Part shown: positions 1 through 64,000 of the stretch, one piece after another
How the letters are laid out: the number at the start of each line of letters is the position of its first letter
How positions within the stretch are numbered: position 1 is the first letter of the stretch
Origin: Botryllus schlosseri
Lineage: Eukaryota
Direction: 5' to 3'
Assembly (NCBI GenBank): GCA_051294905.1
Contig: CM119373.1
Location: forward strand, 3,722,001-3,786,000
Length of the DNA stretch: 64,000 nt
Program-made: the position numbers and the translations under genes
Notes under the pieces: model-generated
Database searches by the model: none
What the model was told of the DNA's origin: nothing
What the model saw: only the letters and a program-made list of their open reading frames with translations

Positions 1-261
1 ATAGAGCCAAAAACTGTTAGGACCGAGGAAAATTACTATATCATGAATGCGAACCATTCCATATGACTCGAGCAGAGTTGAAAAAAGGGGGTTGGCTTGG
101 ATTGAACTGAAAACCGAACAGTGAGCATGGTGACTTGGACTCGAGTCAAAACCCTACGACTCAAACTCGACCTTTACCCTCGGACTTGACTCGGTGATGA
201 ATTGAAAATGACTCGACTTGGCTCGAGACAAAACTATACAAGCGATATTGATATTGAAATT

Positions 262-1088
262 TGTAATGCATACCCTCAGAATCGTCCAAAATTCGCAAAT
301 GCTGTTCTTTGTGGAATTCTGAGCACATTAAAAAAAAATTAATAAATTTCAGCGGTTCAAAAGATGATGCCATATAAAATTCTCTTGTCACTAGGTGGCG
401 CTACATGCAAAAATCTTTAAAATCCTTATTTTTTGCTTCAAAGGTGGTAGAGAACCAATTATAATGCTTAACTATGCAGTTCTGGGGCAGTAAATTGAAA
501 AAAATCAACTTTTTCGCTCTAAACTCAATGGATAAAAAGTTACAGATGAAAGAAAATGGGGGGGGGACGGACTTGAAAATCCATGTAGGAATCCGTTAAC
601 ACGAAAAAAAATTATTGTAAGACATACTTTGAAGCGGTGTGATCGATACAAAATGGGATTTTCAAATTAGACTCTATTCCTCAACAATCAATCCAATTTT
701 TTATCAATCGTACTGCTTCAAAGTACGTCTTGCAATAATTTTATTTTTGTGTTAACGGAATCCTACATGGATTTTCAAGTCCGTGCCCCCCAATTTTCCT
801 TCAACCGTAACTTTTTTCCTTCGATTTTAGAGCGAGAAAGTTGATTTTTTCAATTCCTTGGCCCCAGAATTGGGTTATCAGACATTTTAATTGGTTCTCC
901 ACCATCATTAACGCATATAATAGGGATTTTAAAGATTTTTGCACGCAGCACCACCTAGTGACGAGAGAATTTTGACTCGCGTCATCCTTTGAACACCTGA
1001 AAATTCTTCAATTATTTTACTTTAATCTACTTGAAATTTAAAAAAGAACATTTGTAAATATTGGAAAACTCTGAGGGTATGCATTACA
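262..1088. mobile_element. ~830-bp foldback (near-palindromic) element
   Basis: Ends TGTAATGCATACCCTCAGA / TCTGAGGGTATGCATTACA; arms are complementary almost to the centre (~670). Splits a GACTCGAGTC-type repeat. Confidence 0.85.
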
Positions 1089-1379
1089 GCCCTTGCTAAG
1101 TGATAACGGAATTAGCCTGTTTAGCATCGAGGTCAAGCCAGGCTCAACTCACTTAACTGCGAAACTTGTGAGTGATATCGAAAGCTACGAGAAGGATATG
1201 AGACACGAAAAAAGTCATTGTGTCAAATCACATGACTTAATCGAGTCAATTCACTTTCAATTTTTAAGAAAATGACTCAAGTCGAGTCGAGTCATCGAAA
1301 AATTGTGACTCGAGTTGTTTTACCCTGATTCAAACCTGGCCCCTGGAGTTGTGTAGGTTCACAGGATAGCAATCGTTAC

Positions 1380-4300
1380 CTGAATTCAGTACTTCCTTTC
1401 TCTTGATGTCTTTCACCAAATCGTTTCTGCGCTGCAGCAATTCTTGGATGAGGTCGAAACAATTGAAGCCCAGCAGGTCAACAAGCTGGAAAACAGACTC
1501 CACTTCCAGAGATAGCATAATGGTGATGGGTTCGGCTATTCGATCGAGTCGGATTAAGACGCGAAAATTGGCATCAGCGGCTATCCCGCAAGGCCGGGGA
1601 TTCACAAACTAGGGGTCACGCTGTGTAGCTTTCGTGCGTACCTCGTTTTGAAGATTGTCGTTTGACGTCGGTGACTGAAGCAGCGCTACGATGTTTGCCG
1701 ACAAGGTAGCGGAGCCGAAATACCTTGAAAAATATTGATGTTACATTGCGAAAAGACGCCTAAAATAATCTACGTAGTCATGGTTAGAATTTAGACAGGA
1801 ATATTTTCCTCTTATCACAAGAACTGCGTCAAAATTTAGTCAAAACTAAGTTTTTTAAGGTTAAAAATGTCAAATTTTTGATTTTTTAGGTCACTCGTCT
1901 CTTCTTTAGGTAAAAAAGTCGCTCTACTAATACAATAATATATCAGTCAAATGCATACTCGCTTTGATGTGTCGACCCAACTGTGGTCGACCTAAAATCA
2001 GTCAAACCGTACTCGCTCAATTTCCCGTCCAGCCACTGCATGGAGTACTCTTTCGAAGCCGCTGGCTTTTTCCGATTGGTCGGCTTATTCACGATCCTCG
2101 TGTGATTGGTCGACAGCTTCTTGAAGGAATCCACGAATCTGTCTTCGAACTGTGGTATTTCGTCGTCGGAATCTTCCTCGACGTGCCGTATAAGCGGCGG
2201 TATGGAAGGTGAGAACTGCAATAAAAATAGTGCTGTGCGTTATAAAATTGAAGCTCTTCACTATTTCGTGGCAGTGGTATCAGAATAGATTTTTTTTACC
2301 TAAAAATCGGAAGATTTTGACCAAAAAAAAACGAATTTTGACAAAATTTTGCCCTCATGTATGTAAATTATGTGCTTTAGCACATGATGTTGTACTACTT
2401 ATCTTCATTTCGGGTTGGAACTGTCTGTTCTTACGAAGTAGTTTGGCCTGAAAAAAACTTTTTGACATAAAGACTGACGAATTTTTACATGAAATAACTT
2501 TATTTTAACGAAATCTAGACCTATGAAGAATTACAGTAGTTACAACACGCATTATGGTGGAAATAATTAAAATTTGTTGTAGTACAACGAAAGATACTTT
2601 CCTACATTCTCGGGTAGAAAGTGTCTGTCCTTACTAAGTAGCTTGCCACGAATGGAGAAAGAACGTTCAACCGCAGCAGTTGTTGGCTGGCAACACTGAA
2701 GTTGTGCGTACACTGCTGGTGGCACACCGTGTTGCTACATTCTGACAACGTTGTCTACAATTTGTTTTATTTGACCGTTAACGATTCACAATGAACAGAC
2801 AATGGACCGTCTACGATGGTAGGCCTATAACGTAGGCTACAAGCTGTAGAATGTGAAAGGATAAGTCAAAAATTTTCTAATGCAGCCTACGAAATAACTT
2901 CATCGAATGCACAGATAATTATATTACGCGTCATTCAACTCAGCTGCACCACGCCTAGATCAGTTTGTGGAGAAGAAACAATCGCAGTCATCACATGAAT
3001 TTCGCCTTATTAGTGTGTGTTATGAATGATCATAGGCAGATTAACTCGTGGGCCACATTTATTTAGAAACTTCCGGGCCGACTTTTTTTGGTGATCAATC
3101 CACGTTAATACACGTGTATACATATTGAGAAGTGGTGGGCTATTATTTTTCCAGACGGGCTAAATCTGGAGCAGAAAATACGTTGGAGGGTCGAGACAAA
3201 AGTCTAGACTTTGTTCTGCGGCGTGCAGTTTTATTTCTAAATCGAAAGCAGCGAATTACATAGTTAACACGTGTTGCAAAGTGGACGTGTTAATATTAGG
3301 CTGTGTCCGTAGATCTATGCGCCTTGGTATAATTGCCTTGCTCCATTTATAGCTTCGCTAGCAGGTCCGCATCAGCCGAGTATGTGAATTCGTTGCATGA
3401 TTTTTCTCATAAATGCGATCTAAATAATATTTGAATTCGGAAACGTATGACGCGACAGTTTAAAGCAAAGACATAGTAGCAAACAAGATATGAACTTGCA
3501 TATGAAAACAATGACTTTTGACTTAAATTGATACAGCATAATATGCTAGATCAGTGGTTCCCAACGTGGGCGAAAATAGCGAAGGGGGCGATAGGGGGGC
3601 GATGACGCGTTAAAACGGGTATGTTGGAGTCAAGTCGGAGAAATGACCTTTTTTATTTTATTTTTTTAGTCATCCCACGAAAATTCAGCTGCAAAAGTGT
3701 AAAATTAGACATGGAACGGAAAAGTTGACCATTTTTTTTTTTAGTCAACCCGCCGGTGATTACTGTTTGTATACCGGTTTTTCAGTTCACAAAATTTGGG
3801 GGGCGATGATCGGCGTTGAGCTTGAAAAGGGGGCGATGAGTCGAAAAAGGTTGGGAACCACTGTGCTAGATTCTGTTTATTTTGTACCTGGATACGTTAC
3901 GTAATCACTGTACATTAGGGCTGTTCAGAAAAACTTTTTCTCCAGATTTCACTGGCTATGTGATAAAATTGTCAGGTTGGTGGAAACAACACTGTACACC
4001 AACTTCGGCTCAATTCCAACCAGTAGAACCGAGTTTCTTGCAGTAGAAAGTTTTGAGTTTATCATTAAAAAAAAAATTCACAATTTTTCTGTCAACCCCA
4101 TAGAATTGTTACGCTATCAGTAGAGATGGTGCACACCAAATTTGGCTCAATTCCAACCACTAGAAACGAAGTTGTTGCACCAAAAAAATTTTCAATACAT
4201 GATTTTATAATAAATAATTAACGAGTTAGCCACCGTAAATACTATTTTATTCAAATCCAAGCCAAAGCGTCTGCAGGAACGCATAAACCAGCATGTCCCC

Positions 4301-7300
4301 AGATTTATCAGAACACATGCATCAGGCTCGGTGAAAAGCTCACCCTTAACTCATCCGCTTAAGCTTGATGCTGACCGATCAAAGGCCATTAATTTTGCCA
4401 TTGGCAAACATCTGTTAGATCATCCGATTTGTGCGAATAATTATCGAGACGACAGATTTCGCGTCGTTGGGAGGGACTGTTCACACTTCCATTTGTGTGC
4501 CTTGGAGTCGACTTTTATCAAAATACACCAACCCAAACTCCGTCAACAAAAGGAGTTTGTGTACCACCTAAAAATAGTACATTAAACGCTCTCTCTTTCA
4601 TGCTGGTGACGTGATATTTTCTGATACGATTGTTGATATACAATGTTCTTTCCAATTCTCTACTAGTTGCTGAAGATTACTCCTGACGAGTGTCAGCCGA
4701 AAATATTCGGGTTCATTTCAATATGTATATACAATTCAATTGTATATTGAAGTTCTGTACCTCCAAGAAGCTTTTTTGTTTTTTAATGAATTCAAAACTT
4801 TCTACTGCAACAAAATCGCTTCTACTGGTTGGAATTGAGCCAAAGTTGGTGTGCAGCGTTGTTTTCACCAACCTGATAATTTTATCACATAGTCAATAAA
4901 ATCTGAAGAAAAAGGTTAATTTTGAACAGCCCTACTGTACATAAATAAACTAGACTTCAAAGTAAACGCATTTGCGTTATACACTAGTTTTTGTCCACAG
5001 AATAACAATAATAATCTAACTTCCAAGTAAGTTTTCGCGGGCCGCTCAATGCCCAGGTCTGATATTGAGTAAAGTTGGGAGTTTCGTTAATTTGTTGTTA
5101 CGCAACAAATCATAGCCCCTCGAGGTTGTGCGCGGCAAGAAAAAGGGTTCAGTTCAGTACCCCGGCATTAAAGCGTTGCTCACTTTAATTTTCTGTCCAA
5201 AAGTCACCGAAGTCCTGCTCGCATTTATCTGAGCCGCGATGTTTTCGACGGCGCGCTCTCCCACCAACTTCTTGATCCTCTTCACTACCTCGTGAAAGGT
5301 CCGAACGTCATCTTGTCGGGCGGTGGGAACAATTTTCCTGCGCGTAAGACAAATAATTTATCGAAAAACAGGCTCTAAACAGGGTATCGCATGATATGGT
5401 AAGAAATTAGTTATGAAATGTAGAATGCACATTAGGGCTGTTCAAAAAAAAAACTTTCACATCAGATTTCACTGGCAACTTGATAAAATTGTTAGGTTGG
5501 TTAAAAAAACGCTGCACACAAACTTCTGTGGCTCAATTCCAACCAGTAGAAGCGAGATTCGTGCAGTGGAAAGTTTTGAATTTATCATTAAAAAATTAAA
5601 TATAAAATTTCAAAATTTTTCTGTAAACTGCATAAAATTGTTGGGCTGTCAGTTAGATGAAACTCACCAAATTTGACTCAATTCCAACCACTAGAAGCGA
5701 AGTTATTGCAGTAGAAAAATGTATAATTCCATGATTTTATAATATATAATTAATGAGTTAGCCACCGTAAATACTATTTTATCCAAATCCAAATTTTTCT
5801 ACTGCAATAACTTCGCTTCTAGTGGTTGGAATTGAGTCAAATAAGGTGTGCTTCATCCAACTGACAGCCTAACAATTTTGTTAGGTTTACAGAAAAATTT
5901 TGGAATTTTATTTTTTAATGATAAATTCAATACTTTCTACTGCAAGAATCTCGCTTCTACTGGTTGGAATTGAGCCAAAGTTGGTGTGCAGCGTTTTTTT
6001 AACCAACCTAACAATTTTATTATGTAGCCAGTGAAATCTGAAGGAAAAACTTCTTTGGAACAGCCCTAATGTACATTTACACAAGTATTGTATGGAAATT
6101 CCTGACCAACTCTATGCTGCGACTAATTGCTTGTTTGTTGGCTCGCACTTCTTCATGGTGCTAGACATTACGCAAGGGCTGTAGGCTAGAGACTCGAGTC
6201 AGGACTAACGAGGGTTTTTACGTGCAACTCTTACTTCTGTTTCGTTCTAGAGCATTTCGGCCGAATAATACGGTCATCCGGTGGATCTGGTGTCAGAATC
6301 ACGCGGATTACACTGTATACAACTCTAATCTAATCTAATTTGGAAAAAATGTGCAACTAAAATTCTAATTCGGATCTAATTTGGAAAAAAACTGTGTAGC
6401 TATAATTCTATTTCAAACTAAATTTGGAAAAACGCTTTTTAGCTTTAATTTCAATTCCAATCTAATTTGGAGAACTGTGTAGCTATATCTCTATTTCTAA
6501 TCTAATTTGGAAAAACGCTTTTTAGCTTTAATTTCAATTCCAATCTAATTTGGAGAACTGTGTAGCTATATCTCTATTTCTAATTTAATTTGGAAAAACG
6601 CTTTTTAGCATGAACTCTAATTCCAATCTAATTTGGAATATACTGTCTAGTTATAATTCAATTTCAAACTAAATTTGTTTAAATCTAATTGTAACCTAAT
6701 TCGGAAAAAACTGTGTAGTTACAATTCTGTTTCAAATGAAATTTGAAAAAACGTTGTATAGCTTTCATTTTAATTGTAATCTAATGTGGCAAAAACTGAG
6801 TAGCTATAATTCTATTTCTAATTTAATTTGGAAAATGCTGTTTAGCTTTTAGTCTAATTCTAATCTAATTTCGCAAAAACTGAGTAGCTATAATTCTATT
6901 TCTAATTTAATTTGGAAAAACGCGGTTTAGCTTTAATTCTAATTATAATCTAATTCGGAAAAAACAGTGTAGCTATATCTCTATTTCTAATTTAATTTGG
7001 AAAAACGCGGTTTAGCTTTAATTCTAATTATAATCTAATTCGGAAAAAACAGTGTAGCTATATCTCTATTTCTAATTTAATTTGGAAAAACGCTGTCTAG
7101 CTTATTTCTAATTCTAATCTAATTAGGGATAAACTGTGTAGCTATAATTCTATTTCCAACTTAATTTGGAAAAACGCTGTTCAGCTTTAATTCTAATTCT
7201 ACTCTAATTTGGAAAAACTGTGTACCGTACCTATAATTCTAATTCTAGTTTCATTTAGAAGAAAGCTATTCAACTACAATTCTAATTCTAATATAATTCC

Positions 7301-9378
7301 GAAAAGCTGTGAAATTTGTGAAAAAAGTTGTGAAATTTCAAACAAAATTAGCATTTGGATTTCTACACTCATCAAATTTTTGAAGAATGCAGCAGCGAAT
7401 TCTCACTTGATCTTGGCGATGTGACCGGCCTCCACATGCTCGAATTCCATAGTCGTGATGAAAATTTCCGTGGCAAGGGTCTCCTTCACGTCCACGGTCT
7501 CTTCGTCTCCAACTAAAGCAATAGAGGAATTAATTCGAGTAGATGTAAGCTTTTTGCAGAAATTACGCCAACATGGTGCCAAACCTGAATTATTTTTTTA
7601 ATCCTGAAAATTGCTATGAATATGGGCCGGTTATAGTGTGCAGACGTCAGGGTGAATGTACCATAATTTAGAGAGGATACATGGAGCCCTAATGGGTTGC
7701 AATCATCCAGATCAATGCCCACGCTCAATGTAAAAATGAAGATTGCTAAAATTTAATTTGGGTATCTTGGTTCGCAAAAACTAGTTTATCCTGAAAATTG
7801 CAATGAACATGGGCCTATCGTATAGTTTGCAGAGACCAGAGTGAATGTAGCATATTTCTAGAGCCCCACTGGACCGTAATGACCAACATTATACAATCAT
7901 TGTTTGCTGGAACACGTAAATCAGCACGTACCAAGATTTATTAGGACACGGGCATCACGCTCGGTGAAAAGCTCGCCCTTGACTCTTGTGTCAAAGCTTA
8001 ATGGTCCGCAATCAAAGGCCATAAATTCTGCCATTGGCAAACGTCTGTTGGATAATCCCGCTTGTGCAAAAAATTATCGAGACGACAGATTTCGTGGCAT
8101 TGGGAGGGGCCGTTCACACTTTTATTTGTGTGCCTTGGAGTCGACTTCCATCAAAATACACCGGTCTAGGCTGTGTCAATCAAAAGAGTTTGTGTACCAT
8201 CTAAAAATGGTACATTGAACGCTCTGGTTTTCATGCTGCTGACGTCATATTTTGTGATACGATTGTTGTCTAAACGATGTTCTTTTCCAATTCTCTACTA
8301 GCTGCTGACGATTACCCATGACGAGTGTCAGCCGAAAATATTCAGGTTGAATATAGGCTACCATTCTGTACCTCCAAGTAGCTTTACAATCATTGTAGTC
8401 GTTGCTCATACAAACAATTATATTTTACAAAGTAGCCTATTAAAGTAGGATATCACTATAGCCACGAACTCACTCATTTCTCCAGCTTGAGCGATAAGGT
8501 CCAAGAGGTACGATCGCAGCTGTTTGGAAGCCTGCCGTTGCTTACAGCCTGCCCAAAGCATTGTGACCAGTTCTTGCCAAGTCATTTCGATTGGAGCCAT
8601 CAGTTCTCTCGCCTGCAAAACAAATCAAACAAAAATAGTATATATAAGAGGGAATGAGGTTGTAGGGTCAGACTTGCAGGCCTAGAAACTGGTGGATTTT
8701 CGAAACGCGCAAATAGAAATAGAACTAAAACTGTTTCTCACTTTTCAACTCGCAATTAGAACTAACTAACAACCTTTAAAACCCCGTAACTGACTAACTC
8801 ATAACTGATATTACGAATCACTACCGAATTACTAATGAGCTTAGAAATGTTAGAGACATAGAATTGGCATTTCAAAAGGACGGGGTTTCAGTTGGAGATG
8901 GGAGGGTTTTCGACCTCAAAGACCCACCCCCTGGCTAGCCCCCTGTCGGTAGTGATGACTCTGAGCTAGCAATGGCTGCAAGAACGTCACAAAACAGAAC
9001 ACCGATATCACAATTCGATTCACATCAAACGACATGTTTTCTTCATTCTTGTTGTTCTTATACACTAAATTTTGCTTATATGCGCAGCTAGAGCTAGAAC
9101 TACTCACTATCGAAATCCGCAACTACAACTTAAAGTCTAGAACTATAGAACTAGTCAAAAAAAACTGATTGTTAGTTGACTGTCAAACTAAACTAAAACA
9201 AACTGGTAAGGTAAGGTAGTTTGTACAGGTCGGTTTCAGCGGTTAAAGAAAATCTATCACATAACAGACGATCTAATACCTGTTGCTTGCTTTTTAGCGA
9301 GGAATAATCCTGAGAAACGGTGCCGAATTCGCGTAACGCTGTGGTGAGCCTTGGGTCTTCCCTCCATGATGTTGCCAT
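1380..9378 (-). CDS. ASCC3: Activating signal cointegrator 1 complex subunit 3 helicase, N-terminal part (gene continues off the left edge)
   Basis: Exons 9378-9280, 8612-8474, 7512-7407, 5337-5184, 2215-2013, 1723-1642 and 1485-~1380 have GT-AG boundaries and consistent phases. Spliced protein reads MATSWREDPRLTTALREF...MTWQELV...TFGQKIKFS...LLQSPTSNDNLQNELVDLLGFNCFDLIQELLQRR. This matches recalled ASCC3 N-terminal motifs (PRLTGALRSF; FFGKNLAFS; ELQDELFELLGPEGLELIEKLLQNR). The last donor is uncertain (1380 or 1336). Confidence 0.88.
3552..3863. mobile_element. hAT-type MITE
   Basis: TIR CAGTGGTTCCCAAC; TSD TGCTAGAT on both sides; partial copy at ~11660-11862. Confidence 0.88.
4260..4772 (+). 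mobile_element. Penelope-like retroelement family A, 3' fragment (GIY-YIG C-terminus + hammerhead)
   Basis: Peptide RLQERINQHVPRFIRT...AIGKHLLDHPICANNYRDDRFRVVGR...LESTFIKIHQPKLRQQKEF. Inserted in the middle of a palindromic MITE in an ASCC3 intron. Confidence 0.85.
4679..4712 (+). ncRNA. Minimal hammerhead ribozyme (PLE family A)
   Basis: actc-CTGACGA-gtgtcagcc-GAAA-atat-TC-gggt; palindromic AATATT stem III, very short stem II. Confidence 0.65.
5429..6071. mobile_element. Palindromic MITE (TAGGGCTGTTCA family)
   Basis: Same ends and internal motifs as 3913-4937; partial relatives at ~38030-38413 and 38997-39120. Confidence 0.82.
6320..7290 (+). repeat. Tandem satellite, ~40-43-bp monomers in an ~83-85-bp dimer
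   Basis: Alternating AATTTGGAAAAACGCTTTTTAGCTTTAATTTCAATTCCAATCT and AATTTGGAGAACTGTGTAGCTATATCTCTATTTCTAATCT units; period 83 between 6421 and 6504. Confidence 0.92.
7903..8385 (+). mobile_element. Penelope-like family A 3' fragment
   Basis: ORF 7904-8218 is homologous to 4331-4585; degenerate hammerhead at 8314-8347; same TCTGTACCTCCAAG end. Confidence 0.85.
8690..9230 (+). repeat. Interspersed repeat (CTAGAACTA family)
   Basis: Homologous to 32040-32432 and, inverted, to ~44350-44720. Confidence 0.6.
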
Positions 9379-9779
9379 TCCGACGCGTATTCCGCTACCA
9401 AACGATTTGATAGGACACTTATTTGTCGTCCCAGCTCACAGAATAGTCCAATTTAGGCTAATTGGACTATACAACAATTAAAATTCACGCTAAATAGCTA
9501 ATATTCGCCTAGAAAACTTGCAATTCACGGCACCTACGGCCCCGTCACATCGCAAACATGAGTTTCGAGTATGCGGCGTACTGCAGAAAAGCAAGTTGAT
9601 GTTTGTAGTTACTGAGTCGTGACTGGTCAATGCTGGCTGATTGCGACACGATTTTGCAACATCACGAATAGTATTTTGAGCATTTACGATAGCATTTGGC
9701 AAATCGATGTGAAAGACGGAGTTCGAATTAGCTTAGAAAATTAATCTCAAGATTACGATTACATCGTATCTTTATAGCG

Positions 9780-10041
9780 GGGGAGATAGTGTAGTGGAAA
9801 CGATAAGCGCTCACCAATCTGACGGAGCCGGTTCGATTCCCGTTAGAGGTTTATCTGAGCTCCTCTTCCCCGCCGTCGCCGTTCTTACGGCGACAAAAAT
9901 GCCCGGAAAAAGACCCGACGAAAGAAAGTACTCTCAAGGAATGGAAGGAACTAGTAGAAAGGGCCGCGGCTTCAAAAAGAAAAGAACTGTGACATCGGGC
10001 ACTCTAGGCCGAGGTGGATGTTAGAGTAAATGATCGCTACT
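9780..10041 (+). mobile_element. tRNA-derived SINE
   Basis: A box TAGTGTAGTGG (9787-9797), B box GGTTCGATTCC (9830-9840); no tRNA acceptor stem; 3' tail TCTAGGCCGAGGTGG...CTACT recurs at 25127-25160. Confidence 0.75.
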
Positions 10042-13039
10042 GATGCGTGTCGCTCGACCTCCTATCTTTTCATGACATCGCATTGTGTCTTATCGCATTG
10101 TACATTGTGAATGCCTTGTTCAGATGAAAAATATAACCCCACGATAATATATAGCTCGTTCGTTTATAATAATATTTTCATCAATTCAAAACACCACAAG
10201 ATTTAGATACAACGAAAAGGTAGGAAGGAATCTATTGGCGTAGAAATAGAAACTGTCACTGAATAAAACAATAAAAGGATGTGATTAAAATCAAGTGACA
10301 TATGCGTCGGTAGGTGAGGCCGGTAATCGGATCGTGGCCCGGTGATGTCAAGCGCTGACTAGCATAATTATATTTTTTATCCAGTACAAACTGCTGGTCC
10401 TATTTTGACCATGAATTTGAAAAATGGACGACATGGACAGGACATGTTCGATAGGGTCACCTTACGTCTTCCTTTCGGAGTATTTGTCCTCCTTCTTCAG
10501 AAAATTGAAAATGTCCTCGAAAGACGCCTAAATGTCCTCATTAATTCCTGGCAAATCATCCTCCGTAACAGATTTTATGGCTTGGGAAATGGTCAGTGTC
10601 AACTGAAAATCGGCGTAAATGACGTGGAACAGGTAATGCGGACCTTCGAGCGGATCATTCGGTATTCGAATGAGAGTGATGACCTTTTTTTAGTCAACAG
10701 CAAAAAAGTAACGTGAAAAGTGTGTAATTCGGTTACAGAGTCAAAGTTATGACCTTTTTTTATTCATTATTATTACTTTAGTCAACATAGCACACAACAT
10801 GATTTACAATAGATATATCAAAAATCAGCAGTTTGGTTGGTAAAAGTGTCCTCTCTTTTCCCGATTCCAAAATACGGTAACACCATATAGTGTCCTATGA
10901 TAAGAGTATAGTCTCTGTGGTCCGTCAATTCGCGGTAAAATGTTATTTCGTGTTGCTAAATTAATAATCTGCAGAATTAAAACATATACTTTGAGCCGTC
11001 GGTCAGGACCATAAAGCGTAGGCCTATATCAAATGTTCCCTACAACCCATCAAACACGAGATATATTTAGGACATGTTCGGATATTTTTTGTCTCAAAAT
11101 TATGTTTGTGTATATCTTGTGCTGAAAATATATAGATAGGCTACAAAGCATGAGTATCACATTTGCCAGGTCTATAAAGTGTCCCGGGGGAAATTTCGTC
11201 TTGTTAACGAACATATAGGCCACTTCGCCGTTGAGTATGTAGACTATCTATTTTATATTTTAAATGCCGAGTTGATCTTTAGAATATTTCCTTACGCAAT
11301 CGATTTTCCATGTATAAGCACCTCAATCGAATAATAAGGTTAGCTTCATGTGCTTTCCCGAAATATATCTAAATTCCAAACAGGCGTTGCGCAACCGTCC
11401 GCGCGAATATGCTGGAATTGATTATTCGCTCACTGCCAGATACTGAACAGCCTGAAACTCCTAATTACGTTTCCTAACATCTGTCTATTCTGTCTGACTG
11501 AGGAAGAAGCTATTGACTGTGCGGATTCAACAGTATCAAACTGGGCATTCAGACTTGCAGCAAAAATATATAATTGAAATGCAAGACAACGAAACGAAAG
11601 ACACGTAGGCCTACCTGTAGCAGTAACATACGAAATACCAATTAAACAAGTCGCAATCAATTTTTTTTTTAGTCAACCCACGGAAATTTAGTTGTAAAAG
11701 TGTCAAATTCGACATCGAGCCGAAAAGTTGACCTTTTTTTTAGTCAACCCGCCGGTGATTACAATTTGTATGCCCACTTTTCGGCACACAAAATTTGGGG
11801 GACGATGATCGGTGTTGAGCTTGAAAAGGGGGCGATGGGTCGAGAATGGTTGGGAACAACTGATTTAGGCTATACTCGTTTAGCGTTGATATTTTTATTC
11901 TACCAGCGCCATGCAGAGAGTGGCCCGAAGTTGAGATGTGAGGAATTTCAACCAAAGATGCTCCAGTGATGTGAAAAATTGTAATAGGCTATATGAAAAA
12001 GATTCACAGTGCAGAATCTACAAAGGCTCGTTTGTGAACGTAAACTTCTAGATTTCCGAGGTTCACTCAGAGAACGCGAACGCGAACCTCACGTTCACAC
12101 CGTCCCTTACAGGAATGCTACACAAAATGGAAACAATTGATATTAAAAGTCTTGGCGATTGCGCATGTTATGTTTTAAGATTTATTTGATGAGGCGATGA
12201 TTCCTGGTTTTGCGGAATCAGTTTGCATTTCAGCTACTGTCTAGCACAGTGGTTCTCAACCGGTGTGCCATTTACGTCTCGCAAGTGTGCCGCGAGAGAC
12301 TTACTCGAAACCTTTGAAATTGTGCACTAAATAATTCTAGTCCGTAGCAAATGATCCATAATCGAAAACGGGCTCGATGTGAAGTTTGAACAGTACATTT
12401 GACCAATCAACATTGCTGTCTTCCCTGCAATCAATATCTTCCCGAGATATAACCTGCCTTGATAAGGTTGCATAAAGTTTTACACACTGCGTTGATTGAA
12501 CGCAGAGAAGAGCAGACATGGCGGCGCCTGTATGACAATGCAGTTGTCAAATCCTTATCGTCTTCGTTAACCACCGAGAAATGAATTCCATTTGAAGTGA
12601 TGTTCACATTTACAAATTTGAATTACAAACAATAGACATCCACATTGCGTTTGTTTGGTAGCGTGTCGGCACTAGTGTTAAAATGTAGGCTCGGAGCACA
12701 ACGTTATGTTCCTGGCGACGAATTTGAGAATTGAAAAGTAAAGATGATCTAATTACATCAGTTAACAAATTTTGCGTTTCTGCAGTTATATGATGGTGCG
12801 GATGGATATTGTAAATAATTGTTACTATTTTTCTGACGTGGAGTAATTCAAATAAACCTTATTTACGATCGCGTATGTTCTTTCGTACTCTTCAATGGCG
12901 TTCGTATTTTGGTGATCAAGGTAGGCTAATCAAGCCTTCTCGCCGCTATATAAAGCGTCTGCCTTCCACCAATAGTTGGTTATTTACGTTTACGCAAAAT
13001 TAGTTGTAAATGTTACCTGCGTTCCTTACTTTCGTCGCA

Positions 13040-13245
13040 AGTTATTACGTTCATTCTGATGTATGTTGCTATACTATACGACTCGGCTATTTTCATTCGG
13101 TTGCATGTTGCCGTTGCTGTTCTCCAAGTGTCTGCTATCTTCATGCAGTCTTAGGTTGCTGTTGCTGTATTACGTCTTGGCTAGGCTATCTTCATTTGGT
13201 TGTATGTTGCTTCTGCTGTTCTACCTGTCAGCTATCCTCATTTGA
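13040..13245 (+). repeat. ~49-bp minisatellite (4-5 units)
   Basis: GCTATYTTCAT...TGTTGC.GTTGCTGT units start near 13085, 13134, 13184 and 13231. Confidence 0.7.
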
Positions 13246-13861
13246 ATCGGACTTGACAATTTACTAGCTCATAGACTACGTGTACGCCCTGGGCGAGACT
13301 TCCAGGGAACCCCTGTACAGGTATGTAATCGCAGCTTCTGTGGGGCGTAGCCCCCAGACCCCCCTTTCGCATCTAATGTTACCTACTTAATATTAGTGCG
13401 CCATATGGAACGAAATCACGTGATGTGTATGTGACACTATAACAAGGCTTTGAAGTTGGTCTAAATATGCTAAATAGACCACACTAATCTAGGATGCTAT
13501 CGGCTGACTCAAGTAATAAGCCAGCAAACCACGTCAAGGTTTGAGCCAGGTGCTGGATTGTGGTCATATCTATTATTTCATGGTTGCAAGGATAGACTAT
13601 AACAGCAAAACTTTAAAGTTCCTCTACCGCATGCAGTAACTTTATGATTATCGGCATATGGGACTTTTCTAACAAATGCAGAGATTTGATCATTGTCCCA
13701 TCTGTACAGCATCATCTTCTTGATAATTACAAGGACTTCCACGTTCCACTTTTCGCTATAACACTTGAAAAAAGCTCATTAACCTAAGAGGGGACCCTTC
13801 GACCAGGGGGTGCCTTGGGCGACCGCCCACCTCGCCTACCCCAAATGCCACAACTGATTAG

Positions 13862-15220
13862 CAGTGTTGGGATCAAGTCAATACCTTCGAGTCACGATTC
13901 ATCTCGAGTCATTGAACATTTTGACTCGCCAAATCAAGTCAAGTCAATCGATTTTCGAAGGTGACTCGAGTTAAGTTAATAAGTCACTCGTTTTTTCCAG
14001 GTGACTCGAGTCAAGTCGAGTCAATAAGTCAAGTCAAGTCACGAGTCAAGTCACGATTCAAGTCAAATTGAATTTTTGAAGTATGAGTGATGATTCATAG
14101 TCATTACATTTTGGTAACTGGGTGATGGACAGATTAACTGGCCATATATCTTGAATCAAATAACGAATAAGTTAAATATACTGAAAAGTTCGCTCACGTA
14201 CACATAGAACTGCGTACCTGCGCATATAGCTGCATGTTACAGTCTGTAATTATCAGCCAAAATAAAGGATCGAATATGAAGCGTCGAGAAGTTGAAACAA
14301 ATTGATATGTGTATACTACCAATTCACACATCCGCGAGAGTATAAAGGCATAAACTATGTTCGTTGCGTAATGTGTAAGCACTGGGCCGTCTAAGGAGCA
14401 ACGATATGTTGCTATTAGATTAATCTACTACTGTTGCGACAACGTATGCTGTGATAGTTTCGTTTGTGGTCAATCTATTTGAGATGCAGCAATGGAGGAT
14501 TACTGAAACGTGCAATCAGTGAATGACTAGTAGCAGAGATGAGCATGGATTAGGATTAGGCTAGGTTTTGAAAAAACAGGATTTGGCAAATTTTGTCGGA
14601 TTTGGATTAGATTTGGATTAGACATTTTTTTTCAGAACGGATTAGGATTTGGATTGGATTTACCTATTTTCTGGGAGATTGAAATGTCGTGTGGCGAATG
14701 GCTACAAACTTTATTCAGATCAGTTATTAATGTACTTATGGTTACTAAGTTATCTTGAATCAAGTGAATCGTTGGTTGTGAAAGAAAATTTTCGAATCCC
14801 TCCATTGCATAAATTCGTATTTTTTCTAAATTTCCAGTTGGAATCGGATTAGGATTGGACATGGACTTGAATAATAATGATAAATGGATTAGGATTTGGA
14901 TTTAGATTTCAAGGTTCGGATTTGGATTGAATTGAGACATCGAAATTTCAAATCCGCTCATCTCTGACTATAGTAGCCCTCACAAGCGCACAATACGAAC
15001 ATCATAAGATAGGGTGATTTAATCGACATAGTTCACTTGATGACTTGAAAATGACTCGTGAATTTTGCTTCGAGTCACGAGTCAATTGACATTTCTGAAG
15101 CGCCGAGTCAAGTCAAGTCAAGTCATATTTGCAAAGTGACTCGAGTCAAGTAAAGTCATACGAAAAAGTTGACTCGAGTCTGACTCGAGGCAAGTCATGA
15201 CTCGAGTCATCCCAACACTG
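13862..15220. mobile_element. hAT-type MITE with GACTCGAGTC/AGTCA subterminal arrays
   Basis: TIR CAGTGTTGGGAT / ATCCCAACACTG; TSD CTGATTAG on both sides; contains nested 14534-14966. Confidence 0.88.
14534..14966 (+). mobile_element. MITE with CAGAGATGAGC TIRs and GGATT subterminal repeats
   Basis: TIR CAGAGATGAGC / GCTCATCTCTG; near-identical inverted copy at 28461-28886. Confidence 0.88.
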
Positions 15221-15550
15221 CTGATTAGGCGGCGTTAACAAGGAGGTTAATATACGACGTATACTCATTACTCATGCACTTTAGGCTTTTAGCAACGAGT
15301 TGACCTTTCTTTGACCTTCGCAGCAGTTCCAGAAAAAAGGATGGCATGCAAAACAGATGAAATTTCGGCATTGTCGTAGAACATTTTACTTTTATTGAAA
15401 AAAGAGGACAATCCACCTATAAGAGGACATCTGGTATCTCTAATGCCAAATCATGTTTGAAGAAAACCGCAATATTCACAAAATATCGATGAGCCATATT
15501 TCTACACGAATTTCGGAGTTTACGCTTCAGCGATCTGAAGTCTGCGTCGG

Positions 15551-15574
15551 CCTCTTTACCGTAAAGCCGTGCGG
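15551..15574 (+). promoter_or_regulatory. RPS14 TCT initiator / 5'TOP non-coding first exon
   Basis: CCTCTTTACC pyrimidine tract, GTGAGC donor at 15575, acceptor TTTGTAG ending 15827 just before the ATG. Typical ribosomal-protein gene layout. Confidence 0.7.
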
Positions 15575-15835
15575 GTGAGCGTACCTTTGCTCTATTCCTC
15601 CTCAATAATCGTAGTTAATCTGCGATACGAGGCGAAATTATGTAGTGGTTTCGAATGAATATGATAGTCCGCTGTATATTCAACATAGCAAGAACCTTAT
15701 AGTATACTGTGGTGATATAGTTGGTGAGATGATAAGCTTCCGCCATAGGAAGTATCGCGAGCGAATGAGAATCATGATATAAATGCGTAAGGACATAATA
15801 GTCAGTAAATATTCTATTATTTTGTAGTTGATAAC

Positions 15836-20463
<4,628 letters not shown>

Positions 20464-20894
20464 TTTTCTTCCGTTTGTGAATATAACAAGCTGATTACTA
20501 CGTTGATTTTTTGTGTCGGGATTCTGGGAGGCATGTAATGTTATGTGGCTTTTGACGGCAAGATTTTGCCGCAAATTCTAGTAAGGCAGAGGTGTACCTA
20601 GTTTACGTAAAAGGCAGTTCTTGCTGTGGTTTTTTTTCTGATAGGACTTCTTGCAAGCGTGGCTTCGCTGCGCAGTGCGCAAACTTGCACACCCACACTT
20701 TACAGGCTACTTGATCTTTCAAAATGCTAGACTAGAGGCAGGTGTCGCTTCAAAGCTCTCAATTAGTACTAGGACTAATTAATTTCAGTTATGGAGCTGC
20801 TCATTTATTTCTGTAATCAGATTAGCTTCGCGCGTGAACATTGACATGAGGGGCTTCGTCCAGGGCTGGCGTTGGGTAGTAACTTCTAATAGTA

Positions 20895-21175
20895 CAGGGT
20901 TACCATACGTCCTCTTTTTAGAGGATATGTCCTCTTCAGAATTTTGGTTAATATAGGTTAAAACCCGACTGAGATACATCGGATCTACATTGAAGAAACG
21001 AAACATTCCAGCGACTATTTTATGAGCTGGGCCGGAAAGCTCACCTTTTTTTTTAGTCAACCGACCACGAGGTGGGAAAAATTTACCATTTCTCGGGATT
21101 TTCCTCCGGCTTTGCAAGTTTTTAAAATTTTGAAAAAGTATCCTCTTTTCAGATTTCCAAAATATGGTAACCCTA
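20895..21175. mobile_element. MITE (AGGGTTACCATA / GTCCTC family)
   Basis: TIR AGGGTTACCATA / TATGGTAACCCT; relatives at ~10452-10883 and 26261-26582. Confidence 0.7.
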
Positions 21176-22397
21176 CCTCATAATAGTAAGCTACCGCATT
21201 GGCATTTCGTCTATCACTGAAATAGGACCAGAAACTGAAGGAAATATGCATATTATGAGCACGAGGCCTTCAGGCTTGTAAAAAGCGAGTTTAACTCGAT
21301 AATGACCCGGGTTGAATTGCAAATGACTCGAATCAAAACTGTAGAAGTAGAACTGGATTATGACTTGGTTACAACCCTGGTTTTGACTGCATGCAACTCT
21401 TTTCATGTGCGGCCAAACTCACTTTTCGAAATCAGCAACTAGTGCTACTAAAAATCAGTAGTTGATCGTAAATTAATCAGCAGATTGGTGGTTTGTACAA
21501 GTCAGTTTGAGGTTATTTTTGAACTTTAGAGGGCATTCGAGGAGAAACACTGATCACGTCTGGGTTTGTGTACCAGAGCATTAAACGGGTTTCGTGCACA
21601 GTATATGAGACTATATGCAATTCAAACACGTTTATATTAGGGTATAGGGTGGCTCAAATTCTGGACATACTTTAGCGCCCACTAGCGGGTTTCGAACACA
21701 TTGCCAGGAAAGAAGCAACATTTTTCATCCCCCTTACCCCCAAATGAACACTGATCTTGGACCAACCATAGGGTAATCGGTGCGACTTCTGGGGCTTAGC
21801 CTCCTACATGCATCTGGTCGTTAAATTTTGTGAATGAATTCAGTCAATAACATTGGTTCTTCCATATATTATACTACTATTAAAATTTTGAGCCTCTCTC
21901 CGACCACATGATCAGAGTTAGCGATCGAGCTGATGGAGGATGATGACTTCGAAAATGCAGGGAGCGTAATTGTACAATGTACATCGTTAAGTCGTGTTCA
22001 AATCACACGGATAGGAGTTTTTCCAGCCTTTTATGGTCGCGACTCCATTTCCAATTTGAAACTGTCCCGTGGCCCAGGTCAAAATTTGATAATAACTGAT
22101 TACTAAAAAAGGTCAGCACCTTAGCCCAGACCTACTCGCCGCCTATTTTGAAGGCCGATTACGTTCAAAATCTTCGAGATCCCCAGAATAAAGGCAAAGT
22201 ACCCTAAGGTTAGAACCACTATCTATGACTAAAGCATCTAAATGGCCTTAACCGAATCCAGGAATTTACCGTAATTCTCCAATGCTTGTGATTAGGCCTA
22301 CAATATAGAATTATTTTAGTAAATGACGGTTATTTTGATTGATTTTAGATTGCACTTTTTGCGAGGACGGTGGTCCCCATAATAAAATCAATACTTG

Positions 22398-22700
22398 AAG
22401 AGCTTCTTATGGAGGTACAGAACTTCAATATACAATTGCAAAGTATATTCAGTTTGAAATGAACCCGAATATTTTCAGCTGACACTCGTCAGGGGTAATC
22501 GTCAGACACTAGTAGTGAAATGGAAAGAACATTGTACATCAACAATCGTATCACGAAATATGCCGTCACCGGCATGAAATTCGAATAATTGGGACGAACA
22601 GAGCGCTTACTATTTTAGGATGGACACAAAATCCTTCTGTGGACACTGGCTTGGTTGGTGTATTTAAATAAAAGTCGACTCCAAGGCACCCAAAACAATA
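22398..22700 (-). mobile_element. Penelope-like family A 3' fragment
   Basis: Reverse complement of 4490-4772, including a hammerhead-like motif at 22463-22496. Confidence 0.8.
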
Positions 22701-22936
22701 TAAGTGGCACTGCATCGCCCCCGGCAAGAAGAAAAATTTCAAGTTGCATAACCCTGCCGAAAATATTTTTTTAAATTTTTTTTTACGAATAAATTTAGAG
22801 CCTAGCCTACTTCAAAGCCTTCAAAATCTCGGGCATTTGGGCATAATTTAGAATTTCCTCGCGGACGCAGTTTGAAGAGTGGAATTATGGACATGTCCGG
22901 AAAATTCCGGACGTATGGCCATTTTGCAACTCTATG

Positions 22937-24228
22937 CAGAGGTGGTCAAAGTAGTCAAGGAAGCTACTCAAGTAGAAGTAGAAGTAGCGACGATAAAATC
23001 TACTCAAGTACGAGTAGTAGAAGTACTTCTTCCATAATCAACCTGAAACTACTTGAAGTAGAAGTAGAATTGACTGACTTTAAAAGTACTCAAGTAAGTA
23101 AGTAGTTGTGAAAACGATCCTAATTCGTTCACATGGATTGTAAAAAGGTGCAAATTGAGCTATGCGAAAGGTGACGAGCTTGATTCATATTGATGCATAC
23201 CAACAGGTATCCAATTTTCGATAGCATAAGCATTCGTCCACATCATGGGATGAAAATTACAGTATTGATATGGCAATGCGATACTAATCCTCTGTTTTCT
23301 CGAACAGCAAGTTTTAGAAAATATCGTGGTATGGAGCCATCCCCCATATTATAAGGCCCGTAGTTTAGTCGAAGAGAAATACGCAGAAGTTGTATAGGAT
23401 ACGGTGTAAACACTTTGCGCGATTAGTAAATGCTGTTAAAAATATGTTGGAACGTAAAAATGCCATATTGTGTAGCTTTATCTCCGGAAATTAAAGGCAT
23501 TACTACACTTGCTTTTATACTTCAACATGTATGTTATCCAGACAAAAGAACTGATATTAATTATAACTCAAAGTATTTGATACTGGGAATTGAAAGGGAA
23601 GCATAAATACATGTATTTTATGCCTTTAGTCCAGAAGGCTTCAAAGGTGGTATGTTAAAACAGCTCTAGCTAAAACTAACAAAAAGAAAGTCAGAGTCCA
23701 CTTTTCCAGGTTAGGACGCGCTATGGACATGCGCGTGGATGCATGGATTACGATATGACAAGTAAATGCTAGATTGCGAAACATCAGTTTCAAACGTTAT
23801 GATGAGCCATATATACTGTGATGAATTATTTCATATGGGCGAAGGGCTACAATGTGGTGTAAACGGAGCCACTCCAACCCGCTACCTAGATTATATTCAT
23901 CGATACTTTCGTGAAATCATACTGGTGACTCCGTATCCACTGCGCGCTATGCGCGAGGAAAATTCTGGACTTTACTCAACTTTTATGAAATGAAATGTTG
24001 ATTATCCGTGAAAACTGCTCTGAAATTCATCAGGCTATCTTCCTGATTTGAAGATTGAAATACTTCTACTTGACAAACTGAAAATAGCGAAAAGTAAGTA
24101 AGTAGATCACAAAACATTACGAAGTAGAAGTAGCGAAAATCAGATCTACTTGAGTAAGTACCAGAAGTAGAGGAAAACTACTTGAGTACTTCGAAAAAGT
24201 AGAAGTACTTCGTTACTGACCACCTCTG
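22937..24228. mobile_element. hAT-type non-autonomous element with AAGTA subterminal arrays
   Basis: TIR CAGAGGTGGTCA / TGACCACCTCTG; TSD ACTCTATG / ACCCTATG; partial relative at ~47687-47870. Confidence 0.85.
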
Positions 24229-25327
24229 ACCCTATGTTAGGGGCCCACAAGTTCCGAATTCAATGGTGCCCTTTCCAATAAGAATGCAGGGATATCTATA
24301 TAGAACTTTTGACTCGAGGCTTCCTTTATCACTTGATTCAATTCTCGTGTATCGGGACCGACACTCGAAGAATAGGTGCATAAACCCTATTTTATCTGTA
24401 TGAATAAACATGTTGGGAAAGAGAAAAATGAATGTATTATGAATAAAACGCCTTCGATATCATCAAAGAGCTTCAAAGAAGTGAGCTCAACTCATCTTGA
24501 TCTCAATAATTCTATGAGGTATGACTATGACTTGGACTCGGCTCGTCGTTCCTCGAGTTGGATTCGGACTTGACGGTGAAGTGAAAATAACTCTACACGA
24601 GTAAAAGCTATAAAATTAAAATAGATTTGTGACTCGGAACCTTGTGACTTGGTTTCACAACCCTTATAGATCAGGTTCCATGCACTCCATGTATCTGTAT
24701 TGGAGTCAATTGTCACTGAAATACGGTGAGAACCACTGTCTCAGAGGGAACAAATTAATTAGGCCTATATATACTACAAAATGAATGTAGGATTACCGGA
24801 TTCAGGATTACCGGACTACGACCTAACATCGACCTCGCCCGCCGCCACATGCCACGTCATTTTGTCGCTTGCGTCTTATATTCTCTGAATTACTTTTGAT
24901 TCAGTGTGCATGCCCCTTCTTTACTTCGCCTAGGCTAAGGTGAGTGTCTGATCTTAAAGGCTACTCCATGTTGTTTCGACACCTTCCTGTCTTTTCATTG
25001 TATCGCAGTCTTGTGATGTTTTGAAACGATGAAAATAATAATAAACCTGATTGATTGATTGTAGTCGTGAAAGCAATATTACTATTGTATTTACATCTAA
25101 GCAGTAAACAGGTTATAAAGACAAGTCTAGGCCGAGGTGGTGTCTGATTAGAAGACTACTTCAAGTCGTTTCTATACCCTCCTAATATCTTTCCAGCAAA
25201 ACACAATTTTGCAGGGGTTTTGAATGGATACAACTATCAATAAATGAATAAATGACACGTTGACAGGCCCGCTTAAACAGAAATTTTGAGAACGCCGAGA
25301 AGTACTCAGCAGATTTTTCTAAATAGA

Positions 25328-25542
25328 GTTTTCGAAGTACAGAACTTGAATATTGCAGAAAACAATACGTTCATATTGTCATATCTATTCCACTGGAAGC
25401 TTTTCGACTGATGGCTCTCTTCAGCAGTGAACGCCAGTAAATGAGGTTAACCAAGTTTGAAATATAGAAAGAATATTGCCGTTGTGACGAAAAGCTTCCA
25501 GTGGAATAAATATGACAATATCAACGTATTGTTTGCTGCAAT
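25328..25542. mobile_element. Short inverted Penelope-like family B copy with intact hammerhead (25389-25431, minus)
   Basis: Minus arm matches 57010-57171 and includes cactg-CTGAAGA-gagccatcagtc-GAAA-agct-TC-cagtg. A short plus arm 25489-25542 starts inside the ribozyme. Confidence 0.8.
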
Positions 25543-26147
25543 AGATAATTCTAGTTTTTCGAATTAGAGAAATGAGAACGAAATACCGGTAATCTGTTTC
25601 TAACCTAATCTGTGAAATGCTTTAATTTTGATTCCAATCTAATTTCTGGTTTTCTTGAAATTGCTACAGAGGAGAACAGTATCGTGCAAAACGAGTCAAG
25701 GTTACTGAGCAGACATTTGCCAGTCTCGTGCTTATGAGCACTCTGATTTGATACGAACTGATATTTGCTGCATTTGTTTTACAAATTTTGAATTAATTTC
25801 AATTTCCAAGTTTTTACGAATTTGAAAAAGCTGAAAATTTTTTAGTTGTCCAATAATCGGAGCATGGACTGAAAACCGCAGTCATATTAACCTCTTAATG
25901 GCCATCGGCACCGCATGTTGTCAAAACGTTTGATTTCGATGTGCTTGCGCCGAAAGAGCGACCACATAGCTCTGCCCCTCATCGCGATATGCACATGCAG
26001 TAGTACCGCGTGGGGCTATATCATACGTGGACCGTGGTGTAGGTGAGTAACATTAACTGGGGTGGATTCACTGACAAATCGTATGGCCTGATTTAGCCTG
26101 AATGAGTATCGATCCAATGTAAGACACCATCTGAACTAGCTCCTGTC

Positions 26148-26652
26148 CAATGTTCCCTCTAAACTGCGCACGTGCGCAATCGCGCAGTGATGACACGGTC
26201 TCTGCGCACAGAAAATCTAAGCTGCGCACAAAAAATCCAAAGTTATGACTTTTTGTTAGTTAGGCTTACAATATTTTGTAAATCGAAAAAGAGGACACTT
26301 TTTCAGAAATTTCAGACTTGCAATGCCGGTCAAGAATTCTCAAAAACCGGTGAATTTTTCCCACTTTGTGATTGGATGACTAAAAAAAAAATACCCGCCG
26401 GAGCTTCACTTCTGTGCTAATTTGCGGCGTATCACTCGCAATTTGCTCTCAATCTGACCAAAATTTTCAAAAAAGAGGACAAAATCTCAAAAAAGAGGAC
26501 AAAAGGGCGTCCTCCGAGGACACTTTCAAAAAAGTCAAAAAAGAGGACAAATCTTCTTAAAAGAGGACGTATGGTAAGCCTATTGTTAGTAGATGCGCAT
26601 TGTTGTCCAAGGGACCGCGCAGTGAATCGCGAAAAAATTAGAGGGAACATCG
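26148..26652. mobile_element. MITE with nested MITE at 26261-26582
   Basis: Outer TIR CAATGTTCCCTCTAA / TTAGAGGGAACATCG; inner TIR TAGGCTTAC / GTAAGCCTA with TSD TTGTTAGT. Confidence 0.8.
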
Positions 26653-26786
26653 CTCCTTCCCTGCATTAACACTTGCATTATACAGTCCGAACCCATGTAT
26701 CACTAATATTGTCAATGATCATTTCCACGAGTTAGTTTCGCTTTATATTTATTATGCAGGCTATTCATGATCGACGAATATCTGAA

Positions 26787-29700
26787 TCAGCACAGTCTGC
26801 ACGATTTGCGGCAATTCCTGGGAACGTACGGGTAATCTCTGCCGTCACAGTACTTCTTCCATTGTGGGCAGTGCTTGTTCTTATCCCGACAATCTGAAAG
26901 CGAAATGTGGAATTAGCGTTTACGATATTGTGTGAAGGCACAGATAGCGCGCTACTGTAGGCTACTACAACTTCGATTGGAATGCATTAAAAAGCAGGCA
27001 TATTTCTATTGCCTACAACCTATATTAGAATTGGCGTAAGAGATAGACATTTTGAGAGCACCAACATTAGATTTCAGATAGTGTTGCCGCAAACGGCCAT
27101 AAGGTGTCGCTAAGACTCCTTCACACTCCCGCCAAGCAAGCGCAGGGGTATCCAGGACTGTCATACCACGTCGCAATTCAGTTTGGTGCACTGCACGACT
27201 GCACGTGCGTCGTGCGTTAGTGGTAGGATATTGTTTTACCTGATGGTATTAGTTTGGTTATTATAGTTCGGTGGTTTCCAAGCTTTTCCCACCCACGTAC
27301 TATTTCGAGGTTTTATGCAGTGCTTGCGTACCACCTACATTAGTTACGCGCTACGAAGGTGGTCAAAAATATTTTCACTGTGTTGAGCTGCCGAAGGCAG
27401 CCAAACAGAAAATAAACTTCCCTTCTAAGGCGCAGCATAAGATTTGTGTTGTGGATCCCTTTGGATTCTTATGGTCAAATATCTTTAAACGGAATTTGGT
27501 TAGGTAAGAATTCCAATGCTTTACGACTAGCTCTCTTCCACGTGGGCCGTCATTGTGGGATTGCCCCTAGCCACGGCGACGACCTTACCACGACGACGAC
27601 GGCTTGAAAATACTCACCGGGACTAATAACTCTCTCCGGTCGAGAAAAAAACAGAATCTACTCGCGTACCACCTGGAAGACCTTCGCGTACCACTATAGT
27701 GGTACGTGTACCACAGGTTGGCAACCACTGTTATAGTTGAATCATAGTGTCCCATATGGTGTCGACACAGGCAAATCTCACGCCTCAGTGAAATTGTATC
27801 ACTTCACAATTTCCATTTGGCTACAGGCAATTTGACGGTCATTTTTGACCGGCTTGCCGAGCATTAAATTTGGTAAAACGGGTATCAATCGAAAGCTGAC
27901 TCTGCACTGATTACGAAAATATAAATTTTATTCCGATCGTGGCCCTAGAACTCCCACAATCAGCCTCAAATTTTCATTGTTATGAAGATTGGCATTGGGA
28001 CGCAACATACACTAAACTACGCTAAACGCGATTAAAATTTGAAAAAAGTTGGTTTAAGTTTAAAAAATCGCTCTATAATTTATGTTCATTCACGAAATAG
28101 TTTTGGGTCCCCTTCAAGCTTTGCCCCGCTCCGATCGGGCGGTTTGTGGTGCGGCAGTTGCGGTCCTTCACAAAATGAATGAATCGAAAACGAATGATCC
28201 CGCAAACTTCGCATTTAGCGAGCCAGCTCGTAGTTGTAGCTCGCATGTCGTCACATGACACGGCTTGAACTTCAAGTCAAATGGAACATGTTCTCAGACG
28301 TTATGCTACTTCACGAAGTGCTGGATGAGTTTAGAATTTGATGTTTAATTTATTTTATCAATGGACAAGCCTTCAACATTTTGCATCTTGAAATTAAGGA
28401 ACAAAATTGTAATATACCTCGCGGACCGGCGGTTGAGAACCACTGATCTACACAAAACACCAGAGATGAGCGGATTTGAAATTTCTATGTCCTAATCCAA
28501 TCCCAATGCGAACCTTCAAATCCAAATCCAAATCCTAATCCATAACTTTTTCATATTCAAGTCCATGTCCAATCCTAATCCGATTCCAACTGGAACTTCA
28601 GAAAAATACTAATTTATGCAATGGAGGGATTCGAAAATTTTCTTTCACAACCAACGATTCACTTGATTCAAGATAACTTAGTAACCATAATTACATTAAT
28701 AACTGATCTGAATAAAGTTTGTCGCCATTCGCCACACGACATTTCAATCTCCCAGAAAATAGGTAAATCCAATCCAAATCCTGAACCGTTCTGAAAAAAA
28801 TGTCTAATCCAAATCCAATCCAAATCCGACAAAATTTCATAAATCCTGTTTTTTCAAAACCGAATCCTAATCCATGCTCATCTCTGCAACACACACGGAA
28901 CAAGTAGGCTACAAATGATTTTCCCTGCCCTGAGAGTGACATTGGTTATATGGTCGTAGTGTGTAAAATCACCTTTGTTTGTTTATATTGAGACGCAATG
29001 GTATTCTCCGAATTTATCTATATGATAATTTGAGCCTGGCCGATTATTATCGGTTCGCCGATAATATTGTGTCGAAATGACGATGAAAGAAATATCGGTA
29101 TCGTCCATTAGAGGTAAACAGATAAGAATTTGAAGTAGGCCCAACGCGTGAAAAAATATAATATAAAACTCTATAAGTGCTCTACGCTTATTCACATACT
29201 TGTTGATGGGCAAACTCCACAGCTTTTCTCGCAGTTCACAAGCATGTACTTTGGGTTACTCGAGCATTCTCCATTGTTCGCCCACGATCGACAGAACGTA
29301 TTCTTGTCGTAGCATTTACGAACCTTCGTTGGTCGACTGCACTTGCCGCAGCTTTTTTTACAGTAGACGTGCATGTATTTTGGGTTTTTGTTACATTCGC
29401 CGTCGGTGGCCCACGAATGACAGTACTTGTGATTATCTGTACAGGAGACGAGAGGTTTGGACGTAGTAGTTCTCGTGGTACGCGTTGTCGTGACAGGAGT
29501 TGTTGTCGTTGTAGTCGTTGAAGTAGTGGTAGTAGTAGTAGTAGTTGGGTTTGTTGTAGTATGCTCTGCCGTGGTTGTTGTCGCAGGAGCCGTAGTTGTC
29601 GTAGCAGCCGTAGTTGTTGTAGCAGCCGTAGTTGTCGTAGGAGCCGTAGTTGTCGTAGTAGGCGCAATCGTTGTTGTCGCGGTTGTAGTAGTAGTAGTAC

Positions 29701-32700
29701 TTGTTAGCTTGTCACATTCGTACATGGCGTTCAGCTGTCTGGCGTCCTCTACGGATAGTCCGTCTCTCTAAAAATTCATTTCATCTGAAATTCACTGGTC
29801 GTATAGATGTAGTGATAGATCCCGCGCTCATCATTTTACTTCCAGCTTTGTGTTATTGCCAAACCGACACATCGCCCCGTTGTTATCACTATACGGAGTA
29901 CTAACTAGACGCGTTATTCGGGACGTAATATCCATCGAAACAGTGTTTCACGTAACACCAGCAAGTGCTTCCCATGAGCACGATACAATTTTATAACCGT
30001 CAAAATAATTTTTTTTTGCCTTTGGAGAGACAGATATTAGGGTTGGAGGTGGGTTAGGGTCAAAGTTGGGGTTAGGGTATTCCAAGATTACGGTTGGGGA
30101 CGGGGTATTAGGGAAGAGGAAGGAGGGCTATTACGGTTGGATGTGGGTTAGGGTCAAAGTTGGGGTTAGGGTATTCCAAGATTAGGGTTGGGGAAGGGGG
30201 ATATTAAGGTTGGGGGAGGGGTATAAGAGTTGGATGCGGGTTAGGGTTAGGGTCAAAGTTGAGTTTGGGGTATCCCAAAATTAGGGTTTGGGAAGGGGAA
30301 TATTAGAGTTGGGGGAGGGGGGTCTTAGAGTTGGATGTGGGTTGGGATTAGGGTTAAAGTTGAGGTTAGGGTTTCCCCAACCCTAATTTCCCCCTCTCCC
30401 CCAACCCTACTCTTGGGATACCCTAACCCCAACTTTGACCCTAACCCACATCCAACCCTAATCTCCCTCGTTTCTCTTCCCTAATACCCCCCTCCCCCAA
30501 CCGTAATCTTGGGATACCCTAACCCCGACTTTGACCCTAACCCACATCCAACACCAATATATCCATTCCACCAACCCTAATATCCGTCTATTCAAATGAA
30601 GAAAAAAATATTTGGACGTTTATAAATTTATATCGTGTTCATGGGGAAACATTTACGGGTGTCATGGGGAACACTGTTTTGATCTCGGGCGTATATCGAA
30701 GAAGCGCCGTAAAATCCATCTAATTAACCGTACAGTGCATGACGAAAGATTCTATACCCTTGACTATTCAATATGGGAAACAGCTTTTGCCGCAATCTCC
30801 GTCTTAGAACTGCCTAAATTACCAAAGAACACGTTTCAGGGGATGGAAAACTAAATTTGAGAACCAGAAAATACTCTTCCGTCACGATTAATGTGAGGTG
30901 TCAGCTGTAAGATATGTTAGGTTGGCCCGTTACCAGAAAATTCGTGCTAGGATAAGTGTCATTGATCAATATATAGCCTTAGAATGTAATTGCGCTTGAG
31001 TAGAAATCTACATGACTACTTCTACTACATATAGTTTCAAGGTTGTTAGAGGTCAAGAACACGGGCGGACAACTTCTCCGGTCGACGGGCCTGAGGTACC
31101 GGGAAATAAAGTACTTGACCGGCCGAATTACAGAATCGACACATTAATCACGTATTTATCCACCTAAACAAAGAATAATTCGTATTTAATGTAAACTTCA
31201 AGTTTAAATCATAGAGACTAAACAGTATTTAAAGAATATATTAACCTATTGCACTTCAATAGCTGTTGAAATCAATCAGACATCTGTGGTCGTTCAAAGC
31301 TGTCTACAAGTTATTCGAACTGTGGTTGCATGTCACATGTACAAACCCTTGGTAAAGACTGCATGTGAACATCAACTATTTGTCCCTTTATCTTTCGCAG
31401 GTTGGCAAACTTGGATTCATTCTGTCACGCATAAAATTTGTCAATACTTTAAGATTTCATTTTCAGAGTAGAAACTGCCTGCGGGCCGTATGTTGCTCGC
31501 CCCATGGCCGAGAATCTTACTAATTTATACTTGATTTGAAAATTTCTACCCCTACAATCATACATGTCTTTGTGTAGAAATCTACGTCACTGCTTCTACT
31601 TCATAGACAACCATCATAAAAGGTCGGTTCTAGAATTAGGTATATCCCAGATCTAATACAAGGTCAAGCCGTTGTTCTAGACTCGATATGATACAGCGTG
31701 TATTACTGGAAATCTACGCAGCGCGATCAGTGCGAACCTGGCCGAGTTGCACTCCAGTTCTTTTTGGTATGATGGTCGCTGCGCCGTTGATGGAAAATGC
31801 AGTCCCGGAATAGTGCATTAGCGAGGCGTAATCGTACGGGGAATTGAAGGACTGGATTGCCGATACCCCTTGTACTTGGAAATTGTGCTGAAGCTCTGCA
31901 ATATCTCAATATATCAAAGAGTGTACGGGGGAGGGGTCCTGCTGACGGCGATACAGAGAGCGAGTCTTCATTTTCACCAAACCGAAATACATAATGAAAA
32001 GGCTTCGACTTGTACAAACTATTGGATTTTCTCAAAATGCCTAACTAGAACTAGAACGGACGGCCTTTAAAGATCGGGACAAACTAACTAAAACAGGTAT
32101 AACTAAGAACTGCAGACACGAATTACTGAATTGCAATTTACCAAAGAAATATTGATGATAGAGTCCGCATGTGCAAGGAGTTCGCGTTTAAAACGGGCGG
32201 GGTTCCGCCCCCCAAAAAACGCCCTGGCTAACTACCGTTAGTAGTGATGAATCTAAGTTAGCAATCGCAGCAAGAATATCGCACAGTGCGCCGATATCAC
32301 GATTACCGCCAAACGAAAACAAGTGGTTTCTAGTTGCTCTACAACTATTTTTTTGCATGCAGGACTAAAACTAGAACTATACTCAAAAAACCTGTATTAG
32401 CCGACCGTCAACCAGATTGGTAGTTTGTACAAATCTGTGAGCACCAGTACGTTTAATTATTCACGCACACATATATATAATTATTTGCATTATCCATCGA
32501 TTCAGCCAATAAATTCTAATTGATCCATCATCGGCATGCTTTGTATTCCCGCTTGCGAAGAATATCTTATCACCATTCGTAACCTAACGATGCCAGCCAT
32601 TCTTCCCGGTGAACATGTAGGTAGAGTGTGGACTTGCCCCATACCAATACAGCTATACCTATGGATGTCTTGTCCTTGAACGCAAACCACGTACTCTAAC

Positions 32701-35700
32701 TCTGTGGTTCTCAACCGCCCGTCAGTCAGTTATATTGGCATTTTATATGTTAGTTCCAGAATGCGTGAAGTCGGACGCTTTTCCATTAATTAGAGAAAGA
32801 AACATCAAAGATTAGATTCATTGAGAAGTGTGGAACGTATGTTCTTATGGAGACGCAATAGAGAGTTCATGATCTACTTTGGGCGCGCGTCACAATGTTG
32901 CTGTTAGTGTTACATGAAACAGTTTAAAAGTATAGCCAACAGCTGGTTTCGAGTTATATGTGACAGCTACGGAGACCTTTAAACAAAACTTCGTTAAATT
33001 CCAACAATGCAATTATGCAGTATATAAAAAGGCTAAAGCAGTCAGCAAATTTGCATTTCTTTCAAAGGATACCAGACAATCACGATAAAGCTAGTGACCT
33101 TTAACAGGACTTCTCGAGATTCGCCGTACAGAATCTTCAATAGAGCCCGTATAAATACCCGATTTCTAAAAGACATCAATATATGAAGTTTCCTGTATCA
33201 TATTTGAGTCTCATAGATTTTTCGAACTCGAATTAAGGGTTAATCTTGATTTCCGAAGGTTCACCGGTCCGCAACATTTGTTTTGAATTTTTACCGGTCC
33301 GCGAGGTTAAAAAGGCCGAGAACCAGCGGCTTTAACTTATAACTCTAATGTGAACTACATTAATGATTGTGCGTAGCTCACCTTTTTGAATGTTCCTCCA
33401 GTCGATTATAACGTAATCGTCCCTATCGAGACGGCTTTGTTCGTGCCAAAACCCAAGAGAATGCATGATTTCGTGGACGATTATCCCCACATGACCGCAG
33501 CCGTACCCGATCGATACCTGGTTGGTCAAAACAATTGGAAAGGAAATGCAACGATAGTGTACCGAACTTATTTAGAAGTTGTGAAGTAGTGCACTTGGTC
33601 TGTTTTTGTTTCTCGTTTATTGGGATATTCAGAAATTATTGACCTTTCTACTGGCGCAATAAGTAGGCTAATCAGTATTAATGGCGTTAGTTTAGGATTG
33701 TTTCTGCGTAAATTTGTAATATTTGCATTGCTAGTTAGGACAATGCGCGCAGCATGTGTACAGCATCTGTTGGACTGCATGGATTCCAAGGTAGGAGAAA
33801 GCTATCGAAACTGCATTCGATTCGGCTTAATTCGGAGACTTTGGTTCCGCTCACTTTTTGTCGAATCACGTGGAAAATCAATTGCACGTTTCATGGTTGT
33901 GCGTGAAGGCAGGCAATGCATTGAAAATACTGTACAGTTGGGTAATAAATACACTGAAGCTGCACTATGCTGCATAATTAGTACTGATCGCATAAAACGC
34001 ACCATATTTCAGGCTCGTTGCATTGTATGCTATTTCGATTCCAAACGATTCAACTAATACCATAGCACTGGTCAGTAGCATTTATTTGCTCCTTGTGCAC
34101 ATCGATACATTGATTCTGTGTAACTGTGATATCTTCCATATCTTCTCTTAATATTGCTGCTCCATGAATATTGCACTTTGCACGACATATTTTGCTATCC
34201 TGTTCAGTTGTCAGTTTATGACATTATTTTCTGTAGTTGTTAGTTTGTGACGTTATTTTCTTTGAACAACCATTTACTCTGGTACCGGTTGACTCGAAGA
34301 TCATTATGATCATATCACCGGTACCAGTCAATACCGATACCGAAGCACTGTTTGTTTGTTGCATCATGCAAGTTGCATGTTAATACTTTCATTTTGCCGT
34401 CATCGGTTGACGAAATAAATCTCTCTCTCTCTCTCTCTCAACAACGCGATGCCAGTGGGCGCCAGGTCGCCCGTCAGGACCAAATGAGTCGCCCGCGGTT
34501 ACAGCAACAAATATTAAAATGGGAGCTGTAAAGGTCGAAGCGGAGAAGCATGGCCTGAAAAACTTTTTTGACCTAAAAACTGACAAATATTTAGATACAA
34601 AATTTTTATTTTAACGAAATCTGTACCTATGAAGAATTCCAGTACTTACATCACGCATTATGGTAGAAATAATTAAAATTTATTGTAGATAAAGGAAGAA
34701 AAACCAGGGTTGTAATGACTCGAGTCATGACTCGAGTCCCCATTTTCTGGTGACTCAACTTGACTCGAGTCATTTTCTCAAAATACGGAAATGACTCGAC
34801 TCGAGTCAATCCGTGTATTGACTCGACTTGGACTCGAGTCATTGCGCATGACTCGAACCAAGTCATATGACTCGAGAGTCACGCGGCCAAGACTGACATT
34901 TCATTGTAACTTCGAAGAACAGTAATGTAAACACCCTACTGGGATTTCGTATATTGGTACTGCTACTTGAAAATGCGACCTAAGTTGCTGAAGATTACCC
35001 CTGGCGAGTGTCAGCCGAAAATATTCGGGTTTCATTTCAATATGAATATACTATTCAATTGCATACTGAAGCTCTGTACCTCCAAGATGCTCTGTTAAAA
35101 GCCAGGAAAATTAGTGTGTTATTAATGCGAATCATTCGATATCACCAAACAGGGTTATAAAAGTGGGTTTAGCAAGACTTTAACTTGTAACTGAGCAGTC
35201 AACACGATGACTTGGACACGGACTCGAGTCATAATACCACGACACGGACTAGAACCTCTGCTCGATGACTTGGACTCGGACTTGACTCGGTGGTGAATTG
35301 ATAATGACTCGACTTGACTCGAGTCAAAACTATAAAAGTGAGATTTACTTGTGACTCGGAGCTTTGCGACTTGGTTACAACCCTGCGAAAAATACTTTCC
35401 TACATTCTCGGGTATAAAGTGTCTGTCCTTACTAAGTAGCTTGCCAAGAATGGAGGAAAAACGTTCAACAGCAGCAGCCGTTGGCTGGCAACACCGAAGT
35501 TGTGCGTACATTGCTGGTGACACACCGTGTTGCTTTATTCTGACAGTGTTGTCTACATCGCAATTGTTCATCCTGCGCTCCTTGATATAAGAACCAGTAG
35601 TGAGCGGATATTTATTTCTGAGAATCCGAATCCGTCCGACAGCTCCATTCTCTGACCTTGACTGTGTAAAAAATTTTGACAATATTTCGACCTAACGCTA

Positions 35701-38700
35701 CAATTTTGAAATTTTTGAGACTTTTTTTGACTTGTCAAAAAAATCACCCCAGTCGTAACCTGACGTTAGGAATTGCGATCCTGCGTCTGAATTAAGTGGA
35801 TAATTGTCCGAACTCTACGTAGTTTTTGATACGATTTTAACTTGTATTCAGTTCCCATGCATTTCGGCTGAATAAACCGTCTGTCCGGGTATTCCGGTGT
35901 CCGAATTGAGCGGATTCGACTGTATGTAGCTCTTGGTATGTCATGGTAGTAATCGAAAATAACTTCTCTCTCTACACGACTCGAAGCATGACTTAAAACT
36001 CGATATCTCCCAGCGCTAAAAAATAATTCATGCTATTCACCACATTTCCGCGCGGTGACTTTCCAACTGGCGAAGAGCAGCCTTGTCCCCGTACGAATCG
36101 GAGATAGTACGTATGCCGCATGTCCTCTACGGCAGGCGTCAGCTGAATGCATGATTTCTCGGCCACGTGTGCGATCGCCTGTTGGAAATTCCTTGCTTCC
36201 GTATCAGCTGCACGAAGAACGGATGATAGTTGCTAGACCCCACGATTAGGGTTGTAATGAATTGAGTCTCGATTTTTGGTTACTCGACTTCACTCGGGTC
36301 ATTGTGCATGACTCGAGACTAGAACGGCCATGACAGTCATTTCATTGTAACTATATGGAGAATAGTATTCCGTCTATCAGTCCTGACACTTAGAAAATAG
36401 TGAGGTAAAATTATACTACGAATGCGCGCCATTCTATATCACTCGAGCAGAGTTGAAAAATTTGCGTCGAATCGGGCTGAACTCAAAACTGAACAGTGAA
36501 CATAATGCCTTGGACTCGGACTCGAGTCAAAATACTATGACTCGGACTCGACCCTCTACTAGCTGACTTGGACTCGGACTCGACTCGTTGGTGAATTGAA
36601 AATGACTCGCGTCAAAGCTATAAAAGTGGGTTTGAATCCGACCGAGGTCGACTTCAGAATTCCAATGATACTCAAGTGTTAGAGGTTTATCTAGGCTCCT
36701 CCTCGCCACCTCATTCGCGTAAGCGGTGTCTTACAAAAATCCTTGAAGTGGGCCGTGCTATAACTCGGCAGTTACGGAAAAAATGAAGAATATTGGCCTG
36801 GTGTAAATGACCATTGTAGTCGACAAACATCATGTATACCGCAAAAACAAAAACATAACCATCAGAAGACGTGTGCCAAGGCTTGAGTTATAAAAGTGCA
36901 AATGTTTGAACCACCTGAAATCAGCGTCATAATAGCACATATCCCATAAAAATTCGGACATTCTGACTCGCACAAATCGTCGCCGAGGCTTAAGACGCGC
37001 ATATTTAATTGCTCGACGCGTTGATCAGCGCGCGTATTGAATTGTTCACGACAGAGCAGGGAGTCGCTAATTAACAGTACTTCCGGACTCGTCGACAACG
37101 TTATCATACGCGTATAATCGTCAAAACGAGGAGATTGCATAATCTTTATTTACGCATGTAGGCTACTTAACCCTAACGAGTTGTTGCTATATTAGTAAAT
37201 TCGAAAAAAAAACGAAACCCCTCCTTTTTATTTCGAAACCGCCTCCTGATTTTTCGGCTGGCTGCACGCCTGATTAGTCATTGCATTTTGTGAGATGATT
37301 GAAGTATACAGATTGAGTCACTATTTATTCTGGATCGAGTAGCGAAAATGCAGATGCAGAGGATATTATATGATTGCAAAAGGTCGTTTTATCGCTCACA
37401 CACGCATAGAACTTCTAAACTACGCAGGTTACTGTGGCCCAGTCTATAGTTATTTGCGGAGAGAATTGTAAACGTCAGAAAGTCGAAACAAATGGATACG
37501 ATGCTATACGCAACCCACGTACGTATCCAAAACACAAAATGTTTGCTTACACCAATTTTTGACGAGTCATATAAATGAGGGTTATATTATTTTAGGATCC
37601 GAAAATGACGACCCTTTTCAAAAATTTTAAAAGCTCTAGTGCCGGAAGAGAAAAGTGGTGATTTCGAAATTTTTTGACCAATAGTACTGTGTTGACTAAG
37701 AAATGTCATTTTCCCATATTTACTCCCGAAATGCTTCTACGGATACTAGGGATGGTGCGAACCTCTGAAAGGTTCAGGTTCGAGTGAACGCGAACGTGAA
37801 CCTCTAGACGTCACGTAATGTCAGATTGCTAATTCCAACCCTACATTTCAGTGAAGTGATATATATTAATGTAGGGTACAGTCGCTACACGATACCTATA
37901 GCGACGACTCGGACCACATAATACCACAATGTGGAGGTAAATACTGACTGTTTAAACGTCGCCAAATGTATCAACTGGAGCAATCAACTGATATCATAAT
38001 GACATAAATCAAAATCAAAATTTTGATTATCAATAAAATAGTATTTACGGTGATCAATTCTTAATTATTTATTATAGGTTTATTTATTATGGGCACCACC
38101 GTAAAAACTATTTTATTCAAATCCAAATTTTTCGACGGCAATAACTCCGCTTCCAGTGGTTGGAATTGAACCGAATTTGGTGAACATCGTTTCTATAGAC
38201 AACCTAACACTTTAATGGGGCGAACAGAAAATTTTGAAATTTTTGTTTATCTATTTTTATATAATAAATAGAAACTGTCTTCTCCTGTAGCAATGCGGTT
38301 ACCAGCTGGAATTCAACCGAATTTAGTGTGTAGGCTTAAATTAGGTAACCTAACAATTTTATCAAGTAGCCAGTAAAATCTGAGAAAAATAGTCATTTTT
38401 GAACACCCTATTGTACATAATGTGCACGAAACCGATTGGTTATGACTTGAAATTGACATCTCCAAATTTCGCCCCGAGTCACGAGTCAATCCACATTTCT
38501 GAACCACGAGTCAAGTCAAGTCTTTGTTGCAAAGTGACTCGAGTCAAGTAAGTCACATGAAAATGTTGTCGAGTCTTCCTAAAGCTGTCGTGCAGTCACG
38601 TGTTTTGCATCCATCATTTGGTATTAGTTATGTATAATTTGGTGCCCGTTTCAATATGTACCATATCAACTATAACTCACAGAATGTAATTTCAGACGTG

Positions 38701-38863
38701 TCGTAGTATACAAGGTACTTGTCTCCAGACGGGTCGTCCTGAAAACGTTCCGCCATTCTGGCTCCGGCGCTGTAAGAGCCATCTGGCGTATTCCAGTTTG
38801 TCAGCCTCACTTGCGCGATGTTTATTGTTCGCTCGTTGAGCGAGATGTCCATTTCAAAAACTC
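26787..38863 (-). CDS. Astacin catalytic, Thr-rich and ShK exons (high-confidence core of the gene above)
   Basis: Six in-phase exons: GVFEMDISL..., ...SCIQLTP...GQGCSSPVG..., [33 protein letters not shown]..., ...[16 protein letters not shown]...[21 protein letters not shown] + Thr tract + 2 ShK, and terminal [35 protein letters not shown]. Confidence 0.93.
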
Positions 38864-41800
38864 CTGTAAATATCGGTATACAAACATATTCAACCGACTA
38901 TTACTGGGCTCTTCAACCGGGTGTATCGTATACACTCCAGGGTGTAGCGTAATTTTTAAAGGGTGTACCACGCAGATGGGGTGTACACTGTAGAGAAGGG
39001 TTGTTCAAAAATAACTTGTTTTTCTTAATTTCACACGCTTAGTGATAAAAATTGTCAGCTTGCCTAAAAAAAACGCTACACACCAAATTTCAGTCAATTC
39101 CGACCAGTAAAGGCCGTGCAATCTTGAATTGAAATTTCGATCATTTTTGAATTTGAAATGTCATTGTCAACGTCATGGTGTGTTGTGACGCGGTAACGGC
39201 CGACGCCAAAATGCTGATCTCCATAAATTAAGCGCTTTTTCGGGGTTAACTTACGAAATAATTTTGGACGCCCTTTGAGCTCGGGCCCCCTCCAATTGGG
39301 GGTTTTGAGATGCGCCAGTTTGCGGCCCTGTGTTTAGTGCTCCATACCGTCTTTGAATTTCAGCTCTCGGCATTATTTTTTGACATGCCCGTAGGCTGCG
39401 TAATCGCGGCATATTAATGAACAGGTTTCAAAGTAAACCAATTTCCGGCTCAGTTTACACAGCTTATGGTTTTATTCCACGCAGATATATATTTAAAACT
39501 AGGTTTTATGTTTTGAATGCCAAGCAACGGGCTCGCGGGCCGCACTTTGCCCAGGTCTGGTCTAGGCTATTATCTTCTTGATGTTTTTGTGGCATATACA
39601 CCGATTCACGATATACAGACTCACGATTTGTGCATATGCATACCATGAGTACATGATATGCATTTACCGCTGGAAAAGGAAGGTGCAGATATAACCTTGC
39701 GAGACTTTCTAAGTCTTGCACATCCCATCCATGCTGTACCGGTAACGCTGAGCGCCAAGTTGGGAAGTCATAGATACCAGAGTTACTCACCAGGTCGTTG
39801 GTCTTACCCGACTGGGGATTGACGCCATGACCCAGCGATCAGTAAGCCGGACCATGAACTACGTTGTACTTTTCAAAATTCAATGCGTAAAAGGTAAGTC
39901 TGCCTAAAAACTGGTCTTATGGGAGTGAAAGCACTCTGAAATACAACAACGTGAGTAAGTAGTGCCCGTGAAACTAACAGCTAAACCTTCATCAGTAGGC
40001 TACTCCGGAAATATAGAAGCAGACTTCGTTATTGACCATCCCTGTCGTATACTCCACTTTATTATGATGTTGCATCTCTCTATACTGCTGCGTTCTTGAT
40101 TGATGATATTTGTGTGATTATCTCTTACTACTATCTCTATCTCTCTAATAGTTTCCTCAAACGCATGATCTCGTCTTCTTGTTGTTGTGATAGTGCGACG
40201 TGCGTGCAAGAATGTATTAGCACCCACGTCTTGCGAGTTGTTGGAGCGATAGGGATTAGGCTAGTCGATGCGACTGAACTTTTGTATTTCAGCTTGATCA
40301 TTTACTACGGTATTTAACCTATGAATAAATGCAAAGTTGCACAATATTGAACGCTCATGCTACCATACCTCCGGTAGTCATGTTGCATTCACACATGAAG
40401 CATCCAAAATCATCGACGTTGTAAACGGCGCATCTGGTCTCGCCGCAGTCTGTGCGTGGGTTAACGGTGCAGGCCGGGATCGGATCGCTAACACCATCTG
40501 ACGGAATGTGATGGAGATTATTGGCGGTAAATATATATCTTGTGATATTCAAACTTGCGCATAATTAAACTAATTAGAGTGAAATAGTAATCTATTTCTA
40601 CTCTAATATGTGAAATGTTTATTTGCTCATATTTTAATTCTAGTCTAATTTCTGGTTTCCTGAAAATGCTACAGGGTATCTATATAAATATAGATTGTAT
40701 ATAAATTGTTTACAAAGTTAAAACTTTTTTTGCCACCTGCATTTCGTTTGTATCATAGATTTTGCACTGTTAGTGAACTTATCATTTGACATTTTACGGC
40801 GTGTAGCCTACTTCATAGGCCTACCGTCGTACACGGCGCATTTTCTGCTCATTGTGAATCGTGAACATTCAAATGAAACACATAGGTTGACGTGGTGTTA
40901 TGCTAAACGTACCGCAATATCACAACTGAAGCAAGACTGCGTGGTCATTGCATGATGGTTCTTACATCAAGAAGCGCATGATGAGAAATTGTGCTATAGA
41001 CACCATTGCCAGTATGAAGCAACACGGTTTGTCACTACGTTCTTTTTCCATTATTGGCAAGCTACTTTGTAAGGACTGACACACTATCTACCCGAGAATG
41101 TAGGAAAGTATCTGTCGATGTACTACAATCTTTTTCATTTCCACCATGATGTGTAATGTAACTACTGGAATTCTCCATAGGGCCAGATTTCGCTAAAATT
41201 AAGTTTTTTCGTGTTAAAATTTGTCAGTTTTTGAGGCAAAAAGTTTTTTTTCAGGCCAAACTACTTCGTAATGACAGACAGTTCCAACCAGAAATGAAGA
41301 TAAGTAGTACAATTCTAACATTATATGGGAAAACACCTACCGTAATTTGCTTATGTTAGGTCAAGTTTGGTCAAAATTAAGATTTTTAATGTCAAAAATT
41401 TGATTTTTTAGGTCAAAATCTTCCGTTTTTGAGGTCAAATAAAAAATCGCTCTAGTGTTTATTGGGCGCTGTATGCATACGTTATGTATGATCAAATCAC
41501 GTTTTCCCATAGTCTCTCGCAATGTGAGTTTATTCCTTGTAGAATGATCATAATGACCGTTCAATAATTAATTGTTTGCAAATAACGAATGATAACTAGG
41601 GCAATTTTTTTTGACCTAAAAAACGGAAGATTTTTACCTAAAAAATCTAAATTTTGACCTTTTTTTGACCTAAAAAAACTGAAATTTGACCAAATTTTGA
41701 CCTCACGTGTGCAAATTAGGTGATTTCGCATATAATGTTAAAATTGTACTACTTATCTTCATTTCTGGTTGGAACTGTCTGTCCTTACAAAGTAAATTGG

Positions 41801-44800
41801 CCTGAAAAAACGTTTTTGGCTCAAAAACTGACAGATTTCTACATGAAAAAACTAGTATTTTAACGAAATCTGGCCCTATGAAGAATTCCAGTAGTTACAT
41901 TACGTATTCTGGTGGAAATAATTAAAATTTGTTGTAGTCCAACGAAAGATCCTTTCCAGCATTATTGGGTAGAAAGTGTCTGTCCTTACTACGTAGCTTG
42001 CCAAGAACGGAGAAAGAACGTCCAACAGCAGCATTTGTTGGATGACAACACTCAAGCTGACAACACTGCTGGTGACAAACCGTGTTGCTTCATTCTGACA
42101 ATGTTGTCTATATCACAATTTTTCAGCTTGCGCTTCTTGATTTAAGAACCATGCAATGTCCAAGCAGTCTTGCTTCAGCTAGGATATTGCGGTACGTTGA
42201 CCATAAAACCATGTTACTATTTGTTTCATTTGACCATATATGATTCACAATGAGCAGACGATGGTCCGTTTACAACGGTAGGCCTATAAAGTAGGCTACA
42301 AGCTGTAAAATATCAAATGATAAGTTCACCGACAGCGCACAATCTACGATACAAACGAAATGCAGAGGTCAAAAAATGTTTGACTTTGTAAACAATTTTG
42401 ACAAATTTTGACCTAACGCTACAATTTTGACCTAATTTTGACTTTTTTTGACATGTCAAAAAAAAATTGCCCTAATGATAACACTATATTGCAGTGGTCG
42501 GGAACCTTTTTCGTCCGAAGAGCCATATTGGCCCTGTTTATTCCATCTCAACTCTCAAAGAGCCATACATTCCAATCAACTGTTACGTCACGATTGGAAT
42601 TCGTGACGTCATGGTAGCACGAATTCGAACTCACTACATGGGATTCCTCGTGTGCGCCACATTTTCTCTGTAGAAACTGGTATTTATTGTTCGAAAATAA
42701 AGCTCGAAACGAGAGGTAAGACGCAGACGCGCCAGGCCTCACCAATGATAACGTATGTAGCTTAGAATTTATTATAACTGTGACTGTCACACTGATTCCG
42801 AAAATATAAATACTGACATAACGTTGCGCTACACGCATATATTTTGGCGCCGTTACTACATATAACGTAGCGAACGTGGAACGTGGATATACCTATGGCG
42901 TTGTTTGTAATTCGAGTTTGGAATCGTTATAATGTCACATTCATAACAGTTCATTTCGCGCCGTAGAACACGAAGACAATGTGAATTTGAGAACTGCGTT
43001 ATGAAATGAGCGTTGCAAAGCCTGCTATGTTCTTTGATTCAACGTATCGCACAATTCAAGATTTCGATTCGGATACATCGCCAGGAGCTTTGAATCACCA
43101 GTCATTTCAATGGCATGGGTTCGAATCCCATTGCTGCCATCACGCCAGGATACAGAGCCTGTACTCCCTGTTGCACCACGAAACGATCTCGACACACGAT
43201 AAACGCTTATTACTGAAGAGACATCCTAACAGCACGAGTAGTCGTTATATAAGGCAACTAAATATACAGCGCAATCAGAGAACTAATCAATAGCCTGCCA
43301 ATTAACAGGAGCCGAGGTCCAAGGTTTGGCTCCAGTATAACACAAACAATACTGGTACTGGCGCATAGAATTCGCGAGTGATATTGGCCGGCGGCGTGAC
43401 TGTAACTTAAATTTTATTATTTTGAAGAGAGGGGGTCCGAGCCCCTAAACCTGAAGAAGGCATTGTCATTACCTCTCGAAGACATGCTTATACTGCCACG
43501 AGAATAACTGTTTTGGCCGTTTTGAAAATTTACCAACAAGTCGCTGCAATATTAATCAATTCAGAACAAAAATATATATTCGGCAAAGAGCCATATCTTA
43601 TACCCAAAAGAGCCATATATGGCTCGCGAGCCATAGGTTCCCGACCACTGCTATATTGTGTTCGTTTTTCTACGTTATAGGCTACATTTTCTTTATTTTA
43701 TGATCATGCAATGAATTACATATCAATCACGAATGAATTGCTAATTAGAGGATTGAGATTTGCCTTTTGGTATCGGTAAGTGTTCGAAAGATATAATTGC
43801 TTCAATATATCAATACATCAGTCTGTTAGATTATTGGAATGTGGTTTTACCCTGTATTCAAAGTCGAAAGATAAGCCATACGCACTCACCTGTTGGAGGT
43901 ATGGTCCTTGATGCTGAAAATATATTACAGTGATAAGTAATAATTTGCAACAGCCGAATTTGAGCCGTTTTCTCATGTGCGGACTGTATCAATTCATATA
44001 ATTATACACGGTTTTGCATCTGAAGCTCGCAACGACCATGGATGCAATTTATAATTGTTGATATTAACATTCGGCATGCGCAATCTAATCTACGGCTTAT
44101 AGTTATTTTGTAGAGATAGGGAGGTTCAAAGAAGAGTAGGCTACCATACTCACTCATTTCTTCGCAAGAGAAAAAGTCAATACGAAGACATCCCGCGCCG
44201 TGTTTAAGGACAGGCATAACTCTGACTAGTTTGGCGAATATTGGCATTGCGAAATCTTGCATTACGTCCGTTGTGTCGTTTTCATTACCGGTGAATATCT
44301 GTACACAAATTATTATCGATAACTTTTAATTCGCGGGTCAACCTTGTACAAAGTACCAATCCAAAGTTTTTTTTTCTAGTTCTAGTTGCTAATTTTGAAA
44401 TGTGAGTAGTTCCACTTCTAGTTCTAGTGGCGCATTAAAATATTTGTAAAACAACCAGATCTGAACTGGAACTGAATGGTGATACCGATATTTTGTTGTG
44501 TGGTGTTCTTGCGCCCATAACTATAGCTCGGAGTCGACACTATTGACAGTGGCATAGTTAGGGATGTGGTTTTAGGGGTCGAAACGTCACCCATTTCAAA
44601 CTGGAATTCCCGTCCATTTGACATATCGACTCTATCTGCAATATTTTTTAGATAATTTGGAATTCAGTCATTCGTGTCATCAGTTCTTAGTTAGTTGGTT
44701 ACGGCTTTTTAAAGGGCGTTAATTCTGCATATATTGGTCAATGAAGAAATATTTGGAATGTATATGTTCGAAGGTAAATAATGATAATGATATATTGTAA

Positions 44801-47800
44801 GAGTTGATCATAGCAAACACCGCCATTCTTTTACCTCTGATCTGGAATGATTTTTCGCAAAGTAATTTTGTCCGATATCATTTTCATAGTAGACGTTTAA
44901 GGTTTGTACCCAACTGCCGTCAAATCCGCCTATTTTGAATCCGCCAATCTTCGTAGGATGCATAAATTGAATCTGGTAGAACATAATATAGTATTATAAT
45001 ACAGAAATCACATATATAGTTCATATACAAAGTCGAAAAATACTGGTTTCCTCATTTTATACCCTTTTTGCATATTTTTCGAAATGTCTATATCTATCTC
45101 CGTGTATGTCCTTCATTCACACTGGGACGAGTGTAAATGCCGAATTAAGTAGGTTACCAGAATGCACCGGTGAATGAATTTGCATACATCAGTACTATCG
45201 TGAAAATATAGAAAATACAACCGTTAATTTACACTGTATACATTTGACGAGACAGTTGCAGCGCGTCAATATATATTGCATAATACAGTATCTTCATATT
45301 GAAATTAACCCGAATATTTTCGGCTGATAAATCGGTTTCAGTTTAATATGAATATATTATGCAAGTGTAAACATTGTGGGTTCGGTCTCTTCATACAATT
45401 ACATCCAGGGCCGTAACAGCACTTCGCCAGGCCCCCCCAAAACCTTGGTCTTCGGCCCCCCATATGTTGATGAACCGAACTTCTGGGGGGCTTCACCCCC
45501 CAGAACCCCCTCAGGCTGTTCGCTAATTACCGCTACTTACATATCATCTGCATTGAGGGCCGTTTAGTGGGTCAGCTTTTCTCGCAGAAACGCGCGAAGC
45601 GCGAAAAATTTCTTTAAATTCATGATTCAATAGGTCAAAAAGGTTCGGGAATTGCATATATGTTGCTGTCTATTTTTATCCTCTCTCTGCTCACGTAATC
45701 ACATTTACAGGTAGAGCTGAGTGAGGTGTGTTTGAAGAGGTATTACCCCTAAATTTTGTAATTAAACATCTTCGGGCGTATATCCGCTGGCAGGAACGAA
45801 ACAGCACTTCGTCAGGCCCAGCAAAAATCTTGGGTCTTGGGCTCCCATATGGTGATAAACCTACCCCACATCATCTTGTTCGCTTTTGCCACGACATGAG
45901 TGGTAGGCTACTGCCGAGTGAGCCACCGCGAAGCGCAAAAATTTTCGAAAATTCATGATAAAATCGGTGAATTGATCGGGAATTGCAAATATATTGCTAT
46001 AAACTTCTTGTCCTCTCAGCTCAGGTAATCAGATTTACCGGTAGAGCTGAGTGAGGTGTCTTGGAAACTGTATAGGGCCCGTTGGTATAAATCTTTAACA
46101 TGATTTCGTGACCTCCTGTCTGCTATATAAAAAAATATAGAATCGCCATAACGTAAGCTAGGAAACTAAAAGACGCACACAATTTCAAATTGGTATTTCT
46201 TCACTGGCATATAATTTTTCCCTGCGGGATGGTATTTGTCTTGTGAGGCTCAAATTGCCAAGACAGTATTTTGTATGTATAACGAAGTTTTCGTTCAGCA
46301 TTAGGGCAGTCCTTTTCGGCCAAGGTTTTCTCGCTGCCGATCGTTCTGGCACACTTCTTGGAGTCGCATGTTACATGGCCTACTTTATATGTCTTGGTGG
46401 GTCGTGGCGCAGTAATGGCCAACGCCGGTATGCCCATTTCTATAAATCCTGCGTATTTTTTCTTGGGGGAAGAGGCGCGAAAATTTTTTGAAAAAGTTGC
46501 ATAAATTTTCAAAAAATACTCTATAATTTATGCTAATTCACGAAATAATTTTGGGCCCCCTTCGAGCTCGCCCCCCCCCAATTGGGGGGTTTGGGGTGCG
46601 GCAGTTACGGGCCTGATTACATCATGATGAAGCCATCGGAATCTGGATAATGAGCAGGCAGCGACATTACCTCGAGATAGTTGCCATCGTTAGTAGCACA
46701 CCACGCAGAAGAAGTGTCAGCTAGACGGGACTGTAACGGCGTAGATGGCGGATGAGACGAGACTATTGGTTCCGAGCGAACATCGTCAGTAATCAGATAC
46801 TCTCCGCATTCTGTTTTAAAGCATTTGCACGATTAATATTGAGACAGAAGGAATTGTTGATATAACGGAAACGAGTTCGAACTTCGTAACAATCAAACTT
46901 CAGCGAGCATATATTGCTGAATTAACCTCGTGGTTTATACGATACGTGCTATTATATTAGGTCATACGTAATGATATGTTATAAGTTTATCTCTCTATTG
47001 CATATGCTGTATTGGCAGCTATATAATCTATCGCTGCAAGCAATACGAATAAGATTAAGATTCTAGTAAGGAATCCCGATAAGCATTTTACGACCCTTCC
47101 AACCTACGTTATTATAGCCTACTAACCATTTTATAAGGAATTTCATTCTCATATTATATAGCAGTTGTGCACCATATATATTCCTACATATCTCGGCTCT
47201 ACCAAGTTTTTATGTATCGGAGGTTTCTCTGGGTGCCTCATCGTTAACCTCACTGCCGTAGAAGTGTTTCAAAAGCCCAGAGTGAAGGTGAGCCGAGCCA
47301 AAAGTAGACCGCAAAGTTCAAGCTATGGTCGCATGAAAGACGAGCGTGACCGATGATGAAAGAGTGGGAGATTTGAAGACGTTGGAAACATTACAAGGCC
47401 TGGCAGTAGCCTTCCTTGAAAATTGAACGCGTAACCTTTTCTATGTATAGGTTGCCAAGAAAGGGTACATGGTATATAAAACGGACTACATATCAGAAAG
47501 GAAACCTCAAATCACAAGACTCATGTTGTACAGCTGTTGTGCACCCTTTATATTCCTATATATCTCAACTATCCAGTATCCTCCATTGATAATTGAACGC
47601 GTAACCTAGTCTGAGTAGTTTTTCAAGAAAGAGTATACGGACCGCCTACCATTTAGGAGATATAAAATCGGGAGACACATTTTAGACAGAGCTGGTCAAA
47701 GTATCGTTAGCATTACTAGTGTTGTAGATTAGGAAGTAATGCTATAGTTTTCTTACTTAATTACAGGGTGAAGTAGCGATTTGTAAGGCATTCGAAAACT

Positions 47801-50721
47801 AATTCAAATAGAAGTAATGAATAAAAGGTCTGAGAAGTACTCAAGTAAGTAAATTTGAAAAGACGATTATGCCAAGACCTCGCATACTTTTAATAGTAAA
47901 TCGGGTGTGGGTTATCTTCGAGATTGCAGGATGTATCTTCGCGACAACGTACACGCGGCAATTTTCGAAAATATAATCTGCCACCATGATACAGCAGTCA
48001 ATATGGTATTTTCACTCACAAAAGTGTTACAAATCAATCCCCAAACCACATTTTGCTTTACGGAGCGTAAACAGGAAATAGTTTTGCGTCAAAAAGTGTT
48101 GAAGAGCTTCTTGGAGGCACAGAACTTCAATATGCAATTGAATAGTCCATTCATATTGAAATGAGCCCGAATACTTTCGAGTGACCTTCGTCAGAGATGA
48201 TTGTCCGCAATTATTAGAGAATTGGAAAAAACATTGCATATCAACAATCGTCTCATAAAATATGACGTCACCGGCATGGAATTTCGAATAATCGGGGGAT
48301 GAGATCGCTTAAGCCCAATGTACTATTTTTTAGATGGTGCAGGAAGTCCTTCTGTAGGCACATACTGGGTTGGGGTATTTTGATAGAAGTCACCTCCAAG
48401 AAAGACGCCAACCAAGTCTAAAAATAGTATATTGAGCTGAAGTGCTCATCGCCCCGATTATTCGGAATTTCATGCCGGTGACGTCATATTTTTGATCTGA
48501 TTGTTGATATACAACGTTCTTTCCAATTCTATACTAGTTGCTGACGATTACCCCTGGCGAGCGTCAACCGATAATATTCGGGTTCATTCCAATATGAATA
48601 TATTATTCAAAAGGTGCTGAGTAGGCTACTATAGTGGAAGAATAGCCTGAAATCATCTACCACCCGAGTAAATCGTGCAAATTGGCTTGAATTGAGTACT
48701 ACGGACATGTAATAGTATTTCGGTACCAACCACCTTTCATTTGACACAGTCGACTCCGTTTAATTCGGACACCGGATAACCGTGACGACCGCTTTATCTG
48801 GATAAAATGCTTAGGAACGCAACAAACGCTATAATTGCACGTAAAAATCGACGGTTAATTCAAACACAGGCTCGCAATCCTTATCGTTAGGTTATTGCAC
48901 AATAAACAGTACTTCGTTCGTTTTAATACAATATGAGTGGTTATAGTGAAACAAAGGCTATCCATGCAGCAACGATCGACAATGAGCTCATACAAAGCCG
49001 TTTCAGATTCATTTTAATTGGATACAATTGCGTGCATCTTTTAGAACAGATTGGTACCGTAAAGTTTAGCAGAAAAATTGAAATTGCCCACCACGGTTAA
49101 GAAGTTGCCTTGACAGTTCGGAAGTTGGTTGCGTTGGTGGCGAATTCATAAAGGATTTGAACTCTAATACCGTATACGGTATTTGTTAAATGATTTGATA
49201 TCTAAAATACTGCACCACACAACTAACCTCAAGGTAAAACTAACGTACGTGCGCATTTAATTCGATGCGCGTCAATTAATGCAGTATAGTGCAGCTGCAG
49301 TACCGTAATTTGAATACCTCGTTTGCCTCTACGCACGACCATGAAGCGCACAGTTTATTTACCGCTTAACTCTTTCAAAAGTGAGAAAACCAAATTGTCT
49401 GAATTCAGCAGAGTCGACTGTAAATATGTTTGAATCGTTGTTCACTGCGAATGGCAAATAGAATGCGGGCGGGATTTAGGTGGATAATATCGTAGCTGGA
49501 TTCATGCAATCCTATGCACAGGTTATGATATTACTGTGGCAACTGTTGACGTCGCTCAGCGAATACTCCTGATCCGGGTCGTTGAGAATATCCATGCAGA
49601 TATCGCAACGAGACAGTCTGCAAGACGCGAGAAGCAGTCCAAGCACTATAAAATGAGATGCAGCTGTAATGGAACTCCTAGACTCATCACAGTTTATTAT
49701 AAGCATGCTGCGTTAATAGCTAAGTAGAGTAGAATAGTTTTAAAATTCCTTTCAATCATATTGTATATATAGAGGTGATAGTTTAGGCGTCCTTGCGTCG
49801 CTTCGATTCCTACCTGGCGACAGTGTCGAGATTTTAGTATGTTCAATCATATCACAATCAATCGATGGATGAATGGACAGAAGAATTGAACGAGAGACCA
49901 ACCAATCAAAATACATAACAACATACGGTAGTGATGGTGGTACAGAAAATATGCAATTATGCAAGCACAGTATTCGGTATTAGATAGGAATGATCGATAC
50001 GACCTTCAGGGTCAACTAGTCTGATCACACCCGCATCGAACAGGTACATTTGACTCTATACAGTCTGGCTGTAAAAATGTTAGTTAAAAAAAGAATAAGT
50101 AAACGATGGCAGAAAATGATCAATGAAGCCATGTTTGGGCGAGGTAGGGCAACAGTGATTAAATGCCTGGGCCATACACTCTCAGCGAAGACAGTGTGTG
50201 TTCACATCTAAAAGGGCGGTGCGCGAAAACACAACTTACCTATAGGAATTATATATCGCGGTTATAAATCCTACGGGCTTACGTAATACCTTCCTTAGTT
50301 TCTACGTACAAGCATGGTTTGGATTAAAATGTTGTGCTTGATTTATACCGCGGTGCAAGTCTGATAGTAGGTCCGGGTTTTATGAACCACGGGTGTATAT
50401 TCACACCCTTGAAATCACAGGTGGTACACGAGTGTAAATACCATCGTTTTTCGCTAGGAGTGTGCGGAGGTATTGGGATTGAGTTAAATATTTTGCTACC
50501 TACGACCTTTCGACCTGATGGCTACCCCTGTATCTGTCACGATACTTTTGTAATTGATGCTTGCATATTATATTTGTAGCATGGTATGTGCTATATGGAA
50601 GTTTGCATAACAGTGCATATGTACTATTTTAAATTCAAATCCCATTGCTGCTACTATTCTAACTACATGCTAAATATATATCTCTGCACTAATAAAACGT
50701 ACCGTATATCGGAGTCTTCAT
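26787..50721 (-). CDS. Secreted astacin (M12A) metalloprotease: SP, F5/8C discoidin, antistasin-like, pro-region, astacin, Thr-rich, 3x ShK (~711 aa)
   Basis: Exons 50721-50703, 49663-49535, 46810-46671, 44972-44835, 44298-44154, 43913-43890, 40497-40369, 40273-40228, 39811-39791, 39669-39644, 38863-38681, 36207-36041, 33517-33382, 31895-31738, 29767-29200, 26893-26787 give 2136 nt in frame. Motifs: [19 protein letters not shown] zinc signature, YDYASLMHY Met-turn, FEMDI Asp-switch-like motif, ShK CxxSCxxC, AATAAA at 26753-26748. The join across 40273-38863 is the least certain part. Confidence 0.75.
27269..27730. mobile_element. hAT (Buster-type) MITE
   Basis: TIR CGGTGGTTTCCAA / TTGGCAACCACTG; TSD TTATAGTT on both sides; GTACCAC motifs. 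Confidence 0.8.
28461..28886 (-). mobile_element. MITE with CAGAGATGAGC TIRs (second copy)
   Basis: Reverse complement of 14534-14966; TSD CAAAACAC / CAACACAC. Confidence 0.88.
29935..30683. mobile_element. Foldback element with head-to-head telomere-like (TTAGGG / CCCTAA) arrays
   Basis: ~100-bp outer arms are complementary (AAACAGTGTT...CCCATGAGCACGATA / TATCGTGTTCATGGG...AACACTGTTT). A G-rich array at 30037-30372 faces a C-rich array at 30373-30582. Confidence 0.8.
34706..35385. mobile_element. GACTCGAGTC-array MITE
   Basis: TIR CAGGGTTGTAA / TTACAACCCTG; relatives at 1-240 + 1090-1326, 21290-21378, 24520-24665, 36247-36625, 38440-38575 and 62775-62990. Confidence 0.82.
34983..35092 (+). 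mobile_element. Penelope-like family A terminal fragment nested in a MITE
   Basis: Matches 4665-4772 (GCTGAAGATTACCCCTGGCGAGTGTCAGCCGAAAATATTCGGG...CTGTACCTCCAAG). Confidence 0.75.
36677..36855 (+). mobile_element. 5'-truncated SINE (second family)
   Basis: Reverse-complement match to 58122-58305; ends in a CAAAAA-like tail. Confidence 0.65.
40369..50721 (-). CDS. Signal peptide, F5/8 type C (discoidin) and antistasin-like exons (5' half of the astacin gene, or a separate short gene)
   Basis: [26 protein letters not shown] is signal-peptide-like. [12 protein letters not shown]...YLEIQF...WVQTLNVYY...IFTGN...[11 protein letters not shown]...CLRIDFFSC matches the discoidin pattern. [23 protein letters not shown] matches the antistasin-like DxxGCxxCxC pattern. 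Confidence 0.85.
41597..42474 (-). mobile_element. hAT-derived non-autonomous element retaining hAT C-terminal remnants
   Basis: [33 protein letters not shown]. Relatives at 2285-2880, 34550-35750 ([25 protein letters not shown]) and, inverted, 40700-41455. Confidence 0.82.
42492..43650. mobile_element. hAT (Buster-type) non-autonomous element
   Basis: TIR CAGTGGTCGGGAACCT / AGGTTCCCGACCACTG; TSD CTATATTG on both sides; AGAGCCATA subterminal motifs. Confidence 0.9.
45406..46615. mobile_element. hAT-type non-autonomous element with an internal ~380-bp duplication
   Basis: TIR CAGGGCCGTAAC / GTTACGGGCCTG; TSD ATTACATC on both sides; related ends at ~28060-28170, 39250-39330 and 53001-53040. 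Confidence 0.85.
48100..48610. mobile_element. Inverted pair of Penelope-like family A 3' ends
   Basis: 48100-48400 (minus) and 48415-48610 (plus) each match 4500-4770; both hammerheads are degenerate. Confidence 0.78.
48747..49420. mobile_element. pogo/Tigger-like MITE
   Basis: Ends CAGTCGACTCCGTTTAATTCGGACA / TGTCTGAATTCAGCAGAGTCGACTG, followed by TA on the right; a related end lies near 35922. Confidence 0.65.
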
Positions 50722-52074
50722 AGTTCTCTCAATAGAAAACGGGATATGTACACTGAAAATTATGAAAATGGCATTCAATTGATCAATATCGTCCCCAAAT
50801 GGTTTTGATTATGCGCGACCCCAACCACGTTAAATTGCCGCATAATATCAGCTATAATCAAGTCAATCATACACCATTAATCCTCCCTCCCGTAGCTCTA
50901 CCGTTTGTTTTCACTATAGTCACCTTACAATAGTATATAAAACCTTAAACGGCCTCACAGAAGTACCTTTCATGATCACAACTATACTTACTGCGCTGAT
51001 TTTGCTCAACAAACTGGAAAATAGTAGTCGGATATGATCAATATTAGTCAGTCTCTGAATCAATTAAAATGTGTTGATTAAATCGAAAAGAGTTAGATCT
51101 AACAGACGAACATATCAAACTGGATTTGCAGCATCGTTGTATACCTTACTGACATCATATTATGGCCTTCAGTCAAAACAATGATTTATGAGGTACCACT
51201 ACCTCACTTGGCATTGAATAAGGTAAACTAATTATAGAATTACAAAGCAAATATAGATTAGTCGGCTAAACACCAATATGCCTCAACTTCTGTAAACATA
51301 GAGTATTTATATACAAACGCTATTTTCTTGCACAGGTGCGCTTCTGCTCTTGAGACTTGGTCATATCGGTGCAACCCTTATATATTCAACCTATTCTTCG
51401 TAAACGAGACGTAGCTTCTAATGACTACTGCGCTCGCGTGTAATATTGTCAGGCAATACAGAACACGTATTTATATTGCTGTGTGATAACTTTGATGGCA
51501 ATTTTGATGCCTTACGTATCTCGATAGCAATTTATTGATATATTACGTTCTGTAAGTGTTCTCTGTCGATTTCAAACACGGTAAATTGCGCCTATCGACG
51601 GCTTACAGCCTTGACAGGTGAAATCACCATATATATCTATTGTTTGAGAAACGATGTAGGCCCTATTGCCTCAAATCCGGACGTGCAAGTATGGGTAATT
51701 GGCGCGGCACGGCAAGATTTATCGTAGTCCGTAATGCGCAAGTTTTTTCGTACAGGACTAGTGCGGTAATATAGAAATCGTGCCTTTATACTACCAATCC
51801 ATACGTAGCCTATTCGGGCTACCAGGGTCACTTGTCATGGTGTCATAGATAGTTGTTTCTTGATCGTTTAAGCGATCGTACCCCTTGATCGTTCAATGAC
51901 ATTTCTCGTAGCCCCTGCCAATTTTCAACACATCTTCTGATGATACCAATGTTAAAATCAAAGGGACCATGACATGAAATCGCGGAAATTCTTGTGTTGA
52001 ATAAATTTGCACCGAAACGATTCCACTTTTGGTCGGCTTTCAAAGAAATTCTGGGTTCTGGATAGAGTCTAGGC

Positions 52075-53254
52075 CAGGGGTTCTCAAAGGGTGGGCCATG
52101 GCCCACTGGTGGGCCACAAGAGCATTTGAGGTGGGCCACAGAGCTATTTGGAAATTTTTAGAAATATTGCAAGTTTAGTAATATTTGTTGTGTTAATCGC
52201 TAAAAAAATAAATTTATATTAGTTGATCATACGTAGGCTACATTAAGCTTTTCGTCCGACTCTGATGAGACGTAGTGGTACGTACGGAGTCAGCATTTCA
52301 AGTCGAAAATGGGAGGCAGAAACGGCGGCTTTTTCCACTGGCTATGACTACCTATGGCTAAAAGGAACTAAAATAATTTCGCGTATATAATACCTGCTGG
52401 AAGGTAATGCTAAAGTAACCAAGTATTCCGGCAGGGTCATATTGTCGTATGCCGCTGAAAGGGGTGTGCAGTAAACTCGGAATGAAGTGTAACTGATGTA
52501 TCGATTTACTGTACTTCGGCAGTTCGTATTATTGTAAGTTAAAATGGCCATAATTACAAATTATTAGCAACTTCTGGTGGAGGTATATTGCACCACCGAA
52601 TATTAATGGATTGAGGGTTCAGCGGAGCGCATTATTATTTGAAGTCTGTTTAAAATGTCATGCCCGCAAATCAATGTACATAATGTAAGAGTCACATAAA
52701 TTGATAGTATCACTGGATTGAATATTCCGACATCGCAACTTCAGTTGGTTCAGTACGTGACATAGAATGTAGTAGCCTACATTGTACAGCATGCATAATA
52801 TGAAAATCTTCCTCCACTCCTCTTTAGTACCCCATTCACCAATGAATTGTTTGAAGCTGGCCCAGAATGATTATATTGTTCCCCTCAATAGTGGAACGAA
52901 AATCCCAATCACACAGTGTACGCGGTAATTCGATCATTGTGTTTCGCGAAGCGAATGGAGCAGCGGACGATCATAAATAAAGTTTTAGCATATGATCTAC
53001 CAGAGCCGTAACTGCCGCACCCAAACCCCCAATTGGTGGAGCTAGAAGACTATTTCGTTGGTCGTTTGTTGGAAGATATTCATTCAACTTGAAAATTTTC
53101 GTCGCGCTTTGCGCGAATTCGTGACCCGGCGTGTTTATACTTTGATGTCATCAATAAATAAGGAGAAAATATGACTTTAAGATTAGAGGTGGGCCACAGC
53201 ACGTTTTCAAACCGGAAAATGGGCCACGGCCAAGAAAGGGTTGAGAAACCCCTG
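52075..53254. mobile_element. hAT (Buster-type) non-autonomous element
   Basis: TIR CAGGGGTTCTCAA / TTGAGAAACCCCTG; TSD GTCTAGGC on both sides; GTGGGCCA motifs. Confidence 0.88.
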
Positions 53255-53628
53255 GTCTAGGCCAAATTCCGCAATGCATCTCGTACCTCCTCATTTCGCG
53301 TTTCGTACCACCAAGCGGTCCACAGACCCCAGGTTGGCGTCTCCTGAATTAGATTAATTACAGCGAAAGGCCAGTAATCTAATACCAGTCTAATTTGTGA
53401 ATTTTTTGCTTTCATTTAAATTTTAATATAATTTGTAGTTTTCATGAAAATGCTATAGGAGGACTGTATAATGCGAAACGAAACAAGCTTGGTGTGGAGA
53501 TATTTGTCATTCCTATGCTTACGAGATTAAACTCAGATTTGCTACGAGCTGGACTTGATTTTTGTTGCATTTCATTTGCGAGTTCACTAATATTGCGGCA
53601 AACGATACGTTCATATTGCCAAATTTAT

Positions 53629-53668
53629 TCCGCTGGAAGCTTTTCGACTGGCTCCCTTCAGCAGTGAG
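53629..53668 (-). ncRNA. Hammerhead ribozyme variant (PLE family B, left arm)
   Basis: Reverse complement reads cactg-CTGAAGG-gagccagtc-GAAA-agct-TC-cagcg. Core A9 is changed to G and stem I has a mismatch. Confidence 0.65.
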
Positions 53669-54010
53669 CGCCAGTAAATGAGGTTAACCAAGTTCGAAAT
53701 ATAGAAAGAATTTTGTCGTTGTGGCGTAATAATGACAAGCACACACAAAATCAGTTGTAAAACAGCCGAATAACAAAACAACACTAATGGAAGATTCCCA
53801 GCGTTTAGAGATGTTCCTTGTGGCGACAGAGGATCGGCTTTTGCAACTTTATAATGGTTGATTCAAGGACCTTTAAATGAGAAAGAGAACGACCACGAGT
53901 AACTATGGAAAACTCAAATTAAATCAACCATTATAAAGCTGCAAAATCCGATCCTCTGTCGCCAGAAGTAACATCTCTACACGCTGGGAATCTTCCATTA
54001 GTGTTGTTTT

Positions 54011-56906
54011 CAGAGATGCCACTGAGATATTTTGGAAAAACCCATATCTGAGCACTAAAAAAACCCAGAAAAACCCAGATCTTGTATTTCGCCTAAATTA
54101 CCATAATTCGCCTGTAATGAATAAAAAGAAAGGTGCGTTAGTCCTTTTGCGTCAATGCAATACGTCCAAACCTAATATTAGACAAAGATTTGACGAGGAC
54201 AATGCAATTCAACAGTCATTCATGAAAGGTACAAAATTGGATACATCAGTTTAGCATACAATACATTTAGTTCAATTTGGAGAAGGCTTAAATGGCACAA
54301 ATAATTATGCGACATGATCTAATTGCCTTCACTCAGAATCTTCGCCACTATCATCAACTCTCTGTCGCTTCAATCTTTCTTGATAACGGTGTCTACAAGC
54401 ACCAGATGCAACATCCTTTACCAAATCTGGTTTAGGTGTCCAGTCGAAGCAGTTCTTCTGATGTCTCGTTAAAGTCTGTTTTGCCAACAGTCTGTTCCTT
54501 ACAGTATTGGTTTGAAGCCTGTTGGTTTTCTTTGTTTTGATATGATTTATGACAGAAAAGATTCTCTCCACGCAAGCCGATGAGTGCGGCAAAACTGTTA
54601 AGTGAGTCATGAACTCTGAGAGCAATTTGAATTTCGGAATGCCACAGCCATCTGTAATCCTGCGAACAGAATACCAAAAATCTGGAATAGATTTATGCGA
54701 CATTGGTATGTTCTCAAATCTACGGAAAAGTCTCCATTCGTCATCTAATTTGTCCAACTCATCTTCTGTCACAAGATGTGGAAATTTTTGCGCAACATCG
54801 ATGATTGAAGATGGAGACTTTGCCGTGTCTGTGGCAATTTCAGGATCAAGAATATGCAATTTTGCAATGATTCCATCTTTATGCAGAGGAAATCTGTTTT
54901 TAATTTGGTCACAAAGCTCAATCATGAAAGCCTGGCAGTCCCTTCTAAACATGAGGTCACCACAAGAAGGACTTATAGGTACCGAACACAGCATTGACAT
55001 ACATCGGCCACCAAGATATAGGTCCTTCATTGGCTTATGCAGAAGCTGATCATTTGGGTCAATATCTGCGATATTGAATGAAGTCAGTACTTGGTCTTTG
55101 ATGAAGCAGCTTAATATATCTCTATACTGAGAAATTATCATTGAATGGAGAACATGCAATCTGAAACTCTCCGATTGAAATTCAGTATTCAGTCCATCAA
55201 CCTTGTCCAAAATATAATTAAAAAAAAGAAGCATGTGCTTGGTGCCATTGTTTTTCATAGTCTGATAGATCGCATTACTCCCTTCGACTTTGTCAGACAA
55301 AGATTCCTTTTGGAAGTAGAGGATTAATGCATCCCATTGTTCAAGTATTGACTTGATTAAATTGCCACGCGAAAGCCAACGCGTTTGAGCCAATTTAGGA
55401 ATTCGGTGCTGCTCTGTCTTCGATACCTCTTGCATTTCCGTGAATTCGTGCAATCGCTTGCTGCTTCGTGAGAAGAAAGAGGATATGTCTTTCATGAAGA
55501 TTTCAAGGTATGATGGCAATACCTTTACTGCATGACTAGCACACAATGCAAATGAATGGCAAACACATCCCATAGTAAATACTGACGGAATTTCGTTCTT
55601 CAGCAAAGCTTGGAAGCCACTTTTTCGTCCCATCATTGTGGAACAATTATCACTACCAAACCCAACAATATTGGAGATAGGTATCCCCTTTTCATCCAAA
55701 GACCTTTTAACTGCCTCGTATAATCCTGCTGAAGTTCCTGAATCAACGTCTACCGTATCTAGTAGCCTATCTGCAACATCTGATTTCACGGTGTCGAAGT
55801 ATCGCACGACAATGGCTAACACTTGAGACACTGATATATCTGTGCTTTCGTCAATGATCAATGAAAACTTCGAGTTTTTACAGATATCACTCATCTCCAG
55901 TTTTTCATGAAAAGCAATTCCTTCCTGAAGAATGTATGAAGCTTTTGTTTTGCTCATACATATCGACTTTGATATCTTACTATCACTGAAGGCATTTTTA
56001 CAGACTTTCACCAAGTGATCGCACTGAGAAAATGGCACGTGGTGTTCTGCAATAAAAGCAGTAATCAGAAGTTCCGCTTTTGCCGTTTCCTCAGCCTCAC
56101 TCGGTTTCCTCTTTTCCATGAATAAATCAATGCTCAGTGCAGATTTGGTTACTTTCATACTCTGCATATGCTTGGCAGTTTTGCTATGTGCCAGTAGCAT
56201 CGATTTATTGGCATTTCTTATTTTTATCCCACAGCAAACACAAAAACTGCATCCCTTCTCTTTCTCATCCTCCTTTAGCCACCCTTTCAGTTTCTCGTCG
56301 CTTAACCAGCTCTTTTTGAAAGTCTGTGCATACCACTTTTTAACTTTTTTAGGACTTGGCATAACTGACTTGAGACTATAATAACGAATCCGGAGACCAA
56401 GTAATTCTTCAAATAGTTTCTATATGAAGAAATACCAGACGGTAAATAGGCCTACATGTAATTGGTCCGCCACGCCACAGATCTGTGTCAGCGAGCGACT
56501 ACATGCATGTAGGTAGGTGTCAATAAAAGAATTAGAGCTACTTTTGAGACTGGAATCAGACTGGTCTATGCCGGTTATACGCAGTAGTAACTAGTAACTC
56601 TACTACTACTACTGGAGCGCTGTTATTGATTCGACTATGATTGACACTCTCTCGACTCGATAGTCAACAGTACACGCGTCGGAACCGCCAGTTGTATACG
56701 TAACAATGCAAATTGGATGATATATCTATCATCAATAGCGCACAGAAGTGTCTGCATTTCTGGATAATGTTACTTTGTCACTATAATTTCGAAACTCAAG
56801 ACTCGAAGTTGAAAAAAACCCAGATTTTCAGGTAAAAAACCCAGAAACCCAGGTGATGCTCGAAAAACCCAGATCTGGGTGGAAAAACCCAGGAGTGGCA
56901 TCTCTG
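54011..56906 (-). mobile_element. Intact autonomous hAT DNA transposon
   Basis: Perfect 13-bp TIR CAGAGATGCCACT / AGTGGCATCTCTG; identical 8-bp TSD GTTGTTTT (54003-54010, 56907-56914); subterminal AAAAACCCAG repeats at both ends; single intact ORF. Confidence 0.96.
54329..56362 (-). CDS. hAT transposase, 677 aa (ZNF862/Tip100-like)
   Basis: N-terminal NLS-like PKKVKK and zinc finger (CVCC...H....H); IIDESTD, GSDN, CVCH, TRWLS and PHSSACVERIFS give the DDE triad, CxxH and hAT C-terminal dimerisation motifs. Confidence 0.95.
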   Translation of the reverse strand: MPSPKKVKKWYAQTFKKSWLSDEKLKGWLKEDEKEKGCSFCVCCGIKIRNANKSMLLAHSKTAKHMQSMKVTKSALSIDLFMEKRKPSEAEETAKAELLITAFIAEHHVPFSQCDHLVKVCKNAFSDSKISKSICMSKTKASYILQEGIAFHEKLEMSDICKNSKFSLIIDESTDISVSQVLAIVVRYFDTVKSDVADRLLDTVDVDSGTSAGLYEAVKRSLDEKGIPISNIVGFGSDNCSTMMGRKSGFQALLKNEIPSVFTMGCVCHSFALCASHAVKVLPSYLEIFMKDISSFFSRSSKRLHEFTEMQEVSKTEQHRIPKLAQTRWLSRGNLIKSILEQWDALILYFQKESLSDKVEGSNAIYQTMKNNGTKHMLLFFNYILDKVDGLNTEFQSESFRLHVLHSMIISQYRDILSCFIKDQVLTSFNIADIDPNDQLLHKPMKDLYLGGRCMSMLCSVPISPSCGDLMFRRDCQAFMIELCDQIKNRFPLHKDGIIAKLHILDPEIATDTAKSPSSIIDVAQKFPHLVTEDELDKLDDEWRLFRRFENIPMSHKSIPDFWYSVRRITDGCGIPKFKLLSEFMTHLTVLPHSSACVERIFSVINHIKTKKTNRLQTNTVRNRLLAKQTLTRHQKNCFDWTPKPDLVKDVASGACRHRYQERLKRQRVDDSGEDSE

Positions 56907-57073
56907 GTTGTTTTGTTATTCAACTGTTTTATAGCTGATTTTGTGTGTGGTGTACCGTAACCGTGCGCTGTTTACGGCCGTTCGCGACTCTGTGTACTTG
57001 TCATTATTGCGTCACAACGGCAAAATTCTTTCTATACATGTATTTCGAACTTGGTTAACCTCATTTACTGGCG

Positions 57074-57113
57074 TTCACTGCTGAAGAGAGCCAGTCGAAA
57101 AGCTTCCAGTGGA
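57074..57113 (+). ncRNA. Minimal type I hammerhead ribozyme (PLE family B)
   Basis: ttcactg-CTGAAGA-ga gccag tc-GAAA-agct-TC-cagtgga: 7-bp stem I, intact core, palindromic AAGCTT stem III; predicted cleavage after C57106. Confidence 0.85.
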
Positions 57114-57852
57114 ATAAATTTGGCAATATGAACGTATTGTTTGCTGCAATATTGAAGTTCTGTACTTCGAAAATCCTATTTTAGTTCATTAATTTTAATG
57201 CAGATTTGAATTGAAAATAATGTGTATCCATAATTCCAATTCAAATATAATTTGGAAAACAAACTGTTTAGTTACAATTCTAATCTAATTGAGAAAAAAC
57301 TGAAAATTTTTCAGGTGTCCCACACTGGACATCTGAGGTATGCAACTGTATTTATGGCTTTACTATACTATACCATTGAATGCATAACCTTGTGTTTGCC
57401 AATACGGAGGGTCGGATGCCTTCCTATACAGCTCGTTACGATAAACGATCTATATTTCGCCCGTTGAATACAAGCACCAGCAACCAATTGTCGCTTTACT
57501 TACCCGTACCATAATATGCCCCAATCTGCATGTAACTTCGTCATGCATATATGCTCAATTGCTCATTGCTCAGTATTCGACTTACCATGGCTTGCAAAAC
57601 TCTATATCAGAAGATAGAGGGGAATTAGGCAATAAATGTGCATTGCATTGCCCAACTATATTAGGATGTGCATGGTAGCATTATCTGACTAAGATGGCGG
57701 TATAGTAAGGATCCAGATCGACTATATACTCGTGCGACTTCTATATCCCAGCTAACCCATCGAAAAATATAGCAATTTGCTTCGAATCTTTATTCACAAG
57801 GCAGGCTGTTTCAGCAAAGACCGAGCCTTGACAATGGTAGCGTTACAATCGT

Positions 57853-59453
57853 TTAACACAAATTGCATGTCTTCTGGCACATTCTCAGAACGGAGGGATA
57901 TTTTCTCCCGTCGCAGTATGTCTTCCACGACGGACAGTATCGATTCTTGTCGTCGCATTCTGTAAAAGTGGGAATATGATGAAACGACTGTGCCAGGACC
58001 TTTATTGGCCATATCGCAGAATACGAAACATGTAGTACAGATCTACGCACGGCAGTTGAAATGACATGTCTGTGAAGTCGTGATTAACGCACAACATTGT
58101 TACAAAGTGCAATGAAATAAGGTTTTTGTTTGTTTGTGTTATTCATGGTGTTTGTCGACTACTATGGTCATTTACACCAGGCCTATATTCTTAATTTTTA
58201 TTCCGTAACTACCGACTTGTAGCACGGCTCACTTCCAAGCTTTTTTCTAAGAAACCGCTTACACGGATGAGACGGGGAGGAGGAACCTAGATAAACCTCA
58301 AACACTTACGTAGGAACCCGCTACCCTTTGGTAATAAAGCTGTGGATTATACCACGACGGTATATCGTCACAATTAAATAAGGTATGGTCGTAATTTAGA
58401 GCTGGGCATGGACAGGAGCGGGATTGGATATCAGGCCGGATTTTCTCTATGCTTGTTCGGAGCTGGATCAGTACTTTTTTCTGATAGCCTACTGCTGGAG
58501 TCAGATCGGAGCAGGATCAGTCCGTTTCGCTAAAACTAAGAGAGCCTAACCCTCTTTCACCCTCGAATCAATAGGTAAAGTGAAACGTTTTGGAAATAAA
58601 CCACATGCCAAGTCCAAGTTGGCATAATTACGTCAGATAAGGGTTGGGTTTCATCCTTGAGTTCTCAATTCCCTGTTTTCACCGTTTTAATCAATATTCA
58701 ATACCACCCTGTGGGTAAATAATTATTAACGGAGTTTTTCGGAGCGGATCATGGTCATTTTAAGCATCCGGCCTAGGAGTAGGACCGTAGTCGGATCGTA
58801 ACTTTGAAGAACGGGGTCGGAGTAGGTCCGGAGAATTTGTCGATCCGCTCCGCAATATCGTGAGCGTGATGTAGAAGTTGTTTTATACTATTTGAAGTCG
58901 CATAATTGGTACACATCATTCCTACTGTATTAGAGGTATACTGTGTGATACTTAAATGCTCAGCTCAAAGCCTAATACTCGATGCAGAATTTAGAACAGA
59001 CTTATTCGATTCTACCCAGTTCTACTGACCGTCTCTGAGAAGTCAGGTTATAGACAAATTTTCTTACGTTGTTGAGTGCACCGTTTGCAGCTCTTTTTGC
59101 ACTTGACAAGCATGTATCGCGGGTTTTTAGTGCATTCCCCGACTCTGGCCCATGCTCTGCAATTACTATTCTCGTCAACGCAGGATCCGGTGGGCTTCCT
59201 GGTAGTCGTTCTTTTGCTCGTGGTGGGTGTGATAGTAGAGGTGCCGCACTCTTTACAGCTTTTCTTACAGTTGAAAAGCATATAGCCCGGGTTTTTCTTA
59301 CATTCACCTCTGTCCGCCCTTGATTTGCAACGGTTGTTTTTATCCGTGCAGGATCCTCCAGGTTTGGTAACGACAGGGCGAGCCGTGTTGGTGGTACCGC
59401 CAGTGCCCTTGGTGCCTCCGTACATAGCATTCAGCTGTTTGTCGTCCTCGGTT
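57853..59453 (-). pseudogene. 3' exons of a paralogous astacin-ShK gene, probably disrupted
   Basis: Exon ~59453-59068 (TEDDKQLNAMYGG + 2 ShK, donor C|GTAAGA) splices in phase to 57959-57853 (QCDDKNRYCPSWKTYCDGRKYPSVLRMCQKTCNLC*), followed by AATAAA near 57794. Exon layout matches 29767-26787. The 5' part of the exon is replaced by sequence starting CCCAGGTAAC at 59454; a conserved Cys (YEC to YGG) and a ShK Trp (to Arg) are lost. Confidence 0.7.
58122..58370 (-). mobile_element. SINE (second family) with degenerate tRNA-like head
   Basis: Body homologous to 36677-36855; ACAA-like tail; GAGGTTTATCT motif shared with the 9780 SINE. Confidence 0.6.
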
Positions 59454-60908
59454 CCCAGGTAACACGGCCACTTGGGGACAACAAGGGACCAACGCGGGTC
59501 GAAAGCAGGTGACCACGAGGGAAACCAACTGGTAACCACAAAATTGTGGCGGCTATATCTGTCGGTATTAGGTAGGGTACCAATTGGGTGCCCCACGACG
59601 CCAGATAGGTGCCACAGCCCGCCGCCGCAGTCGACCACTAGCCCTGTCTCCTACTTCTGTACTATCTCACCCACTAATATCATACCCCGAAACCTAATAC
59701 AATAACATCTATTCACACAGTTATCGGGCAAATCAGTATATTGCAAAATTTATACATGCAGTGAAACTATATACAGTTGGCGATAGTGAGTAGTAACAAA
59801 TGAACAAACCAAGATGTATGGGACACGGCAGATCACCCTTGTCCTTTTAGAAGTGTACCTTGTGGTGTCGCACGTTGGCTTGAAAAATTTGAGTGATCCA
59901 CAAGTAATTCGAGGCAGTAATTTGAGGTATAGTAAGAGGTGATGAAAAAATTATCAAAATTGGCAAGACTTTAAAAAGACGCAATTACCTCTAGCTAGCA
60001 AAAGAATACTAAAAGACATGGCAAGAATATGTACAAAGAGGCAGTGTCACATGAAGCAAGGTAATGCATGATAAAGAAATTGGAAAGCAATGTGCAAAAA
60101 GGCATCACATAAAGTAAGGAAAAGAATGATAAAACACATGGCAAGGATATGTACATTGTACAGAAAGCATTATTATATGAAGCAGTGATCAACTGAAATC
60201 GGTTACTGTAGTCATTCAATATGCAAGTCAAACATGATTACGTCAGGGCATGACATTAATTTCAAAATCTGAAGAGGCAGCAGGTACGAGATCAGTTTCG
60301 GAACGTGAAGAGTTTGCAAGGGGTAGTGTGCAATTCATCTCAATTTGTTTTCTAGGGAATTTCTTGGTGTGAATAATTCCGAATGCAACACACACATTCC
60401 CCAATTTTTCAACTTAACACGTGGACCATTCTAACGAAAGGATGTCGTTCTATGCCAGGCAGATATTAAAACTAACTAGACGAGCCAACTTCAAATTCCA
60501 CCATTCAACATAACGATAGACGTATGTTTTTAGTTTCACAGCAGATACGCGGAATTTCTCCCGTGCAAATAAATAAGCATTAACATCGGCTACAGAAAAC
60601 CATCCAATATATTCAGTGTAACATTCGTACAGCGTACATTTGGCAGGTCTACCATAAAGATATGACGCGGCAAAGAAACTACACGACTGCACTCGCCAAG
60701 TATTTCTACTCTTTCAGAATTCTCCAATAGGTTTTGCCTACTTGCACCACTTACTCAATCAAATATGTTTAGACTACTCCAACTTCTAATTGGACAGTTT
60801 AGGAAAAACTGACTACTTACTCTCTACAATTTGGATTTTGTAAGGTGGCTAGTAGTTTCAGGATGAGTCTGTTTAAACAACAGCATGAAATAGCCTCTTC
60901 ATCTACAG

Positions 60909-62475
60909 CAAGGGTCGGCAACCTACGGCCCGCGGGCCGGATCCGGCCCGCCAAGCGAAATCGTCCGGCCCGCGACATAATAATTAGTTACCACAAGAAT
61001 ACGGCCCGCCGTTTCACAATGCCTTTCAATCTGCAGTGCCGCACTGCTTGGAAAGAATGCGGTATTGCTACGATATAAGTTTCCTACATCGTATTAGTCT
61101 ATGTTGACGCCATAGAACGAAGGCGGTTAAAGTAGGAGATGAAGATTGTCTGTTTAGAGTAGAATAGATCAGTGCTTATCAATCGGGTTTATCTCGCCAC
61201 CGAAAGTGTACCATACTTTGTAACGGGTTTACCGATGGGGTGAGACAATAAAGGTGTCCTTCCTCTGCTTCAAAAACGCTTGGAACATCTCAGACGCAAT
61301 GACAAAATCTCAAACTTACGCTGTTTAATTACAGATAACTAGCCTCCGTAGGTTAGTTATCCATAGTTTGATTCCCAAAAGGCATTGTGCGCCAAGACAA
61401 AAAAGCTGAAGTGTTTTGGCCACAATGATGAAAACTGTTAATATGATTTTGTCTCACAAACTGAATCACCAACATTGTTACGCCAAATATTACTAGAAGC
61501 ACAGATTCAATATGACGATGTAATGTATATCTGCCATGTTCGCGCATTAAGTCGAGCAGCTATGCCTGCACGAGTCTATGAACTGAGAAATGAAATGGCA
61601 CCTTTCCTCGAAAATACAAATATCGCCGACTCATAATCTTATAATCGAAAATGGATATCTAATCTTGCTCTCCGGGTACATTTAACGTCACATCTGAACA
61701 AATTGAATTTGCAACTTCGGCGGGAAAACTATTGAATACATGAGATGTTGAGGCGCATTTGAAACAAATCTGCGTCTCGGGGAATTTCAACAGTACGAAG
61801 AAAATTATGCTCACTTTCCTATACTGGAGGAGAGAAAACCTAGTACCAACGCTATATTTGTAACTGTGATACGAAATTTAATTACTGAATATTCACCCGC
61901 TTTACCGACTTTTCTTCTGCAAAATAAATTCCATTTAATGTGGACGCCAATAGCATTGCCTGAAAATTTCAAAGGGGCCTTTTTGAAATGCGATGCAGTT
62001 GGATTGAATGACAAATTTAATACAAAGAGCATATCGCTGCATGACATTGATAAAGAGTACGTTATTGAAATTTATCTTTATTCCAGCTTGTCCAACAATG
62101 CAGAAGACATTGCATCGATTTTTGGTAGCACGTACGCATGTGAGCAATAGTTTTGAACAGTAAAATTCACGAAGAGCAAGCTAAGATCACGTATTTCGGA
62201 CGCCCATTTCGAATATGGTCTGATTCTGGCTTCATCTGACTTGTTATCAGAAGTTGAAAACCTTTCACAAAGCAAGCTGCGTCAATTGTCACATTTATTC
62301 TGCGTTGTTGAAGTGTAAATACATGTGTTTTATGATTGGTATGATAAAGATTGCAGCAATGTAGGATAATATACCGAAGTAAGCGTAAAATATAGTATTA
62401 AGAGAAATTCCGGCCCGCCAAACAGTTGCACACTCGAAATTTGGCCCGCGACTAGCAAAAGGTTGCCGACCCCTG
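60909..62475 (+). mobile_element. Decayed, internally deleted Buster/SPIN/Charlie-type hAT element (GTF2IRD2-like transposase remnants)
   Basis: TIR CAAGGGTCGGCAACCT / AGGTTGCCGACCCCTG, TSD ATCTACAG on both sides, GGCCCG subterminal motifs. Remnant peptides LSRAAMPARVYELRNEMAPFL, KWISNLA...HLNKLNLQL and IASIFGSTYACEQ, with stops and frameshifts. Confidence 0.88.
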
Positions 62476-63227
62476 ATCTACAGTGAAGGCATAAATTAGT
62501 CATTTTGCATTAGCCTACAAAGACACAGATTTCGATTTCGAAATTAGCCTTCCCGAATAACTGCTAAAAGTATGCAATCCATTGAAAAAAGTCTACACTC
62601 TGATACTACTCAATTCATTTTGTACTTCCACCTCCACCTGAAATAGTTTTTACATGTCTTGGAAATTGCTCCTTCCACTCCAAATTTGGTAAAGCATGAC
62701 TCCTACTCGAGTACCTCTGGCAATATTTCAATGTCTTGGTATGTCCTGGCACAAGAACGTCCAGAGTGCAATACAGGGTTGTAACCAAGTCACATGGTTC
62801 CGAGTCACGAGTCAATCATACTTTTGTGGTTTTGACTCGAGTCGAGTCGAGTCATTTTCAATTCATCACAGACTCGAGTCCGAGTCCAAGTCACCGTTTA
62901 AAGGGTCAAGTCCGAGTCATGGTGTAATGACTCGAGTCGAGTCCAAGTCACAGTATTGAAGTCATGTTCAACTCATGTTTTCAATCCTGCTTGGGTGATA
63001 TCGAATTCCTTGTTTGCGAAACATGATCATTTTGTCCCTATCAGAGTCTTGGCACGTGTTTATTTAGGCAGATAACGGACAGGTCCTGGCCTCATTTACC
63101 GATGCTAAATATAACTTTACTAATCTTAGAACTTAAAATCAAATATCTCTCTTGTCAGTCTGATACATCACCAATACAAGCATTCAGTTTTTATTATGAG
63201 CACATCGACGATAGCTCACGAATAGCT

Positions 63228-63320
63228 GATAGAGAACCAACGAATTCATGTCTACATACTATCTGATAGAGAACCAACAAATTCACATCAAGATACTAGT
63301 TGATAGAGAATCAATAGATG
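63228..63320 (+). repeat. 37-bp tandem repeat (about 2.5 units)
   Basis: GATAGAGAACCAA recurs at 37-bp spacing. Confidence 0.6.
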
Positions 63321-63488
63321 TATGTTTATGTAGAGGTATTTACAACAGGCCAGCATGCCGTAAAAGCGTGCATGCAACTATGTGCATTGTGCAGTGACAA
63401 CAGAACAGATACCTTTTGATTATACTAAAGGTTTTCCCAATTGCATTACAGACTACATCGCAGTTACAGCATTGGATAAATAATTGTA

Positions 63489-63979
63489 CAATGGGGCTGT
63501 TCAAAAACATTTTTTTCAAATTTTCCGGCTACTTCTTAAAATTGCTAGATTGCCTAAAAAATCAAATTTGGCTCAATTCCAACCAGTAGAAAGCAATGCT
63601 ATGAAAGAAAATTTTAGACTAATTACAAATAGAGATTTTAGAATTTTACCGGCTATCTCATGATATTGTTACATTGTGTAAAAATATGATTCATAGCAAA
63701 TTTGACTCAATTCCAACTAGAAAAAGAGAAGTTATTAGAGTAGAATGTTTTGGATATGAAACAATAGTCGGCTTACTACTATGTAATTATATTATATGAA
63801 AGAATTTCTCACTAAAATACTCCATTTATTTTCAAATCCAAAATATTCTCCTCTCACATCATTGATTCCACTTTTTTCAAATTAAGCCAGATTCAGTGTT
63901 CCTTTTATGCAACATAACAATTTTATCAAGTAACCACCCAGTAAAATAAAAAAGAAGTTATTTTAGAACAGCCATATTG
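63489..63979. mobile_element. Diverged palindromic MITE (TAGGGCTGTTCA family)
   Basis: Ends tgtaCAATGGGGCTGTTCA / AGAACAGCCATATTGtaca. Confidence 0.7.
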
Positions 63980-64000
63980 TACAAACATCACACAACATTA

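Follow-up and report, generated by a model that had tools for sequence, protein, structure and literature searches.

Gene structure and splicing

The window, by which we mean the whole 64-kb stretch of DNA analyzed, is intron-rich animal DNA of about 40% GC. On its minus strand lies a gene that we model as 13 exons between 50721 and 26787. All 12 introns are bounded by GT and AG, and the joined exons leave an open frame of 679 aa that runs without a break from an ATG at 50721 to a stop codon ending at 26787. The predicted protein comprises, in order, a signal-like peptide, a discoidin (F5/8C) domain, a six-cysteine antistasin-like module, a pro-segment, an astacin catalytic domain, a Thr-rich stalk, and three ShK domains. 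The exons, and the intron on which this architecture depends, are as follows.

Exon 1, 50703..50721, minus strand: 19 nt with the proposed start codon; the least certain exon; donor ranked among the best 3.4% of GT sites
Exon 2, 49535..49663, minus strand: hydrophobic signal-like stretch and short acidic segment; Cys29, Cys48
Exon 3, 46671..46810, minus strand: N-terminal third of the discoidin domain; Cys51, Cys87
Exon 4, 44835..44972, minus strand: middle of the discoidin domain
Exon 5, 44154..44298, minus strand: C-terminal third of the discoidin domain; Cys179, Cys187
Exon 6, 43890..43913, minus strand: 24-nt Thr/Pro linker, phase 1-1; donor in the top 0.1%, acceptor in the top 0.6%
Exon 7, 40369..40497, minus strand: six-Cys antistasin-like module, phase 1-1; Cys208, 216, 221, 231, 234, and 236; donor in the top 2.2% of GT sites
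Intron 7, 38864..40368, minus strand: 1505 nt, phase 1; decisive junction for the architecture; dispersed repeats inside
Exon 8, 38681..38863, minus strand: pro-segment; Asp247 in an FXGDI-like motif; candidate mature starts Ser273 (codon 38771) and Asn256 (38822)
Exon 9, 36044..36207, minus strand: astacin catalytic domain; Cys322, Cys346; Pfam Astacin, E 2e-7
Exon 10, 33382..33517, minus strand: zinc motif HEXXHXXGXXH (His372-His382), Glu383 with XXRXDRD, Cys364; Pfam Astacin, E 4e-20
Exon 11, 31738..31895, minus strand: Met-turn SXMHY (Met429, Tyr431); Pfam Astacin, E 1e-9
Exon 12, 29200..29767, minus strand: end of the catalytic domain (Cys473), Thr-rich stalk of about 85 residues, two ShK domains; Pfam ShK, E 2e-18, in two stretches
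Exon 13, 26787..26893, minus strand: third ShK domain and stop; Pfam ShK, E 2e-7; AATAAA 34 nt downstream

GC content exceeds that of both 100-nt flanks in 12 of the 13 exons, and exon 12 contains an array of 18-nt repeats. An alternative in-frame ATG is found directly 5' of exon 2, near 49704. The hydrophobic stretch of exon 2 is in frame, with its cleavage site judged by eye, and the codon use of this exon resembles that of the astacin exons to a degree that none of 1130 overlapping intron windows equals.

Splice sites were ranked with a leave-one-out matrix built from the sites of the model. The acceptors of exons 4, 5, and 6 are strong (top 1%). By an acceptor matrix of 11 sites the acceptor of exon 8 scores poorly, with 69% of AG sites as high, and that of exon 9 is similar at 57%. 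Phase-1 introns bound the discoidin block (phases 1-0-0-1), the linker, exon 7, and exon 8.

An earlier note on this DNA had proposed a 711-aa model in which every junction is joined in frame through GT-AG introns, one of them at 40228. The joining holds for 12 of 12 introns, but the route through 40228 does not: none of 7 AG-GT pairs entered in phase 1 was both stop-free and able to exit in phase 1, and a direct splice from 40369 to 38863 fits instead. The length was also wrong, the joined exons giving 679 aa. We rejected an exon ending at 40228 for this lack of a stop-free phase-1/phase-1 option and because the stretch is repeat-like, resembling a dispersed repeat (X3 contig 40167-40343, 10 differences). 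Also rejected was an extra exon of 99 nt, for which 3 candidates were found across the 12 introns, all without support.

The astacin and ShK domains

The gene encodes an astacin with ShK domains, and this much is certain. Exons 9, 10, and 11 each score above the Pfam Astacin cut-off in single-exon searches. Taking the definition of astacins (M12A) in the available text of PMC9848320 for the motif tests, we found HEXXHXXGXXH, followed by the family Glu and XXRXDRD, intact at residues 372-390, and the Met-turn SXMHY intact in exon 11. The catalytic-domain cysteines 322, 346, 364, and 473 are present and would be expected to pair as disulfides, and the three C-terminal ShK domains retain 18 of 18 cysteines across exons 12 and 13. 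By its motif content, the predicted protein is a catalytically intact ShK-astacin.

The closest known systems are the ShKT-astacins of MEROPS M12A, of which 3ShKT_BRABE (A0A6P5AEI0), 2ShKT_HALRO (D2CMF2), and C. elegans NAS-15 are examples in table S1 of PMC9848320. These have in common with the present gene a signal (putative in the latter), a pro-segment, the zinc motif with E-XXRXDRD, SXMHY, the four catalytic cysteines, and C-terminal ShK repeats. The present gene differs from them in about 215 extra residues that form two folded modules between the signal and the switch Asp, in a Met for the Gly of FXGDI, and, if Ser273 is the mature start, in a Phe at the usual place of Trp10.

The discoidin domain

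All family searches were run exon by exon, and the discoidin scores accordingly apply to single exons and not to the whole split domain. Exon 5 matches the C-termini of discoidin domains in the PDB (factor V, E 2e-6; neuropilin-1, 6e-5; DDR2, 0.002), aligning to the C-terminal third of the discoidins of DDR1/DDR2, factor V, and neuropilin. Its Pfam match to F5_F8_type_C, at positions 86-124, falls below the cut-off (E 0.36). No single discoidin exon passes the Pfam cut-off, and exon 3 and exon 4, each searched alone, gave no Pfam or PDB match. Exon 4 falls with ESM Atlas clusters of F5/8 type C at 0.87 and 0.85, both under 0.9 and serving as leads only, while exon 3 beyond its Cys pair has what we take to be a motif resemblance to discoidin. 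Cys51, 87, 179, and 187 match the pattern of Cys30, 73, 177, and 185 in DDR2, for which the available text of PMC2807035 gives disulfides Cys30-Cys185 and Cys73-Cys177, and a like pairing would be expected here. Since the four-Cys pattern mirrors that of DDR2, exons 3 and 5 appear to be parts of one domain. We regard the discoidin identity as well supported by these sequence comparisons. The domain is shorter than the DDR2 type, at 136 versus 155 residues from first to last Cys, and its loops are correspondingly reduced.

The discoidin exons (46810-44154, minus strand) have a third-position GC of 0.40, against 0.56-0.58 in the rest of the gene. In counts this is 53/133 versus 177/314 in the astacin exons (p 0.002), although at fourfold sites alone the difference is not significant (p 0.28). 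Exons 2 and 7 together are like the astacin exons in this respect (47/81 versus 177/314, p 0.8). The low value may hint at a later arrival or a different history of the discoidin exons, or at little use of them.

Little use is also what would be seen if the main mRNA skipped the discoidin block, and perhaps exon 7, leaving a near-ordinary protein of signal, pro-segment, astacin, and three ShK domains with the discoidin either as a cassette of minor importance or as an insertion that is recent and little used. Every such skip would be in frame, since phase 1 is shared by the end of exon 2 and the starts of exons 6, 7, and 8. The third-position GC and the failure of exons 3 and 4 to match a family on their own would agree with it, and signal-PRO-CD-ShK3 is a common architecture. 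However, none of the three discoidin exons is damaged, all four cysteines are kept, and the acceptors of exons 4, 5, and 6 are strong; the GC difference is not significant at fourfold sites, and skipping is compatible with the full form as one isoform. We consider it unlikely that the skipped form is the main product.

The antistasin-like module

The six cysteines of exon 7 are spaced 7-4-9-2-1 and carry a D-x-x-G-C tail, and across all six frames of the 64-kb window the motif D-x-x-G-C-x-x-C-x-C is found a single time, in this exon. Antistasin-type inhibitors form MEROPS family I15. Poecistasin, hirustasin, and guamerin have a six-Cys cluster and D-x-x-G-C tail as in exon 7; that of poecistasin is spaced 4-3-10-3-1, and its P1 residue, Arg27, directly follows the second Cys, according to the available text of PMC6265900. 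Exon 7 found no Pfam family, PF02822 included, at E up to 1 or 10 in searches whose HMMER filters drop weak matches. It had no match in the PDB and no usable match in the Atlas, and a fold search gave nothing at E up to 0.001, the single-sequence model having a pLDDT of 56. We take the label from the Cys spacing and call the module antistasin-like, which would not make it an antistasin inhibitor.

It had been suggested in the earlier note that the module could restrain the activating serine protease. The idea of a working canonical inhibitor that damps the activator of the zymogen is one about function, and the one-gene model can accommodate it. The six-Cys spacing and tail do resemble the C-terminal subdomain of poecistasin, the module lies 11 residues ahead of the switch Asp, and an Arg lies three residues past the usual P1 slot. 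The P1-equivalent slot itself, however, is Gly217, whereas the residue is Arg, Lys, or Met in the leech inhibitors treated in the available text of PMC6265900, and the idea is weak on that account. In addition, the reactive loop has 4 residues and not the 3 of poecistasin, the four-Cys N-terminal subdomain of antistasin-type inhibitors is missing, and the Pfam Antistasin family is not matched even at E 10. These features speak against the suggestion, and we hold an inhibitory role to be very improbable.

The pro-segment and the mature N-terminus

The motif around Asp247 resembles FXGDI but has Met where Gly is conserved, and Met-Asp-Ile is found in both relatives that reach the motif. These come from an exhaustive search with exon 8, which returned 6 proteins, including 3 exon-sized relatives that are 88, 67, and 57-63% identical. 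The other 3 matches were unrelated repeat proteins and were dropped. Comparison of exon 8, and of its alignment, with the PDB brought up no astacin.

The exon 8 variant (38863-38681, minus strand), with its Met in the Asp switch and a conserved segment at the proposed mature start, is common to the three relatives. Such a shared variant would mark a distinct astacin subfamily.

Two residues are candidates for the mature start. With Ser273, Phe282 comes at +9, and the start opens a block that is almost wholly invariant across all 4 sequences. With Asn256, the corresponding residue is Trp265, which is kept in 2 of the 4 sequences, and a long insertion is required. In the mature form of meprin beta, position 10 is Trp. 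Ahead of the first zinc His there would be 99 residues from Ser273 and 116 from Asn256, compared with 90 in meprin beta and 95 in P0003. The distance from the Asp to the mature start favors Asn256, at 9 residues versus 26 for Ser273 and 10 in meprin beta. On these comparisons the mature start is most likely Ser273. It is preceded by Tyr272, and the lack of a dibasic site before it suggests stepwise trimming rather than furin.

One transcript or more

Twenty-four sequencing runs were listed for the locus, and 4 of these were aligned to 31001-51000, where their signal came from repeats. The 9.5-kb run query consisted mostly of intron, and the small matching shares likewise came from repeats. For the two raw runs, which were covered to about 6% and 13% of their reads, 98-99% of the placed reads ran on unlike the stretch. 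All 4 runs had zero depth in the bin containing exons 5-6, as did both raw runs in the exon 2 bin. No RNA reads covered the exons tested. Among the joints for the 4 runs across 31001-51000, the 15 listed include no intron of the model, a further 368 lying beyond the listing, and the X1 pieces that overlap exons 2 and 11 are unspliced.

Homologue searches covered collections that are seemingly poor in animal proteins. Within them exon 5 gave no candidate, exon 8 gave 0 of 57 candidates, and exon 10 gave 4 candidates, of which 3 were accepted, the Pfam lists of these showing no N-terminal module; a full-length relative was not found with these three exons. A metagenome scan returned 6 short weak matches.

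The N-terminal modules and the astacin could alternatively belong to two units: a short secreted discoidin and antistasin-like protein that ends by read-through from exon 7, and an astacin-ShK gene of its own whose first exon or exons would lie in intron 7. Read-through into intron 7 meets a stop 12 nt beyond the donor of exon 7; against our expectation, an AATAAA follows after about 290 nt more. The background density of AATAAA is 0.92 per kb, which gives about a 1 in 4 chance of one so placed. With lax filters, intron 7 also yields six signal-like two-exon chains that might supply a start for the astacin. However, three other long introns yield 31-565 such chains, which suggests that they arise by chance, and the same lax enumeration of signal exons gave 700 chains in a control region. 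Of the six, four begin 10 nt past the donor of exon 7, while two begin inside a repeat at 39577-39682. When the splice filters are made stricter, intron 7 offers 4 single-exon starts, and 0 of these are hydrophobic. The 1.5 kb of partly repeated DNA would have to accommodate a 3' end, a promoter, and signal exons, and the exon 7 donor is strong and in the right phase. We judge two separate units to be a quite unlikely arrangement. The statement in the earlier note that the astacin exons have no signal exon of their own agrees with the strict filters but, given the six lax chains, holds only tentatively.

We regard a single gene with the full N-terminal architecture as its main product as the probable reading of the sequence.

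Comparison with known architectures

For comparison we used all 149 rows, head row included, of table S1 in PMC9848320 (about 148 astacins), in which signal-PRO-CD-ShKn is common. One entry has a domain ahead of PRO, a C-type lectin in Saccoglossus, and none has the present order. FA58C appears in one row, at the C-terminus of an amphioxus protein; two rows, both for a single fly protein, place TPRs between PRO and CD; and antistasin appears in the domain key but in no row.

The Saccoglossus protein, SMD_SACKO (A0A0U2STI1), is arranged as S-CLEC-PRO-CD-SMD-VWF-CLEC and, as here, has a binding domain ahead of the pro-segment. It differs from the present gene in that this domain is a C-type lectin and not a discoidin, and it has neither an antistasin-like module nor ShK. 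The amphioxus FA58C astacin of the same table combines astacin, ShK, and FA58C in one chain, as here, but its FA58C is C-terminal and would stay with the active enzyme. More generally, the available text of PMC6409789 describes M12 domains as combining with modules placed N-terminally or C-terminally, about 900 carrying C-terminal ShK.

These precedents bear on two points of the earlier note. That accessory domains of astacins are C-terminal holds nearly always, the Saccoglossus entry being an exception. The architecture, which had not been recognized, is indeed unusual, and its order is absent from table S1 of PMC9848320, but N-terminal modules as such have precedent in SMD_SACKO and in the text seen of PMC6409789.

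A search of the open literature found no paper in which astacin, discoidin, and antistasin occur together. Astacin and antistasin are both named in 11 papers; in the available text of one of these, PMC9382459, they are separate proteins, and no such joint protein is described in the portions available of that paper or of PMC7851590, PMC1867822, PMC11673157, and PMC12652894. The architecture may already exist as an automatic annotation in a catalogue. Overall, this is a real astacin-ShK gene of an already known family, with a probably genuine and unusual N-terminal extension.

Proposed role of the N-terminal extension

We propose that the single gene encodes a secreted zymogen of the ShK-astacin type with an enlarged N-terminal region. 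By analogy with astacin biochemistry (available text of PMC9848320), Asp247 would block the zinc of the latent enzyme. Cleavage, likeliest after Tyr272 and before Ser273, would release a new N-terminus that docks on Glu383, as in other astacins. The discoidin domain may tether the latent enzyme to a ligand in the matrix, on a glycan, or on the cell surface, so that activation would free the protease at that place. The antistasin-like module would be a structural or protein-binding spacer and not an inhibitor.

Both modules would be expected to leave with the pro-part on activation, since they lie ahead of the pro-segment and the cysteines of each appear to be paired internally. Even numbers of cysteines in each module and in the catalytic domain point to the same shedding, with the count for exon 2 depending on its cleavage site. 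For that reason an unpaired N-terminal Cys that tethers the pro-part may be conceivable. The earlier note had likewise expected the binding and cysteine-rich modules to be released on activation, and this would follow from their position ahead of the pro-segment. The active enzyme would keep the Thr-rich stalk and the ShK domains.

Phase-1 intron boundaries are the usual signature of exon shuffling. The two modules probably entered in this way, into the intron of phase 1 that follows the signal peptide.

The accessory domains of astacins, nearly always C-terminal, steer the active enzyme. Folded modules that precede the pro-segment are restricted to acting on the latent form or, once released, as a fragment. 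If true, the proposal would describe a means of positioning a zymogen and of setting the enzyme free when it is activated. A further-reaching version, which we offer tentatively and hold to be doubtful, is a lineage-specific astacin subfamily with a discoidin-anchored zymogen, a modified Asp switch, a free protease after maturation at a non-basic Tyr-Ser site, and a shed fragment that later serves as ligand or inhibitor. The variant pro-segment and N-terminus conserved in three relatives would be of interest to metzincin specialists. The wider impact is limited, as invertebrate astacins shuffle their domains freely and one N-terminal precedent is already catalogued; known pro-regions range from 34 to 486 residues (available text of PMC9848320).

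Neighboring elements in the window

The following elements lie around the gene or within its introns.

59458-59063 and 57960-57853, minus strand: remnant of a tandem paralogue resembling exons 12 and 13
About 56906-54011, minus strand: intact-looking hAT DNA transposon, between the paralogue remnant and the astacin gene
40721-42381: nested inverted repeats (MITE-like fold-back element), half of intron 6
About 30000-30610: palindromic element in intron 11
About 19215-20460, plus strand: exons of ribosomal protein uS11 (RPS14); Pfam Ribosomal_S11, E 2e-10
2239-1333, minus strand: exons with a weak Helicase_PWI match, E 0.009

The paralogue remnant comprises the end of a catalytic helix, a last Cys replaced by Gly, and two ShK domains; its exon 13-like part is 65% identical, and an AATAAA lies 59 nt past the stop. 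The 64-kb window yielded no catalytic exons belonging to this remnant. The hAT element has an ORF of 696 codons at 56419-54332, with weak matches to the hAT dimerisation domain and DUF4371, and its ends show a 12-bp terminal inverted repeat and an 8-bp target duplication. The exons at 2239-1333 presumably resemble the N-terminus of an ASCC3/Brr2-type helicase. The palindromic element of intron 11 is made up of units of about 95 bp rich in TTAGGG-like words and has terminal inverted repeats.
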